Both the position numbers and the translations under genes were made by a program. A DNA stretch of 64,000 nucleotides from Squalus acanthias (lineage: Eukaryota), in assembly GCA_030390025.1 (NCBI GenBank), contig CM059443.1, positions 18,476,001-18,540,000 on the forward strand, in the 5' to 3' direction. Below the pieces are notes generated by a model. That model saw only the letters and a program-made list of their open reading frames with translations, had not been told where the DNA came from and made no database searches. Positions 1 through 64,000 of the stretch are shown one piece after another; the first letter of the stretch is position 1; the number at the start of each line of letters is the position of its first letter.

Positions 1-654
1 CGCTATATTCACAAGGGTCTCCCACTGGGAGCCCGGAGCAACTGCCTGATTGAGGCAGTACATCCCTTTAATCTGTAAATCTGCATCCTATGTTGCCCAT
101 AGGACTCAACTGAGCGGGACATGCACAGATTCAGCTGGCAGTCCAGCCGAAGAGGAGCTCAGAAGATAAGTTTTTATTTATTTTTGTGGGGCCGGGCGAG
201 GATTCTTCATCTGGGCTATCAATAAACAACCTGGGCCACTGCTGCACTGGACCACCCCACCTTTCAACCTCCCCTCCATCGCACCCCACCTCCTCCATAG
301 CCCACCCAATGCATCCGTCACCCCCCCCGCCCCGCCCACGCCCAGACATTTCCTTTTCTGTCCCAGAGTCTGCAGTGTCGCCTGTTATTGTGGCAGCCTG
401 GACCCAGCAGTCTACCCCGGGGGGATTGTATTCTGCTCCCAGCCGGTCGGTCGTATGTTATTTCGTGCCGGCTCTCAAAATGCACCAGGACTGCTACCGG
501 TACTGCTGGATGATCAGTGCAAGTGATGCACCAGCCAGCCAACTAAAACCTCCACAGGGGGTAAAACTACCACAACATATCTTCAATGTATTGGAACACC
601 TGTCCCAAAGTGGCAGCACATTTAAAGGTTCATGGGTCCACTGAGAAAACAGAA

Positions 655-1365
655 CATGAGAACATAAGAAATAGGAATAGGAATAGGCCACTTGGCCCCT
701 CGAGCCTGCTCCGCCATTCAATAAGATCATGGCTGATCTTGGGCTCAAAGCCACTTCCCCGCCCGCTCCCCATAACCCTTCACTCCCTTATCTTGCAAAA
801 ATTTGTCTATCTCCACCTTAAATGTATTTAATGACCCAGCCTCTACAGCTCTCTGGGGCAGAGAATTCCACAGATTAACGACCCTCAGAAAGAAGAAATT
901 CCTCCTCATCTCAGCTCTAAAAGGGCGACCCTTTATTCTGAAACTGCGCCCCCGAGTTCTAGATTTCCCCACGGGGGGAAACATCCTCTCTGCATCTACC
1001 TTGTCGAGCCCCGTCAATAACTTATATGTTTCAATAAGATCACCTCTCATTCTTCTAAATTCCAATGAGTATAGACCCAGCCTGCTCAACCTTTCCTCAT
1101 AAGTCAACCCCCTCATCTCTGGAATTAACCTAGTGAATTGTTTCTGAATTGCCTCCAATGCAAGTATATCCTCCCTTAAATAAGGAGACCAAAACTGTAT
1201 GCAGTACTCAAGGTGTGGTCTCACCAAAACCCTCTACAGTTGTAGCAGGACTTCCCTGCTTTTATACTCAAACCCCCTTGAAATAAAGGCCAACATTCCA
1301 TTTGCCTTTTTGATTACTTGCTGTACCTGCATGCTAACTTTTTGTGTTTCATGCACAAGGACCCC
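655..1365 (-). mobile_element. 5'-truncated CR1/HER1-type LINE 3' end
   Basis: ORF 745-1227 VRPHLEYC...[12 protein letters not shown]...[14 protein letters not shown]; tail TTCTTATGTTCTCATG; TSD CAGAA (650-654 and 1366-1370); absent from the sister units at ~3725 and ~6095. Confidence 0.92.
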
Positions 1366-1374
1366 CAGAAGCTG

Positions 1375-1640
1375 GATATGCAGGTACAGCAATCAATTAG
1401 GAAAGCAAATGGTATGTTAGCCTTTATTACAAAGGATTGGAGTATATGAGTAAAGAACCTTTATTACAATTATATGGGCCCTTGGTTAGACCACACCTGA
1501 AGCACAGAGTTTTGGTCTCTTTGCTTAAGGAAGGATATACTTCCCTTACAGGGAGTGCAATGAAGGTTCACTAGACTGATTCCTGGAATGATTGTCCTGT
1601 GAGAGGAGATTGAGTAGACTAGCCTTATATTCCCTAGAAC
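1375..1640 (+). mobile_element. Old degenerate CR1 RT fragment (copies at ~3735-4000 and ~6104-6365)
   Basis: [15 protein letters not shown]...LVRPHL...LRKDIL remnants with frameshifts, duplicated with the class B unit. Confidence 0.75.
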
Positions 1641-1836
1641 TATACCTGAGAAGGAAAACTCTTAAATGATGCTGGGAAAGAGCAGAGAAATGATACAGTA
1701 TATAGACAGATAGCTCTATTGTGGAGATAACACTGGCACATGGATGTGGAGGTAAAAGATATATTTCTGTGGTGGAGCTTCTAAGATTCAATGATTAAAT
1801 GAAAAAAATGAGGACAAAATACAGAATAACTCTTAC

Positions 1837-2128
1837 CTTAAGGAGATTACTTTGCAGTCTGTAAACTCGGTGTTTATATCACTTTTATTATACATGGTAT
1901 TGAGCTGCAAGAAAGATATTTTCAGTGTTTCATTAAAATGAATATATTAAGTGATCAGAAAATCATTTAAATAAATATTGCTCTAATGGTGTACCTGATA
2001 AGAAATAATAGTTGATGCTGATTGGTACAAGAGTGACGTGTGGTCATGTAGTGATTCCATGAATGGCAAACTTGTTATAATGAAGGTCACATTAAACCCA
2101 GGTGGCGTTTGGTTCTCATTTGGTGCTT
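1837..2128 (-). CDS. MUC16: SEA cassette 20 (class B, partial; exons C and D lie beyond the window start)
   Basis: Exons 1995-2128 and 1837-1904; the following intron runs off position 1. Confidence 0.86.
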
Positions 2129-5100
2129 CTGCGAGAAAGCAAGAGAATTGTATAATGAAATAAACAATCCAGCTGTATTGCTGATCTATTTTACAGTTCC
2201 GTTTGTGCTGTAGACAAACCATGCAAAACAAAAGACTCTGAAAGGCATAAACTGAATGTTGCAACATTTAACTGAAAATATCAAACTTTGTTCGAACTGA
2301 ATGATTGCTTAGTGTGAAAAGTGAGCACAAAATAACAGAAATCATACTCACTGGTTGGAGGAGTTGATTCATGATAGTCTGCAAAAAGAATAGCGTAATT
2401 TAATGAATTGGAACTTTCTTCAATATGTTTCATGTGTTTGGTGCAATAATCTTATTGCAGCGAGAAAAGCCTTGAGCACTTGATAAGATATAAAAGGTAA
2501 CAATGCAGTGCCACACTCCCAGTGGGGAAGCTAATTCAAAGGGAATTCCGTTCGGAGATAGCACAACATCATTGAAGTACAGATTATCTCTCCCTGTGAA
2601 CATAGGTCCCCACTGAGATTCCAGGATGGTTTCTGCAGTATAAAGTGAAATAACCAGACAGTTCATACCATTTACGTAGAGACTGTTCTTGTCCAGATGA
2701 TAAGGTCCCAAAGTAGTGATGTTCTTTGCGTTGTAATTGAACTGATGGTACACAGTAACTCTATCAACTTTCTCTGTAGCAGAATTCTTGTCGAAAGAAC
2801 AGATTGCATACACTTTGGTCTTCTGACTGCTCGTAGCACTGCCAAACAAGAAAATAACAACAGTTAATGAATCATATAACAGAATTTTGAAGTAAGATTG
2901 GCGATGAGACCAACTGAATATTGCTACTCACCAGAATTGATCAATACTCTTTGTAAATGTTTGGATACTTGTTTTGATTGAAACTATTATTAAAAAATCT
3001 AGAAACTAAAATTATTCAACGTGAGCAGCGCCCCAGAAATGGTGGGTCTGACCCCGTTCGTGCCGACCAATAACCAGCGCTATATTCACAAGGGTCTCCC
3101 ACTGGGAGCCCGGAGCAACTGCCTGATTGAGGCAGTACATCCCTTTAATCTGTAAATCTGCATCCTATGTTGCCAATAGGACTCAACTGAGCGGGGCATG
3201 CACAGATTCAGCTGGCAGTCCAGCTGAAGAGGAGCTCAGAAGATAAGTTTTTATTTATTTTTGTGGGGTCGGGGCGAGGATTCTTCATCTGGGCTACCAA
3301 TAAACAACCTGGGCCGCTGCTGCACTGGACCACCCCACTTTCAACCTCCCCTCCATCGCACCCCACCTCCTCCATAGCCCACCAAATGCATCCCCCCGCC
3401 CCGCTCCGCACCCAGACATTTCCTTTTCTGTCCCAGAGTCTGTAGTGTCGCCTGTTATTGTGGCAGCCTGGACCCAGCAGTCTACCCCGGGGAGATTGTA
3501 TTCTGCTCCCAGCCGGTCAGGTCGTATGTTATTGCGTGCCGACTCTCAAAATGCACCAGGACTGCTACCGGTACTGCTGGATGATCAGTGCAAGTGATGC
3601 ACCAGCCAGCCAACTAAAACCTCCACAGGGGGTAAAACTACCACAACTATTCTTCAACGGATTGGAACAGCAAAGTCCCAAAGTGACAGCACATTTAAAG
3701 GTTCATGGGCCAACTGAGATAACAGCACCTGGAAATGCAGGTACAGCAACCAATTAGGAAAGCATATGGTATGCTAGCCTTTCTTACAAAGGATTGGAGT
3801 ATACGAGTAAAGAACCCTTACTACAATTATGTAGGCCCTTGGTTAGACCACACCTGGAGCACAGAGTTTTGGTCTCTTTGCCTAAGGAAGGATTTACTTC
3901 CCTTACAGGGAGTGCAATGAAGGTTCACAAGACTGATTCCTGGAATGATTGTCCTGTGAGAGGAGATTGAGTAGATTAGTCTTATATTCCCGAGAACTAC
4001 ACCTGAGAAGGAAAACTGTTAAATGATGTTGGGAAAGAGCAGAGAAATGATACAGTATATGGACAGATAGATCTATTGTGGAGATAACACTGGCACATGG
4101 ATGCGAAGGTAAAATTTATATTTCTGTGGTGGAGCTTCTACGATTCAATGATTAAATGAAAAAAATGAGGACAAAAATACAGAATTACTCTTACCTTAAG
4201 GAGATTACTTTGCAGTCTGTAAACTTGGTGTTTATATCACTTTTATTATACATGGTATTGAGCTGCAAGAAAGATATTTTCAGTGTTTCAATAAAATGAA
4301 TATATTAAATGATCAGAAAATCATTTTAATAAATATTGCTCTGATGGTGTACCTGATGAGAAATAATAGTTGATGCTGATTGGTACAAGAGTGACGTGTG
4401 GTCATGTAGTGATTCCATGAATGGCAAACTTGTTATAATGAAGGTCACATTAAACCCAGGTGGCGTTTGGTTCTCATTTGGTGCTTCTGCGAGAAAGCAA
4501 GAGAATTGTATAATGAAATAAACAATCCAGCTGTATTGCTGATCTATTTTACAGTTCCGTTTGTGCTGTCGACAAACCATGCAAAACAAAAGGGACTAAA
4601 AGGCATAAACTGAATGTTGCATCATTTAACTGAAAATATCAAACTTTGTTCGAACTGAATGATTGCTTAGCGTGAAAAGTGAGCACAAAATAACAGAAAT
4701 CATACTCACTGGTTGGAGGAGTTGATTCATGATAGTCTGAAAAAAGAATAGCGTAATTTAATCAATTGGAACTTCCCTCAATGTACTATGAAATGTTTCA
4801 TGTGTTTGGTGCAATAATCTTATTGCAGCGAGAAAAGCCTTGAGCACTTGATAAGATATAAAAGGCAACAATGCAGTGCCACACTCCCAAAAGGGAATTC
4901 CGTTCGGAGATAGCACAACATCATTGAATTACAGATTATCCGAGCCGCCCTCCCTGTGAACACAGGTCCCCACTGAGATTCCAAGATGGTTTCTACAGTA
5001 TAATGTAAAATAACCAGACAGTTCATACCATTTACGTAGAGACTGTTCTTGTCCAGAGAATAAGGTCCCAATGTAGTGATGTTCTTTGCGTTGTAATTGA

Positions 5101-8100
5101 ACTGATGGTACACAGTAACTCTATCAACTTTTTCCGTAGTAGAATTCTTGTCGAAAGAACAGATTGCATACACTTTGGTCTTCTGACTGCTCGTAGCACT
5201 GCCAAACAAGAAAATAACAACAGTTAATGAATCATATAACAGAAATTTGAAGTAAGATTGGCGATGAGACCAACTGAATATTGCTACTCACCAGAATTGA
5301 TCAATACTCTTTGTAAATGTTTGGATACTTGTTTTGATTGAAACTATTATTTAAAAATCTAGAAACTAAAATTACTCAACATGTGCAGCGCCCCAGAAAT
5401 GGTGGGTCTGACCCCGTTCGTGCCGACCAATAACCAGCGCTATATTCACAAGGGTCTCCCACTGGGAGCCCGGAGCAACTGCCTGATTGAGGCAGTACAT
5501 CCCTTTAATCTGTAAATCTGCATCTTATGTTGCCCATAGGACTCAACTGAGCGGGACATGCACAGATTCAGCTGGCAGTCCAGCCGAAGAGGAGCTCAGA
5601 AGATAAGTTTTTATTTATTTTTGTGGGGTCGGGGCGAGGATTCTTCATCTGGGCTATCAATAAACAACCTGGGCCACTGCTGCACTGGACCACCCCACCT
5701 TTGAACCTCCCCTCCATCGCACCCCACCTCCTCCATAGCCCATCAAATGCATCCGCCACCGCCGCCCCCGCCCCGCCCCACGCCCAGACATTTCCTTTTC
5801 TGTCCCAGAGTCTGCAGGGTTGCCTGTTATTGTGGCAGCCTGGACCCAGCAGTCTACCCCGGGGGGATTGTATTCTGCTCCCAGCCGGTCGGTCGTATGT
5901 TATTTAGTGCCGACTCTCAAAATGCACCAGGACTGCTACCGGTACTGCTGGATGATCAGTGCAAGTGATGCACCAGGCAGCCAACTAAAACCTCCACAGG
6001 GGGTAAAACTACCACAACATTTCTTCAATGGATTGGAACACCTGTCCCAAAGTGACAGCACATTTAAAGGTTCATGGGACAACTGAGATAACAGCACCTG
6101 GACATGCAGGTACAGCAACCAATTAGGAAAGCTAATGCTATGTTAGCCTTAATTACAAAGGATTGGAGTATACGAGTAAAGAACCCTTACTACAATTATA
6201 TAGGCCCTTGGTTAGACCACACCTGGAGCACAGAGTTTTGGTCTCTTTGCCTAAGGAAGGATATACTTCCCTTACAGGGAGTGCAATGAAGGTTCACTAG
6301 ACTGATTCCTGGGATGATTGTCCTATGAGAGGAGTTTGAGTAGATTAGTCTTATATTCCCTAGAACTATACCTGAGAAGGAAAACTGTTAAATGATGCTG
6401 GGAAAGAGCAGAGAAATGATATATGGACAGATAGCTCTATTGTGGAGATAACAATGGCACATGGATGCGGAGGTAAAATATATATTTCTGTGGTGATGCT
6501 TCTAAGATTCAATGATTAAATGAAAAAAATGAGGACAAAAATACAGAATAACTCTTACCTTAAGGAGATTACTTTGCATTCTGTAAACTTGGTGTTTATA
6601 TCACTTTTATTATACATGGTATTGAGCTGCAAGAAAGATATTTTCAGTGTTTCAATAAAATGAATATATTAAATGATCAGGAAATCATTTTAATAAATAT
6701 TTCTCTGATGGTGTACCTGATGAGAAATAATAGTTGATGCTGATTGGTACAAGAGTGACGTGCGGTCATGTAGTGATTCCATGAATGGCAAACTTGTTAT
6801 AGTGAAGGTCACATTAAACCCAGGTGGCGATGGGTTTTCTTTTGGTGCTTCTGCGAGAAAGCAAGAGAATTGTATAATGAAATAAACAATCCAGCTGTAT
6901 TGCTGATCTATCCACAATTCCGTTTGTGCTATAGACAAACCATGCAAAACAAAAGGGACTAAAAGGTATAAACTGAATGTGGCAACATTTAACTGAAAAT
7001 ATCAAACTTTGTTCGAACTGAATGATTGCTTAGCGTGAAAAGTGAGCATAAGAAGTGTTCAGTTGAATTCAATTAATTACAGAACTATGAGGAAAGCTAA
7101 GCACGTTGTTAACATAATCAAGAATGCATATGAAATGGTAGTACAGAAGTGTAAACACATGGATCCAACAGAAATCATACTCACTGGTTGGCGGTGTTGA
7201 TTCATGATAGTCTGAAAAAAGAATAGTGTAATTTAATCAATTAGAACTTTCCTCAATATACTATGAAGTGTTCCATGTGTTTGGTGCAATAATCTTGTTG
7301 AAGTGAGAAAAGCCTTGAACACTTGATAAGATATAAAAGGTAACAATGCAGTGCCACACTCCCAGGGGGGAAGCTGAATTCAAAGGGAATTCCATTCGGA
7401 GATAGCACAACATCATCCAAGTACAGATTATCTGACCCGCCCTCCCTGTGAACACAGTTCCCCACTGAGATTCCAGAATGGTTTCTGCAGTATAATGTAA
7501 AATAACAAGACAGATCATACCATTTACGTAGAGACTGTTCTTGTCCAGAGAATAAGGTTCCAAAGTAGTGATGCTGTTTGTTTTGTCACTGAACTGATGG
7601 TACACAGTAACTCTATCAACCTTCCCGGCTGTTGAATTATTGTTGAAAGCACAGATTGCATACACTTCGGTCTTCTGACTGCTCGTTTCACTGGTAATCG
7701 AGAAAATAATAGTTAAACATTTGTTAAAATAACATTGGTTACCTTTGGACATCAAGTCAGGTATGTGTTTTTGTTTAAACAATTTTTTAAAAAGTTAAAT
7801 AATTTATAATTATTTCCCTATTTTCTGGAACTTTAAGTGGGCCCCCTGTGCTACCAGATTAAACAATCTGTGAGCTCCACCCAATGTAATAGACTTATTT
7901 CTGGAGTGTGATGAAAACAAGTCGTTCAGTGTTTAACTACAGTATCACAGTGGGGAATTTGTAATGTGCTCTATTTAGGAAACAACAGTAAAGTGACATT
8001 GCACTCAGCTCTTAAAAGATTGAAATTGGAAACAAAAGCATATTCAGAGCTAAGAGTCTGATGTGAACTCGATCACAGTGAACAATATGCTATATAATAA

Positions 8101-11100
8101 TCAGCATGACTAAAAATTACCAGCAAAAATATTCAAAATTATTTCATATCTAGTACATGAGGGCAGATTGAAAATATGCGTTCCATCATTTATAATGCAA
8201 GTATTGATTAAATAACAGTTCTTACCTTAAAGAGCCTACTATACATTTTGAAAATGCTGCTTTTATATTGCTTTTGCGATATAATTTATTCAGCTGCAAG
8301 AAGAATGTGTTCAGAGTTTAGTGGGATAAATATACTAAATGATAACCAAAACATTTTAATAGTTATTGTTTTCCTGGAGTACCTGATAAGTAATAATGCG
8401 TGATGCAGAGCGGTATAGTGCTGATGTGTCGTCGTGTAGATGCTCTATGATTGGCAGGTTATTTATGATGAAAGTCACGTTAAAACTAGACGGTATCTGG
8501 CTCTGAGTTGGATCTGCTGTTGCAGGTACAATTGGTGCTTCCGCTAGAAAGGAAGAAGAGCACATGATTAAACCCAAAATACATGTGTATTGCAGGTCCT
8601 ACTTCATCTGTATTACAGATAGAAAAATAAATTAAAGTGCAATTTAAGCGCTGTTGTGCTGCACATCGGGAATTACAGTCAAACAGACCGCAGGGCAGTG
8701 AATCAGGACATCAGTGTTGTCTCAAGAACTTCAATCCAAGCTCCCATCAAGCACAATCTTCTCCTGAAAGCGCAGAAACACTGAATATACAGTAAACAGA
8801 TCTAACAAAAATGCATAACCTCTACATGGCAGCATTTTACCATTGTGAAATTAGGCATTGGTGTACTATTGGTGTGCATTTTCACCAGTTTGTATTGGCA
8901 ATTTCGCATGGGCATGTAACTTTCAAATGATATCCATTCTGACAAAATTATGAGCAACTATGAAACATTCACTGAGCCATCATTCAACAATAAAGGGGCT
9001 GACAGTCCTCGGAGCTAACAGAACATGTATTCACACCAATAATTATTCAAAAATTCCCAAAATAATGCTAAAACCTTTATCAAACCCAAGTCCAACAGCA
9101 CTCCGTGTGCTTAGATTTTCAATAATGTACTGAATAAGTAAACTTTTCTCAACAAATAAAAGAGAAAGGATACTCACTGATCAGAGGAGTTGATTCATGA
9201 TAATCTGGAAATAAAAGAAGATGATGCTGTCACTACAAATTAACAAAACTCACCGCTTGGCCGAAAAGTACAAAATTCAATATCAATCGTTTATTTGGAG
9301 CATTACATAATGTGAGAGACATTAAGATGGAACTGACAAGTTTACAATTATAAAAGATTCTAAATTATTAATAATTCAAAATCAGTATTTGCATCTGTTC
9401 CATACTTAGATGACATTAACTTGTTACTTCCTGGATGGTAAGTGATCACAAACTTTTAGACTCAGGGCCCACACTATAAATATATAAATAGTAGGAATTG
9501 GTCAGTAATTGTATTTGAGGACAAAAAGTAGGCATAACACGAGATTCAAGCAACCCAGTCTACTTGATCTGCCAACTGACAGGATAAAGTGTTGGAGGAT
9601 TATTTGTGACCTTGTTTTGTCCAGGAGATTACAATGGTTTAAAAGCTTGAATATGGGCTGAAAGAAGCAAGCACTGCTAAAAATTTAGGAATTTAGACGG
9701 GACATGCGAGAGTGAGTCTGTTATGGAAAATATTTCAAATTGACATTTTGCTTCACTGGCTACATGGCCTTGTAGGTGCAAATAGCCCTTTGCAATCGAC
9801 ATGATAAAAGTTAATGTATTTTGCACAAACTGTAACATGGGTATCATAAAGGGAGCTACTAAAAATAACAATTGGATAAGTACCATTTACATAGAGGCTG
9901 TCGTCCAATGCATATGGCCCCAAGTTAGAAATGTCCTTGGTCTTGTTTTCAAACACATGATACACAAGTACTCTGTCGAGCTCCTCTACGGTAGAATCAT
10001 TTTGGAATGAACAGATTGCAGTCACTGTGGTGCTGTTACCATTTACCGCACTGCAGAAAAATAAAAGTAGTTTAATATTAGCAGCAAATAATTTGCATCA
10101 ACATAGTTTGTTAGGTCACTAAGACAAGAATGATTAAGTCGTTGTTGGTCAAATGGTCAGCAAAGAAACCCTCGGTGGGATTAATATTTCTCTCCGCGAC
10201 ATTTCTTTGCAGGGAATATTCTTTGGGCATTCTGGATAACTGTGAATTTTACATAAAGTGTAATACTCTAACAATAAGACTAAAAATGAAGGAAGTTTTA
10301 AATATTTAGTATGAATGGTAATATTTCTTACCTGAATGTATCTACTTTGCAACTTGAGAATGTTGCATTTATGCTGCTGTTCTTAAACAGGTCATTGAGC
10401 TATCGGGAAATAACAGAGTTAGCTTTAGATAGAGGAACAAAAGAAATTATGGTCTAATACTCCTCCACAAAACCTACTTGTACAACTCTCTCACCTCATT
10501 TGCAATCATAATTGTGTGGTTAGAGGAGTTTGACTGAATTTCTTGGAATGCTGGACTGTTTACAATGAATGTCACATTATAGTCAATAGGTTTTGGTTCC
10601 TCGGTTGGAGTCTGTGTTACAGTTACAACTGGTATTGCAGCTGTGGAAAGAGAGGAAAGCATTTTAGTGCACAGAAAGAACAAGAATGAGAATATAGTGA
10701 AAGAAGTATTTCCCACTTCTGAAAGGTTAGACAGCTTAACCAGCGCAATGGGGAGATCCCAAAGCAAGTTGATTCCAATATTTAATTTTTGTTAAATGGA
10801 CTCCTGCTCCATGATCTGACCAGGACCATATCTCAATCACTCTTGAAACACTTAATTGATCTGAAGCTATCCAACCAGTTTTTGGTTCTTTGACAAATGC
10901 AAGCTGTTTTCTTCAAGCAAATAAATATGTTACCTCATCTATTTATTATTCAATATCAAGCCCAAAATAACCTGGTGAACCTATTTATGAAATATTCAGT
11001 AAATCATAACACAATCTTTACCTAAACTGATCTAACCAGAATAAGCTTGCTTAGATTGTCAGTGATGTAATGAATAGGCAAATGTTTCCTAAGAAATTGA

Positions 11101-14100
11101 AAAGAAACCATACTCACTGGTTGCAAGAGGTGATTCATGGTAATCTGAAAATATAAATGGAGTGTGCTGTCACAGAAAGTTATCACAAGTCATCATTCTG
11201 CTCAAATATACAATAATTGATGTCACCCATTAATTGCAACTAATCTGACCAATGTCAAATTTCCAAGGACAGAAGATATCAATGCGAATAGTTTGGCATT
11301 TTAGACTGCACATGCGGGAGTGAGTCTGATATGGAAAACACTTCATTATATTGTCAGATGCTGATGTCAATTAATAACTCCATGCTTGAAGAAGAGCAGA
11401 CAGATAAGTAAATGCAGGAACCTCTTACTAGTCTTCCTTCTCATTGCTTGCTTCATGGGTAGAGGCAAACAGAGTGACTGGTGAGTCTCTCTTGTGAAAA
11501 AAGTTAATCCAAATTCAAAATTTGGCTAAACAGCTCAGAATTGTTTTATTTTGCAACAGATTGTGTAATTGTGTGAAAATATATTTGTTTTCCAATTACT
11601 TTGCTTCATCATTAACCCGATTCATAGTTTGTTGCATTAGATACACGTTAATGTTGTTTGCTGCTCAGAGAGGTATAGTGGTAATATATATCTTTTCCAG
11701 GGTGTGTTTTGTCAGTAAAAAAAAAAGTTGTGCTGTTCATTCTAGGACTCAGTATCCCAGACCAAATAACAGCTAAGCTGATCAATTGCTTCATTGGATA
11801 CTTGGCCTTGCAGGTGCAAGTGGTGCTTTGAACTCTGCGTTAGAAATGTTTCTGTACGCAGCCCAAACTGTAGCACATGTACCATACAAAAAGCAATACT
11901 AAATAATTACTGGATAAGTACCATTTACATAGAGGCTGTAATTGTCCAATGCATATGGCCCCAAGTTAGAAATGTCCTTGGTCTTGTTTTCAAACACATG
12001 ATACACAAGTACTCTGTCGAGCTCCTCAACGGTAGAATCATTTTGGAATGAACAGATTGCAGTCACTGTGGTGCTGTTACCATTTACCGCACTGCAGAAA
12101 AACAAAAGAAGTTTAATATTAGCAGCAAATAATTAGCCACAACATAGTTTGTGAGGTCACTAAGACAAGAATGATTAAGTCGTTGTTGGTCAAATGGTCA
12201 GCAAAGAAACCCTCGGTGGGATTAATATTTCTCTCCGCGACATTTCTTTGCAGGGAATATTCTTTGGGCATTCTGGATAACTGTGAATTTTACATAAAGT
12301 GCAAAACTCTAACAATAAGACTAAAAATGAAGGAAGTTTTAAATATTTAGTATGAATGGTAATATTTCTTACCTGAATGTATCTACTTTGCAACTTGAGA
12401 ATGTTGCATTTATGCTGCTGTTCTTAAACAGGTCATTGAGCTATCGGGAAATAACAGAGTTAGCTTTAGATAGAGGAACAAAAGAAATTATGGTCTAATA
12501 CTCCTCCACAAAACCTACTTGTACAACTCTCTCACCTCATTTGCAATCATAATTGTGTGGTTAGAGGAGTTTGACTGAATTTCTTGGAATGCTGGACTGT
12601 TTACAATAAATGTCACATTATAGTCAATAGGTTTTGATTCCTCGATCGCAGGCTGTGTTACAGTTACAACTGGTATTGCAGCTGTGGAAAGAGAGGAAAG
12701 CATTTTAGTGCACAGAAAGAACAAGAATGAGAATATAGTGAAAGAAGTATTTCCCACTTCTGAAAGGTTAGACTGCTTAACCAGCGCAATGGGGAAATCC
12801 CAAGGCAAGTTGATTCCAATATTTAATTTTTGTTCAATGGACTCCTGCTCCATGATCTGACCAGGAACATATGTCAATCACTCTTGAAACACTTCATTAA
12901 TCTGAAGCTATCCAACCAATTTTTGGTTCTTTGACAAATGCAAGCTGTTTTCTTCAAGCAAATAAATATGTTATCTCAGGTATTTATTAATCAATATTAA
13001 GCCCCAAATAACCTGGTGAACCTATTAATGAAATATTCAGTAAATCATAACACAATCTTTACCAAATCTGATCTAACCAGAATAAGCTTGCTTAGATTGT
13101 CAGTGATGTAATGAATATGCAAACCTTTCCTAAGAAATTGAAAAGAAGCCATACTCACTGGTTACAGGAGGTGATTCATGGTAATCTGAAAATATAAAGA
13201 GATTGTGCTGTCACAGAAAGTTATCACAAATCATCATTCTGCTCAAATATACAATAATTGATGTCACCCATTCATTGCAATTAATCTGACCAATGTCAAA
13301 TCTCCAAGGACAGGAGGTATCAATGCGAATAGTATGGAATTTTAGACTGCACATGCAGGAGTGAGTCTGATATGGAAGAAACTTCAATTATATTGTCAGA
13401 TGCTGCTGTCAATTGATAGCTCCATGCTCGAAGAAGAGCAGACAGATAAGTAAATATAGGAACCTCTTACAAGTCTTCCTTCTCATTGCTTGCTTCATGG
13501 GTAGAGGGAAACAGAATGACTGGTGAGTCTCTCTTGTGAAAGAAGTTAATCCAATTCGAAATTTGGCTAAACAGCTCAGAATTGTTTTATTTTGCAACAG
13601 ATTGTGTAATTGTGTGAAAATGTATTTGTTTTCCTTTTTGTTGCTTCATCATTAACCCGATTCATAGTTTGCTGCCTTAGATACACGTTAATGTTGTTTG
13701 CTGCTCAGAGAGGTATAGTGGTAATATATATCTTTCCCAGGATGAGTGCTATCAGTAAAAAAAAAAGTTGCACTATTCAATCTAGGACTCAGTATCTAAG
13801 ACCAAATAACAGCTAAGCTGATCAATTCCTTCATTGGATACTTTGCCTTGCAGGTGCAACTCGTGCTTTGAACTCTGCGTTAGTAATGTTTCTGTACGCT
13901 GCCCAAACTGTAGCACATGTACCATACAAAGAGCTACACTAAATAATTACTGGATAAGTACCATTTACATAGAGGCTGTAGTTGTCCAATGCATATGGCC
14001 CCAAGTTAGAAATGTCCTTGGTCTTGTTTTCAAACACATGATACACAAGTACTCTGTCGAGCTCCTCAACGGTAGAATCATTTTGGAATGAACAGATTGC

Positions 14101-17100
14101 AGTCACTGTGGTGCTGTTACCATTGACCGCACTGCAGAAAAACAAAAGACGTTTAATATTAGCAGCAAGTAATTTGCATCAACATAGTTTGTTAGGTCAC
14201 TAAGACAAGAATGATTAAGTCGTTGTTGGCCAAATGGTCAGCAAAGAAACCCTCGGTGGGATTAATATTTCTCTCCGCGACATTTCTTTGCTGGGAATAT
14301 TCTTTGGGCATTCTGGATAACTGTGAATTTTACATAAAGTGTAATACTCTAACAATAAGACTAAAAATGAAGGAAGTTTTAAATATTTAGTATGAATGGT
14401 AATATTTCTTACCTGAATGTATCTACTTTGCAACTTGAGAATGTTGCATTTATGCTGCTGTTCTTAAACAGGTCATTGAGCTATCGGGAAATAACAGAGT
14501 TAGCTTTAGATAGAGGAACAAAAGAAATTATGGTCTAATACTCCTCCACAAAACCTACTTGTACAACTCTCTCACCTCATTTGCAATCATAATTGTGTGG
14601 TTAGAGGAGTTTGACTGAATTTCTTGGAATGCTGGACTGTTTACAATAAATGTCACATTATAGTCAATAGGTTTTGGTTCCTCGGTTGGAGTCTGTGTTA
14701 CAGTTACAACTGGTATTGCAGCTGTGGAAAGAGAGGAAAGCATTTTAGTGCACAGAAAGAACAAGAATGAGAATATAGTGAAATAAGTATTTCCCACTTC
14801 TGAAAGTTAGACAGCTTAACCAGCGCAATGGGGAGATCCCAAAGCAAGTTGATTCCAATATTTGATTTTTGTTAAATGGACTCCTGCTCCATGATCTGAC
14901 CAGGACCATATCTCAATCACTCTTGAAACACTTAATTGATCTGAAGCTATCCAACCAGTTTTTGGTTCTTTGACAAATGCAAGCTGTTTTCTTCAAGCAA
15001 ATAAATATGTTACCTCATCTATTTATTATTCAATATCAAGCCCAAAATAACCTGGTGAACCTATTTCTGAAATATTCAGTAAATCATAACGCGATCTTTA
15101 CCTAAACTGATCTAACCAGAATAAGCTTGCTTAGATTGTCAGTGATGTAATGAATAGGCAAATGTTTCCTAAGAAATTGAAAAGAAACCATACTCACTGG
15201 TTACAGGAGGTGATTCATGGTAATCTGAAAATATAAATGGAGTGTGCTGTCACAGAAAGTTATCACAAGTCATCATTCTGCTCAAATATACAATAATTGA
15301 TGTCACCCATTAATTGCAACTAATCTGACCAATGTCAAATTTCCAAGGACAGAAGATATCAATGTGAATAGTTTGGCATTTTAGACTGCACATGCGGGAG
15401 TGAGTCTGATATGGAAAACACTTCAATTATATTGTCAGATGCTGATGTCAATTAATAGCTCCATGCTTGAAGAAGAGCAGACAGATAAGTAAATGCAGGA
15501 ACCTCTTACTAGTCTTCCTTCTCATTGCTTGCTTCATGGGTAGAGGCAAACAGAGTGACTGGTGAGTCTCTCTTGTGAAAAAAGTTAATCCAAATTCAAA
15601 ATTTGGCTAAACAGCTCAGAATTGTTTTATTTTGCAACAGATTGTGTAATTGTGTGAAAATATATTTGTTTTCCAATTACTTTGCTTCATCATTAACCCG
15701 ATTCATAGTTTGTTGCATTAGATACACGTTAATGTTGTTTGCTGCTCAGAGAGGTATAGTGGTAATATATATCTTTTCCAGGGTGTGTTTTGTCAGTAAA
15801 AAAAAAAGTTGTGCTGTTCATTCTAGGACTCAGTATCCCAGACCAAATAACAGCTAAGCTGATCAATTGCTTCATTGGATACTTGGCCTTGCAGGTGCAA
15901 GTGGTGCTTTGAACTCTGCGTTAGAAATGTTTCTGTACGCAGCCCAAACTGTAGCACATGTACCATACAAAAAGCAATACTAAATAATTACTGGATAAGT
16001 ACCATTTACATAGAGGCTGTAGTTGTCCAATGCATATGGCCCCAAGTTAGAAATGTCCTTGGTCTTGTTTTCAAACACATGATACACAAGTACTCTGTCG
16101 AGCTCCTCAACGGTAGAATCATTTTGGAATGAACAGATTGCAGTCACTGTGGTGCTGTTACCATTTACCGCACTGCAGAAAAACAAAAGAAGTTTAATAT
16201 TAGCAGCAAATAATTAGCCACAACATAGTTTGTGAGGTCACTAAGACAAGAATGATTAAGTCGTTGTTGGTCAAATGGTCAGCAAAGAAACCCTCGGTGA
16301 GATTAATATTTCTCTCCGCGACATTTCTTTGCAGGGTATATTCTTTGGGCATTCTGTATAACTGTGAATTTTACATAAAGTGCAAAACTCTAACAATAAG
16401 ACTAAAAATGAAGGAAGTTTTAAATATTTAGTATGAATGGTAATATTTCTTACCTGAATGTATCTACTTTGCAACTTAAAAATGTTGCATTTATGCTGCT
16501 GTTCTTAAACAGGTCATTGAGCTATAGGGAAAAAAAACAACATTGCTTTAGATAGAGAAACAAAGGAAATGATGGTCCAATATTTCTACACAAAACATAT
16601 GAGTACAACTCTCTCACCTCATTTGCAATCATGATTATCTGGTTAGAGGAGTTTGATTGAATTTCTTGGAATGCTGGACTGTTTACAATAAATGTCACAT
16701 TATAGTCAATTGGTTTTGGTTCCTCGGTTGGTGTCTGTGTTACAGTTACAACTGGTATTGCAGCTGTGGAAAGAGAGGAAAGCATTTTAGTGCACAGAAA
16801 GAACAAGAATGAGAATATAGTGAAAGAAGTATTTCCCACTTCTGAAAGGTTAGACTGCTTAACCAGCGCAATGGGGAAATCCCAAGGCAAGTTGATTCCA
16901 ATATTTAATTTTTGTCAAATGGACTCCTGCTCCATGATCTGACCAGGAACATATGTCAATCACTCTTGAAACACTTCATTAATCTGAAGCTATCCAACCA
17001 GTTTTTGGTTCTTTGACAAATGCAAGCTGTTTTCTTCAAGCAAATAAATATGTTATCTCAGGTATTTATTAATCAATATTAAGCCCCAAATAACCTGGTG

Positions 17101-20100
17101 AACCTATTAATGAAATATTCAGTAAATCATAACACAATCTTTACCAAATCTGATCTAACCAGAATAAGCTTGCTTAGATTGTCAGTGATGTAATGAATAT
17201 GCAAACCTTTCCTAAGAAATTGAAAAGAAGCCATACTCACTGGTTACAGGAGGTGATTCATGGTAATCTGAAAATATAAAGAGATTGTGCTGTCACAGAA
17301 AGTTATCACAAATCATCATTCTGCTCAAATATACAATAATTGATGTCACCCATTCATTGCAATTAATCTGACCAATGTCAAATCTCCAAGGACAGGAGGT
17401 ATCAATGCGAATAGTATGGAATTTTAGACTGCACATGCAGGAGTGAGTCTGATATGGAAGAAACTTCAATTATATTGTCAGATGCTGCTGTCAATTGATA
17501 GCTCCATGCTCGAAGAAGAGCAGACAGATTAGTAAATATAGGAACCTCTTACAAGTCTTCCTTCTCATTGCTTGCTTCATGGGTAGAGGGAAACAGAATG
17601 ACTGGTGAGTCTCTCTTGTGAAAGAAGTTAATCCAATTCGAAATTTGGCTAAACAGCTCAGAATTGTTTTATTTTGCAACAGATTGTGTAATTGTGTGAA
17701 AATGTATTTGTTTTCCTTTTTGTTGCTTCATCATTAACCCGATTCATAGTTTGCTGCCTTAGATACACGTTAATGTTGTTTGCTGCTCAGAGAGGTATAG
17801 TGGTAATATATATCTTTTCCAGGGTGTGCTAGCAGTAAAAAAAAAAGTTGCACTATTCAATCTAGGACTCAGTATCTAAGACCAAATAACAGCTAAGCTG
17901 ATCAATTCCTTCATTGGATACTTTGCCTTGCAGGTGCAACTCGTGCTTTGAACTCTGCGTTAGAAATGTTTCTGTACGCTGCCCAAACTGTAGCACATGT
18001 ACCATACAAAGAGCTACACTAAATAATTACTGGATAAGTACCATTTACATAGAGGCTGTAGTTGTCCAATGCATATGGCCCCAAGTTAGAAATGTCTGAT
18101 ATAGAAATGTCCTTGGTCTTGTTTTCAAACACATGATACACAAGTACTCTGTCGAGCTCCTCAACGGTAGAATCATTTTGGAATGAACAGATTGCAGTCA
18201 CTGTGGTGCTGTTACCATTTACCGCACTGCAGAAAAACAAATGAAGTTTAATATTAGCAGCAAATAATTAGCCACAACATAGTTTGTGAGGTCACTAAGA
18301 CAAGAATGATTAAGTCGTTGTTGGTCAAATGGTCAGCAAAGAAACCCTCGGTGGGATTAATATTTCTCTCCGCGACATTTCTTTGCAGGGAATATTCTTT
18401 GGGCATTCTGGATAACTGTGAATTTTACATAAAGTGCAAAACTCTAACAATAAGACTAAAAATGAAGGAAGTTTTAAATATTTAGTATGAATGGTAATAT
18501 TTCTTACCTGAATGTATCTACTTTGCAACTTGAGAATGTTGCATTTATGCTGCTGTTCTTAAACAGGTCATTGAGCTATTGGGAAATAACAGAGTTAGCT
18601 TTAGATAGAGGAACAAAAGAAATTATGGTCTAATACTCCTCCACAAAACCTACTTGTACAACTCTCTCACCTCATTTGCAATCATAATTGTGTGGTTAGA
18701 GGAGTTTGACTGAATTTCTTGGAATGCTGGACTGTTTACAATAAATGTCACATTATAGTCAATAGGTTTTGGTTCCTCGGTCGGAGTCTGTGTTACAGTT
18801 ACAACTGGTATTGCAGCTGTGGAAAGAGAGGAAAGCATTTTAGTGCACAGAAAGAACAAGAATGAGAATATAGTGAAAGAAGTATTTCCCACTTCTGAAA
18901 AGTTAGACAGCTTAACTAGCGCAATGGGGAAATCCCAAAGCAAGTTGATTCCAATATTTGATTTTTGTTAAATGGACTCCTGCTCCATGATCTGACCAGG
19001 ACCATATGTCAATCACTCTTGAAACACTTAATTGATCTGAAGCTATCCAACCAGTTTTTGGTTCTTTAACAAATGCAAGCTGTTTTCTTCAAGCAAATAA
19101 ATATGTTACCTCATCTATTTATTATTCAATATTAAGCCCCAAATAACCTGGTTAACCTATTTATGAAATATTCAATAAATCATAACGCAATCTTTACCTA
19201 AACTGACCTAACCAGAATAAGCTTGCTTAGATTGTCAGTGATGTAATGAATAGGCAAATGTTTCCTAAGAAATTGAAAAGAAACCATACTCACTGGTTAC
19301 AGGAGGTGATTCATGGTAATCTGAAAATATAAATGGAGTGTGCTGTCACAGAAAGTTATCACAAGTCATCATTCTGCTCAAATATACAATAATTGATGTC
19401 ACCCATTAATTGCAACTAATCTAAACAATGTCAAATCTCCTAGGACAGAGGTATCAATGCGAATAGTTCAGAATTTTGGACTGCATATGCTGGAGTGAGT
19501 CTGATATGGAAAACACTTCAATTATTTTGTCAGATGCTGATGTCAATTGAGAGCACCATGCTCGAAGATGAGCATACCGAAAAGTAAATACAGGAACCTC
19601 TTATAGAGGAACCTCTTATATAAAAACAGAAAATACTGGAGATACTCAGCAGGTCAGGCAGCATCTGTGAAGCGAGAAACAGAGTTAACGTTTCAGGTCG
19701 ATGACCTTTCGTCAGAACTGGAAAAAAGCAGGAAATGGAACAGATTTTTAAGCAAGTGTAGGGGCTGGGAAAGGGGGGAGGGGATGAAAGAACAAAAGGG
19801 AAGGTCTGTGATAGGATAGAAGGCAGGGGAGGTTAAGAGACATTAAGAGATATTCAAGGCAAAAGGAGATGGTAATGGGGCAGGTAAGAAACAAAGGATG
19901 GCTCTAGATGAAGTGTAAATTGCGCTGGCAGAATGAAAGACAGCTGCCATGTGGGAAAGAAGAAAAGACACAAACAAAAGCTGTGGATAAAAAATATATA
20001 TAGGATATGGGTCGAGGTTATGATCTGAAATTGTTGAACTCTATGTTGAGTCCAAAAGGCTGTAAAGTGCCTAATCGAAAGATGAGATGCTGTTCTTCAA

Positions 20101-23100
20101 GCTTGCGCTGAGCTTCCGTGGAACAATGCAAGAGGCCGAGGACGGTGAGGTCTGAGTGGGAGTGGAGCGGAGAATTAAAGTGACAGGCGACAGGAAGCTC
20201 CGGGTCCCCCTTACGAACTGAACGGAGGTGTTCCGCAAAGCAGTCAGGAACCTCTTACTAGTCTTCCTTCTCATTGCTTGCTTCATGGGTAGAGGGAAAC
20301 ACAGTAACTGGAGAGTCTCTCTTGTGAAAGAAGTTAATCCAAATTTGAAATTTGGCTAAGCAGCTCAGAATTGTTTTATTTTGCAACAGATTGTGTAATT
20401 GTGTGAAAATTTATTTGTTTTCCTTTTACTTTGCTTCATCATTAACCCGATTCATAGTTTGTTGCATTAGATACACGTTAATACATAGAAACATAGAATC
20501 TAGGAGCAGGAGTAGGCCATTCGGCCCGTCGAGCCTGCTCCACCATTCAATACGATCATGGCTGATCATCCAAATCCAGCACCCTGTCCCTGCTTTAATC
20601 CCCACAGTACACATATCCCACCCTACCCCCGTAACCCCACATATTTAATTCCCCCTAACATATCCCATCCTATCCCCATAACCCCACATATTTAATCCCC
20701 CCTAACACTAAGGGTCAATTTTATCATAGCCAAATCAACCTAACCCGCACATTTTTGGACTGTGGGAGGAAACCGGAGCACCCGGAGGAAACCCACGCAG
20801 ACACGGGGAGAATGTGCAAACTCCACACAGACAGTCACCCGAGGTCAGATTCGAACCCGAGTCCCTGGCGCTGTGAGGCACCAGTGCTAACCACTATGCC
20901 ACCGTGTTGCCCGTGTTGTTTGTTGTTTGCTGCTCAGAGAGGTATAGTGGTAATATATATCTTTTCCAGGGTGTGTGTTATCAATAAAAGAAAAGTTGCT
21001 CTGTTCATTCTAGGACTCAGTGTCCAAGACCAAATAACAGCTGAGCTGATCAATTGCTTCATTGGATACTTGGCCTTGCAGGTGCAAGTGGCGCTTTAAA
21101 CTCTGCATTAGAAATGATTCCGTATGCTGCCCATACTGTAGCACATGTACCATACAAAGAGCGACACTAAATAATTACTGGATATGTACCATTTACATAG
21201 AGGCTGTAGTTGTCCAATGCATATGGCCCCAAGTTAGAAATGTCCTTGGTCTTGTTTTCAAACACATGATACACAAGTACTCTGTCGAGCTCCTCAACGG
21301 TAGAATCATTTTGGAATGAACAGATTGCAGTCACTGTGGTGCTGTTACCATTTATCGCACTGCAGAAAAACAAAAGAAGTTTAATATTAGCTGCAAATAA
21401 TTAGCCACAACATAGTTTGTGAGGTCACTAAGACAAGAATGATTAAGTCGTTGTTGGCCAAATGGTCAGCAAAGAAACCCTCGGTGGGATTAATATTTCT
21501 CTCCGCGACATTTCTTTGCAGGGAGTATTCTTTGGGCATTCTGGATAACTGTGAATTTTACATAAAGTGCAATGCTCTAACAATAAGATACAAAATGAAG
21601 GAAGTTTTCAATATTTAGTATGAATGGTAATATTTCTTACCTGAATGTATCTACTTTGCAACTTGAAAATGTTGCATTTATGCTGCTGTTCTTAAACAGG
21701 TCATTGAGCTATAGGGAAAAAAAACAACATTGCTTTAGATACAGAAACAAAGGAAATGATGGTCTAATACTCCTCCACAAAACATACTTGTACAACTCTC
21801 TCACCTCATTTGCAATCATGATTATCTGGTTAGAGGAGTTTGATTGGATTTCTTGGAATGCTGGACTGTTTACAATGAATGTCACATTATAGTCAATAGG
21901 TTTTGGTTCCTCGGTTGGAGTCTGTGTTACAGTTACAATTGGTATTGCAGCTGTGGAAAGAGAGGAAAGCATTTTAGTGCACAGAAAGAACAAGAATGAG
22001 AATATAGTGAAAGAAGCATTTCCCACTTCTGAAAGGTTAGACAGCTTAACCAGCGCAATGGGAAAATCCAAAAGCAAATTGATTCCAATATTTGATTTTT
22101 GTTAAATGGACTCCTGCTCCATGATCTAACCAGGACCATATGTCAATCACTCTTGAAACACTTAATTGATCTGAAGCTATCCAACCAATTTTTGGTTCTT
22201 TAACAAATGCAAGCTGTTTTCTTCAAGCAAATAAATATTTTACCTCATCTATTTATTATTCAATATCAAGCCCAAAATAACCTGGTGAACCTATTTATGA
22301 AATATTCAATAAATCATATCGCAATCTTTACCTAAACTGATCTAACCAGAATAAGCTTGCTTAGATTGTCAGTGATGTAATGAATAGGCAATTGTTTCCT
22401 AAGAAATTGAAAAGAAACCATACTCACTCGTTACAGGAGGTGATTCATGGTAATCTGAAAATATAAATGGAGTGTGCTGTCACAGAAAGTTATCACAAGT
22501 CATCATTCTGCTCAAATATACAATAATTGATGTCACCCATTAATTGCAACTAATCTAAACAATGTCAAATCTCCTAGGACAGAGGTATCAATGCAAATAG
22601 TTCAGAATTTTGGACTGCATATGCGGGAGTGAGTCTGATATGGAAGAAACCTCAATTATATTGTAAGATGCTGCTGTCAATTAATAGCTCCATGCTCGAA
22701 GAAGAGCAGACAGATAAGTAAATAGAGGAACCTCTTACTAGACTTACTTCTCATTGCTTGCTTCATGGGTAGAGGCAAACAGAGTAACTGGTGAGTCTCT
22801 CTTGTGAAAGAAGTTAATCCAAATTCGAATTTTGGCTAAACAGCTCAGAATTGTTTTCTTTTGCAACAGATTGTGTAACTGTGTGAAAATATATTTGTTT
22901 TCCTTTTACATTGCTTCATCATTAACCTGATTCATAGTTTGTTGCATTAGATACACGTTTTGTTGTTTGCTGCTCAGAGAGGTATAGTGGTAATATATAT
23001 CTTTTCCAGGGTGTGTTTTGTCAGTAAAAAAAAAGTTGTGCTGTTCATTCTAGGACTCAGTATCCCAGACCAAATAACATCTAAGCTGATCAATTGCTTC

Positions 23101-26100
23101 ATTGGATACTTGGCCTTGCAGGTGCAAGTGGTGCTTTGAACTCTGCGATAGAAATGTTTCTGTACGCTGCCCAAACTGTAGAACATGTAACATACAAAGA
23201 GCTACACTAAATAATTACTGGATAAGTACCATTTACATAGAGGCTGCAGTTGTCCAATGCATATGGCCCCAAGTTAGAAATGTCCTTGGTCTTGTTTTCA
23301 AACACATGATACACAAGTACTCTGTCGAGCTCCTCAACGGTAGAATCATTTTGGAATGAACAGATTGCAGTCACTGTAGTGCTGTTACCATTTACCGCAC
23401 TGCAGAAAAACAAAAGAAGTTTAATATTAACAGCAAATAATTTGCATCAACATAGTTTGTTCGGTCACTAAGACAAGAATGATTAAGTCGTTGTTGGTCA
23501 AATGGTCAGCAAAGAAACCCTCGGTGGGATTAATATTTCTCTCCACGACATTTCTTTGCAGGGAATATTCTTTGGGCATTCTGGATAACTGTGAATTTTA
23601 CATAAAGTGCAATACTCTAACAATAAGATACAAAATGAAGGAAGTTTTAAATATTTAGAATGAATGGTAATATTTCTTACCTGAATGTATCTACTTTGCA
23701 ACTTGAGAATGTTGCATTTATGCTGCTGTTCTTAAACAGGTCATTGAGCTATAGGGAAATAACAAAGTTAGCTTTAGATACAGAAACAAAGGAAATGATG
23801 GTCCAGTACATCTCCACAAAACATACTTGTACAACCTCTTACCTCATTTGCAATCATGATTGTCTGATTAGAGGAGTTTGATTGAATTCCCTTGAATGCT
23901 GGACTGTTTACAATGAATGTCACATTATAGTCAATAGGTTTTGGTTCCTCGGTTGGAGTCTGTGTTACAGTTACAACTGGTATTGCAGCTGTGGAAAGAG
24001 AGGAAAGCATTTTAGTGCACAGAAAGTACAAGAATGAGAAAATAGTGAAAGAATTATTTCCCACTTCTGAAAGGTTAGACAGCTTAACCACTGCAATGGG
24101 GAAATCCCAAAGCAAGTTGTTTGCAATACTTGATTTTTGTTAAAAGGACTCCTGCTCCATGATCTGACCAGCAACATATGTCAATCACTCTTGAAACACT
24201 TAATTAATCTGAAGCTATCCAACCAGTTTTTGGTTCTTTGACAAATGCAGGCTGTTTTCTTCAAGCAGCTAAAGATGTTCAACATAGAAACATAGAAAAA
24301 TAGGAGCAGAAGTAGGCCATTCGGCCCTTTGAGCATGCTCCGCCATTCAATATGATCATGTCTGATTCTCTATCTCAATACCATATTCCCGCTCTCTCCC
24401 CATACCCCTTGATGCCTTTTGTGTCAAGAAATCTATCTATCTCCTTCTTATATATATTCAGTGACTTGGCCTCCACAGCCTTCTGTGGTAGAGAATTCCA
24501 GAGGTTCACCACCCTCTGAGTGAAGAGATTTCTCCTCATCTCAGTCCTAAATATCCTAACCCTTATCCTGAGACTGGGACACCTCATTCTAGACCCCCCA
24601 GCCAGGAAAAACATCCTCCCTGCATCCAGTCTGTCTAGCCCTGTCAGAATTTTATACGTTTCAATGAGATCCCCTTTCATTCTTCCAAACTCTAGTGAAT
24701 ACAGGTCTAGTTGACCCAATCTCTCCTCATACTCTGGTAGATGTAGTGTATTTGGATTTTCAGAAGGCCTTCGATAAGATCCCACACAAGAGGTTGGTGA
24801 ACAAAATTAGTGCGCATGGATTTGAGGGTAATATACTAGCATGGATTGAGTTTTGGTTAACAGACAGAAAACAAAGAGTAGGGATAAATGGGTCTTTTTC
24901 AGGATGACAGGCTGTGACTAGTGGGGTACCGCAAGGATCGGTGCTTGGGACCCAGCTATTCACAATCTATATCAATGATTTGGATGAGGGGACTAAATGT
25001 AACAATTCCAAATTTGCTGATGATACAAAGCTAGGTGGCAGTGGCAGTTGTGAAGAGGCTTCAAGGGGATCTCGACAGGCTCATGAGTGGGCGAGATCAT
25101 GGCAGATGGAATATAATGTGGATAAATGTGAAGTTATCCACTTTGGTAGGAAAAACAGAAAGGCAGAGTATTTCCTAAATGGTGAAAGATTGGGTGTCCT
25201 TGTACATGAGTCACTGAAAGTGAATGTGCAGGTGCAACAAGCCATTAGGAAGGCAAATGGTATGCTGGCCTTCATTACAAGAGGATTTGAGTACAGGAGT
25301 AAAGAAGTCTTACTCCAATTATATAGGGCCTTGGTGAGACCACACCTGGAGTACTTTATACAATTTTGGTCTCTTTACCTAAGGAAGGATATACTTGCCA
25401 TAGAGGGAGTGCAACGAAGGTTCACGAGATTGATTCCTGGATGGCGGGACTGTCGTATGAGAAGAGATTGAGTAAACTAGGCCTGTATTCTCTTGAATTC
25501 AGAAGAATGAGAGGGGATCTCATTGAAACATACAAAATTCTTACAGGGCTTGATAGGGTGGATGCTGGGAGAATGTTTCCCTTGGCTGGGACATCTAGAA
25601 CCAGGGGGCCACAGCCTCAGGATAAAGGGTAGGCCATTCAGGACTGAGATGAGAAGACATTTCTTCACACAGAGGGTGGTGAAGCTTTGGAATTCTCTCC
25701 CCCAGAGGGCTGTGGAGGCTCAGTCATTGGGTATATTCAAAACAGAAGTCGATAGATTTCTGACTAGTAAGGGCGTCAAGAGATATGGCGATAGGCCCGG
25801 TGAATGAAGTTGAGGCAGAAGATCAGCCATGATCTCATTGAATGGCGGAGCAGGCTCGATGGGCTGAATAGCCTACTCCTGCTCCTATTTCTTGTGTTCT
25901 TATGGTCATACGACAGTCCTGCCATCCCAGGAATCAGTCTGGTGAACCTTCGCTGCACTCCCTCTATGGCAAGTATATCCTTTCTTAGGTAAGGAGACCA
26001 AAACTGCACACAGTACTCCAGATGTGGTCTCACCAAGGCCCTGTATAACTGTAGTAAGACATTGTTGTTCCTGTACTCAAATCCTCTTGCAATGAAGGCC

Positions 26101-29100
26101 AACATACCATTTGCCTTCCGAACTGCTTGCTGCACCTGCATGTTTGCTTTCAGTGACTGGTGTACAAGGACACCCAAATCCCTCTGTACATCAACATTTC
26201 CCAATCTATCACCTTTTAAATAATACTCTGCCTTTCTGTTTTTCCTACCGAAGTGGATAACTTCACATTTATCCACGTTGTATTGCATCTGCCATGTATT
26301 TGCCAACTCACTCAACTTGTCTAAATCGTCTTGAAGCCTCTTTGCATCCTCTTCACAACTCAAAATGTTATCTCATGTATTTATTAATCAATATCAAGCC
26401 CAAAATAACCTGGTAAACCTATTAATGAAATATTCAGTAAATCATAACACAATCTTTACCAAATCTGATCTAACCAGAATAAGCTTGCTTAGATTGTCAG
26501 TGATGTAATGAATAGGCAAACGTTTCCTAAGAAACTGAAAAGAAACCATACTCACTGGTTACAGGAGGTGATTCATGGTAATCTGAAAATATAAAGAGAT
26601 TGTGCTGTCACAGAAATTGATCACAAGTCATCATTCTGCTCAAATATACAATAATTGATGTCACCCATTAATTGCAACTAATCTGACCAATGTCAAATTT
26701 CTAAGGACAGAAGATATCAATGTGAGTAGTTTGGCATTTTAGACTGCACATGTGGGAGTGAGTCTGATATGGAAAACACTTCATTATATTGTCAGATGCT
26801 GATGTCAATTAATAACTCCATGCTTGAAGAAGAGCAGACAGATAAGTAAATGCAGGAACCTCTTACTAGTCTTCCTTCTCATTGCTTGCTTCATGGGTAG
26901 AGGCAAACAGAGTGACTGGTGAGTCTCTCTTGTGAAAAAAGTTAATCCAAATTCAAAATTTGGCTAAACAGCTCAGAATTGTTTTATTTTGCAACAGATT
27001 GTGTAATTGTGTGAAAATATATTTGTTTTCCAATTACTTTGCTTCATCATTAACCCGATTCATAGTTTGTTGCATTAGATACACGTTAATGTTGTTTGCT
27101 GCTCAGAGAGGTATAGTGGTAATATATATCTTTTCCAGGGTGTGTTTTGTCAGTAAAAAAAAAAGTTGTGCTGTTCATTCTAGGACTCAGTATCCCAGAC
27201 CAAATAACAGCTAAGCTGATCAATTGCTTCATTGGATACTTGGCCTTGCAGGTGCAAGTGGTGCTTTGAACTCTGCGTTAGAAATGTTTCTGTACGCAGC
27301 CCAAACTGTAGCACATGTACCATACAAAAAGCAATACTAAATAATTACTGGATAAGTACCATTTACATAGAGGCTGTAGTTGTCCAATGCATATGGCCCC
27401 AAGTTAGAAATGTCCTTGGTCTTGTTTTCAAACACATGATACACAAGTACTCTGTCGAGCTCCTCAACGGTAGAATCATTTTGGAATGAACAGATTGCAG
27501 TCACTGTGGTGCTGTTACCATTTACCGCACTGCAGAAAAACAAAAGAAGTTTAATATTAGCAGCAAATAATTAGCCACAACATAGTTTGTGAGGTCACTA
27601 AGACAAGAATGATTAAGTCGTTGTTGGTCAAATGGTCAGCAAAGAAACCCTCGGTGAGATTAATATTTCTCTCCGCGACATTTCTTTGCAGGGAATATTC
27701 TTTGGGCATTCTGTATAACTGTGAATTTTACATAAAGTGCAAAACTCTAACAATAAGACTAAAAATGAAGGAAGTTTTAAATATTTAGTATGAATGGTAA
27801 TATTTCTTACCTGAATGTATCTACTTTGCAACTTAAAAATGTTGCATTTATGCTGCTGTTCTTAAACAGGTCATTGAGCTATAGGGAAAAAAAACAACAT
27901 TGCTTTAGATACAGAAACAAAGGAAATGATGGTCCAATACTTCTCCACAAAACATATGAGTACAACTCTCTCACCTCATTTGCAATCATGATTATCTGGT
28001 TAGAGGAGTTTGATTGAATTTCTTGGAATGCTGGACTGTTTACAATAAATGTCACATTATAGTCAATTGGTTTTGGTTCCTCGGTTGGAGTCTGTGTTAC
28101 AGTTACAACTGGTATTGCAGCTGTGGAAAGAGAGGAAAGCATTTTAGTGCACAGAAAGAACAAGAATGAGAATATAGTGAAAGAAGTATTTCCCACTTCT
28201 GAAAGGTTAGACTGCTTAACCAGCGCAATGGGGAAATCCCAAGGCAAGTTGATTCCAATATTTAATTTTTGTCAAATGGACTCCTGCTCCATGATCTGAC
28301 CAGGAACATATGTCAATCACTCTTGAAACACTTCATTAATCTGAAGCTATCCAACCAGTTTTTGGTTCTTTGACAAATGCAAGCTGTTTTCTTCAAGCAA
28401 ATAAATATGTTATCTCATGTATTTATTAATCAATATTAAGCCCCAAATAACCTGGTGAACCTATTAATGAAATATTCAGTAAATCATAACACAATCTTTA
28501 CCAAATCTGATCTAACCAGAATAAGCTTGCTTAGATTGTCAGTGATGTAATGAATATGCAAACCTTTCCTAAGAAATTGAAAAGAAGCCATACTCACTGG
28601 TTACAGGAGGTGATTCATGGTAATCTGAAAATATAAAGAGATTGTGCTGTCACAGAAAGTTATCACAAGTCATCATTCTGCTCAAATATACAATAATTGA
28701 TGTCACCCATTCATTGCAATTAATCTGACCAATGTCAAATCTCCAAGGACAGGAGGTATCAATGCGAATAGTATGGAATTTTAGACTGCACATGCAGGAG
28801 TGAGTCTGATATGGAAGAAACTTCAATTATATTGTCAGATGCTGCTGTCAATTGATAGCTCCATGCTCGAAGAAGAGCAGACAGATTAGTAAATATAGGA
28901 ACCTCTTACAAGTCTTCCTTCTCATTGCTTGCTTCATGGGTAGAGGGAAACAGAATGACTGGTGAGTCTCTCTTGTGAAAGAAGTTAATCCAATTCGAAA
29001 TTTGGCTAAACAGCTCAGAATTGTTTTATTTTGCAACAGATTGTGTAATTGTGTGAAAATGTATTTGTTTTCCTTTTTGTTGCTTCATCATTAACCCGAT

Positions 29101-32100
29101 TCATAGTTTGCTGTCTTAGATACACGTTAATGTTGTTTGCTGCTCAGAGAGGTATAGTGGTAATATATATCTTTTCCAGGATGTGTGCTATCAGTAAAAA
29201 AAAAAGTTGCACTATTCAATCTAGGACTCAGTATCTAAGACCAAATAACAGCTGAGCTGATCAATTCCTTCATTGGATACTTTGCCTTGCAGGTGCAACT
29301 CGTGCTTTGAACTCTGCGTTAGAAATGTTTCTGTACGCTGCCCAAACTGTAGCACATGTACCATACAAAGAGCTACACTAAATAATTACTGGATAAGTAC
29401 CATTTACATAGAGGCTGTAGTTGTCCAATGCATATGGCCCCAAGTTAGAAATGGCCTTGGTCTTGTTTTCAAACACATGATACACAAGTACTCTGTCGAG
29501 CTCCTCAACGGTAGAATCATTTTGGAATGAACAGATTGCAGTCACTGTGGTGCTGTTACCATTTACCGCACTGCAGAAAAACAAAAGAAGTTTAATATTA
29601 GCAGCAAGTAATTTGCATCAACATAGTTTGTGAGGTCACTAAGACAAGAATGATTAAGTCGTTGTTGGCCAAATGGTCAGCAAAGAAACCCTCGGTGGGA
29701 TTAATATTTCTCTCCGCGACATTTCTTTGCTGGGAATATTCTTTGGGCATTCTGGATAACTGTGAATTTTACATAAAGTGTAATACTCTAACAATAAGAC
29801 TAAAAATGAAGGAAGTTTTAAATATTTAGTATGAATGGTAATATTTCTTACCTGAATGTATCTACTTTGCACCTTGAGAATGTTGCATTTATGCTGCTGT
29901 TCTTAAACAGGTCATTGAGCTATCGGGAAATAACAGAGTTAGCTTTAGATAGAGAAACAAAAGAAATTATGGTCTAATATACCTCCACAAAACCTACTTG
30001 TACAACTCTCTCACCTCATTTGCAATCATAATTGTCTGGTTAGAGGAGTTTGACTGAATTTCTTGGAATGCTGGACTGTTTACAATGAATGTCACATTAT
30101 AGTCAATAGGTTTTGGTTCCTCGGTTGGAGTCTGTGTTACAGTTACAACTGGTATTGCAGCTGTGGAAAGAGAGGAAAGCATTTTAGTGCACAGAAAGAA
30201 CAAGAATGAGAATATAGTGAAAGAAGTATTTCCCACTTCTGAAAAGCTAGAGAGCTTAACTAGCGCAATGGGGAAATCCCAAAGCAAGTTGATTCCAATA
30301 TTTGATTTTCGTTAAATGGACTCCTGCTCCATGATCTGACCAGGACCATATGTCAATCACTCTTGAAACACTTAATTGATCTGAAGCTATCCAACCAGTT
30401 TTTGGTTCTTTAACAAATGCAAGCTGTTTTCTTCAAGCAAATAAATATGTTACCTCATCTATTTATTATTCAATATCAAGCCCAAATTAACCTGGTTAAC
30501 CTATTTATGAAATATTCAATAAATCATAACGCAATCTTTACCTAAACTGACCTAACCAGAATAAGCTTGCTTAGATTGTCAGTGATGTAATGAATAGGCA
30601 AATGTTTCCTAAGAAATTGAAAAGAAACCATACTCACTGGTTACAAGAGGTGATTCATGGTAATCTGAAAATATAAATGGAGTGTGCTGTCACAGAAAGT
30701 TATCACAAGTCATCATTCTGCTCAAATATACAATAATTGATGTCACCCATTAATTGCAACTAATCTAAACAATGTCAAATCTCTTAGGACAGAGGTATCA
30801 ATGCGAATAGTTCAGAATTTTGGACTGCATATGTTGGAGTGAGTCTGATATGGAAAACACTTCAATTATTTTGTCAGATGCTGATGTCAATTGATAGCTC
30901 CATGCTCGAAGATGAGCAGACAGATAAGTAAATGCAGGAACCTCTTATAGAGGAACCTCTTATATAAAAACAGAAAATACTGGAGATACTCAGCAGGTCT
31001 GGCAGTATCTGTGAAGCGAGAAACAGAGTTAACGTTTCAGGTCGATGACCTTTCGTCAGAACTGGAAAAAAGCAGGAAATGGAACAGATTTTTAAGCAAG
31101 TGTAGGGGCTGGGAAAGGGGGAAGGGGATGAAAGAACAAAAGGGAAGGTCTGTGATAGGATAGAAGGCAGGGGAGGTTAAGAGACATTAAGAGATATTAA
31201 AGGCAAAAGGAGATGGTAATGGGACAGGTTAAGGAACAAAGGATGGCTCTAGATGACGTGTAAATTGCGCTGGCAGAATGAAAGACAGCTGCCATGTGGG
31301 AAAGAAGAAAAGACACAAACAAAAGCTGTGGATAAAAAATATATATGGGATATGGGCCGAGGTTATGATCTGAAATTGTTGAACTCTATTTTGAGTCCAG
31401 AAGGCTGTAAAGTGCCTAATCGAAAGATGAGATGCTGTTCTTCAAGCTTACGCTGAGCTTCAGTGGATTTATGCAAGAGGCTGAGAAAGGTAAGGTCTGA
31501 GTGGGAGTGGAGCGGAGAATTAAAGTGACAGGCGACAGGAAGCTCGGGGTCCCCCTTACGAACTGAACGGAGGTGTTCCACAAAGCAGTCAGGAACCTCT
31601 TACTAGTCTTCCTTCTCATTGCTTGCTTCATGGGTAGAGGGAAACACAGTAACTGGTGAGTCTCTCTTGTGAAAGAAGTTAATCCAAATTCGAAATTTGG
31701 CTAAGCAGCTCAGAATTGTTTTCTTTTGCAACAGATTGTGTAATTGTGTGAAAATGTATTTGTTTTCCTTTTACTTTGCTTCATCATTAACCCGATTCAT
31801 AGTTTGTTGCATTAGATACACGTTAATACATAGAAACATAGAATCTAGGAGCAGGAGTAGGCCATTCGGCCCGTCGAGCCTGCTCCATCATTCAATACGA
31901 TCATGGCTGATCATCCAAATCCAGCACCCTGTCCCTGCTTTAATCCCCACAGTACACATATCTCACCCTACCCCCGTAACCCCACGTATTTAATTCCCCC
32001 TAACATATCCCATCCTATCCCCATAACCCCACATATTTAATCCCCCCTAACACTAAGGGTCAATTTTATCATAGCCAAATCAACCTAACCCACACATTTT

Positions 32101-35100
32101 TGGACTGTGGGAGGAAACCGGAGCACCCGGAGGAACCCCACGCAGACACGGGGAGAATGTGCAAACTCCACACAGACAGTCACCCGAGGTCAGATTCGAA
32201 CCCGAGTCCCTGGCGCTGTGAGGCACCAGTGCTAACCACTATGCCACCGTGTTGCCCGTGTTGTTTGTTGTTTGCTGCTCAAAGAGGTATAGTGGTAATA
32301 TATATCTTTTCCAGGGTGTGTGTTATCAATAAAAGAAAAGTTGCTCTGTTCATTCTAGGACTCAGTGTCCAAGACCAAATAACAGCTGAGCTGATCAATT
32401 GCTTCATTGGATACTTGGCCTTGCAGGTGCAAGTGGCGCTTTAAACTCTGCATTAGAAATGATTCCGTATGCTGCCCATACTGTAGCACATGTACCATAC
32501 AAAGAGCGACACTAAATAATTACTGGATAAGTACCATTTACATAGAGGCTGTAGTTGTCCAATGCATATGGCCCCAAGTTAGAAATGGCCTTGGTCTTGT
32601 TTTCAAACACATGATACACAAGTACTCTGTCGAGCTCCTCAACGGTAGAATCATTTTGGAATGAACAGATTGCAGTCACTGTGGTGCTGTTACCATTTAT
32701 CGCACTGCAGAAAAACAAAAGAAGTTTAATATTAGCTGCAAATAATTTGCCACAACATAGTTTGTGAGGTCACTAAGACAAGAATGATTAAGTCGTTGTT
32801 GGCCAAATGGTCAGCAAAGAAACCCTCGGTGGGATTAATATTTCTCTCCGCGACATTTCTTTGCAGGGAGTATTCTTTGGGCATTCTGGATAACTGTGAA
32901 TTTTACATAAAGTGCAATGCTCTAACAATAAGATACAAAATGAAGGAAGTTTTCAATATTTAGTATGAATGGTAATATTTCTTACCTGAATGTATCTACT
33001 TTGCAACTTGAAAATGTTGCATTTATGCTGCTGTTCTTAAACAGGTCATTGAGCTATAGGGAAAAAAAACAACATTGCTTTAGATACAGAAACAAAGGAA
33101 ATGATGGTCTAATACTCCTCCACAAAACATACTTGTACAACTCTCTCACCTCATTTGCAATCATGATTATCTGGTTAGAGGAGTTTGATTGGATTTCTTG
33201 GAATGCTGGACTGTTTACAATGAATGTCACATTATAGTCAATAGGTTTTGGTTCCTCGGTTGGAGTCTGTGTTACAGTTACAATTGGTATTGCAGCTGTG
33301 GAAAGAGAGGAAAGCATTTTAGTGCACAGAAAGAACAAGAATGAGAATATAGTGAAAGAAGCATTTCCCACTTCTGAAAGGTTAGACAGCTTAACCAGCG
33401 CAATGGGAAAATCCAAAAGCAAATTGATTCCAATATTTGATTTTTGTTAAATGGACTCCTGCTCCATGATCTAACCAGGACCATATGTCAATCACTCTTG
33501 AAACACTTAATTGATCTGAAGCTATCCAACCAGTTTTTGGTTCTTTAACAAATGCAAGCTGTTTTCTTCAAGCAAATAAATATTTTACCTCATCTATTTA
33601 TTATTCAATATCAAGCCCAAAATAACCTGGTGAACCTATTTATGAAATATTCAATAAATCATATCGCAATCTTTACCTAAACTGATCTAACCAGAATAAG
33701 CTTGCTTAGATTGTCAGTGCTGTAATGAATAGGCAATTGTTTCCTAAGAAATTGAAAAGAAACCATACTCACTCGTTACAGGAGGTGATTCATGGTAATC
33801 TGAAAATATAAATGGAGTGTGCTGTCACAGAAAGTTATCACAAGTCATCAATCTGCTCAAATATACAATAATTGATGTCACCCATTAATTGCAACTAATC
33901 TAAACAATGTCAAATCTCCTAGGACAGAAGGTATCAATGTGAATAGTTTGGAATTTTGGACTGCATATGCTGGAGTGAGTCTGATATGGAAGAAACCTCA
34001 ATTATATTGTCAGATGCTGCTGTCAATTAATAGCTCCATGCTCGAAGAAGAGCAGACAGATAAGTAAATAGAGGAACCTCTTACTAGACTTACTTCTCAT
34101 TGCTTGCTTCATGGGTAGAGGCAAACAGAGTAACTGGTGAGTCTCTCTTGTGAAAGAAGTTAATCCAAATTCGAATTTTGGCGAAACAGCTCAGAATTGT
34201 TTTCTTTTGCAACAGATTGTGTAACTGTGTGAAAATATATTTGTTTTCCTTTTACATTGCTTCATCATTAACCTGATTCATAGTTTGTTGCATTAGATAC
34301 ACGTTTTGTTGTTTGCTGCTCAGAGAGGTATAGTGGTAATATATATCTTTTCCAGGGTGTGTTTTGTCAGTAAACAAAAAGTTGTGCTGTTCATTCTAGG
34401 ACTCAGTATCCCAGACCAAATAACAGCTAAGCTGATCAACTGCTTCATTGGATACTTGGCCTTGCAGGTGCAAGTGGTGCTTTGAACTCTGCGATAGAAA
34501 TGTTTCTGTACGCTGCCCAAACTGTAGAACATGTAACATACAAAGAGCTACACTAAATAATTACTGGATAAGTACCATTTACATAGAGGCTGCAGTTGTC
34601 CAATGCATATGGCCCCAAGTTAGAAATGTCCTTGGTCTTGTTTTCAAACACATGATACACAAGTACTCTGTCGAGCTCCTCAACGGTAGAATCATTTTGG
34701 AATGAACAGATTGCAGTCACTGTGGTGCTGTTACCATTGACCGCACTGCAGAAAAACAAAAGAAGTTTAATATTAACAGCAAATAATTTGCATCAACATA
34801 GTTTGTTCGGTCACTAAGACAAGAATGATTAAGTCGTTGTTGGTCAATAGGTCAGCAAAGAAACCCTCGGTGGGATTAATATTTCTCTCCACGACATTTC
34901 TTTGCAGGGAATATTCTTTGGGCATTCTGGATAACTGTGAACTTTACATAAAGTGCAATACTCTAACAATAAGATACAAAATGAAGGAAGTTTTAAATAT
35001 TTAGAATGAATGGTAATATTTCTTACCTGAATGTATCTACTTTGCAACTTGAGAATGTTGCATTTATGCTGCTGTTCTTAAACAGGTCATTGAGCTATAG

Positions 35101-38100
35101 GGAAATAACAAAGTTAGCTTTAGATACAGAAACAAAGGAAATGATGGTCCAGTACATCTCCACAAAACATACTTGTACAACCTCTTACCTCATTTGCAAT
35201 CATGATTGTCTGATTAGAGGAGTTTGATTGAATTCCCTTGAATGCTGGACTGTTTACAATGAATGTCACATTATAGTCAATAGGTTTTGGTTCCTCGGTT
35301 GGAGTCTGTGTTACAGTTACAACTGGTATTGCAGCTGTGGAAAGAGAGGAAAGCATTTTAGTGCACAGAAAGTACAAGAATGAGAAAATAGTGAAAGAAT
35401 TATTTCCCACTTCTGAAAGGTTAGACAGCTTAACCACTGCAATGGGGAAATCCCAAAGCAAGTTGTTTGCAATACTTGATTTTTGTTAAAAGGACTCCTG
35501 CTCCCTGATCTGACCAGCAACATATGTCAATCACTCTTGAAACACTTAATTAATCTGAAGCTATCCAACCAGTTTTTGGTTCTTTGACAAATGCAGGCTG
35601 TTTTCTTCAAGCCGCTAAAGATGTTCAACATAGAAACATAGAAAAATAGGAGCAGAAGTAGGCCATTCGGCCCTTCGAGCATGCTCCGCCATTCAATATG
35701 ATCATGTCTGATTCTCTATCTCAATACCATATTCCCGCTCTCTCCCCATACCCCTTGATGCCTTTTGTGTCGAGAAATCTATCTATCTCCTTCTTATATA
35801 TATTCAGTGACTTGGCCTCCACAGCCTTCTGTGGTAGAGAATTCCAGAGGTTCACCACCCTCTGAGTGAAGAGATTTCTCCTCATCTCAGTCCTAAATAT
35901 CCTAACCCTTATCCTGAGACTGGGACACCTCATTCTAGACCCCCCAGCCAGGAAAAACATCCTCCCTGCATCCAGTCTGTCTAGCCCTGTCAGAATTTTA
36001 TACGTTTCAATGAGATCCCCTTTCATTCTTCCAAACTCTAGTGAATACAGGTCTAGTCGACCCAATCTCTCCTCATACTCTGGTAGATGTAGTGTATTTG
36101 GATTTTCAGAAGGCCTTCGATAAGATCCCACACAAGAGGTTGGTGAACAAAATTAGTGCGCATGGATTTGAGGGTAATATACTAGCATGGATTGAGTTTT
36201 GGTTAACAGACAGAAAACAAAGAGTAGGGATAAATGGGTCTTTTTCAGGATGACAGGCTGTGACTAGTGGGGTACCGCAAGGATCGGTGCTTGGGACCCA
36301 GCTATTCACAATCTATATCAATGATTTGGATGAGGGGACTAAATGTAACAATTCCAAATTTGCTGATGATACAAAGCTAGGTGGCAGTGGCAGTTGTGAA
36401 GAGGCTTCAAGGGGATCTCGACAGGCTCATGAGTGGGCGAGATCATGGCAGATGGAATATAATGTGGATAAATGTGAAGTTATCCACTTTGGTAGGAAAA
36501 ACAGAAAGGCAGAGTATTTCCTAAATGGTGAAAGATTGGGTGTCCTTGTACATGAGTCACTGAAAGTGAATGTGCAGGTGCAACAAGCCATTAGGAAGGC
36601 AAATGGTATGCTGGCCTTCATTACAAGAGGATTTGAGTACAGGAGTAAAGAAGTCTTACTCCAATTATATAGGGCCTTGGTGAGACCACACCTGGAGTAC
36701 TTTATACAATTTTGGTCTCTTTACCTAAGGAAGGATATACTTGCCATAGAGGGAGTGCAACGAAGGTTCACGAGATTGATTCCTGGATGGCGGGACTGTC
36801 GTATGAGAAGAGATTGAGTAAACTAGGCCTGTATTCTCTTGAATTCAGAAGAATGAGAGGGGATCTCATTGAAACATACAAAATTCTTACAGGGCTTGAT
36901 AGGGTGGATGCTGGGAGAATGTTTCCCTTGGCTGGGACATCTAGAACCAGGGGGCCACAGCCTCAGGATAAAGGGTAGGCCATTCAGGACTGAGATGAGA
37001 AGACATTTCTTCACACAGAGGGTGGTGAAGCTTTGGAATTCTCTCCCCCAGAGGGCTGTGGAGGCTCAGTCATTGGGTATATTCAAAACAGAAGTCGATA
37101 GATTTCTGACTAGTAAGGGCGTCAAGAGATATGCCGATAGGCCCGGTGAATGAAGTTGAGGCAGAAGATCAGCCATGATCTCATTGAATGGCGGAGCAGG
37201 CTCGATGGGCTGAATAGCCTACTCCTGCTCCTATTTCTTGTGTTCTTATGGTCATACGACAGTCCTGCCATCCCAGGAATCAGTCTGGTGAACCTTCGCT
37301 GCACTCCCTCTATGGCAAGTATATCCTTTCTTAGGTAAGGAGACCAAAACTGCACACAGTGCTCCAGATGTGGTCTCACCAAGGCCCTGTATAACTGTAG
37401 TAAGACATCGTTGTTCCTGTACTCAAATCCTCTTGTAATGAAGGCCAACATACCATTTGCCTTCCGAACTGCTTGCTGCACCTGCATGTTTGCTTTCAGT
37501 GACTGGTGTACAAGGACACCCAAATCCCTCTGTACATCAATATTTCCCAATCTATCACCTTTTAAATAATACTCTGCCTTTCTGTTTTTCCTACCGAAGT
37601 GGATAACTTCACATTTATCCACGTTGTACTGCATCTGCCATGTATTTGCCAACTCACTCAACTTGTCTAAATCGCCTTGAAGCCTCTTTGCATCCTCTTC
37701 ACAACTCAAAATGTTATCTCATGTATTTATTAATCAATATCAAGCCCAAAATAACCTGGTAAACCTATTAATGAAATATTCAGTAAATCATAACACAATC
37801 TTTACCAAATCTGATCTAACCAGAATAAGCTTGCTTAGATTGTCAGTGATGTAATGAATAGGCAAACGTTTCCTAAGAAACTGAAAAGAAACCATACTCA
37901 CTGGTTACAGGAGGTGATTCATGGTAATCTGAAAATATAAAGAGATTGTGCTGTCACAGAAATTGATCACAAGTCATCATTCTGCTCAAATATACAATAA
38001 TTGATGTGACCTATTAATTGCAAATAATCTGCACAATGTCATATGTCCTGGGACAGAAGGTATCAATGCAAATAGTTTGGCATTTTAGACTGCACATGCG

Positions 38101-41100
38101 GGAGGAGTCGGAAGTGGAAGAAACTTCAATTATCTTGTCAAATGCTGATGTCAATTGATAGCTCCATGCTCGAAGAAGTACAGACCAAAAAGTAAATACA
38201 GAAATCTCTTACTAGTCTTCCTTCTCTTTGCTTGCTTCATGGGTAGAGGCAAACAAAGTGACTGGTGAGTCTCTCTTGTGAAAGAAGTTTATCCAAATTC
38301 GAAATTTGACTAAACAGCTCAGAATTGTTTTATTTTGCAACAGATTGTGTAATTCTGTGAAAATGTATTTGTTTTCCTTTTATTTTGCTTCATCATTAAC
38401 CCGATTCATAGTTTGTTGCCTTAGATACACGTTAATGTTGTTTGCTGCTCAGAGAGGTATAGTGGTAATATATATCTTTTCAAGGGTGTGTGTTATCAGT
38501 AAAAAAAAAAGTTGCGCTGTTCATTCTAGGACTCAGTATCCCAGACCAAATAACAGCTAAGCTGATCAATTGCTTCATTGGATACATGGCCTTGTAGGTG
38601 CAAGTGGTGCTTTGAACTCTGCTTTAGAAATGTTTCTGTACGCAGCCCAAACTGTAGCACATGTAACATACAAAGAGCTACACTAAATAATTACTGGATA
38701 AGTACCATTGACATAGAGGCTGTAGTTGTCCAATGCATATGGTCCCAAGTTAGAAATGTCCTTGGTCTTGTTTTCAAACACATGATACACAAGCACTCTG
38801 TCGAGCTCCTCAACGGTAGAATCATTTTGGAATGAACAGATTGCAGTCACTGTGGTGCTGTTACCATTTACCGCACTGCAGAAAAACAAAAGAAGTTTTA
38901 TATTAGCAGCAAATAATTTGCCACATCGTAGATTGTTAGGTCACTAAGACAAGAATGATTAAGTCATTGTTGGGCAAATGGTCAGCAAAGAAACCCTCGG
39001 TGGGATTAATATTTCTCTCCGCGACATTTCTTTGCTGGGAATATTCTTTGGGCATTCTGGATAATTGTGCATTTTACATAAAGTGCAATACTCTAACAAT
39101 AAGATACAAAATGAGGAAGTTTTCAATATTTAGTATGAATGGTAATATTTCTTACCTGAATGTATCTACTTTGCACCTTGAGAATGTTGCATTTATGCTG
39201 CTGTTCTTAAACAGGTCATTGAGCTATAGGGAAATAACAAAGTTAGCTTTAGATAGAGAAACAAAGGAAATTAAGATCTAATATATCTCCACCAAACATA
39301 TGTGTACAACTCTCTCACCTCATTTGCAATCATACTTGTCTGGATAGAGGATTTGGACTGAATTTCTTGGAATGCTGGACTGTTTATAATGAATGTCACA
39401 TTATAGTCAATAGGTTTTGGTTCCTCGGTCGGAGAGTGTGTTACAGTTACAACTGGTATTGCAGCTGTGGAAAGAGAGGAAACCATTTTAGTGGACAGAA
39501 AGTACAAGAATGAGAATATAGTGAAAGAAGTATTTCCCCTTCTGAAAGGTTAGACTGCTTAACCAGCGCAATGGGGAAATCCCAAGCAAGTTGATTCCAA
39601 TATTTAATTTTTGTTCAATGGACTCCTGCTCCATGATCTGACCAGGAACATATGTCAATCACTCTTGAAACACTTCATTAATCTGAAGCTATCCAACCAG
39701 TTTTTGGTTCTTTGACAAATGCAAGCTGTTTTCTTCAAGCAAATAAATATGTTATCTCATGTATTTATTAATCAATATTAAGCCCCAAATAACCTGGTGA
39801 ACTTATTAATGAAATATTAAGTAAATCACAACACAGACTTTACCAAATCTGATCGAACCAGAATAAGCTTGCTTAGATTGTCAGTGATGTAATGAATATG
39901 CAAACCTTTCCGAAGAAATTGAAAAGAAGCCATACTCACTGGTTACAGGAGGTGATTCATGGTAATCTGAAAATATAAAGAGATTGTGCTGTCACAGAAA
40001 GTTATCACAAGTCATCATTCTGCTCAAATATACAATAATTGATGTCACCCATTAATTGGAACTAATCTAAACAATGTCAAATCTCCTAGGACAGAGGTAT
40101 CAATGCGAATAGTTTGGAATTTTGGACTGCACATGCGGGAGTGAGTCTGATATGGAAAACACTTCAATTATATTGTCAGATGCTGATGTCAATTAATAGC
40201 TCCATGCTCGAAGAAGAGCAGACAGATAAGTAAATACAGGAACCTCTTACTAGTCTTCCTTCTCTTTGCTTGCTTCATGGGTAGAGGCAAACAGAGTGAC
40301 TGGTGAGTCTCTCTTGTGAAAGAAGTTAATCCAAATTCAAAATTTGGCTAAACAGCTCAGAATTGTTTTATTTTGCAACAGATTGTGTAATTGCGTGAAA
40401 ATATATTTGTTTTCCTTTTACTTTGCTTCATCAATAACCCGATTCATAGTTTGTTGCATTAGATACACGTTAATGTTGTTTGCTGCTCAGAGAGGTATAG
40501 TGGTAATATATATCTTTTCCAGGGTGTGTTTTGTCAGTGAAAAAAAAGTTGTGCTGTTCATTCTAGGACTCAGTATCCCAGACCAAATAACAGCTAAGCT
40601 GATCAATTGCTTCATTGGATACTTTGCCTTGCAGGTGCAAGTGGTGCTTTGAACTCTGCGATAGAAATGTTTCTGTACGCTGCCCAAACTGTAGCACATG
40701 TACCATACAAAGATCTACATGAAATAATTACTGGGTAAGTACCATTTACATAGAGGCTGTGGTTGTCCAATGCATATGGCCCCAAGTTCGAAATGTCCTT
40801 GGTCTTGTTTTCAAACACATGATACACAAGTACTCTGTCGAGCTCCTCAACGGTAGAATTAGTTTGGAATGAACAGATTGCAGTCACTGTGGTGCTGTTA
40901 CCATTGACCGCACTGCAGAAAAAACAAACAAGTTTTATATTAGCAGCAAATAATTTGCCACAACGTAGATTGTTAGGTCACTAAGACAAGAATGATTAAG
41001 TCATTGTTGGGCAAATGGTCAGCAAAGAAACCCTCGGTGGGATTAATATTTCTCTCCGTGACATTTCTTTGCTGGGAATATTCTTTGGGCATTCTGGATA

Positions 41101-44100
41101 ATTGTGAATTTTACATAAAGTGAAATACACTAACAATAAGATACAAAATGAGGAAGTTTTCAATATTTATATGAATGGTAATATTTCTTACCTGAATGTA
41201 TCTACTTTGCACCTTGAGAATGTTGCATTTATGCTGCTGTTCTTAAACAGGTCATTGAGCTATAGGGAAATAACACAGTTAGCTTTAGATAGAGAAACAA
41301 AGGAAATTAAGATCTAATATATCTCCACCAAACATATGTGTACAACTCTCTCACCTCATTTGCAATCATACTTGTCTGGATAGAGGATTTGGACTGAATT
41401 TCTTGGAATGCTGGACTGTTTACAATGAATGTCACATTATAGTCAATAGGTTTTGGTTCCTCGGTCGGAGAGTGTGTTACAGTTACAACTGGTATTGCAG
41501 CTGTGGAAAGAGAGGAAAGCATTTTAGTGGACAGAAAGTACAAGAATGAGAATATAGTGAAAGAAGTATTTCCCACTTCTGAAAGGTTAGACTGCTTAAC
41601 CAGCGCAATGGGGAAATCGCAAGGCAAGTTGATTCTGATATTTGAATTTTGGTAAAAGGCTCCCTGATCTGACCAGCAACATATGTCAATCACTCTTGAA
41701 ACACTTAATTAATCTGAAGCTATCCAACCAGTTTTTGGTTCTTTGACAAATGCAAGCTGTTTTCTTCAAGCAAATAAATATGTTATCTCATGTATTTATT
41801 TTCAATATTTAGCCCAAATAACCTGGTGAACCTATGAATGAAATATTCAGTAAATCATAACACAAGTCTTTACCAAATCTGATCTAACCAGAATAAGCTT
41901 GCTTAGATTGTCAGTAATGTAATGAATATGCAAACCTTTCCAGACAAATTGAAAAGAAACCATACTCACTGGTTACAGGAGGTGATTCATGGTAATCTGA
42001 AAATATAAAGAGATTGTGCTGTCACAGAAAGTTATCACAAGTCATCATTCTGCTCAAATATACAATAATTGATGTCACCCATAAATTGGAACTAATCTGA
42101 CCAATGTCAAATCTCCAAGGACAGAAGATATCAATGCGAATAGTATGGAATTTTGGACTGCATATGCGGGAGTGAGTCTGATATGGAAAACACTTCAATT
42201 ATATTGTCAGATGCTGCTGTCAATTAATAGCTCCATGCTCGAAGAAGAGCAGACAGATAAGTAAATACAGGAACCTCTTACTAGTCTTCCTTCTCATTGC
42301 TTGCTTCATGGGTAGAGGCAAACAGAGTGACTGGTGAGTCTCTCTCCTGAAAGAAGTTAATCCAACTTCAAAATTTGGTTAAACAGCTCAGAATTGTTTT
42401 CTTTTGCAACAGATTGTGTAATTGTGTGAAAATATATTTGTTTTCCTTTTACTTTGCTTCATCATTAACCCGATTCATAACTTGTTGCATTAGATGCACG
42501 TTAATGTTGTTTGCTGCTCAGAGAGGTATAGTGGTAATATATATCTTTTCCAGGGTGTGTTTTATCTAAAAAAAAAGTTGTGCTGTTCATTCTAGGACTC
42601 AGTATCCCAGACCAAATAACAGCTGAGCTGATCAATTGCTTCATTGGATACTTTGCCTTGCAGGTGCCACTCGTGCTTTGAACTCTGCAATAGAAATGTT
42701 TCTGTACGCTGCCCAAACTGTAGCACATCTACAATACAAAGCGCTACACTAAATAATTACTGGATAAGTACCATTTACATAGAGGCTGTAGTTGTCCAAT
42801 GCATATGGCCCCAAGTTAGAAATGTCCTTGGTCTTGTTTTCAAACACATGAAACACAAGTACTCTGTCGACCTCCTCAACGGTAGAATCATTTTGGAATG
42901 AACAGATTGCAGTCACTGTGGTGCTGTTACCATTTACCGCACTGCAGAAAAACAAAACAAGTTTAATATTAGCAGCAAATAATTTGCCACAACATAGTTT
43001 GTTAGGTCAATAAGACAAGAATGATTAAGTCGTTGTTGGTCAAATGGTCAGCAAAGAAACCCTCGGTGGGATTAATATTTCTCTCTGCGACATTTCTTTG
43101 CTGGGAATATTCTTTGGGCATTCTGGATAACTGTGAATTTTACATAAAGTGCAATACTCTAACAATAAGATACAAAATGAAGGAAGTTTTCAAAATTTAG
43201 TATAAATGGTAATAGTTCTTACCTGAATGTATCTACTTTGCAACTTGAGAATGTTGCATTTATGCTGCTGTTCTTAAATAGGTCATTGAGCTATAGGGAA
43301 ATAACAAAGTTTGCTTTCGATACAGAAACAAAGGAAATGATGGTCCAATACATCTGCACAAAACATACTTGTACAACCTCTTACGTACAACCTCTTACCT
43401 CATTTGCAATCATGATTGTCTGGTTAGAGGAGTTTGATTGAATTCCTTTGAATGCTGGACTGTTTACAATGAATGTCACATTATAGTCAATAGGTTTTGG
43501 TTCCTCGGTTGGAGTCTGTGTTACAGTTACAACTGGTATTGCAGCTGTGGAAAGAGAGGAAAGCATTTTAATGCACAGAAAGGACAAGAATGAGAAAATA
43601 GTGAAAGAAGTATTTCCCACTTCTGAAAGGTTAGACAGCTTAGCCAGCGCAATGGGGAAATCCCAAAGCAAGTTGATTCCAATATTTGATTTTTGTTAAA
43701 AGGACTCCTGCTCCATGATCTGACCAGCAACATATGTCAATCACTCTTGAAACACTTAATTAATCTGAAGCTATCCAACCAGTTTTTGGTTCTTTGACAA
43801 ATGCAGGCTGTTTTCTTCAAGCAACTAAAGATGTTAATCATAGAAACAGAGAAAAACAGGAGCAGAATTAGGCCATTCGGCCCTTCGAGCCTGCTCCGCT
43901 ATTCAATATGATCATGTCTTATTCTGTATCTCAATACCATATTCCCGCTCTCTCCCCATACCCCTTGATGCCTTTTGTGTCGAGAAATCTATCTATCTCC
44001 TTCTTATATATATTCAGTGACTTGGCCTCCACAGCCTTCTGTGGTAGAGAATTCCAGAGGTTCACCACCCTCTGAGTGAAGAGATTTCTCCTCATCTCAG

Positions 44101-47100
44101 TCCTAAATATCCTAACCCTTATCCTGAGACTGGGACACCTCGTTCTAGACCCCCCAGCCAGGGAAAAACATCCTCCCTGCATCCAGTCTGTCTAGCCCTG
44201 TCAGAATTTTACATGTTTCAATGAGATCCCCTCTCATTCTTCCAAACTTTAGTAGTGAATACAGGCCTAGTTGACCCAATCTCTCCTCATACTCCGGTAG
44301 ATGTGGTGTATTTCGATTTTCAGAAGGCATTCGATAAGATCCCACACAAGAGGTTGGTGAACAAAATTAGTGCAGATGGAATTGAGGGTAATATACTAGC
44401 ATGGATTGAGAATTGGTTAACAGACAGAAAACAAAGAGTAGGGATAAATGGGTCTTTTTCAGGATGACAGGCTGTGACTAGTGGGGTACCGCAAGGATCG
44501 GTGCTTGGGACCCAGCTATTCACAATCTATATCAATGATTTGGATGAGGGGACTAAATGTAACAATTCCAAATTTGCTGATGATACAAAGCTAGGTGGCA
44601 GTGGCAGTTGTGAAGAGGCTTCAAGGGGATCTCGACAGGCTCAGTGAGTGGGCGAGATCATGGCAGATGGAATATAATGTGGATAAATGTGATGTTATCC
44701 ACTTTGGTAGAAAAAACAGAAAGGCAGAGTATTTCCTAAATGGTGAAAGATTGGGTGTCCTTGTACATGAGTGACTGAAAGTGAATGTGCAGGTGCAACA
44801 AGCCATTCAGAAGGCAAATGGTATGCTGGCCTTCATTACAAGAGGATTTGAGTACAGGAGTAAAGAAGTCTTACTCCAATTATATAGGGCCTTGGTGAGA
44901 CCACACCTGGAGTACTGTGTACAATTTTGGTCTCCTTACCTAAGGAAGGATATACATGCCATAGAGGGAGTGCAACGAAGGTTCACGAGATTGATTCCTG
45001 GGATGGCGGGACTGTCGTATGAGAAGAGATTGAGTAAACTAGGCCTGTATTCTCTTGAATTCAGAAGAATGAGAGGGGATCTCATTGAAGCATACAAAAT
45101 TCTTACAGGGCTTGATAGGGTGGATGCTGGGAGAATGTTTCCCTTGGCTGGGGCGTCTAGAACCAGGGGCCACAGCCTCAGGATAAAGGGTAGGCCATTC
45201 AGGACTGAGATGAGAAGACATTTGTTAACACAGAGGGTGGTGAAGCTTTGGAATTCTCTACCCCAGAGGGCTGTGGAGGCTCAGTCATTGGGTATATTCA
45301 AAACAGAAGTCGATAGATTTCTGACTAGTAAGGGCATCAAGAGGTATGGCGATAGGCCCGGTGAATGAAGTTGAGGCAGAAGATCAGCCATGATCTCATT
45401 GAATGGCGGAGCAGGCTCGATGGGCTGAATAGCCTACTCCTGCTCCTATTTCTTGTGTTCTTATGGTCATACGACAGTCCTGCCATCCCAGGAATCAGTC
45501 TGGTGAACCTTCGCTGCACTCCCTCTATGGCAAGTATATCCTTTCTTAGGTAAGGAGACCAAAACTGCACACAGACCAGTTAGCCTAACATCTGTGGTGG
45601 GTAAAATTTTGGAGTCTATTATTAAGGAGACAGTAACGGAACATTTAGATAAACATAATTTAATAGGACAAAGTCAGCATGGCTTTATGAAGGGGAAGTC
45701 ATGTATGACAAATTTGCTCGAGTTCTTTGAGGACATAACGTACAGGGTGGATAAAGGGGAACCAGTGGATGTAGTGTATTTAGACTTCCAGAAGGCATTC
45801 GACAAGCTGCCACATAAAAGATTATTACTCAAGATAAAAAATCACTGGATTGGGGGTAATATTCTGGCATGGGTGGAGGATTGGTTATCTAACAGGAAGC
45901 AGAGAGTTGGGATAAATGGTTCATTCTCGGACTGGCAACCAGTAGCCAGTGGTGTTCCGCAGGGGTCGGTGCTGGGTCCCCAACTCTTTACAATCTATAT
46001 TAACGATTTGGAGGAGGGGACCGAGTGTAACATATCAAAGTTTGCAGATTATACAAAGATGGGAGGGAAAGTAGAGAGTGAGGAGGACATAAAAAACCTA
46101 CAAGGGGATATAGACAGGCTGGGTGAGTGGGCAGAGATTTGGCAGATGCAATACAATATTGGAAAATGTGAGGTTATGCACTTTGGCAGGAAAAATCAGA
46201 GAGCAAGTTATTATCTTAATGGCGAGAAACTGGAAAGTACTGCAGTACAAAGGGATCTGGGGGTCTTGGTGCAAGAAAATCAAAAAGTTAGTATGCAGGT
46301 GCAGCAGGTGATCAAGAAAGCCAATGGAATGTTGGCTTTTATTGCTAGGGGGATAGAATATAAAAACAGGGAGGTATTGCTGCAGTTGTATAGGGTATTG
46401 GTGAGACCGCACCTGGAGTACTGCATACAGTTTTGGTGTCCATACTTAAGAAAAGACATACTTGCTCTCGAGGCAGTACAAAGAAGGTTCACTCGGTTAA
46501 TTCCGGGGATGAGGGGGTGGACATACTAGGAGAGGTTGAGTAGATTGGGACTCTACTCATTGGAGTTCAGAAGAATGAGAGGCGATCTTATTGAAACATA
46601 TAAGATTGTGAAGGGGCTTGATCGGGTGGACGCGGTGAGGATGTTCCCAATGATGGGTGAAACTAGAACTAGGGGACATAATCTTAGAATAAGGGGCTGC
46701 TCTTTCAAAACTGAGATGAGGAGAAACTTTTTCACTCAGAGGGTAGTGGGTCTGTGGAATTTGCTACCCCAGGAAGCTGTGGAAGCTACTTCATTAAATA
46801 AATTTAAAACAGAAATAGACCGTTTCCTAGAAGTAAAGGGAATTAGGGGTTACGGTGAGCGGGCTGGAAATTGGACGTGAGTTTGAGTTCGGATTGGTCA
46901 AGGCCCTGTGGGTGGCGGAGCGGGCCCAGGGGCCGAGTGGCCTGGTCCTGCTCCTACGTCTTGTGTTCTTTAGAGTTGACGTTGGATCAGATCAGCCATG
47001 ATCTCATTGAATGGCGGAGCAGGCTCAAGGGGCTGATTGGTCTACTCCTGCTCCTATTTCTTATGTTCTTATGTTCTTATGCTCTTACAGTACTCCAGAT

Positions 47101-50100
47101 GTGGTCTCACCAAGGCCCTGTATAACTGTAGTAAGACATCGTTGTTCCTGTACTCAAATCCTCTTGTAATGAAGGCCAACATACCATTTGCCTTCCGAAC
47201 TGCTTGCTGCACCTGCATGTTTGCTTTAAGTGACTGGTGTACAAGGACACCCAAATCCCTCTGTACATCAATATTTCCCAATCTATCACCTTTTAAATAA
47301 TACTCTGCCTTTCTGTTTTTCCTACCGAAGTGGATAACTTCACATTTATCCACGTTGTACTGCATCTGCCATGTATTTGCCAACTCACTCAACTTGTCTA
47401 AATCGCCTTGAAGCCTCTTTGCATCCTCTTCACAACTCAAAATGTTATCTCATGTATTTATTAATCAATATCAAGCCCAAAATAACCTGGTAAACCTATT
47501 AATGAAATATTCAGTAAATCATAACACAATCTTTACCAAATCTGATCTAACCAGAATAAGCTTGCTTAGATTGTCAGTGATGTAATGAATAGGCAAATGT
47601 TTCCTAAGAAACTGAAAAGAAACCATACTCACTGGTTACAGGAGGTGATTCATGGTAATCTGAAAATATAAATGGCGTGTGCTGTCACAGAAATTGATCA
47701 CAACTCATCATTCTGCTCAAATATACAATAATTGATGTCACCCATTGATTGGAACTAATCTGCACAATGTCATATGTCTTGGACAGAGGATATCAATGCG
47801 AATAGTTTGGAATTTTAGACTGCACATGCGGGAGTGAGTCTGATATGGAAAACAATTCAATTATATTGTCAGAAGCTGACTCAATTGATAGCTCCATGCT
47901 CAAAGAAGAGCAGACAGAAAAGTAAATACAGGAACCTCTTACTAGTCTTCCATCTCATTGCTTGCTTCATGGGTAGAGGCAAACACAGTAACTGGAGAGT
48001 CTCTCTTGTGAAAGAAGTTAATCCAAATTCGAAATTTCGCTAAACAGCTCAGAATTGTTTATTTTACACCAGATTGTGTAATTGTGTGAAAATGTATTTG
48101 TTTTCCTTTTATTTTGATTCATCATTAACCCGATTCATAGTTGTTACCTTAGATAATGTTGTTTGTTGCTCAGAGAGGTATAGTGGTAATATATATCTTT
48201 TCAAGGGTGTGTGTTATCAGTAAAAGAAAAGTTGCTCTGTTCATTCTAGGACTCAGTATCCCAGACCAAATAACAGCTAAGCTGATCAATTGCTTCATTG
48301 GATACTTGGCCTTGCAGGTGCAAGTGGTGCTTTGAACTCTGCGTTAGAAATGTTTCTGTATGCTGCCCAAACTGTAGCACATGTAACATACAAAGAGCGA
48401 CACTAAATAATTACTGGATAAGTACCATTGACATAGAGGCTGTAGTTGTCCAATGCATATGGCCCCAAGTTAGAAATGTCCTTGGTCTTGTTTTCAAACA
48501 CATGATACACAAGTACTCTGTCGAGCTCCTCAACGGTAGAATCATTTTGGAATGAACAGATTGCAGTCACTGTGGTGCTGTTACCATTTACGGCACTGCA
48601 GAAAAACCAAAGAAGTTTAATATTAGCAGCAAATAATTTGCCACAACATAGTTTGTTAGGTCACTAAGACAAGAATGATTAAGTCGTTGTTGGCCAAATG
48701 GTCAGCAAAGAAACCCTCGGTGGGATTAATATTTCTCTCCGCGACATTTCTTTGCAGGGAATATTCTTTGGGCATTCTGGATAACTGTGAATTTTACATA
48801 ATGTGCAATACTCTGAAAAATAAGATACAAAATGAAGGAAATTTTAAATATTTAGTATGAATGATAATATTTCTTACCTGAATGTATCTACTTTGCAACT
48901 TGAGAATGTTGCATTTATGCTGCTGTTCTTAAACAGGTCATTGAGCTATAGGGAAATAACAGAGTTAGCTTTAGATAGAGAAGCAAAGGAAATTAAGATC
49001 TAATATATCTCCACCAAACATATGTGTACAACTCTCTCACCTCATTTGCAATCATACTTGTCTGGTTAGAGGAATTGGACTGAATTTCTTGGAATGCTGG
49101 ACTGTTTACAATGAATGTCACATTATAGTCAATAGGGTTTGGTTCCTCGGTTGGAGTCTGTGTTACAGTTACAACTGGTATTGCAGCTGTGGAAAGAGAG
49201 GAAAGCATTTTAGTGCACAGAAAGAACAAGAATGAGAATATAGTGAAAGAAGTATTTCCCACTTCTGAAAGGTTAGACAGCTTAACCAGCGCAATGGGGA
49301 AATCCCAAGGCAAGTTGATTCCAATATTTCATTTTTGTTCAATGGACTCCTGCTCCATGATCTGACCAGGAACATATGTCAATCACTCTTGAAACACTTC
49401 ATTAATCTGAAGCTATCCAACCAGTTTTTGGTTCTTTGACAAATGCAAGCTGTTTTCTTCAAGCAAATAAATATGTTATCTCAGGTATTTATTAATCAAT
49501 ATTAAGCCCCAAATAACCTGGTGAACCTATTAATGAAATATTCAGTAAATCATAACACAGTCTTTACCAAATCTGATCTAACCAGAATAAGCTTGCTTAG
49601 ATTGTCAGTGATGTAATGAATATGCAAACCTTTCCTAAGAAATTGAAAAGAAGCCATACTCACTGGTTACAGGAGGTGATTCATGGTAATCTGAAAATAT
49701 AAAGAGATTGTGCTGTCACAGAAAGTTATCACAAGTCATCATTCTGCTCAAATATACAATAATTGATGTCACCCATTAATTGCAACTAATCTGACCAATG
49801 TCAAATCTCCTAGGACAGAAGGTATCAATGCAAAGAGTTTGGAATTTTAGACTGCACATGCGGGAGTGAGTCTGATATGGAAAACACTTCAATTATATTG
49901 TCAGATGCTGATGTCAATTGATAGCTCCATGCTCGAAGAAGAGCAGACAGATAAGTAAATATAGGAACCTCTTACTAGTCTTCCTTCTCATTGCTTGCTT
50001 CATGGGTAGAGGCAAACTCAGTAACTGGAGAGTCTCTCTTGTGAAAGAAGTTAATACAAATTCAAAATTTGGCTAAACAGCTCAGAATTGTTTTATTTTG

Positions 50101-51437
50101 CTACAGATTGTGTAATTGTGTGAAAATATATTTGTTTTCCTTTTACTTTGCTTCATCATCATCCCGATTCATAGTTTGTTGCATTAGATACACGTTAATG
50201 TTGTTTGCTGCTCAGAGAGGTATAGTGGTAATATATATCTTTTCCAGGTTTTGTGTTATCATTTAAAAAAAAGTTGTGCTGTTCATTCTAGGACTCAGTA
50301 TCCCAGACCAAATAACAGCTGAGCTGATCAATTGCTTCATTGGATACTTGACCTTGCAGGTGCAAGTGGTGCTTTGAACTCTGCATTAGAAATGTTTCTG
50401 TACGCTGCCCAAACTGTAGCATATGTACCATACAAAGAGCTACACTAAACAATTACTGGATAAGTACCATTTACATAGAGGCTGTAGTTGTCCAATGCAT
50501 ATGGCCCCAAGTTAGAAATGTCCTTGGTCTTGTTTTCAAACACATGATACACAAGTACTCTGTCGAGCTCCTCAACGGTAGAATCATTTTGGAATGAACA
50601 GATTGCAGTCACTGTGGTGCTGTTACCATTTACCGCACTGCAGAAAAACAAAAGAAGTTTAATATTAGCAGCAAATAATTTGCCACAACATAATTTGTGA
50701 GGTCACTAAGACAAGAATGATGAAGTCGTTGTTGGTCAAATCCAAGAGTGGCATGAATGGTCAGCAAAGAAACCCTCGGTGGGATTAATATTTCTCTCCG
50801 CGACATTTCTTTGTAACAAATAATCTTTGGGCATTCTGGATAATTGTGAATTTTACATAAAGTGCAATACTCTAACAATGAGACTCAAGCAGAAGGAAGT
50901 TTAAAATTTTTAGTTTGAATGGTAATATTTCTTACCTGAATGTATCTACTTTGCAACTTGAGAATGTTGCATATATGCTGCTGTTCTTAAACAGGTCATT
51001 GAGCTATAGGAAAAAAAAACAACACTGCTTTAGATACAGAAACAAAGGAAATTATGATCTGATACTTCTCCACCAAACATAGTTGTACAACTCTCTCACC
51101 TCATTTGCAATCATGATTGTCTGGTTAAAGGAGTTTGACTGAATCTCATGGAATGTTGGACTCTTTACAATGAATGTCACTTTATAGTCAATAGGTTTTT
51201 TTCCCTTAGTTGGAGCCTCTGTTACAGTTACGTCTGGCATTGTAGCTGTGGAAAGAGAGGTGAATAGTTTCATGCACAGAAAGTACAAAAAATGAGAATG
51301 TTTTGCAAGAGCATTTTCCTGCTCCTGAAATATCAGGCTGCTTAACTCATTGATAACTCATAATGCAAGATGATTCCAGTATTTGGCCATCTGCTTTTGC
51401 AATATTTTCTCTGCTACCAACTGTTCATCTTGATTAT

Positions 51438-51475
<38 letters not shown>

Positions 51476-54400
51476 GATATTTTAACTTCCAACCACATTC
51501 CTAATTAAATCAACAATCCACTCATTGAGTTTTCATCTTTGCAAACAATAAACGGACAATTGAGTGGAAAATTCCTCTGAGCCAAACTCTGAATGGATTT
51601 CATTTCAATACAGCTCAACATTTATTTCTGCGGCCCGAAATAGGGCCGCGGATCTCATTAGCATTACTGAGTGAGCTGCCGACGCCTATTGATCATCCAC
51701 AACCATTTCACCGATTTAAAAAAATTGAATTCCTGCCACTTCCCTCGCCAGCGGCTGCCTGGTGGTAAGTCCTTGGAGGGGTGAAGGAGTGTGGGGTAGA
51801 GAGCAGGTGGGGTTGCCGGCGATCAAGATACTGGATCCACAGCAATGATTTTTTTTATGCACACAAGGAAACAAAACATTACAGATATGTTCAAAAGATA
51901 GCCTATTCATTAACAACCACATACCATTTATATATTACAACACAGACACCTTAGCGGTTATTCTTCCATTTCTTTTATGGACTCCAAGCTGGACGATGTA
52001 ATTTTGCGCAAGTTATAACACTGAAAAGGCAACACCAATCATACTGCAATACAACACATTATACTAGCATGCATGGCCTCTGGGCAGACCTTAGGGGGGA
52101 AACATTTGGTTGGTTAGCGCCTCCGGGGGGCACTAACGGGGCGCTAGCAACTTAGCGCCCGAGGTGTACTTATCGCTGGCCACGCGGGAGACATAGCTGG
52201 CAGGATTTCTGCGAAAAGCTGGGCTCCGCCAGGGACACCCCCACAAGTAGATTCAGTGAGTGGGGCTGGGGGCGGGATGGTGGCTGGTGGAAGAACTGCA
52301 CATGCGATCCACCCTTCCCCTCCCACTGTTGATAGCTCAAGTTGCGAAAAGTAAGGGGCAGAAACCCAACAGAAATGGTTTTGGCCCAATTTCCTTGCCC
52401 TCCACGCTCAGTCCACCAAATTTCCACCCCATTGAAGAGTGCAATTTCTATGCCACAATGTTCAACTCTTAAATAAGGGACTACACTTCAAAAAGTACTT
52501 AATTGGCTGTGAAGTGCTTTGGGTCGTCCTGAGGATGTGCAAGGCCTTCTATCCTTTTGATTAAAGTCTTTTGGATTAAAAACTCTGCTTCTGCACTCAC
52601 CAGCCTACAATTTCCCCTCAATTAAAGTGAACGGCTGTAAAATCGCAGACTGGCAAATATAGCAGCAGAATCTCTACTATCTAAATCACTTTGCATTTTG
52701 TTAACTTACAAATAGTGGAAGGAGTGCGACCTATTTCTGCTGTCGTTATAAGTGCTGCTGTGTGAGTTGAGGATGCTTTAGCTGAAATACCTGAAGTTGG
52801 GGCGCCTGATGTACTTGATGTTGAAGCAGGTGTCACAGGTGAATTAGTTGCATTCATTCCATTAACCGGATTATTAGTTAAAGTAACAATGGGTGGCTCT
52901 GTAATGAAAACTGTAAAGAAAAAATTGTAAGATATTAATGAAAGAATGCAAAAAGCCTTGAAATCTTCAATAATAACTTGTACAAAGTAATTCATTCAAA
53001 TCCAATTAAAAGATGTATTCCAGGTCTAGAACCCAATTTACTTAGAGCCAGTAAACTGCACATTGTCTGTCTGCTATCTATTTATCTATCTATCATCTAT
53101 CAATCCATAAAATCCTCCACTCTATAATTTACAGCTGGTTATTAATAATCTAAACAGAATACAGTTCGGTCACTATTCTGGATAAGCCGTCCAAAATTTT
53201 CTACCACTCATTTTTCTTCCCAATTTATTTCACCTTTTTCTCCTCATTTCCTGGAAGCACTGATGTAAAATGGAAATTGGATGCAGGAATACCAAAAACT
53301 CAATAATGTCTCACCAATAAGTCAGTTCTTCAAATGTGAGTGTCCGAAAGCTATTTGATCCGGAAAGTCAACAAAGCTGAGCTCAATTCTGTGCTTGTTC
53401 AACAGCCACAATTCACAGTATGTAGCAGTGGTCACCAGACAGGAATAAGAAGTAGGAAGGCTGACTCATTTTACACTCATTAAGCAGATGCACCAAGGCC
53501 AATGGTAACATCCATTTGCTGGTCCAGGTGACAGCAACTACCCTTACATGGACCAAGGATCATCCATATTATTCATATATTGAAACATAATCTCTAGCTG
53601 AGATATTGCGGGCTGCTGTCGCTCAAAGCTCCTACTCAAGGTCCATCCCTCACCCCAACACCCAGCCGCATTCAGTTCCAACCCGCCAGCTAGGTCTGCC
53701 TCAAGGCTGCTTGATATTGGACCAGCGAGCTGCAGCGGGGGCATGTTAATGAGGATCTGCTCTCAAAACATACTGGAAACAGACCATTGTCCATTACTAA
53801 TGACTTTAAAGCATGCTGTCAAAGTTCTTTCAGTCCAATTTTAAACTGAGATTGCACTAAATTGCAATGCAACATCTCAATAGACTGAGTCAAAGCATTC
53901 ATGAGAAAAGTTGTATCTATGCATTACATTTCTGTCTTCAAGGGCTGCCTTGCAGATGGCCATGGAGTTATCACATGGTGCATACTAGCCTTCAGATTTG
54001 TGAATCGATCCTCCACTCCATTTGGAGTTGGAGTATTTGTCGAAGATGTTTCCATCACATTTGGTGTTGGAGTATTTGTAGGAGATGTGTCTGTTACTTT
54101 TGGTGTGGGATTATTTGTAGGAGATGTTTCTATCACATTTGGTGTTGGAGTATTTGTAGAAGATATGTCTGATACGTTTGGTGCATATATGTTAGTTCTG
54201 CAGCTCTGCAGCTTATCTGGCATATCTTGCAGGATCCTGTGCATATACTCAAAATCCTTCATGAAGGCCCTTTGTCTCAATCCTTCTATAGACAAGCCCT
54301 GTAAGGGTTCTAGGTCATACCTGTTGCAGCCAAGAAAAGTCTGGGGCTGGCCCTGTGACCAGCTGCCTCTTATTTTATTGCTTACATCGACAACTGCTTC

Positions 54401-57400
54401 TTTTCACAAATCCTGTGTGGTTCTCCTGGTGTTCACTCCAGAAACTTATTGCTATAAATACACTAGTAATCATTTATACCAGCAAAATATTATCTGATGT
54501 TGTTATCTCTCAACAATTTCTGTAGATCTGCATTACTTTCAGCAGAATCATAATGAACTGGGTGGAGAAGATACTTACCATTTTCTGTGGTTTTGGAACT
54601 GACTGCTGCTGTTACACTAGTGGTTGATCCAGACTTAGATGGTTGCCTGGAGATCCCAACAGTTGTGTGCATCATTGTGCTGGTTGAAGCCATTGTTGTA
54701 GTAAAGTTTGATAGCGGAGTAGGAGATCTTTTTGTTGTTTCAAGTGCTGGAATGGACGTAGCAGATGTTTCTGTTAGTGTTGGTTTGGGAGCATTTGTAG
54801 GAGATATGGTTGTTACTGTTGGTGTGGGAGTACTTGTAGGAGATGTGTCTGTTACTGTTGGTGTGGGAGTACTTGTAGGAGATGTGTCTGTTACTGTTGG
54901 TGTGGGAGCATTTGTAGAAGATGTATCTGTTAGTGATGGTGTGGGAGTATTTGTAGGAGATGTGGTTGTTACTGTTGGTGTGGGAGTACTTGTAGGAGAT
55001 GTGGTTGTTACTGTTGGTGTGGGAGTACTTGTAGGAGATGTGTCTGTTACTGTTGGTGTGGGAGTACATGTAGGAGATGTGTCTGTTACTGTTGGTGTGG
55101 GAGCATTTGTAGAAGATGTATCTGTTAGTGATGGTGTGGGAGTACTTGTAGGAGATGTGTCTGTTACTGTTGGTGTGGGAGTACTTGTAGGAGATGTGGT
55201 TGTTACTGTTGGTGTGGGAGTACTTGTAGGAGATGTGTCTGTTAGTGTTGGTTTGGGAGTACTTGTAGAAGATGTATCTGTTAGTGTTGGTTTGGAAGTA
55301 TTTGTAGGAGATATGGTTGTTACTGTTGGTGTGGGAGTACTTGTAGAAGATGTGTCTGTTAGTGTTGGTGTGGGAGTATTTGTAGGAGATGTGTCTTTTA
55401 CTGTTGGTGTGGGAGTATTTGTAGAAGATGTATCTGTTAGTGTTGGTGTGGGAGTATTTGTAGGAGATATGGTTGTTACTGTTGGTGTGGGAGTATTTGT
55501 AGAAGATGTGTCTGTTAGTGTTGGTGTGGGAGTACTTGTAGAAGATGTATCTGTTAGTGTTGGTGTGGGAGTATTTGTAGGAGATATGGTTGTTACTGTT
55601 GGTGTGGGAGTATTTGTAGGAGATGTGTCTGTTAGTGTTGGTGTGGGAGTATTTGTAGGAGATGTGGTTGTTACTGTTGGTGTTGGAGTATTTGTAGGAG
55701 ATGTGTCTGTTAGTGTTGGTGTGGGAGTATTTGTAGGAGATGTGTCTGTTCCTGTTGGTGTGGGAGTACTTGTAGGAGATTTGTCTGTTACTTTTGGTTT
55801 GGGAGTCTTTTTAGGAGATGTGGTTGTTACTGTTGGTTTGAGAGTATTTGTAGGAGATTTGTCTGTTACATCTGGATTGGGAGTTTTTTTACGAGATGTG
55901 TCTTTTCCATGTACTGGTCCATTACATGTAGTAACTTTTCCTCTACGTTTTGTTTCGGGAGTCTTTGTAGGAGATTTGTCTGTTGCTGTTGGTTTGGGAG
56001 CATTTGTAGGAGATGTGGTTGTTACTGTTGGTGTGGAAGTACTTGTAGGAGATGTGTCTGTTAGTGTTGGTGTGGGAGTACTTGTAGGAGATGTGGTTGT
56101 TAGTGTTGGTGTGGGAGTACTTGTAGGAGCTGTGTCTGTTAGTGTTGGTGTGGGAGTACTTGTAAGAGATGTGTATGTTAGTGTTGGTGTGGGAGTACTT
56201 GTAGGAGATGTGGTTGTTAGTGTTGGTGTGGGAGTACTTGTAGGAGATGTGTCTGTTAGTGTTGGTGTGGGAGTACTTGTAGGAGATGTGGTTGTTACTG
56301 TTGGTGTGGGAGTACTTGTAGGAGATGTGTCTGTTAGTGTTGGTGTGGGAGTACTTGTAGGAGATGTGTCTGTTAGTGTTGGTGTGGGAGTACTTGTAGG
56401 AGATGTGGTTGTTACTGTTGGTGTGGGAGTACTTGTAGGAGATGTGTCTGTTAGTGTTGGTGTGGGAGTATTTGTAGGAGATGTGTCTGTTAGTGTTGGT
56501 TTGGGAGTACTTGTAGAAGATATGTCTGTTAGTGTTGGTGTGGGAGTATTTGTAGGAGATGTGGTTGTTACTGTTGGCGTGGGAGTACTTGTAGGAGATG
56601 TGTCTGTTACTGATGGTTTGGCAGTATTTGTAAGAGATGTGTCTGTTACTGTTGGTGTGGGAGTACTTGTAGGAGATGTGTCTGTTACTGATGGTTTGGG
56701 AGTATTCGTAGGAGATGTGGTTGTTACTGTTGGTTTGCGAGTATTTGTAGGAGATGTGTCTGTTACTTTTGGTTTGGGAGTTTTTTTACGAGATGTGTCT
56801 TTTCCATGTACTGGTCCATTACATATAATAACTTTTCCTCTTTGTTTTGTTTCGGGAGTCTTTGTAAGAGATTTGTCTGTTACTGTTGGTGTGGGAGTAT
56901 TTGTAGGAGATGTGGTTGTTACTGTTGGTGTGGGAGTACTTGTAGGAGATGTGTCTGTTAGTGTTGGTTTGGAAGTATTTGTAGGAGATATGGTTGTTAC
57001 TGTTGGTGTGGGAGTACTTGTAGAAGATGTGTCTGTTAGTGTTGGTGTGGGAGTATTTGTAGGAGATATGGTTGTTACTGTTGGTGTGGGAGTACTTGTA
57101 GAAGATGTGTCTGTTAGTGTTGGTGTGGGAGTATTTGTAGGAGATGTGTCTTTTACTGTTGGTGTGGGAGTACTTGTAGGAGATGTGTCTGTTAGTGTTG
57201 GTTTGGCAGTACTTGTAGGAGATATGGTTGTTACTGTTGGCGTGGGAGTACTTGTAGAAGATGTATCTGTTAGTGTTGGTGTGGGAGTATTTGTAGGAGA
57301 TATGGTTGTTACTGTTGGTGTGGGAGTACTTGTAGGAGATGTGTCTGTTAGTGTTGGTGTGGCAGTATTTGTAGGAGATGTGGTTGTTACTGTTGGTGTG

Positions 57401-60400
57401 GGAGTATTTGTAGGAGATTTGTCTGTTACTTTTGGTTTGGGAGTTTTTTTACGAGATGTGTCTTTTCCATGTACTGGTCCATTACATATAGTAACTTTTC
57501 CTCTTTGTTTTGTTTCGGGAGTCTTTGTAAGAGATTCGTCTGTTACTGTTGGTTTGGGAGTCTTTGTAGGAGATGTGTCTGTTAGTGTTGGTTTGGCAGT
57601 ACTTGTAGGAGATGTGGTTGTTAGTGTTGGTTTGGCAGTACTTGTAGGAGATGTGGTTGTTACTGTTGGCGTGGGAGTACTTGTAGGAGATGTGTCTGTT
57701 ACTGATGGTTTGGCAGTATTTGTAAGAGATGTGTCTGTTACTGTTGGTGTGGGAGTACTTGTAGGAGATGTGTCTGTTAGTGTTGGTGTGGCAGTACTTT
57801 TAGGAGATGTGGTTGTTACTGTTGGTGTGGAAGTACTTTTAGGAGATGTGGTTGTTAGTGTTGGTGTGGCAGTACTTTTAGGAGATGTGGTTGTTACTGT
57901 TGGTGTGGAAGTACTTGTAGGAGATGTGTCTGTTAGTTTTGGTTTGGAAGTATTTGTAGGAGATATGGTTGTTACTGTTGGTGTGGGAGTACTTGTAGAA
58001 GATGTGTCTGTTAGTGTTGGTGTGGGAGTACTTGTAGGAGATGTGTCTGTTACTGTTGGTGTGGGAGTATTTGTAGGAGATGTGGTTGTTACTGTTGTTG
58101 TGGGAGTACTTGTAGGAGATTTGTCTGTTACTTTTGGTTTGGGAGTTTTTTTACGAGATGTGTCTTTTCCATGTACTGGTCCATTACATGTAGTAACTTT
58201 TCCTCTTTGTTTTGTTTCGGGAGTCTTTGTAGGAGATTTGTCTGTTACTGTTGGTTTGGGAGTATTTGTAGGAGATGTGTCTGTTAGTGTTGGTGTGGGA
58301 GTATTTGTAGGAGATGTGGTTGTTACTGTTGGTGTGGGAGTACTTGTAGGAGATGTGTCTGTTAGTGTTGGTGTGGGAGTATTTGTAGGAGATGTGTCTG
58401 TTAGTGTTGGTGTGGGAGTACTTGTAGGAGATGTGTCTGTTAGTGTTGGTTTGGGAGTATTTGTAGGAGATATGGTTGTTACTGGTGGTGTGGGAGTACT
58501 TGTAGGAGATGTGGTTGTTACTATTGGTGCGGGAGTACTTGTAGGAGATTTGTCTGTTACTGTTGGTGTGGGAGTACTTGTAGGAGATGTGGTTGTTACT
58601 GTTGTTGTGGGAGTACTTGTAGGAGATTTGTCTGTTACTGTTGGTGTGGGAGTACTTGTAGGAGATGTGGTTGTTACTGTTGTTGTGGGAGTACTTGTAG
58701 GAGATTTGTCTGTTACTGTTGGTGTGGGAGTACTTGTAGAAGATGTATCTGTTAGTGTTGGTGTGGGAGTACTTGTAGGAGATGTGTCTGTTACTGATGG
58801 TTTGGGAGTATTTGTAGGAGATGTGGTTGTTACTGTTGGTGTGGGAGTATTTGTAGGAGATGTGTCTGTTACTGATGGTTTGGGAGCATTTGTAGGAGAT
58901 GTGGTTGTTACTGTTGGTGTGGGAGTACTTGTAGGAGATGTGTCTGTTAGTGTTGGTGTGGCAGTATTTGTAGGAGATGTGGTTGTTACTGTTGGTGTGG
59001 GAGTACTTGTAGGAGATGTGTCTGTTAGTGTTGGTGTGGGAGTATTTGTAGGAGATGTGTCTTTTACTGTTGGTGTGGGAGTACTTGTAGAAGATGTATC
59101 TGTTAGTGTTGGTGTGGGAGTACTTGTAGGAGATGTGTCTGTTACTGATGGTTTGGGAGTATTTGTAGGAGATGTGGTTGTTACTGTTGGTGTGGGAGTA
59201 TTTGTAGGAGATGTGTCTGTTACTGATGGTTTGGGAGCATTTGTAGGAGATGTGGTTGTTACTGTTGGTGTGGGAGTACTTGTAGGAGATGTGTCTGTTA
59301 GTGTTGGTGTGGCAGTATTTGTAGGAGATGTGGTTGTTACTGTTGGTGTGGGAGTACTTGTAGGAGATGTGTCTGTTAGTGTTGGTGTGGCAGTATTTGT
59401 AGGAGATGTGGTTGTTACTGTTGGTGTGGGAGTATTTGTAGGAGATGTGTCTGTTCCTGATGGTTTGGGAGTATTTGTAGGAGATGTGTCTGTTCCTGAT
59501 GGTTTGGGAGTACTTGTAGGAGATTTGTCTGTTACTTTTGGTTTGGGAGTTTTTTTACGAGATGTGTCTTTTCCATGTACTGGTCCATTACATATAGTAA
59601 CTTTTCCTCTTTGTTTTGTTTCGGGAGTATTTGCAGGAGATTTGTCTGTTACTGTTGGTGTGGAAGTATTTGTAGGAGATCTGGTTGTTACTGTTGGTGT
59701 GGGAGTACTTTTAGGAGATGTGGTTGTTAGTGTTGGTGTGGCAGTACTTTTAGGAGATGTGGTTGTTACTGTTGATGTGGAAGTACTTGTAGGAGATGTG
59801 TCTGTTAGTTTTGGTTTGGGAGTATTTGTAGGAGATGTGTCTGTTAGTGTTGGTTTGGCAGTACTTGTAGGAGATGTGTCTGTTACTGTTGGTGTGGGAG
59901 TATTTGTAGGAGATGTGGTTGTTACTGTTGTTGTGGGAGTACTTGTAGGAGATGTGTCTGTTACTGTTGGTGTGGGAGCATTTGTAGGAGATGTGTCTGT
60001 TACTGTTGTTGTGGGAGTATTTGTAGGAGATGTGTCTGTTACTGTTGGTGTGGGAGTACTTGTAGGAGATGTGTCTGTTACTGTTGGTGTGGGAGTACTT
60101 GTAGGAGATGTGGTTGTTACTGTTGGTGTGGGAGTACTTGTAGGAGATGTGTCTGTTACTGTTGGTGTGGGAGTACTTGTAGGAGATGTGTCTGTTAGTG
60201 TTGGTTTGGGAGTATTTGTAGGAGATGTGGTTGTTACTGTTGGTGTGGGAGTACTTGTAGGAGATGTGTCTGTTACTGTTGGCGTGGGAGTACTTGTAGG
60301 AGATGTGGTTGTTACTGTTGTTGTGGGAGTACTTGTAGGAGATTTGTCTGTTACTGTTGGTGTGGGAGTACTTGTAGGAGATGTGGTTGTTACTGTTGTT

Positions 60401-63400
60401 GTGTGAGTACTTGTAGGAGATTTGTCTGTTACTGTTGGTGTGGGAGTACTTGTAGGAGATGTGGTTGTTACTGTTGTTGTGGGAGTACTTGTAGGAGATT
60501 TGTCTGTTACTGTTGGTGTGGGAGTACTTGTAGGAGATGTGGTTGTTACTGTTGTTGTGGGAGTACTTGTAGGAGATTTGTCTGTTACTGTTGGTGTGGG
60601 AGTACTTGTAGGAGATGTGGTTGTTACTGTTGTTGTGGGAGTACTCCTAGGAGATTTGTCTGTTAGTGTTGGTGTGGGAGTACTTGTAGGAGATGTGGTT
60701 GTTACTGTTGTTGTGGGAGTACTTGTAGGAGATTTGTCTGTTAGTGTTGGTGTGGGAGTTTTTTTACGAGATGTGTCTTTTCCATGTACTGGTCCATTAC
60801 ATGTAGTAACTTTTCCTCTTTGTTTTGTTTCGGGAGTCTTTGTAAGAGATTTGTCTGTTACTGTTGGTTTGGGTGTACTTGTAGGAGATTTGTCTGTGAC
60901 TGTTGGTGTGGCAGTATTTGTAGGAGATGTCGTTGTTACTGATGGTTTGGGAGTATTTGTAGGAGATGTGGTTGTTACTGATGGTTTGGGAGTATTTGTA
61001 GGAGATGTGGTTGTTACTGTTGGTGTGGGAGTATTTGTAGGAGATGTGTCTGTTACTGATGGTTTGGGAGCATTTGTAGGAGATGTGGTTGTTACTGTTG
61101 GTGTGGGAGTACTTGTAGGAGATGTGTCTGTTAGTGTTGGTGTGGCAGTATTTGTAGGAGATGTGGTTGTTACTGTTGGTGTGGGAGTATTTGTAGGAGA
61201 TTTGTCTGTTACTTTTGGTTTGGGAGTTTTTTTACGAGATGTGTCTTTTCCATGTACTGGTCCATTACATATAGTAACTTTTCCTCTTTGTTTTGTTTCG
61301 GGAGTATTTGCAGGAGATTTGTCTGTTACTGTTGGTGTGGAAGTATTTGTAGGAGATATGGTTGTTACTGTTGGTGTGGGAGTACTTGTAGAAGATGTGT
61401 CTGTTACTGTTGGTGTGGGAGTATTTGTAGGAGATGTGTCTGTTACTGTTGGTGTGGGAGTATTTGTAGGAGATGTGTCTGTTACTGTTGGTTTTGGAGT
61501 ATATGTAGGAGATTTTTCTATTACTGTTGGTGTGGGAGTCTTTGTAGGAGATGTGTCTGTTACTGTCGGTTTTGGAGTATATGTAGGAGATTTTTCTATT
61601 ACTGTTGGTGTGGGAGTATTTGTAGATTTGTCTGTTACTGTTGGTTTTGGAGACTTTGTCGGAGATTTGTCTGTTACTGTTGGCTTTGGAGTATTTGTCG
61701 GAGATTTGTCTGTTACTGTTGGCTTTGGAGACTTTGTAGGAGATTTGTCTGTTACCTTTGGTTTGGTAGTATTTGTAGGAGATTTGTCTGATACTGTTGG
61801 TTTGGGAGTCTTTGCAGGAGATTTGTCTGATACTGTTGGTTTGGGAGTATTTGTAGGAGATTTGTCTGATACTGTTGGTTTGGGAGTATTTGTAGGAGAT
61901 TTGTCTGTTACTGTTGGTTTTGGAGTCTTTGCAGGAGATTTGTCTGATACTGTTGGTTTGGGAGTATTTGTCGGAGATTTGTCTGATACTGTTGGTTTGG
62001 GAGTATTTGCAGGAGATTTGTCTGTTACTGTTGGTTTTGGAGTATTTGCAGGAGATGTGTCTGATACTGTTGGTTTGGGAGTATTTGCAGGAGATTTGTC
62101 TGATACTGTTGGTTTGGGAGTATTTGTCGGAGATTTGTCTGATACTGTTGGTTTGGGAGTCTGTGTAGGAGATTTGTCTGATACTGTTGGTTTGGGAGTA
62201 TTTGCAGGAGATTTGTCTGATACTGTTGGTTTGGGAGTCTGTGTAGGAGATTTGTCTGTTACTGTTGGTTTGGGAGTCTGTGTAGGAGATTTGTCTGATA
62301 CTGTTGGTTTGGGAGTATTTGTCGGAGATTTGTCTGATACTGTTGGTTTTGGAGTATTTGTAGGAGATTTGTCTGATACTGTTGGTTTTGGAGTATTTGT
62401 AGGAAATTTGTCTGTTACTGTTGGTTTGGGAGTCTGTGTAGGATATTTGTCTGTTACTGTTGGTTTGGGAGTATTTGCAGGAGATTTGTCTGATACTGTT
62501 GGTTTGGAAGTATTTGTAGGAGATTTGTCTGTTACTGTTGGTTTGGGAGTATTTGTAGGAGATGTGTCTGATACTGTTGGTTTGGGAGTATTTGTCGGAG
62601 ATTTGTCTGTTACTGTTGGTTTGGGAGTCTGTGTAGGATATTTGTCTGTTACTGTTGGTTTGGGAGTATTTGCAGGAGATTTGTCTGATACTGTTGGTTT
62701 GGAAGTATTTGTAGGAGATTTGTCTGTTACTGTTGGTTTGGGAGTATTTGTAGGAGATGTGTCTGATACTGTTGGTTTGGGAGTATTTGTCGGAGATTTG
62801 TCTGTTACTGTTGGTTTGGGAGTATTTGTCGGAGATTTGTCTGTTACTGTTGGTTTGGGAGTCTGTGTAGGATATTTGTCTGTTACTGTTGGTTTGGGAG
62901 TATTTGCAGGAGATTTGTCTGATACTGTTGGTTTGGAAGTATTTGTAGGAGATTTGTCTGTTACTGTTGGTTTGGGAGTATTTGTAGGAGATGTGTCTGA
63001 TACTGTTGGTTTGGGAGTATTTGTCGGAGATTTGTCTGTTACTGTTGGTTTGGGAGTATTTGTCGGAGATTTGTCTGTTACTGTTGGTTTGGGAGTATTT
63101 GTCAGAGATTTGTCTGATACTGTTGGTTTGGGAGTATTTGTAGGAGATTTGTCTGTTACTGTTGGTTTGGGAGTATTTGCAGGAGATTTGTCTGATACTG
63201 TTGGTTTGGGAGTATTTGTAGGAGGTTTGTCTGTTACTGTTGGTTTGGTAGTATTTGTCGGAGATTTGTCTGATACTGTTGGTTTGGGAGTATTTGTAGG
63301 AGATTTGTCTGTTACTGTTGGTTTGGGAGTATTTGTAGGAGATTCGTCTGGTACTGTTGGTTTGGGAGTATTTGTAGGAGATTTGTCTGTTACTGTTGGT

Positions 63401-64000
63401 TTGGGAGTATTTGCAGGAGATTTGTCTGATACTGTTGGTTTGGGAGTATTTGTCAGAGATTTGTCTGTTACCTTTGGTTTGGGAGTATTTGCAGGAGATT
63501 TGTCTGATACTGTTGGTTTGGGAGTATTTGCAGGAGATTTGTCTGTTACTGTTGGTTTGGGAGTATTTGTAGGAGATTTGTCTGTTACTGTTGGTTTGGG
63601 AGTATTTGCAGGAGATTTGTCTGATACTGTTGGTTTGGGAGTATTTGCAGGAGGTTTGTCTGTTACTGTTGGTTTTGGAGTATTTGTCGGAGATTTGTCT
63701 GATACTGTTGGTTTTGGAGTATTTGTCGGAGATTTGTCTGATACTGTTGGTTTGGGAGTATTTGCAGGAGGTTTGTCTGTTACTGTTGGTTTGGGAGTAT
63801 TTGCAGGAGGTTTGTCTGTTACTGTTGGTTTGGGAGTATTTGTAGGAGATTTGTCTGTTACTGTTGGTTTGGGAGTATTTGTAGGAGATTTGTCTGATAC
63901 TGTTGGTTTGGGAGTATTTGCAGGAGATTTGTCTGATACTGTTGGTTTGGGAGTATTTGTAGGAGATTTGTCTGTTACTGTTGGTTTGGGAGTATTTGTC
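1837..64000 (-). CDS. MUC16: MUC16(CA125)-like giant mucin, internal part (PTS exon, linker exon, >=20 tandem SEA cassettes); 5' and 3' ends lie outside the window
   Basis: Exons bounded by canonical AG/GT join in frame. SEA repeats show F/YNVTF-I, L-F/Y-K-N/S-S, a C-x18-C loop, DRV-VY and LGPY-LD-x-SLYVN, matching the MUC16 repeat (LGPYTLDRNSLYVNG, C-x19-C). No GSVVV cleavage motif. A huge N-terminal PTS exon precedes them, as in MUC16. Orthology is not proven without the TM/tail exons and synteny. Confidence 0.8.
2352..4486 (-). CDS. MUC16: SEA cassette 19 (class B)
   Basis: Exons 4353-4486, 4195-4262 ([22 protein letters not shown]), 2669-2838, 2352-2378. Confidence 0.88.
3024..3720. repeat. 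Unclassified GC-rich intronic segment (copies at 1-650 and ~5384-6090), probably an old TE
   Basis: GC-rich island with C-runs in an AT-rich intron; no terminal repeats or protein motif recognised. Confidence 0.35.
4710..6850 (-). CDS. MUC16: SEA cassette 18 (class B)
   Basis: Exons 6717-6850, 6559-6626, 5029-5198 (...[14 protein letters not shown]), 4710-4736. Confidence 0.88.
7185..8543 (-). CDS. MUC16: SEA cassette 17 (unique transition unit)
   Basis: Exons 8383-8543 ([34 protein letters not shown]), 8226-8293 ([22 protein letters not shown]), 7521-7690, 7185-7211. Confidence 0.87.
9178..10640 (-). CDS. MUC16: SEA cassette 16 (class A edge unit, 1-aa deletion LDDSLYVN)
   Basis: Exons 10495-10640, 10332-10399, 9884-10050 (167 nt), 9178-9204 (DYHESTPLI). 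Confidence 0.87.
11118..12681 (-). CDS. MUC16: SEA cassette 15 (class A)
   Basis: Exons 12536-12681, 12373-12440, 11922-12091, 11118-11144. Confidence 0.88.
13159..14721 (-). CDS. MUC16: SEA cassette 14 (class A)
   Basis: Exons 14576-14721, 14413-14480, 13962-14131, 13159-13185. Confidence 0.88.
15198..16763 (-). CDS. MUC16: SEA cassette 13 (class A; duplicate of cassette 9)
   Basis: Exons 16618-16763, 16454-16521, 16003-16172, 15198-15224. Confidence 0.88.
17241..18816 (-). CDS. MUC16: SEA cassette 12 (class A, 5-aa insertion [12 protein letters not shown])
   Basis: Exons 18671-18816, 18508-18575, 18042-18226 (185 nt), 17241-17267. Confidence 0.88.
19294..21950 (-). CDS. MUC16: SEA cassette 11 (class A; duplicate of cassette 7)
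   Basis: Exons 21805-21950, 21641-21708, 21190-21359, 19294-19320. Confidence 0.88.
19619..20244 (-). mobile_element. Penelope-like element 3' fragment (end of GIY-YIG endonuclease plus 3' UTR)
   Basis: Translates [31 protein letters not shown]...[24 protein letters not shown]; target duplication CAGGAACCTCTTA; the empty site is seen in other units. Confidence 0.85.
19683..19719 (-). ncRNA. Minimal type I hammerhead ribozyme motif
   Basis: Minus strand AGUU-CUGACGA-A-AGGUC-AUC-GACCU-GAAAC-GUU-AACU: core boxes, 5-bp stem II, 4-bp stem I and palindromic ACGU stem III, typical of Penelope-like elements. Confidence 0.75.
20483..20912 (-). mobile_element. tRNA-derived V-SINE (shark HE1-like) with CR1-type tail
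   Basis: Head GGGCAACACGG; A box TGGCATAGTGG (20891-20901); B box GGTTCGAATC (20848-20857); V-domain TGTGTGGAGTTTGCACATTCTCCCCGTGTCTGCGTGGGTTTCCTCCGGGTGCTCCGG; tail TTCTATGTTTCTATGT shared with CR1; internal ~47-bp tandem duplication. Confidence 0.9.
22428..23988 (-). CDS. MUC16: SEA cassette 10 (class A, extra Cys; duplicate of cassette 6)
   Basis: Exons 23843-23988, 23681-23748, 23230-23399, 22428-22454. Confidence 0.88.
24281..26364 (-). mobile_element. 5'-truncated CR1 LINE split by a nested CR1
   Basis: The halves ...GMAGLSY (25906-26364) and YEERLG... (24281-24732) are contiguous RT sequence; flanked by ATGTT(A/C). Confidence 0.9.
24733..25905 (+). mobile_element. Nested antisense CR1 LINE (5'-truncated, frameshifted)
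   Basis: [18 protein letters not shown] and FADD motifs plus 3' tail; TSD TCATAC (24727-24732 and 25906-25911). Confidence 0.92.
26556..28120 (-). CDS. MUC16: SEA cassette 9 (class A)
   Basis: Exons 27975-28120, 27811-27878, 27360-27529, 26556-26582. Confidence 0.88.
28598..30160 (-). CDS. MUC16: SEA cassette 8 (class A)
   Basis: Exons 30015-30160, 29852-29919, 29401-29570, 28598-28624. Confidence 0.88.
30638..33295 (-). CDS. MUC16: SEA cassette 7 (class A; C-D intron holds a SINE and a Penelope-like fragment)
   Basis: Exons 33150-33295, 32986-33053, 32535-32704, 30638-30664. Confidence 0.88.
30963..31589 (-). mobile_element. Penelope-like element 3' fragment (duplicate copy)
   Basis: ORF 31363-31581 EHLRSV...PVACHFN...[10 protein letters not shown]; same flanking duplication. 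Confidence 0.85.
31027..31063 (-). ncRNA. Minimal type I hammerhead ribozyme motif (identical second copy)
   Basis: Same 37-nt sequence as 19683-19719. Confidence 0.75.
31828..32257 (-). mobile_element. V-SINE (HE1-like), duplicate copy
   Basis: Near-identical to 20483-20912 at the same intronic site. Confidence 0.9.
33773..35334 (-). CDS. MUC16: SEA cassette 6 (class A, extra Cys LDNCSL)
   Basis: Exons 35189-35334, 35027-35094, 34576-34745, 33773-33799. Confidence 0.88.
35627..37710 (-). mobile_element. Split CR1 LINE (duplicate of 24281-26364)
   Basis: Same structure at offset 11346. Confidence 0.9.
36079..37251 (+). mobile_element. Nested antisense CR1 (duplicate)
   Basis: TSD TCATAC; shares frameshifts with 24733-25905. 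Confidence 0.92.
37902..39464 (-). CDS. MUC16: SEA cassette 5 (class A)
   Basis: Exons 39319-39464, 39156-39223, 38706-38875, 37902-37928. Confidence 0.88.
39940..41500 (-). CDS. MUC16: SEA cassette 4 (class A)
   Basis: Exons 41355-41500, 41192-41259, 40743-40912, 39940-39966. Confidence 0.88.
41970..43544 (-). CDS. MUC16: SEA cassette 3 (class A)
   Basis: Exons 43399-43544, 43223-43290, 42772-42941, 41970-41996. Confidence 0.88.
44293..45466 (+). mobile_element. Nested antisense CR1 (third copy)
   Basis: TSD TCATAC; lacks the 1-bp indels shared by copies 1 and 2 (ORF 44781-45368 is continuous). Confidence 0.92.
45575..47086 (+). mobile_element. Younger 5'-truncated CR1 of a different subfamily, unique to this copy
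   Basis: RT ORF 45594-46880 with one nonsense codon (TAG 46527-46529) and FADD changed to FADY; TSD ACAG; tail (TTATGTTC)n. Confidence 0.93.
47633..49186 (-). CDS. MUC16: SEA cassette 2 (class A)
   Basis: Exons 49041-49186, 48878-48945, 48426-48595, 47633-47659; AG/GT boundaries, open. Confidence 0.88.
49664..51245 (-). CDS. MUC16: SEA cassette 1 (class A, divergent edge unit)
   Basis: Exons 51100-51245, 50936-51003, 50468-50637, 49664-49690; exon A reads [29 protein letters not shown]. Confidence 0.88.
51440..51468. repeat. (AT)n microsatellite
   Basis: About 14 perfect AT units. Confidence 0.95.
52094..52430. mobile_element. Possible MITE (GC-rich, imperfect TIRs)
   Basis: Left end GGGGGGAAACATTTGGT vs reverse complement of right end GGGGTGGAAATTTGGT; no clean TSD. 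Confidence 0.4.
52478..52555 (+). mobile_element. Deu-SINE (SacSINE1/AmnSINE-like) 3' fragment
   Basis: ACTACACTTCAAAAAGTACTTAATTGGCTGTGAAGTGCTTTGGGTCGTCCTGAGG resembles the Deu-SINE 3' region as I recall it; not searched. Confidence 0.55.
52710..52910 (-). CDS. MUC16: Ser/Thr-rich linker exon (201 nt, phase 1-1): [33 protein letters not shown]...GRTPSTI
   Basis: Acceptor TTTTTTCTTTACAG, donor T|GTAAGT; an alternative in-frame acceptor lies 12 nt downstream (exon start 52898). Joins in frame with the PTS exon and SEA unit 1. Confidence 0.8.
53930..54190 (-). other. Intronic degenerate copy of ~4.5 PTS repeat units (pseudo-exon or alternative exon)
   Basis: [54 protein letters not shown] at a 39-bp period; no obvious phase-1 splice pair. 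Confidence 0.55.
54579..64000 (-). CDS. MUC16: Giant PTS mucin exon (>9.4 kb, ~3140 aa), 5' end beyond the window
   Basis: The minus frame reads [13 protein letters not shown] / [13 protein letters not shown] repeats; I found no stop, and the only indel noticed (~61623) is 3 bp. It ends ...SSKTTEN-G|GTAAGT (phase-1 donor at 54578). The ORF track misses it because there is no in-frame start until 54693. Confidence 0.9.
54760..64000 (-). repeat. Coding VNTR, 39-bp (13-aa) unit, ~237 unit-lengths
   Basis: Plus-strand consensus GGAGATGTGTCTGTTACTGTTGGTGTGGGAGTACTTGTA is repeated continuously. Confidence 0.97.

What the first reader, a model, noticed from the sequence alone, without database searches (positions are those of the whole stretch)
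19683..31063. Two identical dimer-type hammerhead ribozyme motifs in sense within one mucin pre-mRNA
Seen: AGUU-CUGACGA-AAGGUCAUCGACCU-GAAAC-GUU-AACU at 19683-19719 and 31027-31063, both on the gene strand and identical, although the host fragments differ elsewhere. Known: Penelope-like elements carry minimal hammerheads whose palindromic stem III (here ACGU) forms efficiently only as a dimer. Inferred: the 11.35-kb duplication placed two partners in one transcript. Dimeric cleavage in the two equivalent phase-1 C-D introns would bracket exactly four SEA units whose loss keeps the frame, so it could influence splicing or mucin length. The GUU triplet and extra A may weaken activity, and introns may be spliced before the copies meet.
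Basis: partly seen in the sequence, partly recalled or inferred. Interest (0 to 1): 0.7.

Follow-up and report, generated by a model that had tools for sequence, protein, structure and literature searches.

The report
Duplicated Penelope ribozyme hitchhiker in mucin
The two identical hammerhead-like motifs are one fragment of a very common jumping gene (a Penelope-like element; 6,187 exact copies of the motif in this genome) that landed once in a mucin intron and was copied by a local duplication, so they are likely inert passengers, not a switch for mucin splicing.

Summary
Observation confirmed: identical 37-nt minimal-hammerhead motifs lie at 19683-19719 and 31027-31063 on the minus strand, in sense within phase-1 introns of a MUC16-like SEA-repeat mucin, four 411-nt units apart. 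The interpretation mostly fails. Each motif is the 3' terminal repeat of a 5'-truncated Neptune-type Penelope-like retroelement (627 bp, 12-bp target duplication). The exact 37-mer occurs 6,187 times genome-wide, the motif class about 46,000-62,000 times. One insertion was copied by an 11.36-kb tandem duplication; identity over 37 nt is expected by chance (36% of windows in the insertion). Any whole-unit skip keeps frame, so frame preservation says nothing. 19 of 100 listed copies have a same-strand neighbour this close. In six other long gene spans, intact copies were 5 sense vs 5 antisense (low power). Published minimal hammerheads do not cut as monomers and cut weakly as dimers; one Penelope hammerhead needs the element's protein. 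No Rfam model matched; cleavage and RNA effects are untested. The scan has met this element family before elsewhere in this genome. Ordinary transposon passenger; interest low.

The parts
19683..19719 (-). Minimal hammerhead motif, downstream copy (stem I 4 bp, stem II 5 bp + AUC loop, extra A after A9, palindromic ACGU, GUU triplet; predicted cut 19687/19686)
31027..31063 (-). Minimal hammerhead motif, upstream copy, identical (predicted cut 31031/31030)
19619..20245 (-). 5'-truncated Penelope-like element, copy 1 (627 bp): endonuclease tail, 3' UTR/pLTR with hammerhead, short tail
30963..31590 (-). 5'-truncated Penelope-like element, copy 2 (628 bp), 96.3% identical to copy 1, same insertion site
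20018..20245 (-). Last ~75 codons of the element ORF (C-terminal part of the GIY-YIG endonuclease), nearly identical to the end of a 955-aa RT-EN ORF in L023
19607..19618 (-). 12-bp target-site duplication TAAGAGGTTCCT, 3' side of copy 1 (partner 20246-20257; for copy 2: 30951-30962 and 31591-31602); a further 15-bp tandem duplication follows on the 3' side
19321..21189 (-). Host phase-1 intron (1,869 nt; sister introns about 776 nt) holding copy 1 and a second, SINE-like insertion
30665..32534 (-). Host phase-1 intron (1,870 nt) holding copy 2 and the same second insertion
14990..37700 (.). Tandem duplication with period about 11.35 kb (four SEA units); 158 differing of 11,369 columns, patchy
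9884..51245 (-). Array of 16 four-exon SEA units (27+146+68+170 = 411 nt, 137 aa) of a MUC16-like mucin gene, open throughout

Best explanation
The motif is the minimal hammerhead in the 3' terminal repeat of a 5'-truncated Neptune-type Penelope-like retroelement that inserted once into a mucin intron and was copied by an 11.36-kb tandem duplication, and it is likely an inert passenger that leaves with the spliced intron. Shown: the element anatomy, the target duplication, the empty sites in sister units, the copy numbers and the duplication. Inferred: the motif is kept by selection on the element lineage, where it would help process element RNA as a dimer or with the element's protein. Also inferred: in the mucin pre-mRNA each copy folds into an inactive hairpin, cleavage is too slow to compete with splicing, and mucin length is set by DNA-level unit gain and loss.
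For: The insertion ends in the GIY-YIG tail of a family with an intact 955-aa RT-EN ORF. Both copies share one site and a 12-bp TSD; 12 of the 13 other equivalent introns carry the single empty 12-mer. The two copies are each other's closest of six loci compared (96.3% vs at most 94.2%), and units 11.35 kb apart pair in the tree with support 100/99 (three pairs). Exact 37-mer: 6,187 copies; strict class 46,332; loose class 62,655 vs control 921. 19 of the first 100 listed copies have a same-strand neighbour within 11,344 bp. In six other long gene spans (1.565 Mb), intact copies were 5 sense / 5 antisense and all copies 25 / 33; one span holds two intact sense copies 69 kb apart. The motif is 86-100% identical across subfamilies whose UTRs are 61-63% identical. 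The predicted monomer fold pairs core U4-G8 with the cleavage strand; the stem I+II fold has probability 0.002; the active dimer is 13 kcal/mol above the best dimer fold. Literature: a minimal hammerhead showed no monomer cleavage and low dimer/trimer cleavage (PMC4209133). The anole PLE hammerhead cuts only with PLE protein, and no RNA-seq reads ended at its site (PMC11167929). Slow intronic ribozymes did not affect splicing (Fong 2009 as cited in PMC10919898).
Against: Inertness is inferred, not measured: no cleavage assay and no RNA reads. Both copies keep every core base and both stems and lie in sense. The orientation test is weak (95% interval of the sense fraction 0.19-0.81 for intact copies, 0.30-0.57 for all), so a 2:1 antisense bias is not excluded, and the gene spans were inferred from same-strand Pfam exon hits. 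A preprint reports that hammerhead retrozymes are depleted from Xenopus introns. Natural PLE partners sit about 3 kb apart, so 11 kb is only about 7-fold worse by ideal-chain scaling (my estimate). At 3.5-4.1 kb/min (mammalian rate) the copies are made about 3 min apart, so they may coexist. The folding model lacks tertiary and Mg2+ terms and had no positive control.
Confidence: 0.9

Rival explanations
1. Low-level, unselected cleavage: the copies occasionally cut, as a dimer with each other or with abundant element RNA in trans, or helped by element protein, and slightly lower mucin mRNA output without any specific isoform or adaptive role.
For: Core and stems are intact and in sense. The family is young and abundant, with intact ORFs. 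Protein-assisted cleavage is shown for another PLE. Fast intronic ribozymes abort splicing (Fong 2009 as cited).
Against: The motif is only 363 nt from the 3' splice site, so cleavage would need to be very fast. No sense-strand depletion was seen, though n is small. The predicted fold is inactive.
Confidence: 0.07
2. One reading: the two copies form a double hammerhead across 11.3 kb, both cut, and the outer pieces are joined by splicing or an RNA ligase, deleting four SEA units in frame and tuning mucin length.
For: The geometry is possible: a nested double-hammerhead pairing can be drawn, the 16 exons between total 1,644 nt, and ligase joining of ribozyme-cut ends is known for retrozymes (PMC7229834) and for engineered StitchR (PMC12955351).
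Against: Frame is kept by any whole-unit skip. Identity of the copies is chance-level. The element sits in only 2 of 15 equivalent introns and came in late. Thousands of equivalent pairs are expected genome-wide. The active dimer is predicted 10-20 kcal/mol less stable than two folded monomers. Stem II closes A-U, not G-C.
Confidence: 0.02
3. The motif is not a ribozyme even for the element: it is a conserved promoter, protein-binding or RT-initiation signal that retains a hammerhead-like consensus.
For: No Rfam match. No two-sided compensatory change in 29 distinct copies. G10.1-C11.1 is absent in 99 of 100 listed copies. In the anole PLE, cleavage was dispensable for insertion in vitro.
Against: All core bases (CUGAnGA, GAAA, UH) plus both stems and the palindrome match the published min-HHR. 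Variation falls in N7, loop 2 and A-U/G-U swaps. Core mutants abolished cleavage in the anole PLE.
Confidence: 0.2

Closest known systems
Minimal hammerheads (min-HHR) in the pLTRs of metazoan Penelope-like elements (Cervera & De la Pena 2014, PMC4209133)
   Same: Type I, no stem III of its own, palindromic 15.2/16.2, 4-bp stem I, extra nucleotide after A9, located in the 3' pLTR, mostly single motifs from 5'-truncated elements, thousands per genome.
   Different: Stem II is 5 bp and closes A-U (G-U in sister copies), not G10.1-C11.1. GUU is the family norm. The copy number (46,000-62,000) exceeds the 4,000-9,000 that paper gives for coelacanth and Xenopus. No shark term was found in the one supplement file searched.
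Neptune clade of endonuclease-bearing Penelope-like elements (as defined in PMC8557442)
   Same: [quoted passage not shown]
   Different: The window copies hold only the last ~75 codons. The clade was assigned by motifs, not by a tree, and Nematis shares the linker.
Anole Poseidon element PAc hammerhead (PMC11167929)
   Same: pLTR hammerhead close to the ORF start of a vertebrate PLE.
   Different: Different clade. PAc cleavage was tested and needs the element protein; here it is untested.
Domesticated intronic ribozymes: CPEB3 (HDV-like) and RECK/C10orf118 hammerheads
   Same: Self-cleaving motif in sense within a host intron.
   Different: Those are single-locus, self-sufficient and active (PMC10919898, PMC10761166). 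This is a recent repeat-family copy with no monomer fold and no sign of host-level conservation.
Non-LTR retrozymes of amphibians (dimeric type I hammerheads, PMC7229834)
   Same: Dimer-dependent type I hammerheads at very high copy number.
   Different: Retrozyme partners are 170-400 nt apart in non-coding tandem repeats. Here they are 11.3 kb apart, carry ORF remnants and were paired by a host duplication.

Membership tests
min-HHR of metazoan PLEs | Conserved core CUGAnGA...GAAA...UH | tested here: met
min-HHR of metazoan PLEs | No stem III/loop 3; palindromic 15.1-16.1 (ACGU) | tested here: met
   a nested double-hammerhead pairing can be drawn
min-HHR of metazoan PLEs | Short stem I (4-5 bp) and an extra nucleotide between 9 and 10.1 | tested here: met
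   AGUU/AACU, 91% of cells paired; extra A seen in the sequence; features
min-HHR of metazoan PLEs | Highly conserved G10.1-C11.1 pair (a consensus trait, not part of the search descriptor) | tested here: not met
   A-U here; A-U 17, G-U 11, other 1 of 29 distinct copies; G-C in 1 of 100 listed
min-HHR of metazoan PLEs | Located in the pLTR of a PLE | tested here: met
   about 300 nt downstream of the ORF stop in the window and in L023-L025; 5' repeat of 63 bp in L023
min-HHR of metazoan PLEs | Compensatory covariation in stems | tested here: inconclusive
   0 pairs with two-sided change, only one-sided A-U/G-U and G-C/G-U changes, in 29 closely related copies; shuffles do as well
min-HHR of metazoan PLEs | Self-cleavage as a dimer or with protein | not testable with these tools
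   needs an in vitro assay; folding is only suggestive
Rfam hammerhead families (Hammerhead_1 and others) | Match to a covariance model | tested here: not met
   no hammerhead hit at E<=1 in the window or E<=10 in 131 nt; not filed as an Rfam member
Neptune-type EN+ Penelope-like element | Single ORF with RT followed by GIY-YIG endonuclease | tested here: met
   955-aa ORF in relative L023; RVT_1 E 1.5e-5, below cut-off; GIY-YIG read from motifs, no Pfam hit
Neptune-type EN+ Penelope-like element | CX2-5CxxC linker and CCHH motif | tested here: met
   CTRRRCNTC and VYCIRCSRCGLLYIG; definition
Neptune-type EN+ Penelope-like element | RT phylogeny groups with Neptune, not Nematis | not tested
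Domesticated regulatory intronic ribozyme | Conserved at the host locus beyond neutral expectation | tested here: not met
   2 of 15 equivalent introns; identity at chance level; orthologous loci in other species not examined
Domesticated regulatory intronic ribozyme | Cleavage in cells that changes host mRNA | not tested
   no RNA reads were examined

The most novel reading that the evidence does not exclude
A host duplication turned one transposon remnant into a natural cut-and-rejoin device: the two copies pair across 11.3 kb as a double hammerhead, perhaps chaperoned by Penelope protein, release four SEA units as a circle, and an RtcB-type ligase rejoins the outer ends into one spliceable intron, giving a shorter in-frame mucin. 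The same would then apply to thousands of sense pairs in this genome.
Probability: 0.02. Interest if true: 0.8.

Novelty: new member of a known kind. Interest (0 to 1): 0.1.

Why it matters
As it stands it matters little: it is a correct catch of a motif class described in 2014, in an ordinary duplicated insertion. The side value is at genome scale. This genome holds roughly 46,000-62,000 core-intact minimal hammerheads, so a genome-wide sense/antisense count in introns plus cyclic-phosphate sequencing would directly test whether such motifs ever cut host pre-mRNAs, which the 2014 paper left open. If the novel case held, it would be a natural ribozyme-driven exon-block deletion.

Tried and rejected
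Rfam scans gave no hammerhead hit; the weak miRNA/snoRNA hits are far below gathering scores. Pfam found nothing on the 78-aa endonuclease tail. A PDB sequence search with the 955-aa ORF found nothing. Covariation count: no two-sided changes, uninformative for close copies. Sequencing-run search: no RNA holder listed, which is no evidence either way; no reads or contigs were laid on the locus, so expression, junctions, presence of the insertion in other individuals and independent support for the duplication remain open. An assembly artefact for the duplication was considered: it is unlikely given 158 differences and 3.6% divergence inside the insertion, but it was not excluded with reads. Independent insertion of the two copies was rejected (same site, same TSD, same extra 15-bp duplication, same neighbouring insertion). 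Absolute Kd and fraction-active figures were not used, because the model lacks tertiary and Mg2+ terms. Exon regexes missed two or three exons and gave false stops; corrected. Literature searches for a shark PLE hammerhead returned 0 papers (Penelope-like + Neptune + shark; ribozyme + Penelope + cartilaginous fish + hammerhead ribozyme). These cover only the held library, and supplement file 1 of PMC4209133 and all bioRxiv supplements could not be seen, so a listing of this family there is not excluded.
Full report
Observation. The two 37-nt motifs are present at 19683-19719 and 31027-31063, are identical, and read as a hammerhead on the minus strand. The host gene is also on the minus strand. 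Sixteen four-exon units (27+146+68+170 = 411 nt) join into 2,186 codons with no stop (63 exons). One exon matches Pfam SEA below cut-off and MUC16 SEA structures at E 5e-8. A 7,416-codon open frame with 63% Thr/Ser/Pro lies upstream, and further SEA exons run to about 12 kb left of the window. So this is a MUC16-like mucin. Each motif sits in the phase-1 intron after the 170-nt exon, 363 nt from the 3' splice site; 16 exons totalling 1,644 nt lie between the two. No Rfam hammerhead model matched.

What the motif belongs to. The motif lies in a 627-bp insertion (19619-20245; copy 2 at 30963-31590) flanked by a 12-bp target duplication. Twelve of the 13 other equivalent introns carry the single empty 12-mer. 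The insertion starts with about 75 codons that match the C-terminus of a 955-aa ORF elsewhere in the genome (L023). That ORF has a weak RVT_1 match, a GIY-YIG core with internal cysteines and a CX4CxxC linker, the marks of the Neptune/Nematis clades of Penelope-like elements (PMC8557442, passages). I call it Neptune-type on motifs only. The hammerhead lies about 300 nt past the stop codon, in the 3' pseudo-LTR, as published for 5'-truncated elements (PMC4209133, parts 1-2 of 4 of the text and passages of supplement file 2). Against four members of another subfamily the motif is 37/37, 35/37, 35/37 and 32/37 identical while the UTR before it is 61-63% identical. I infer selection in the element lineage.

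How common. The exact 37-mer occurs 6,187 times in the 3.7-Gb genome, a 32-mer 8,006 times, a stricter class pattern 46,332 times and a loose core pattern 62,655 times against 921 for the reversed control. Of the first 100 listed class copies (first 8.6 Mb of contig C1, not a random sample), 19 have a same-strand neighbour within 11,344 bp; a Poisson model gives 13%. GUU is the family norm (94 of those 100; 6 GUC). The extra A is a published hallmark of minimal hammerheads. The pair closing stem II is A-U or G-U in 99 of 100, where the published consensus has G10.1-C11.1. Among 29 distinct copies, 95% of stem cells pair, but no pair shows a two-sided change and shuffles do as well, so covariation is not shown.

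Why two, and why identical. An 11.36-kb tandem duplication of four units (158 differing of 11,369 columns) copied the whole intron, with the element, its target duplication and a second insertion. The two element copies are 96.3% identical, closer than to any of four other genomic loci compared (at most 94.2%), and three unit pairs 11.35 kb apart are sisters in a unit tree at 100/99 support. An older related block at 40474-45574 lacks the insertion. Identity over 37 nt is expected: 71% of such windows across the duplication and 36% inside the insertion are identical; 0.963^37 = 0.25. Frame preservation is automatic, since every unit is a multiple of three and every equivalent intron has the same phase.

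Would it cut? Not tested. Nearest-neighbour folding pairs core bases U4-G8 with the cleavage strand. The stem I+II fold has probability 0.002. A double hammerhead can be drawn, but at -9.7 kcal/mol against -22.9 for the best two-strand fold, and 10-20 kcal/mol above two folded monomers depending on flanks. This model omits tertiary and Mg2+ terms and had no positive control, so it is only suggestive. In print, a schistosome minimal hammerhead showed no monomer cleavage and low dimer/trimer cleavage. The anole PLE hammerhead cut only with element protein, and no RNA-seq reads began or ended at its site (PMC11167929, passages). Slow intronic ribozymes had no effect on splicing and fast ones gave unspliced RNA (Fong 2009, not seen; as cited in PMC10919898, passages). 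GUC and AUC are reported as the best triplets, but a GUU ribozyme was the most active in one study (PMC9217987, passages), so GUU does not rule out activity.

Test of tolerance in host pre-mRNA. I took six long spans marked by same-strand Sushi or Spectrin exon hits (1.565 Mb; chosen for length, with the tandem Sushi array on C17 and short spans left out) and classed all 58 terminal-repeat copies found. Intact: 5 sense, 5 antisense. Core present: 8 and 10. All: 25 and 33. One span holds two intact sense copies 69 kb apart. This shows that sense copies, and more than one per gene, occur elsewhere. It has low power (95% intervals 0.19-0.81 and 0.30-0.57), and the spans are inferred, not annotated.

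Points against my reading. Both copies are intact and in sense. Natural PLE partners lie about 3 kb apart, so 11 kb is not absurd. At a mammalian rate of 3.5-4.1 kb/min the copies are transcribed about 3 min apart and may coexist. A preprint reports depletion of hammerhead retrozymes from Xenopus introns (10.64898/2026.07.22.740005, part 1 of 5 and passages). Ligase joining of ribozyme-cut ends is real for retrozymes (PMC7229834, passages) and for engineered StitchR (PMC12955351, passages). No RNA data were examined.

Comparison and novelty. It works like, and by most features is, a PLE minimal hammerhead; it fails the G10.1-C11.1 consensus trait and the Rfam models. It does not meet the marks of domesticated intronic ribozymes such as CPEB3 or RECK (passages of PMC10761166). 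Two searches found no paper on this family in cartilaginous fish. That the host is a shark-like fish is my inference from recalled repeat types and from earlier scan notes, not from a call. Earlier notes of this scan describe the same element family at other places in this genome; none covers this locus or the splicing idea.

Verdict. New member of a known kind; most likely a neutral passenger (0.9). Interest 0.1.

Noticed in passing
window 1-64000 (minus strand), extending about 12 kb left and 13 kb right: MUC16-like mucin: a 22-kb Thr/Ser/Pro frame (7,416 codons) followed by 16 near-identical four-exon SEA units and about seven more divergent ones; best PDB hits are MUC16 SEA domains. A search for MUC16 + SEA domain + shark + evolution listed only two MUC1 reviews. 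An independent SEA expansion in a non-mammalian MUC16-like gene may interest mucin specialists more than the ribozyme does.
   Followed up: partly
window 14990-37700: Divergence across the 11.36-kb duplication is patchy (0 to 27 differences per 500 nt), which suggests gene conversion or unequal crossing-over among units.
   Followed up: partly
window 20483-20920 and about 31828-32265: A second, ~440-bp insertion in the same two introns, with a tRNA-like head; it resembles the HE1 SINE of elasmobranchs (name recalled, not tested).
   Followed up: no
window 19592-19618 and 30936-30962: An extra 15-bp tandem duplication beside the 3' target duplication of the Penelope insertion, present in both copies.
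   Followed up: no
window 23989-26555, 35335-37901, 43545-47632: Enlarged introns holding rearranged LINE reverse-transcriptase fragments (RVT_1 hits), inherited through the higher-order duplications.
   Followed up: no
window 18042-18226 and 9884-10050: One SEA exon carries an in-frame 15-nt internal duplication (ISDIS) and another a 3-nt deletion; the frame is kept in both.
   Followed up: no
L050/L051, L070 and several pairs in L073-L229: Head-to-head inverted terminal-repeat pairs that join at or next to the hammerhead itself, so inversion or template switching may favour this hairpin.
   Followed up: no
L023:3391-6258: Intact 955-aa Neptune-type ORF whose start codon lies in the tail just downstream of where the hammerhead would be; only 63 bp of the 5' repeat remain, without the 5' hammerhead.
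   Followed up: partly
G000:C1043:170001-457000 (L151-L170, L207-L210, L225-L229): This 287-kb spectrin gene span held only 1 terminal-repeat copy, against 21 in a 380-kb span on C16: strong regional variation in element density.
   Followed up: no
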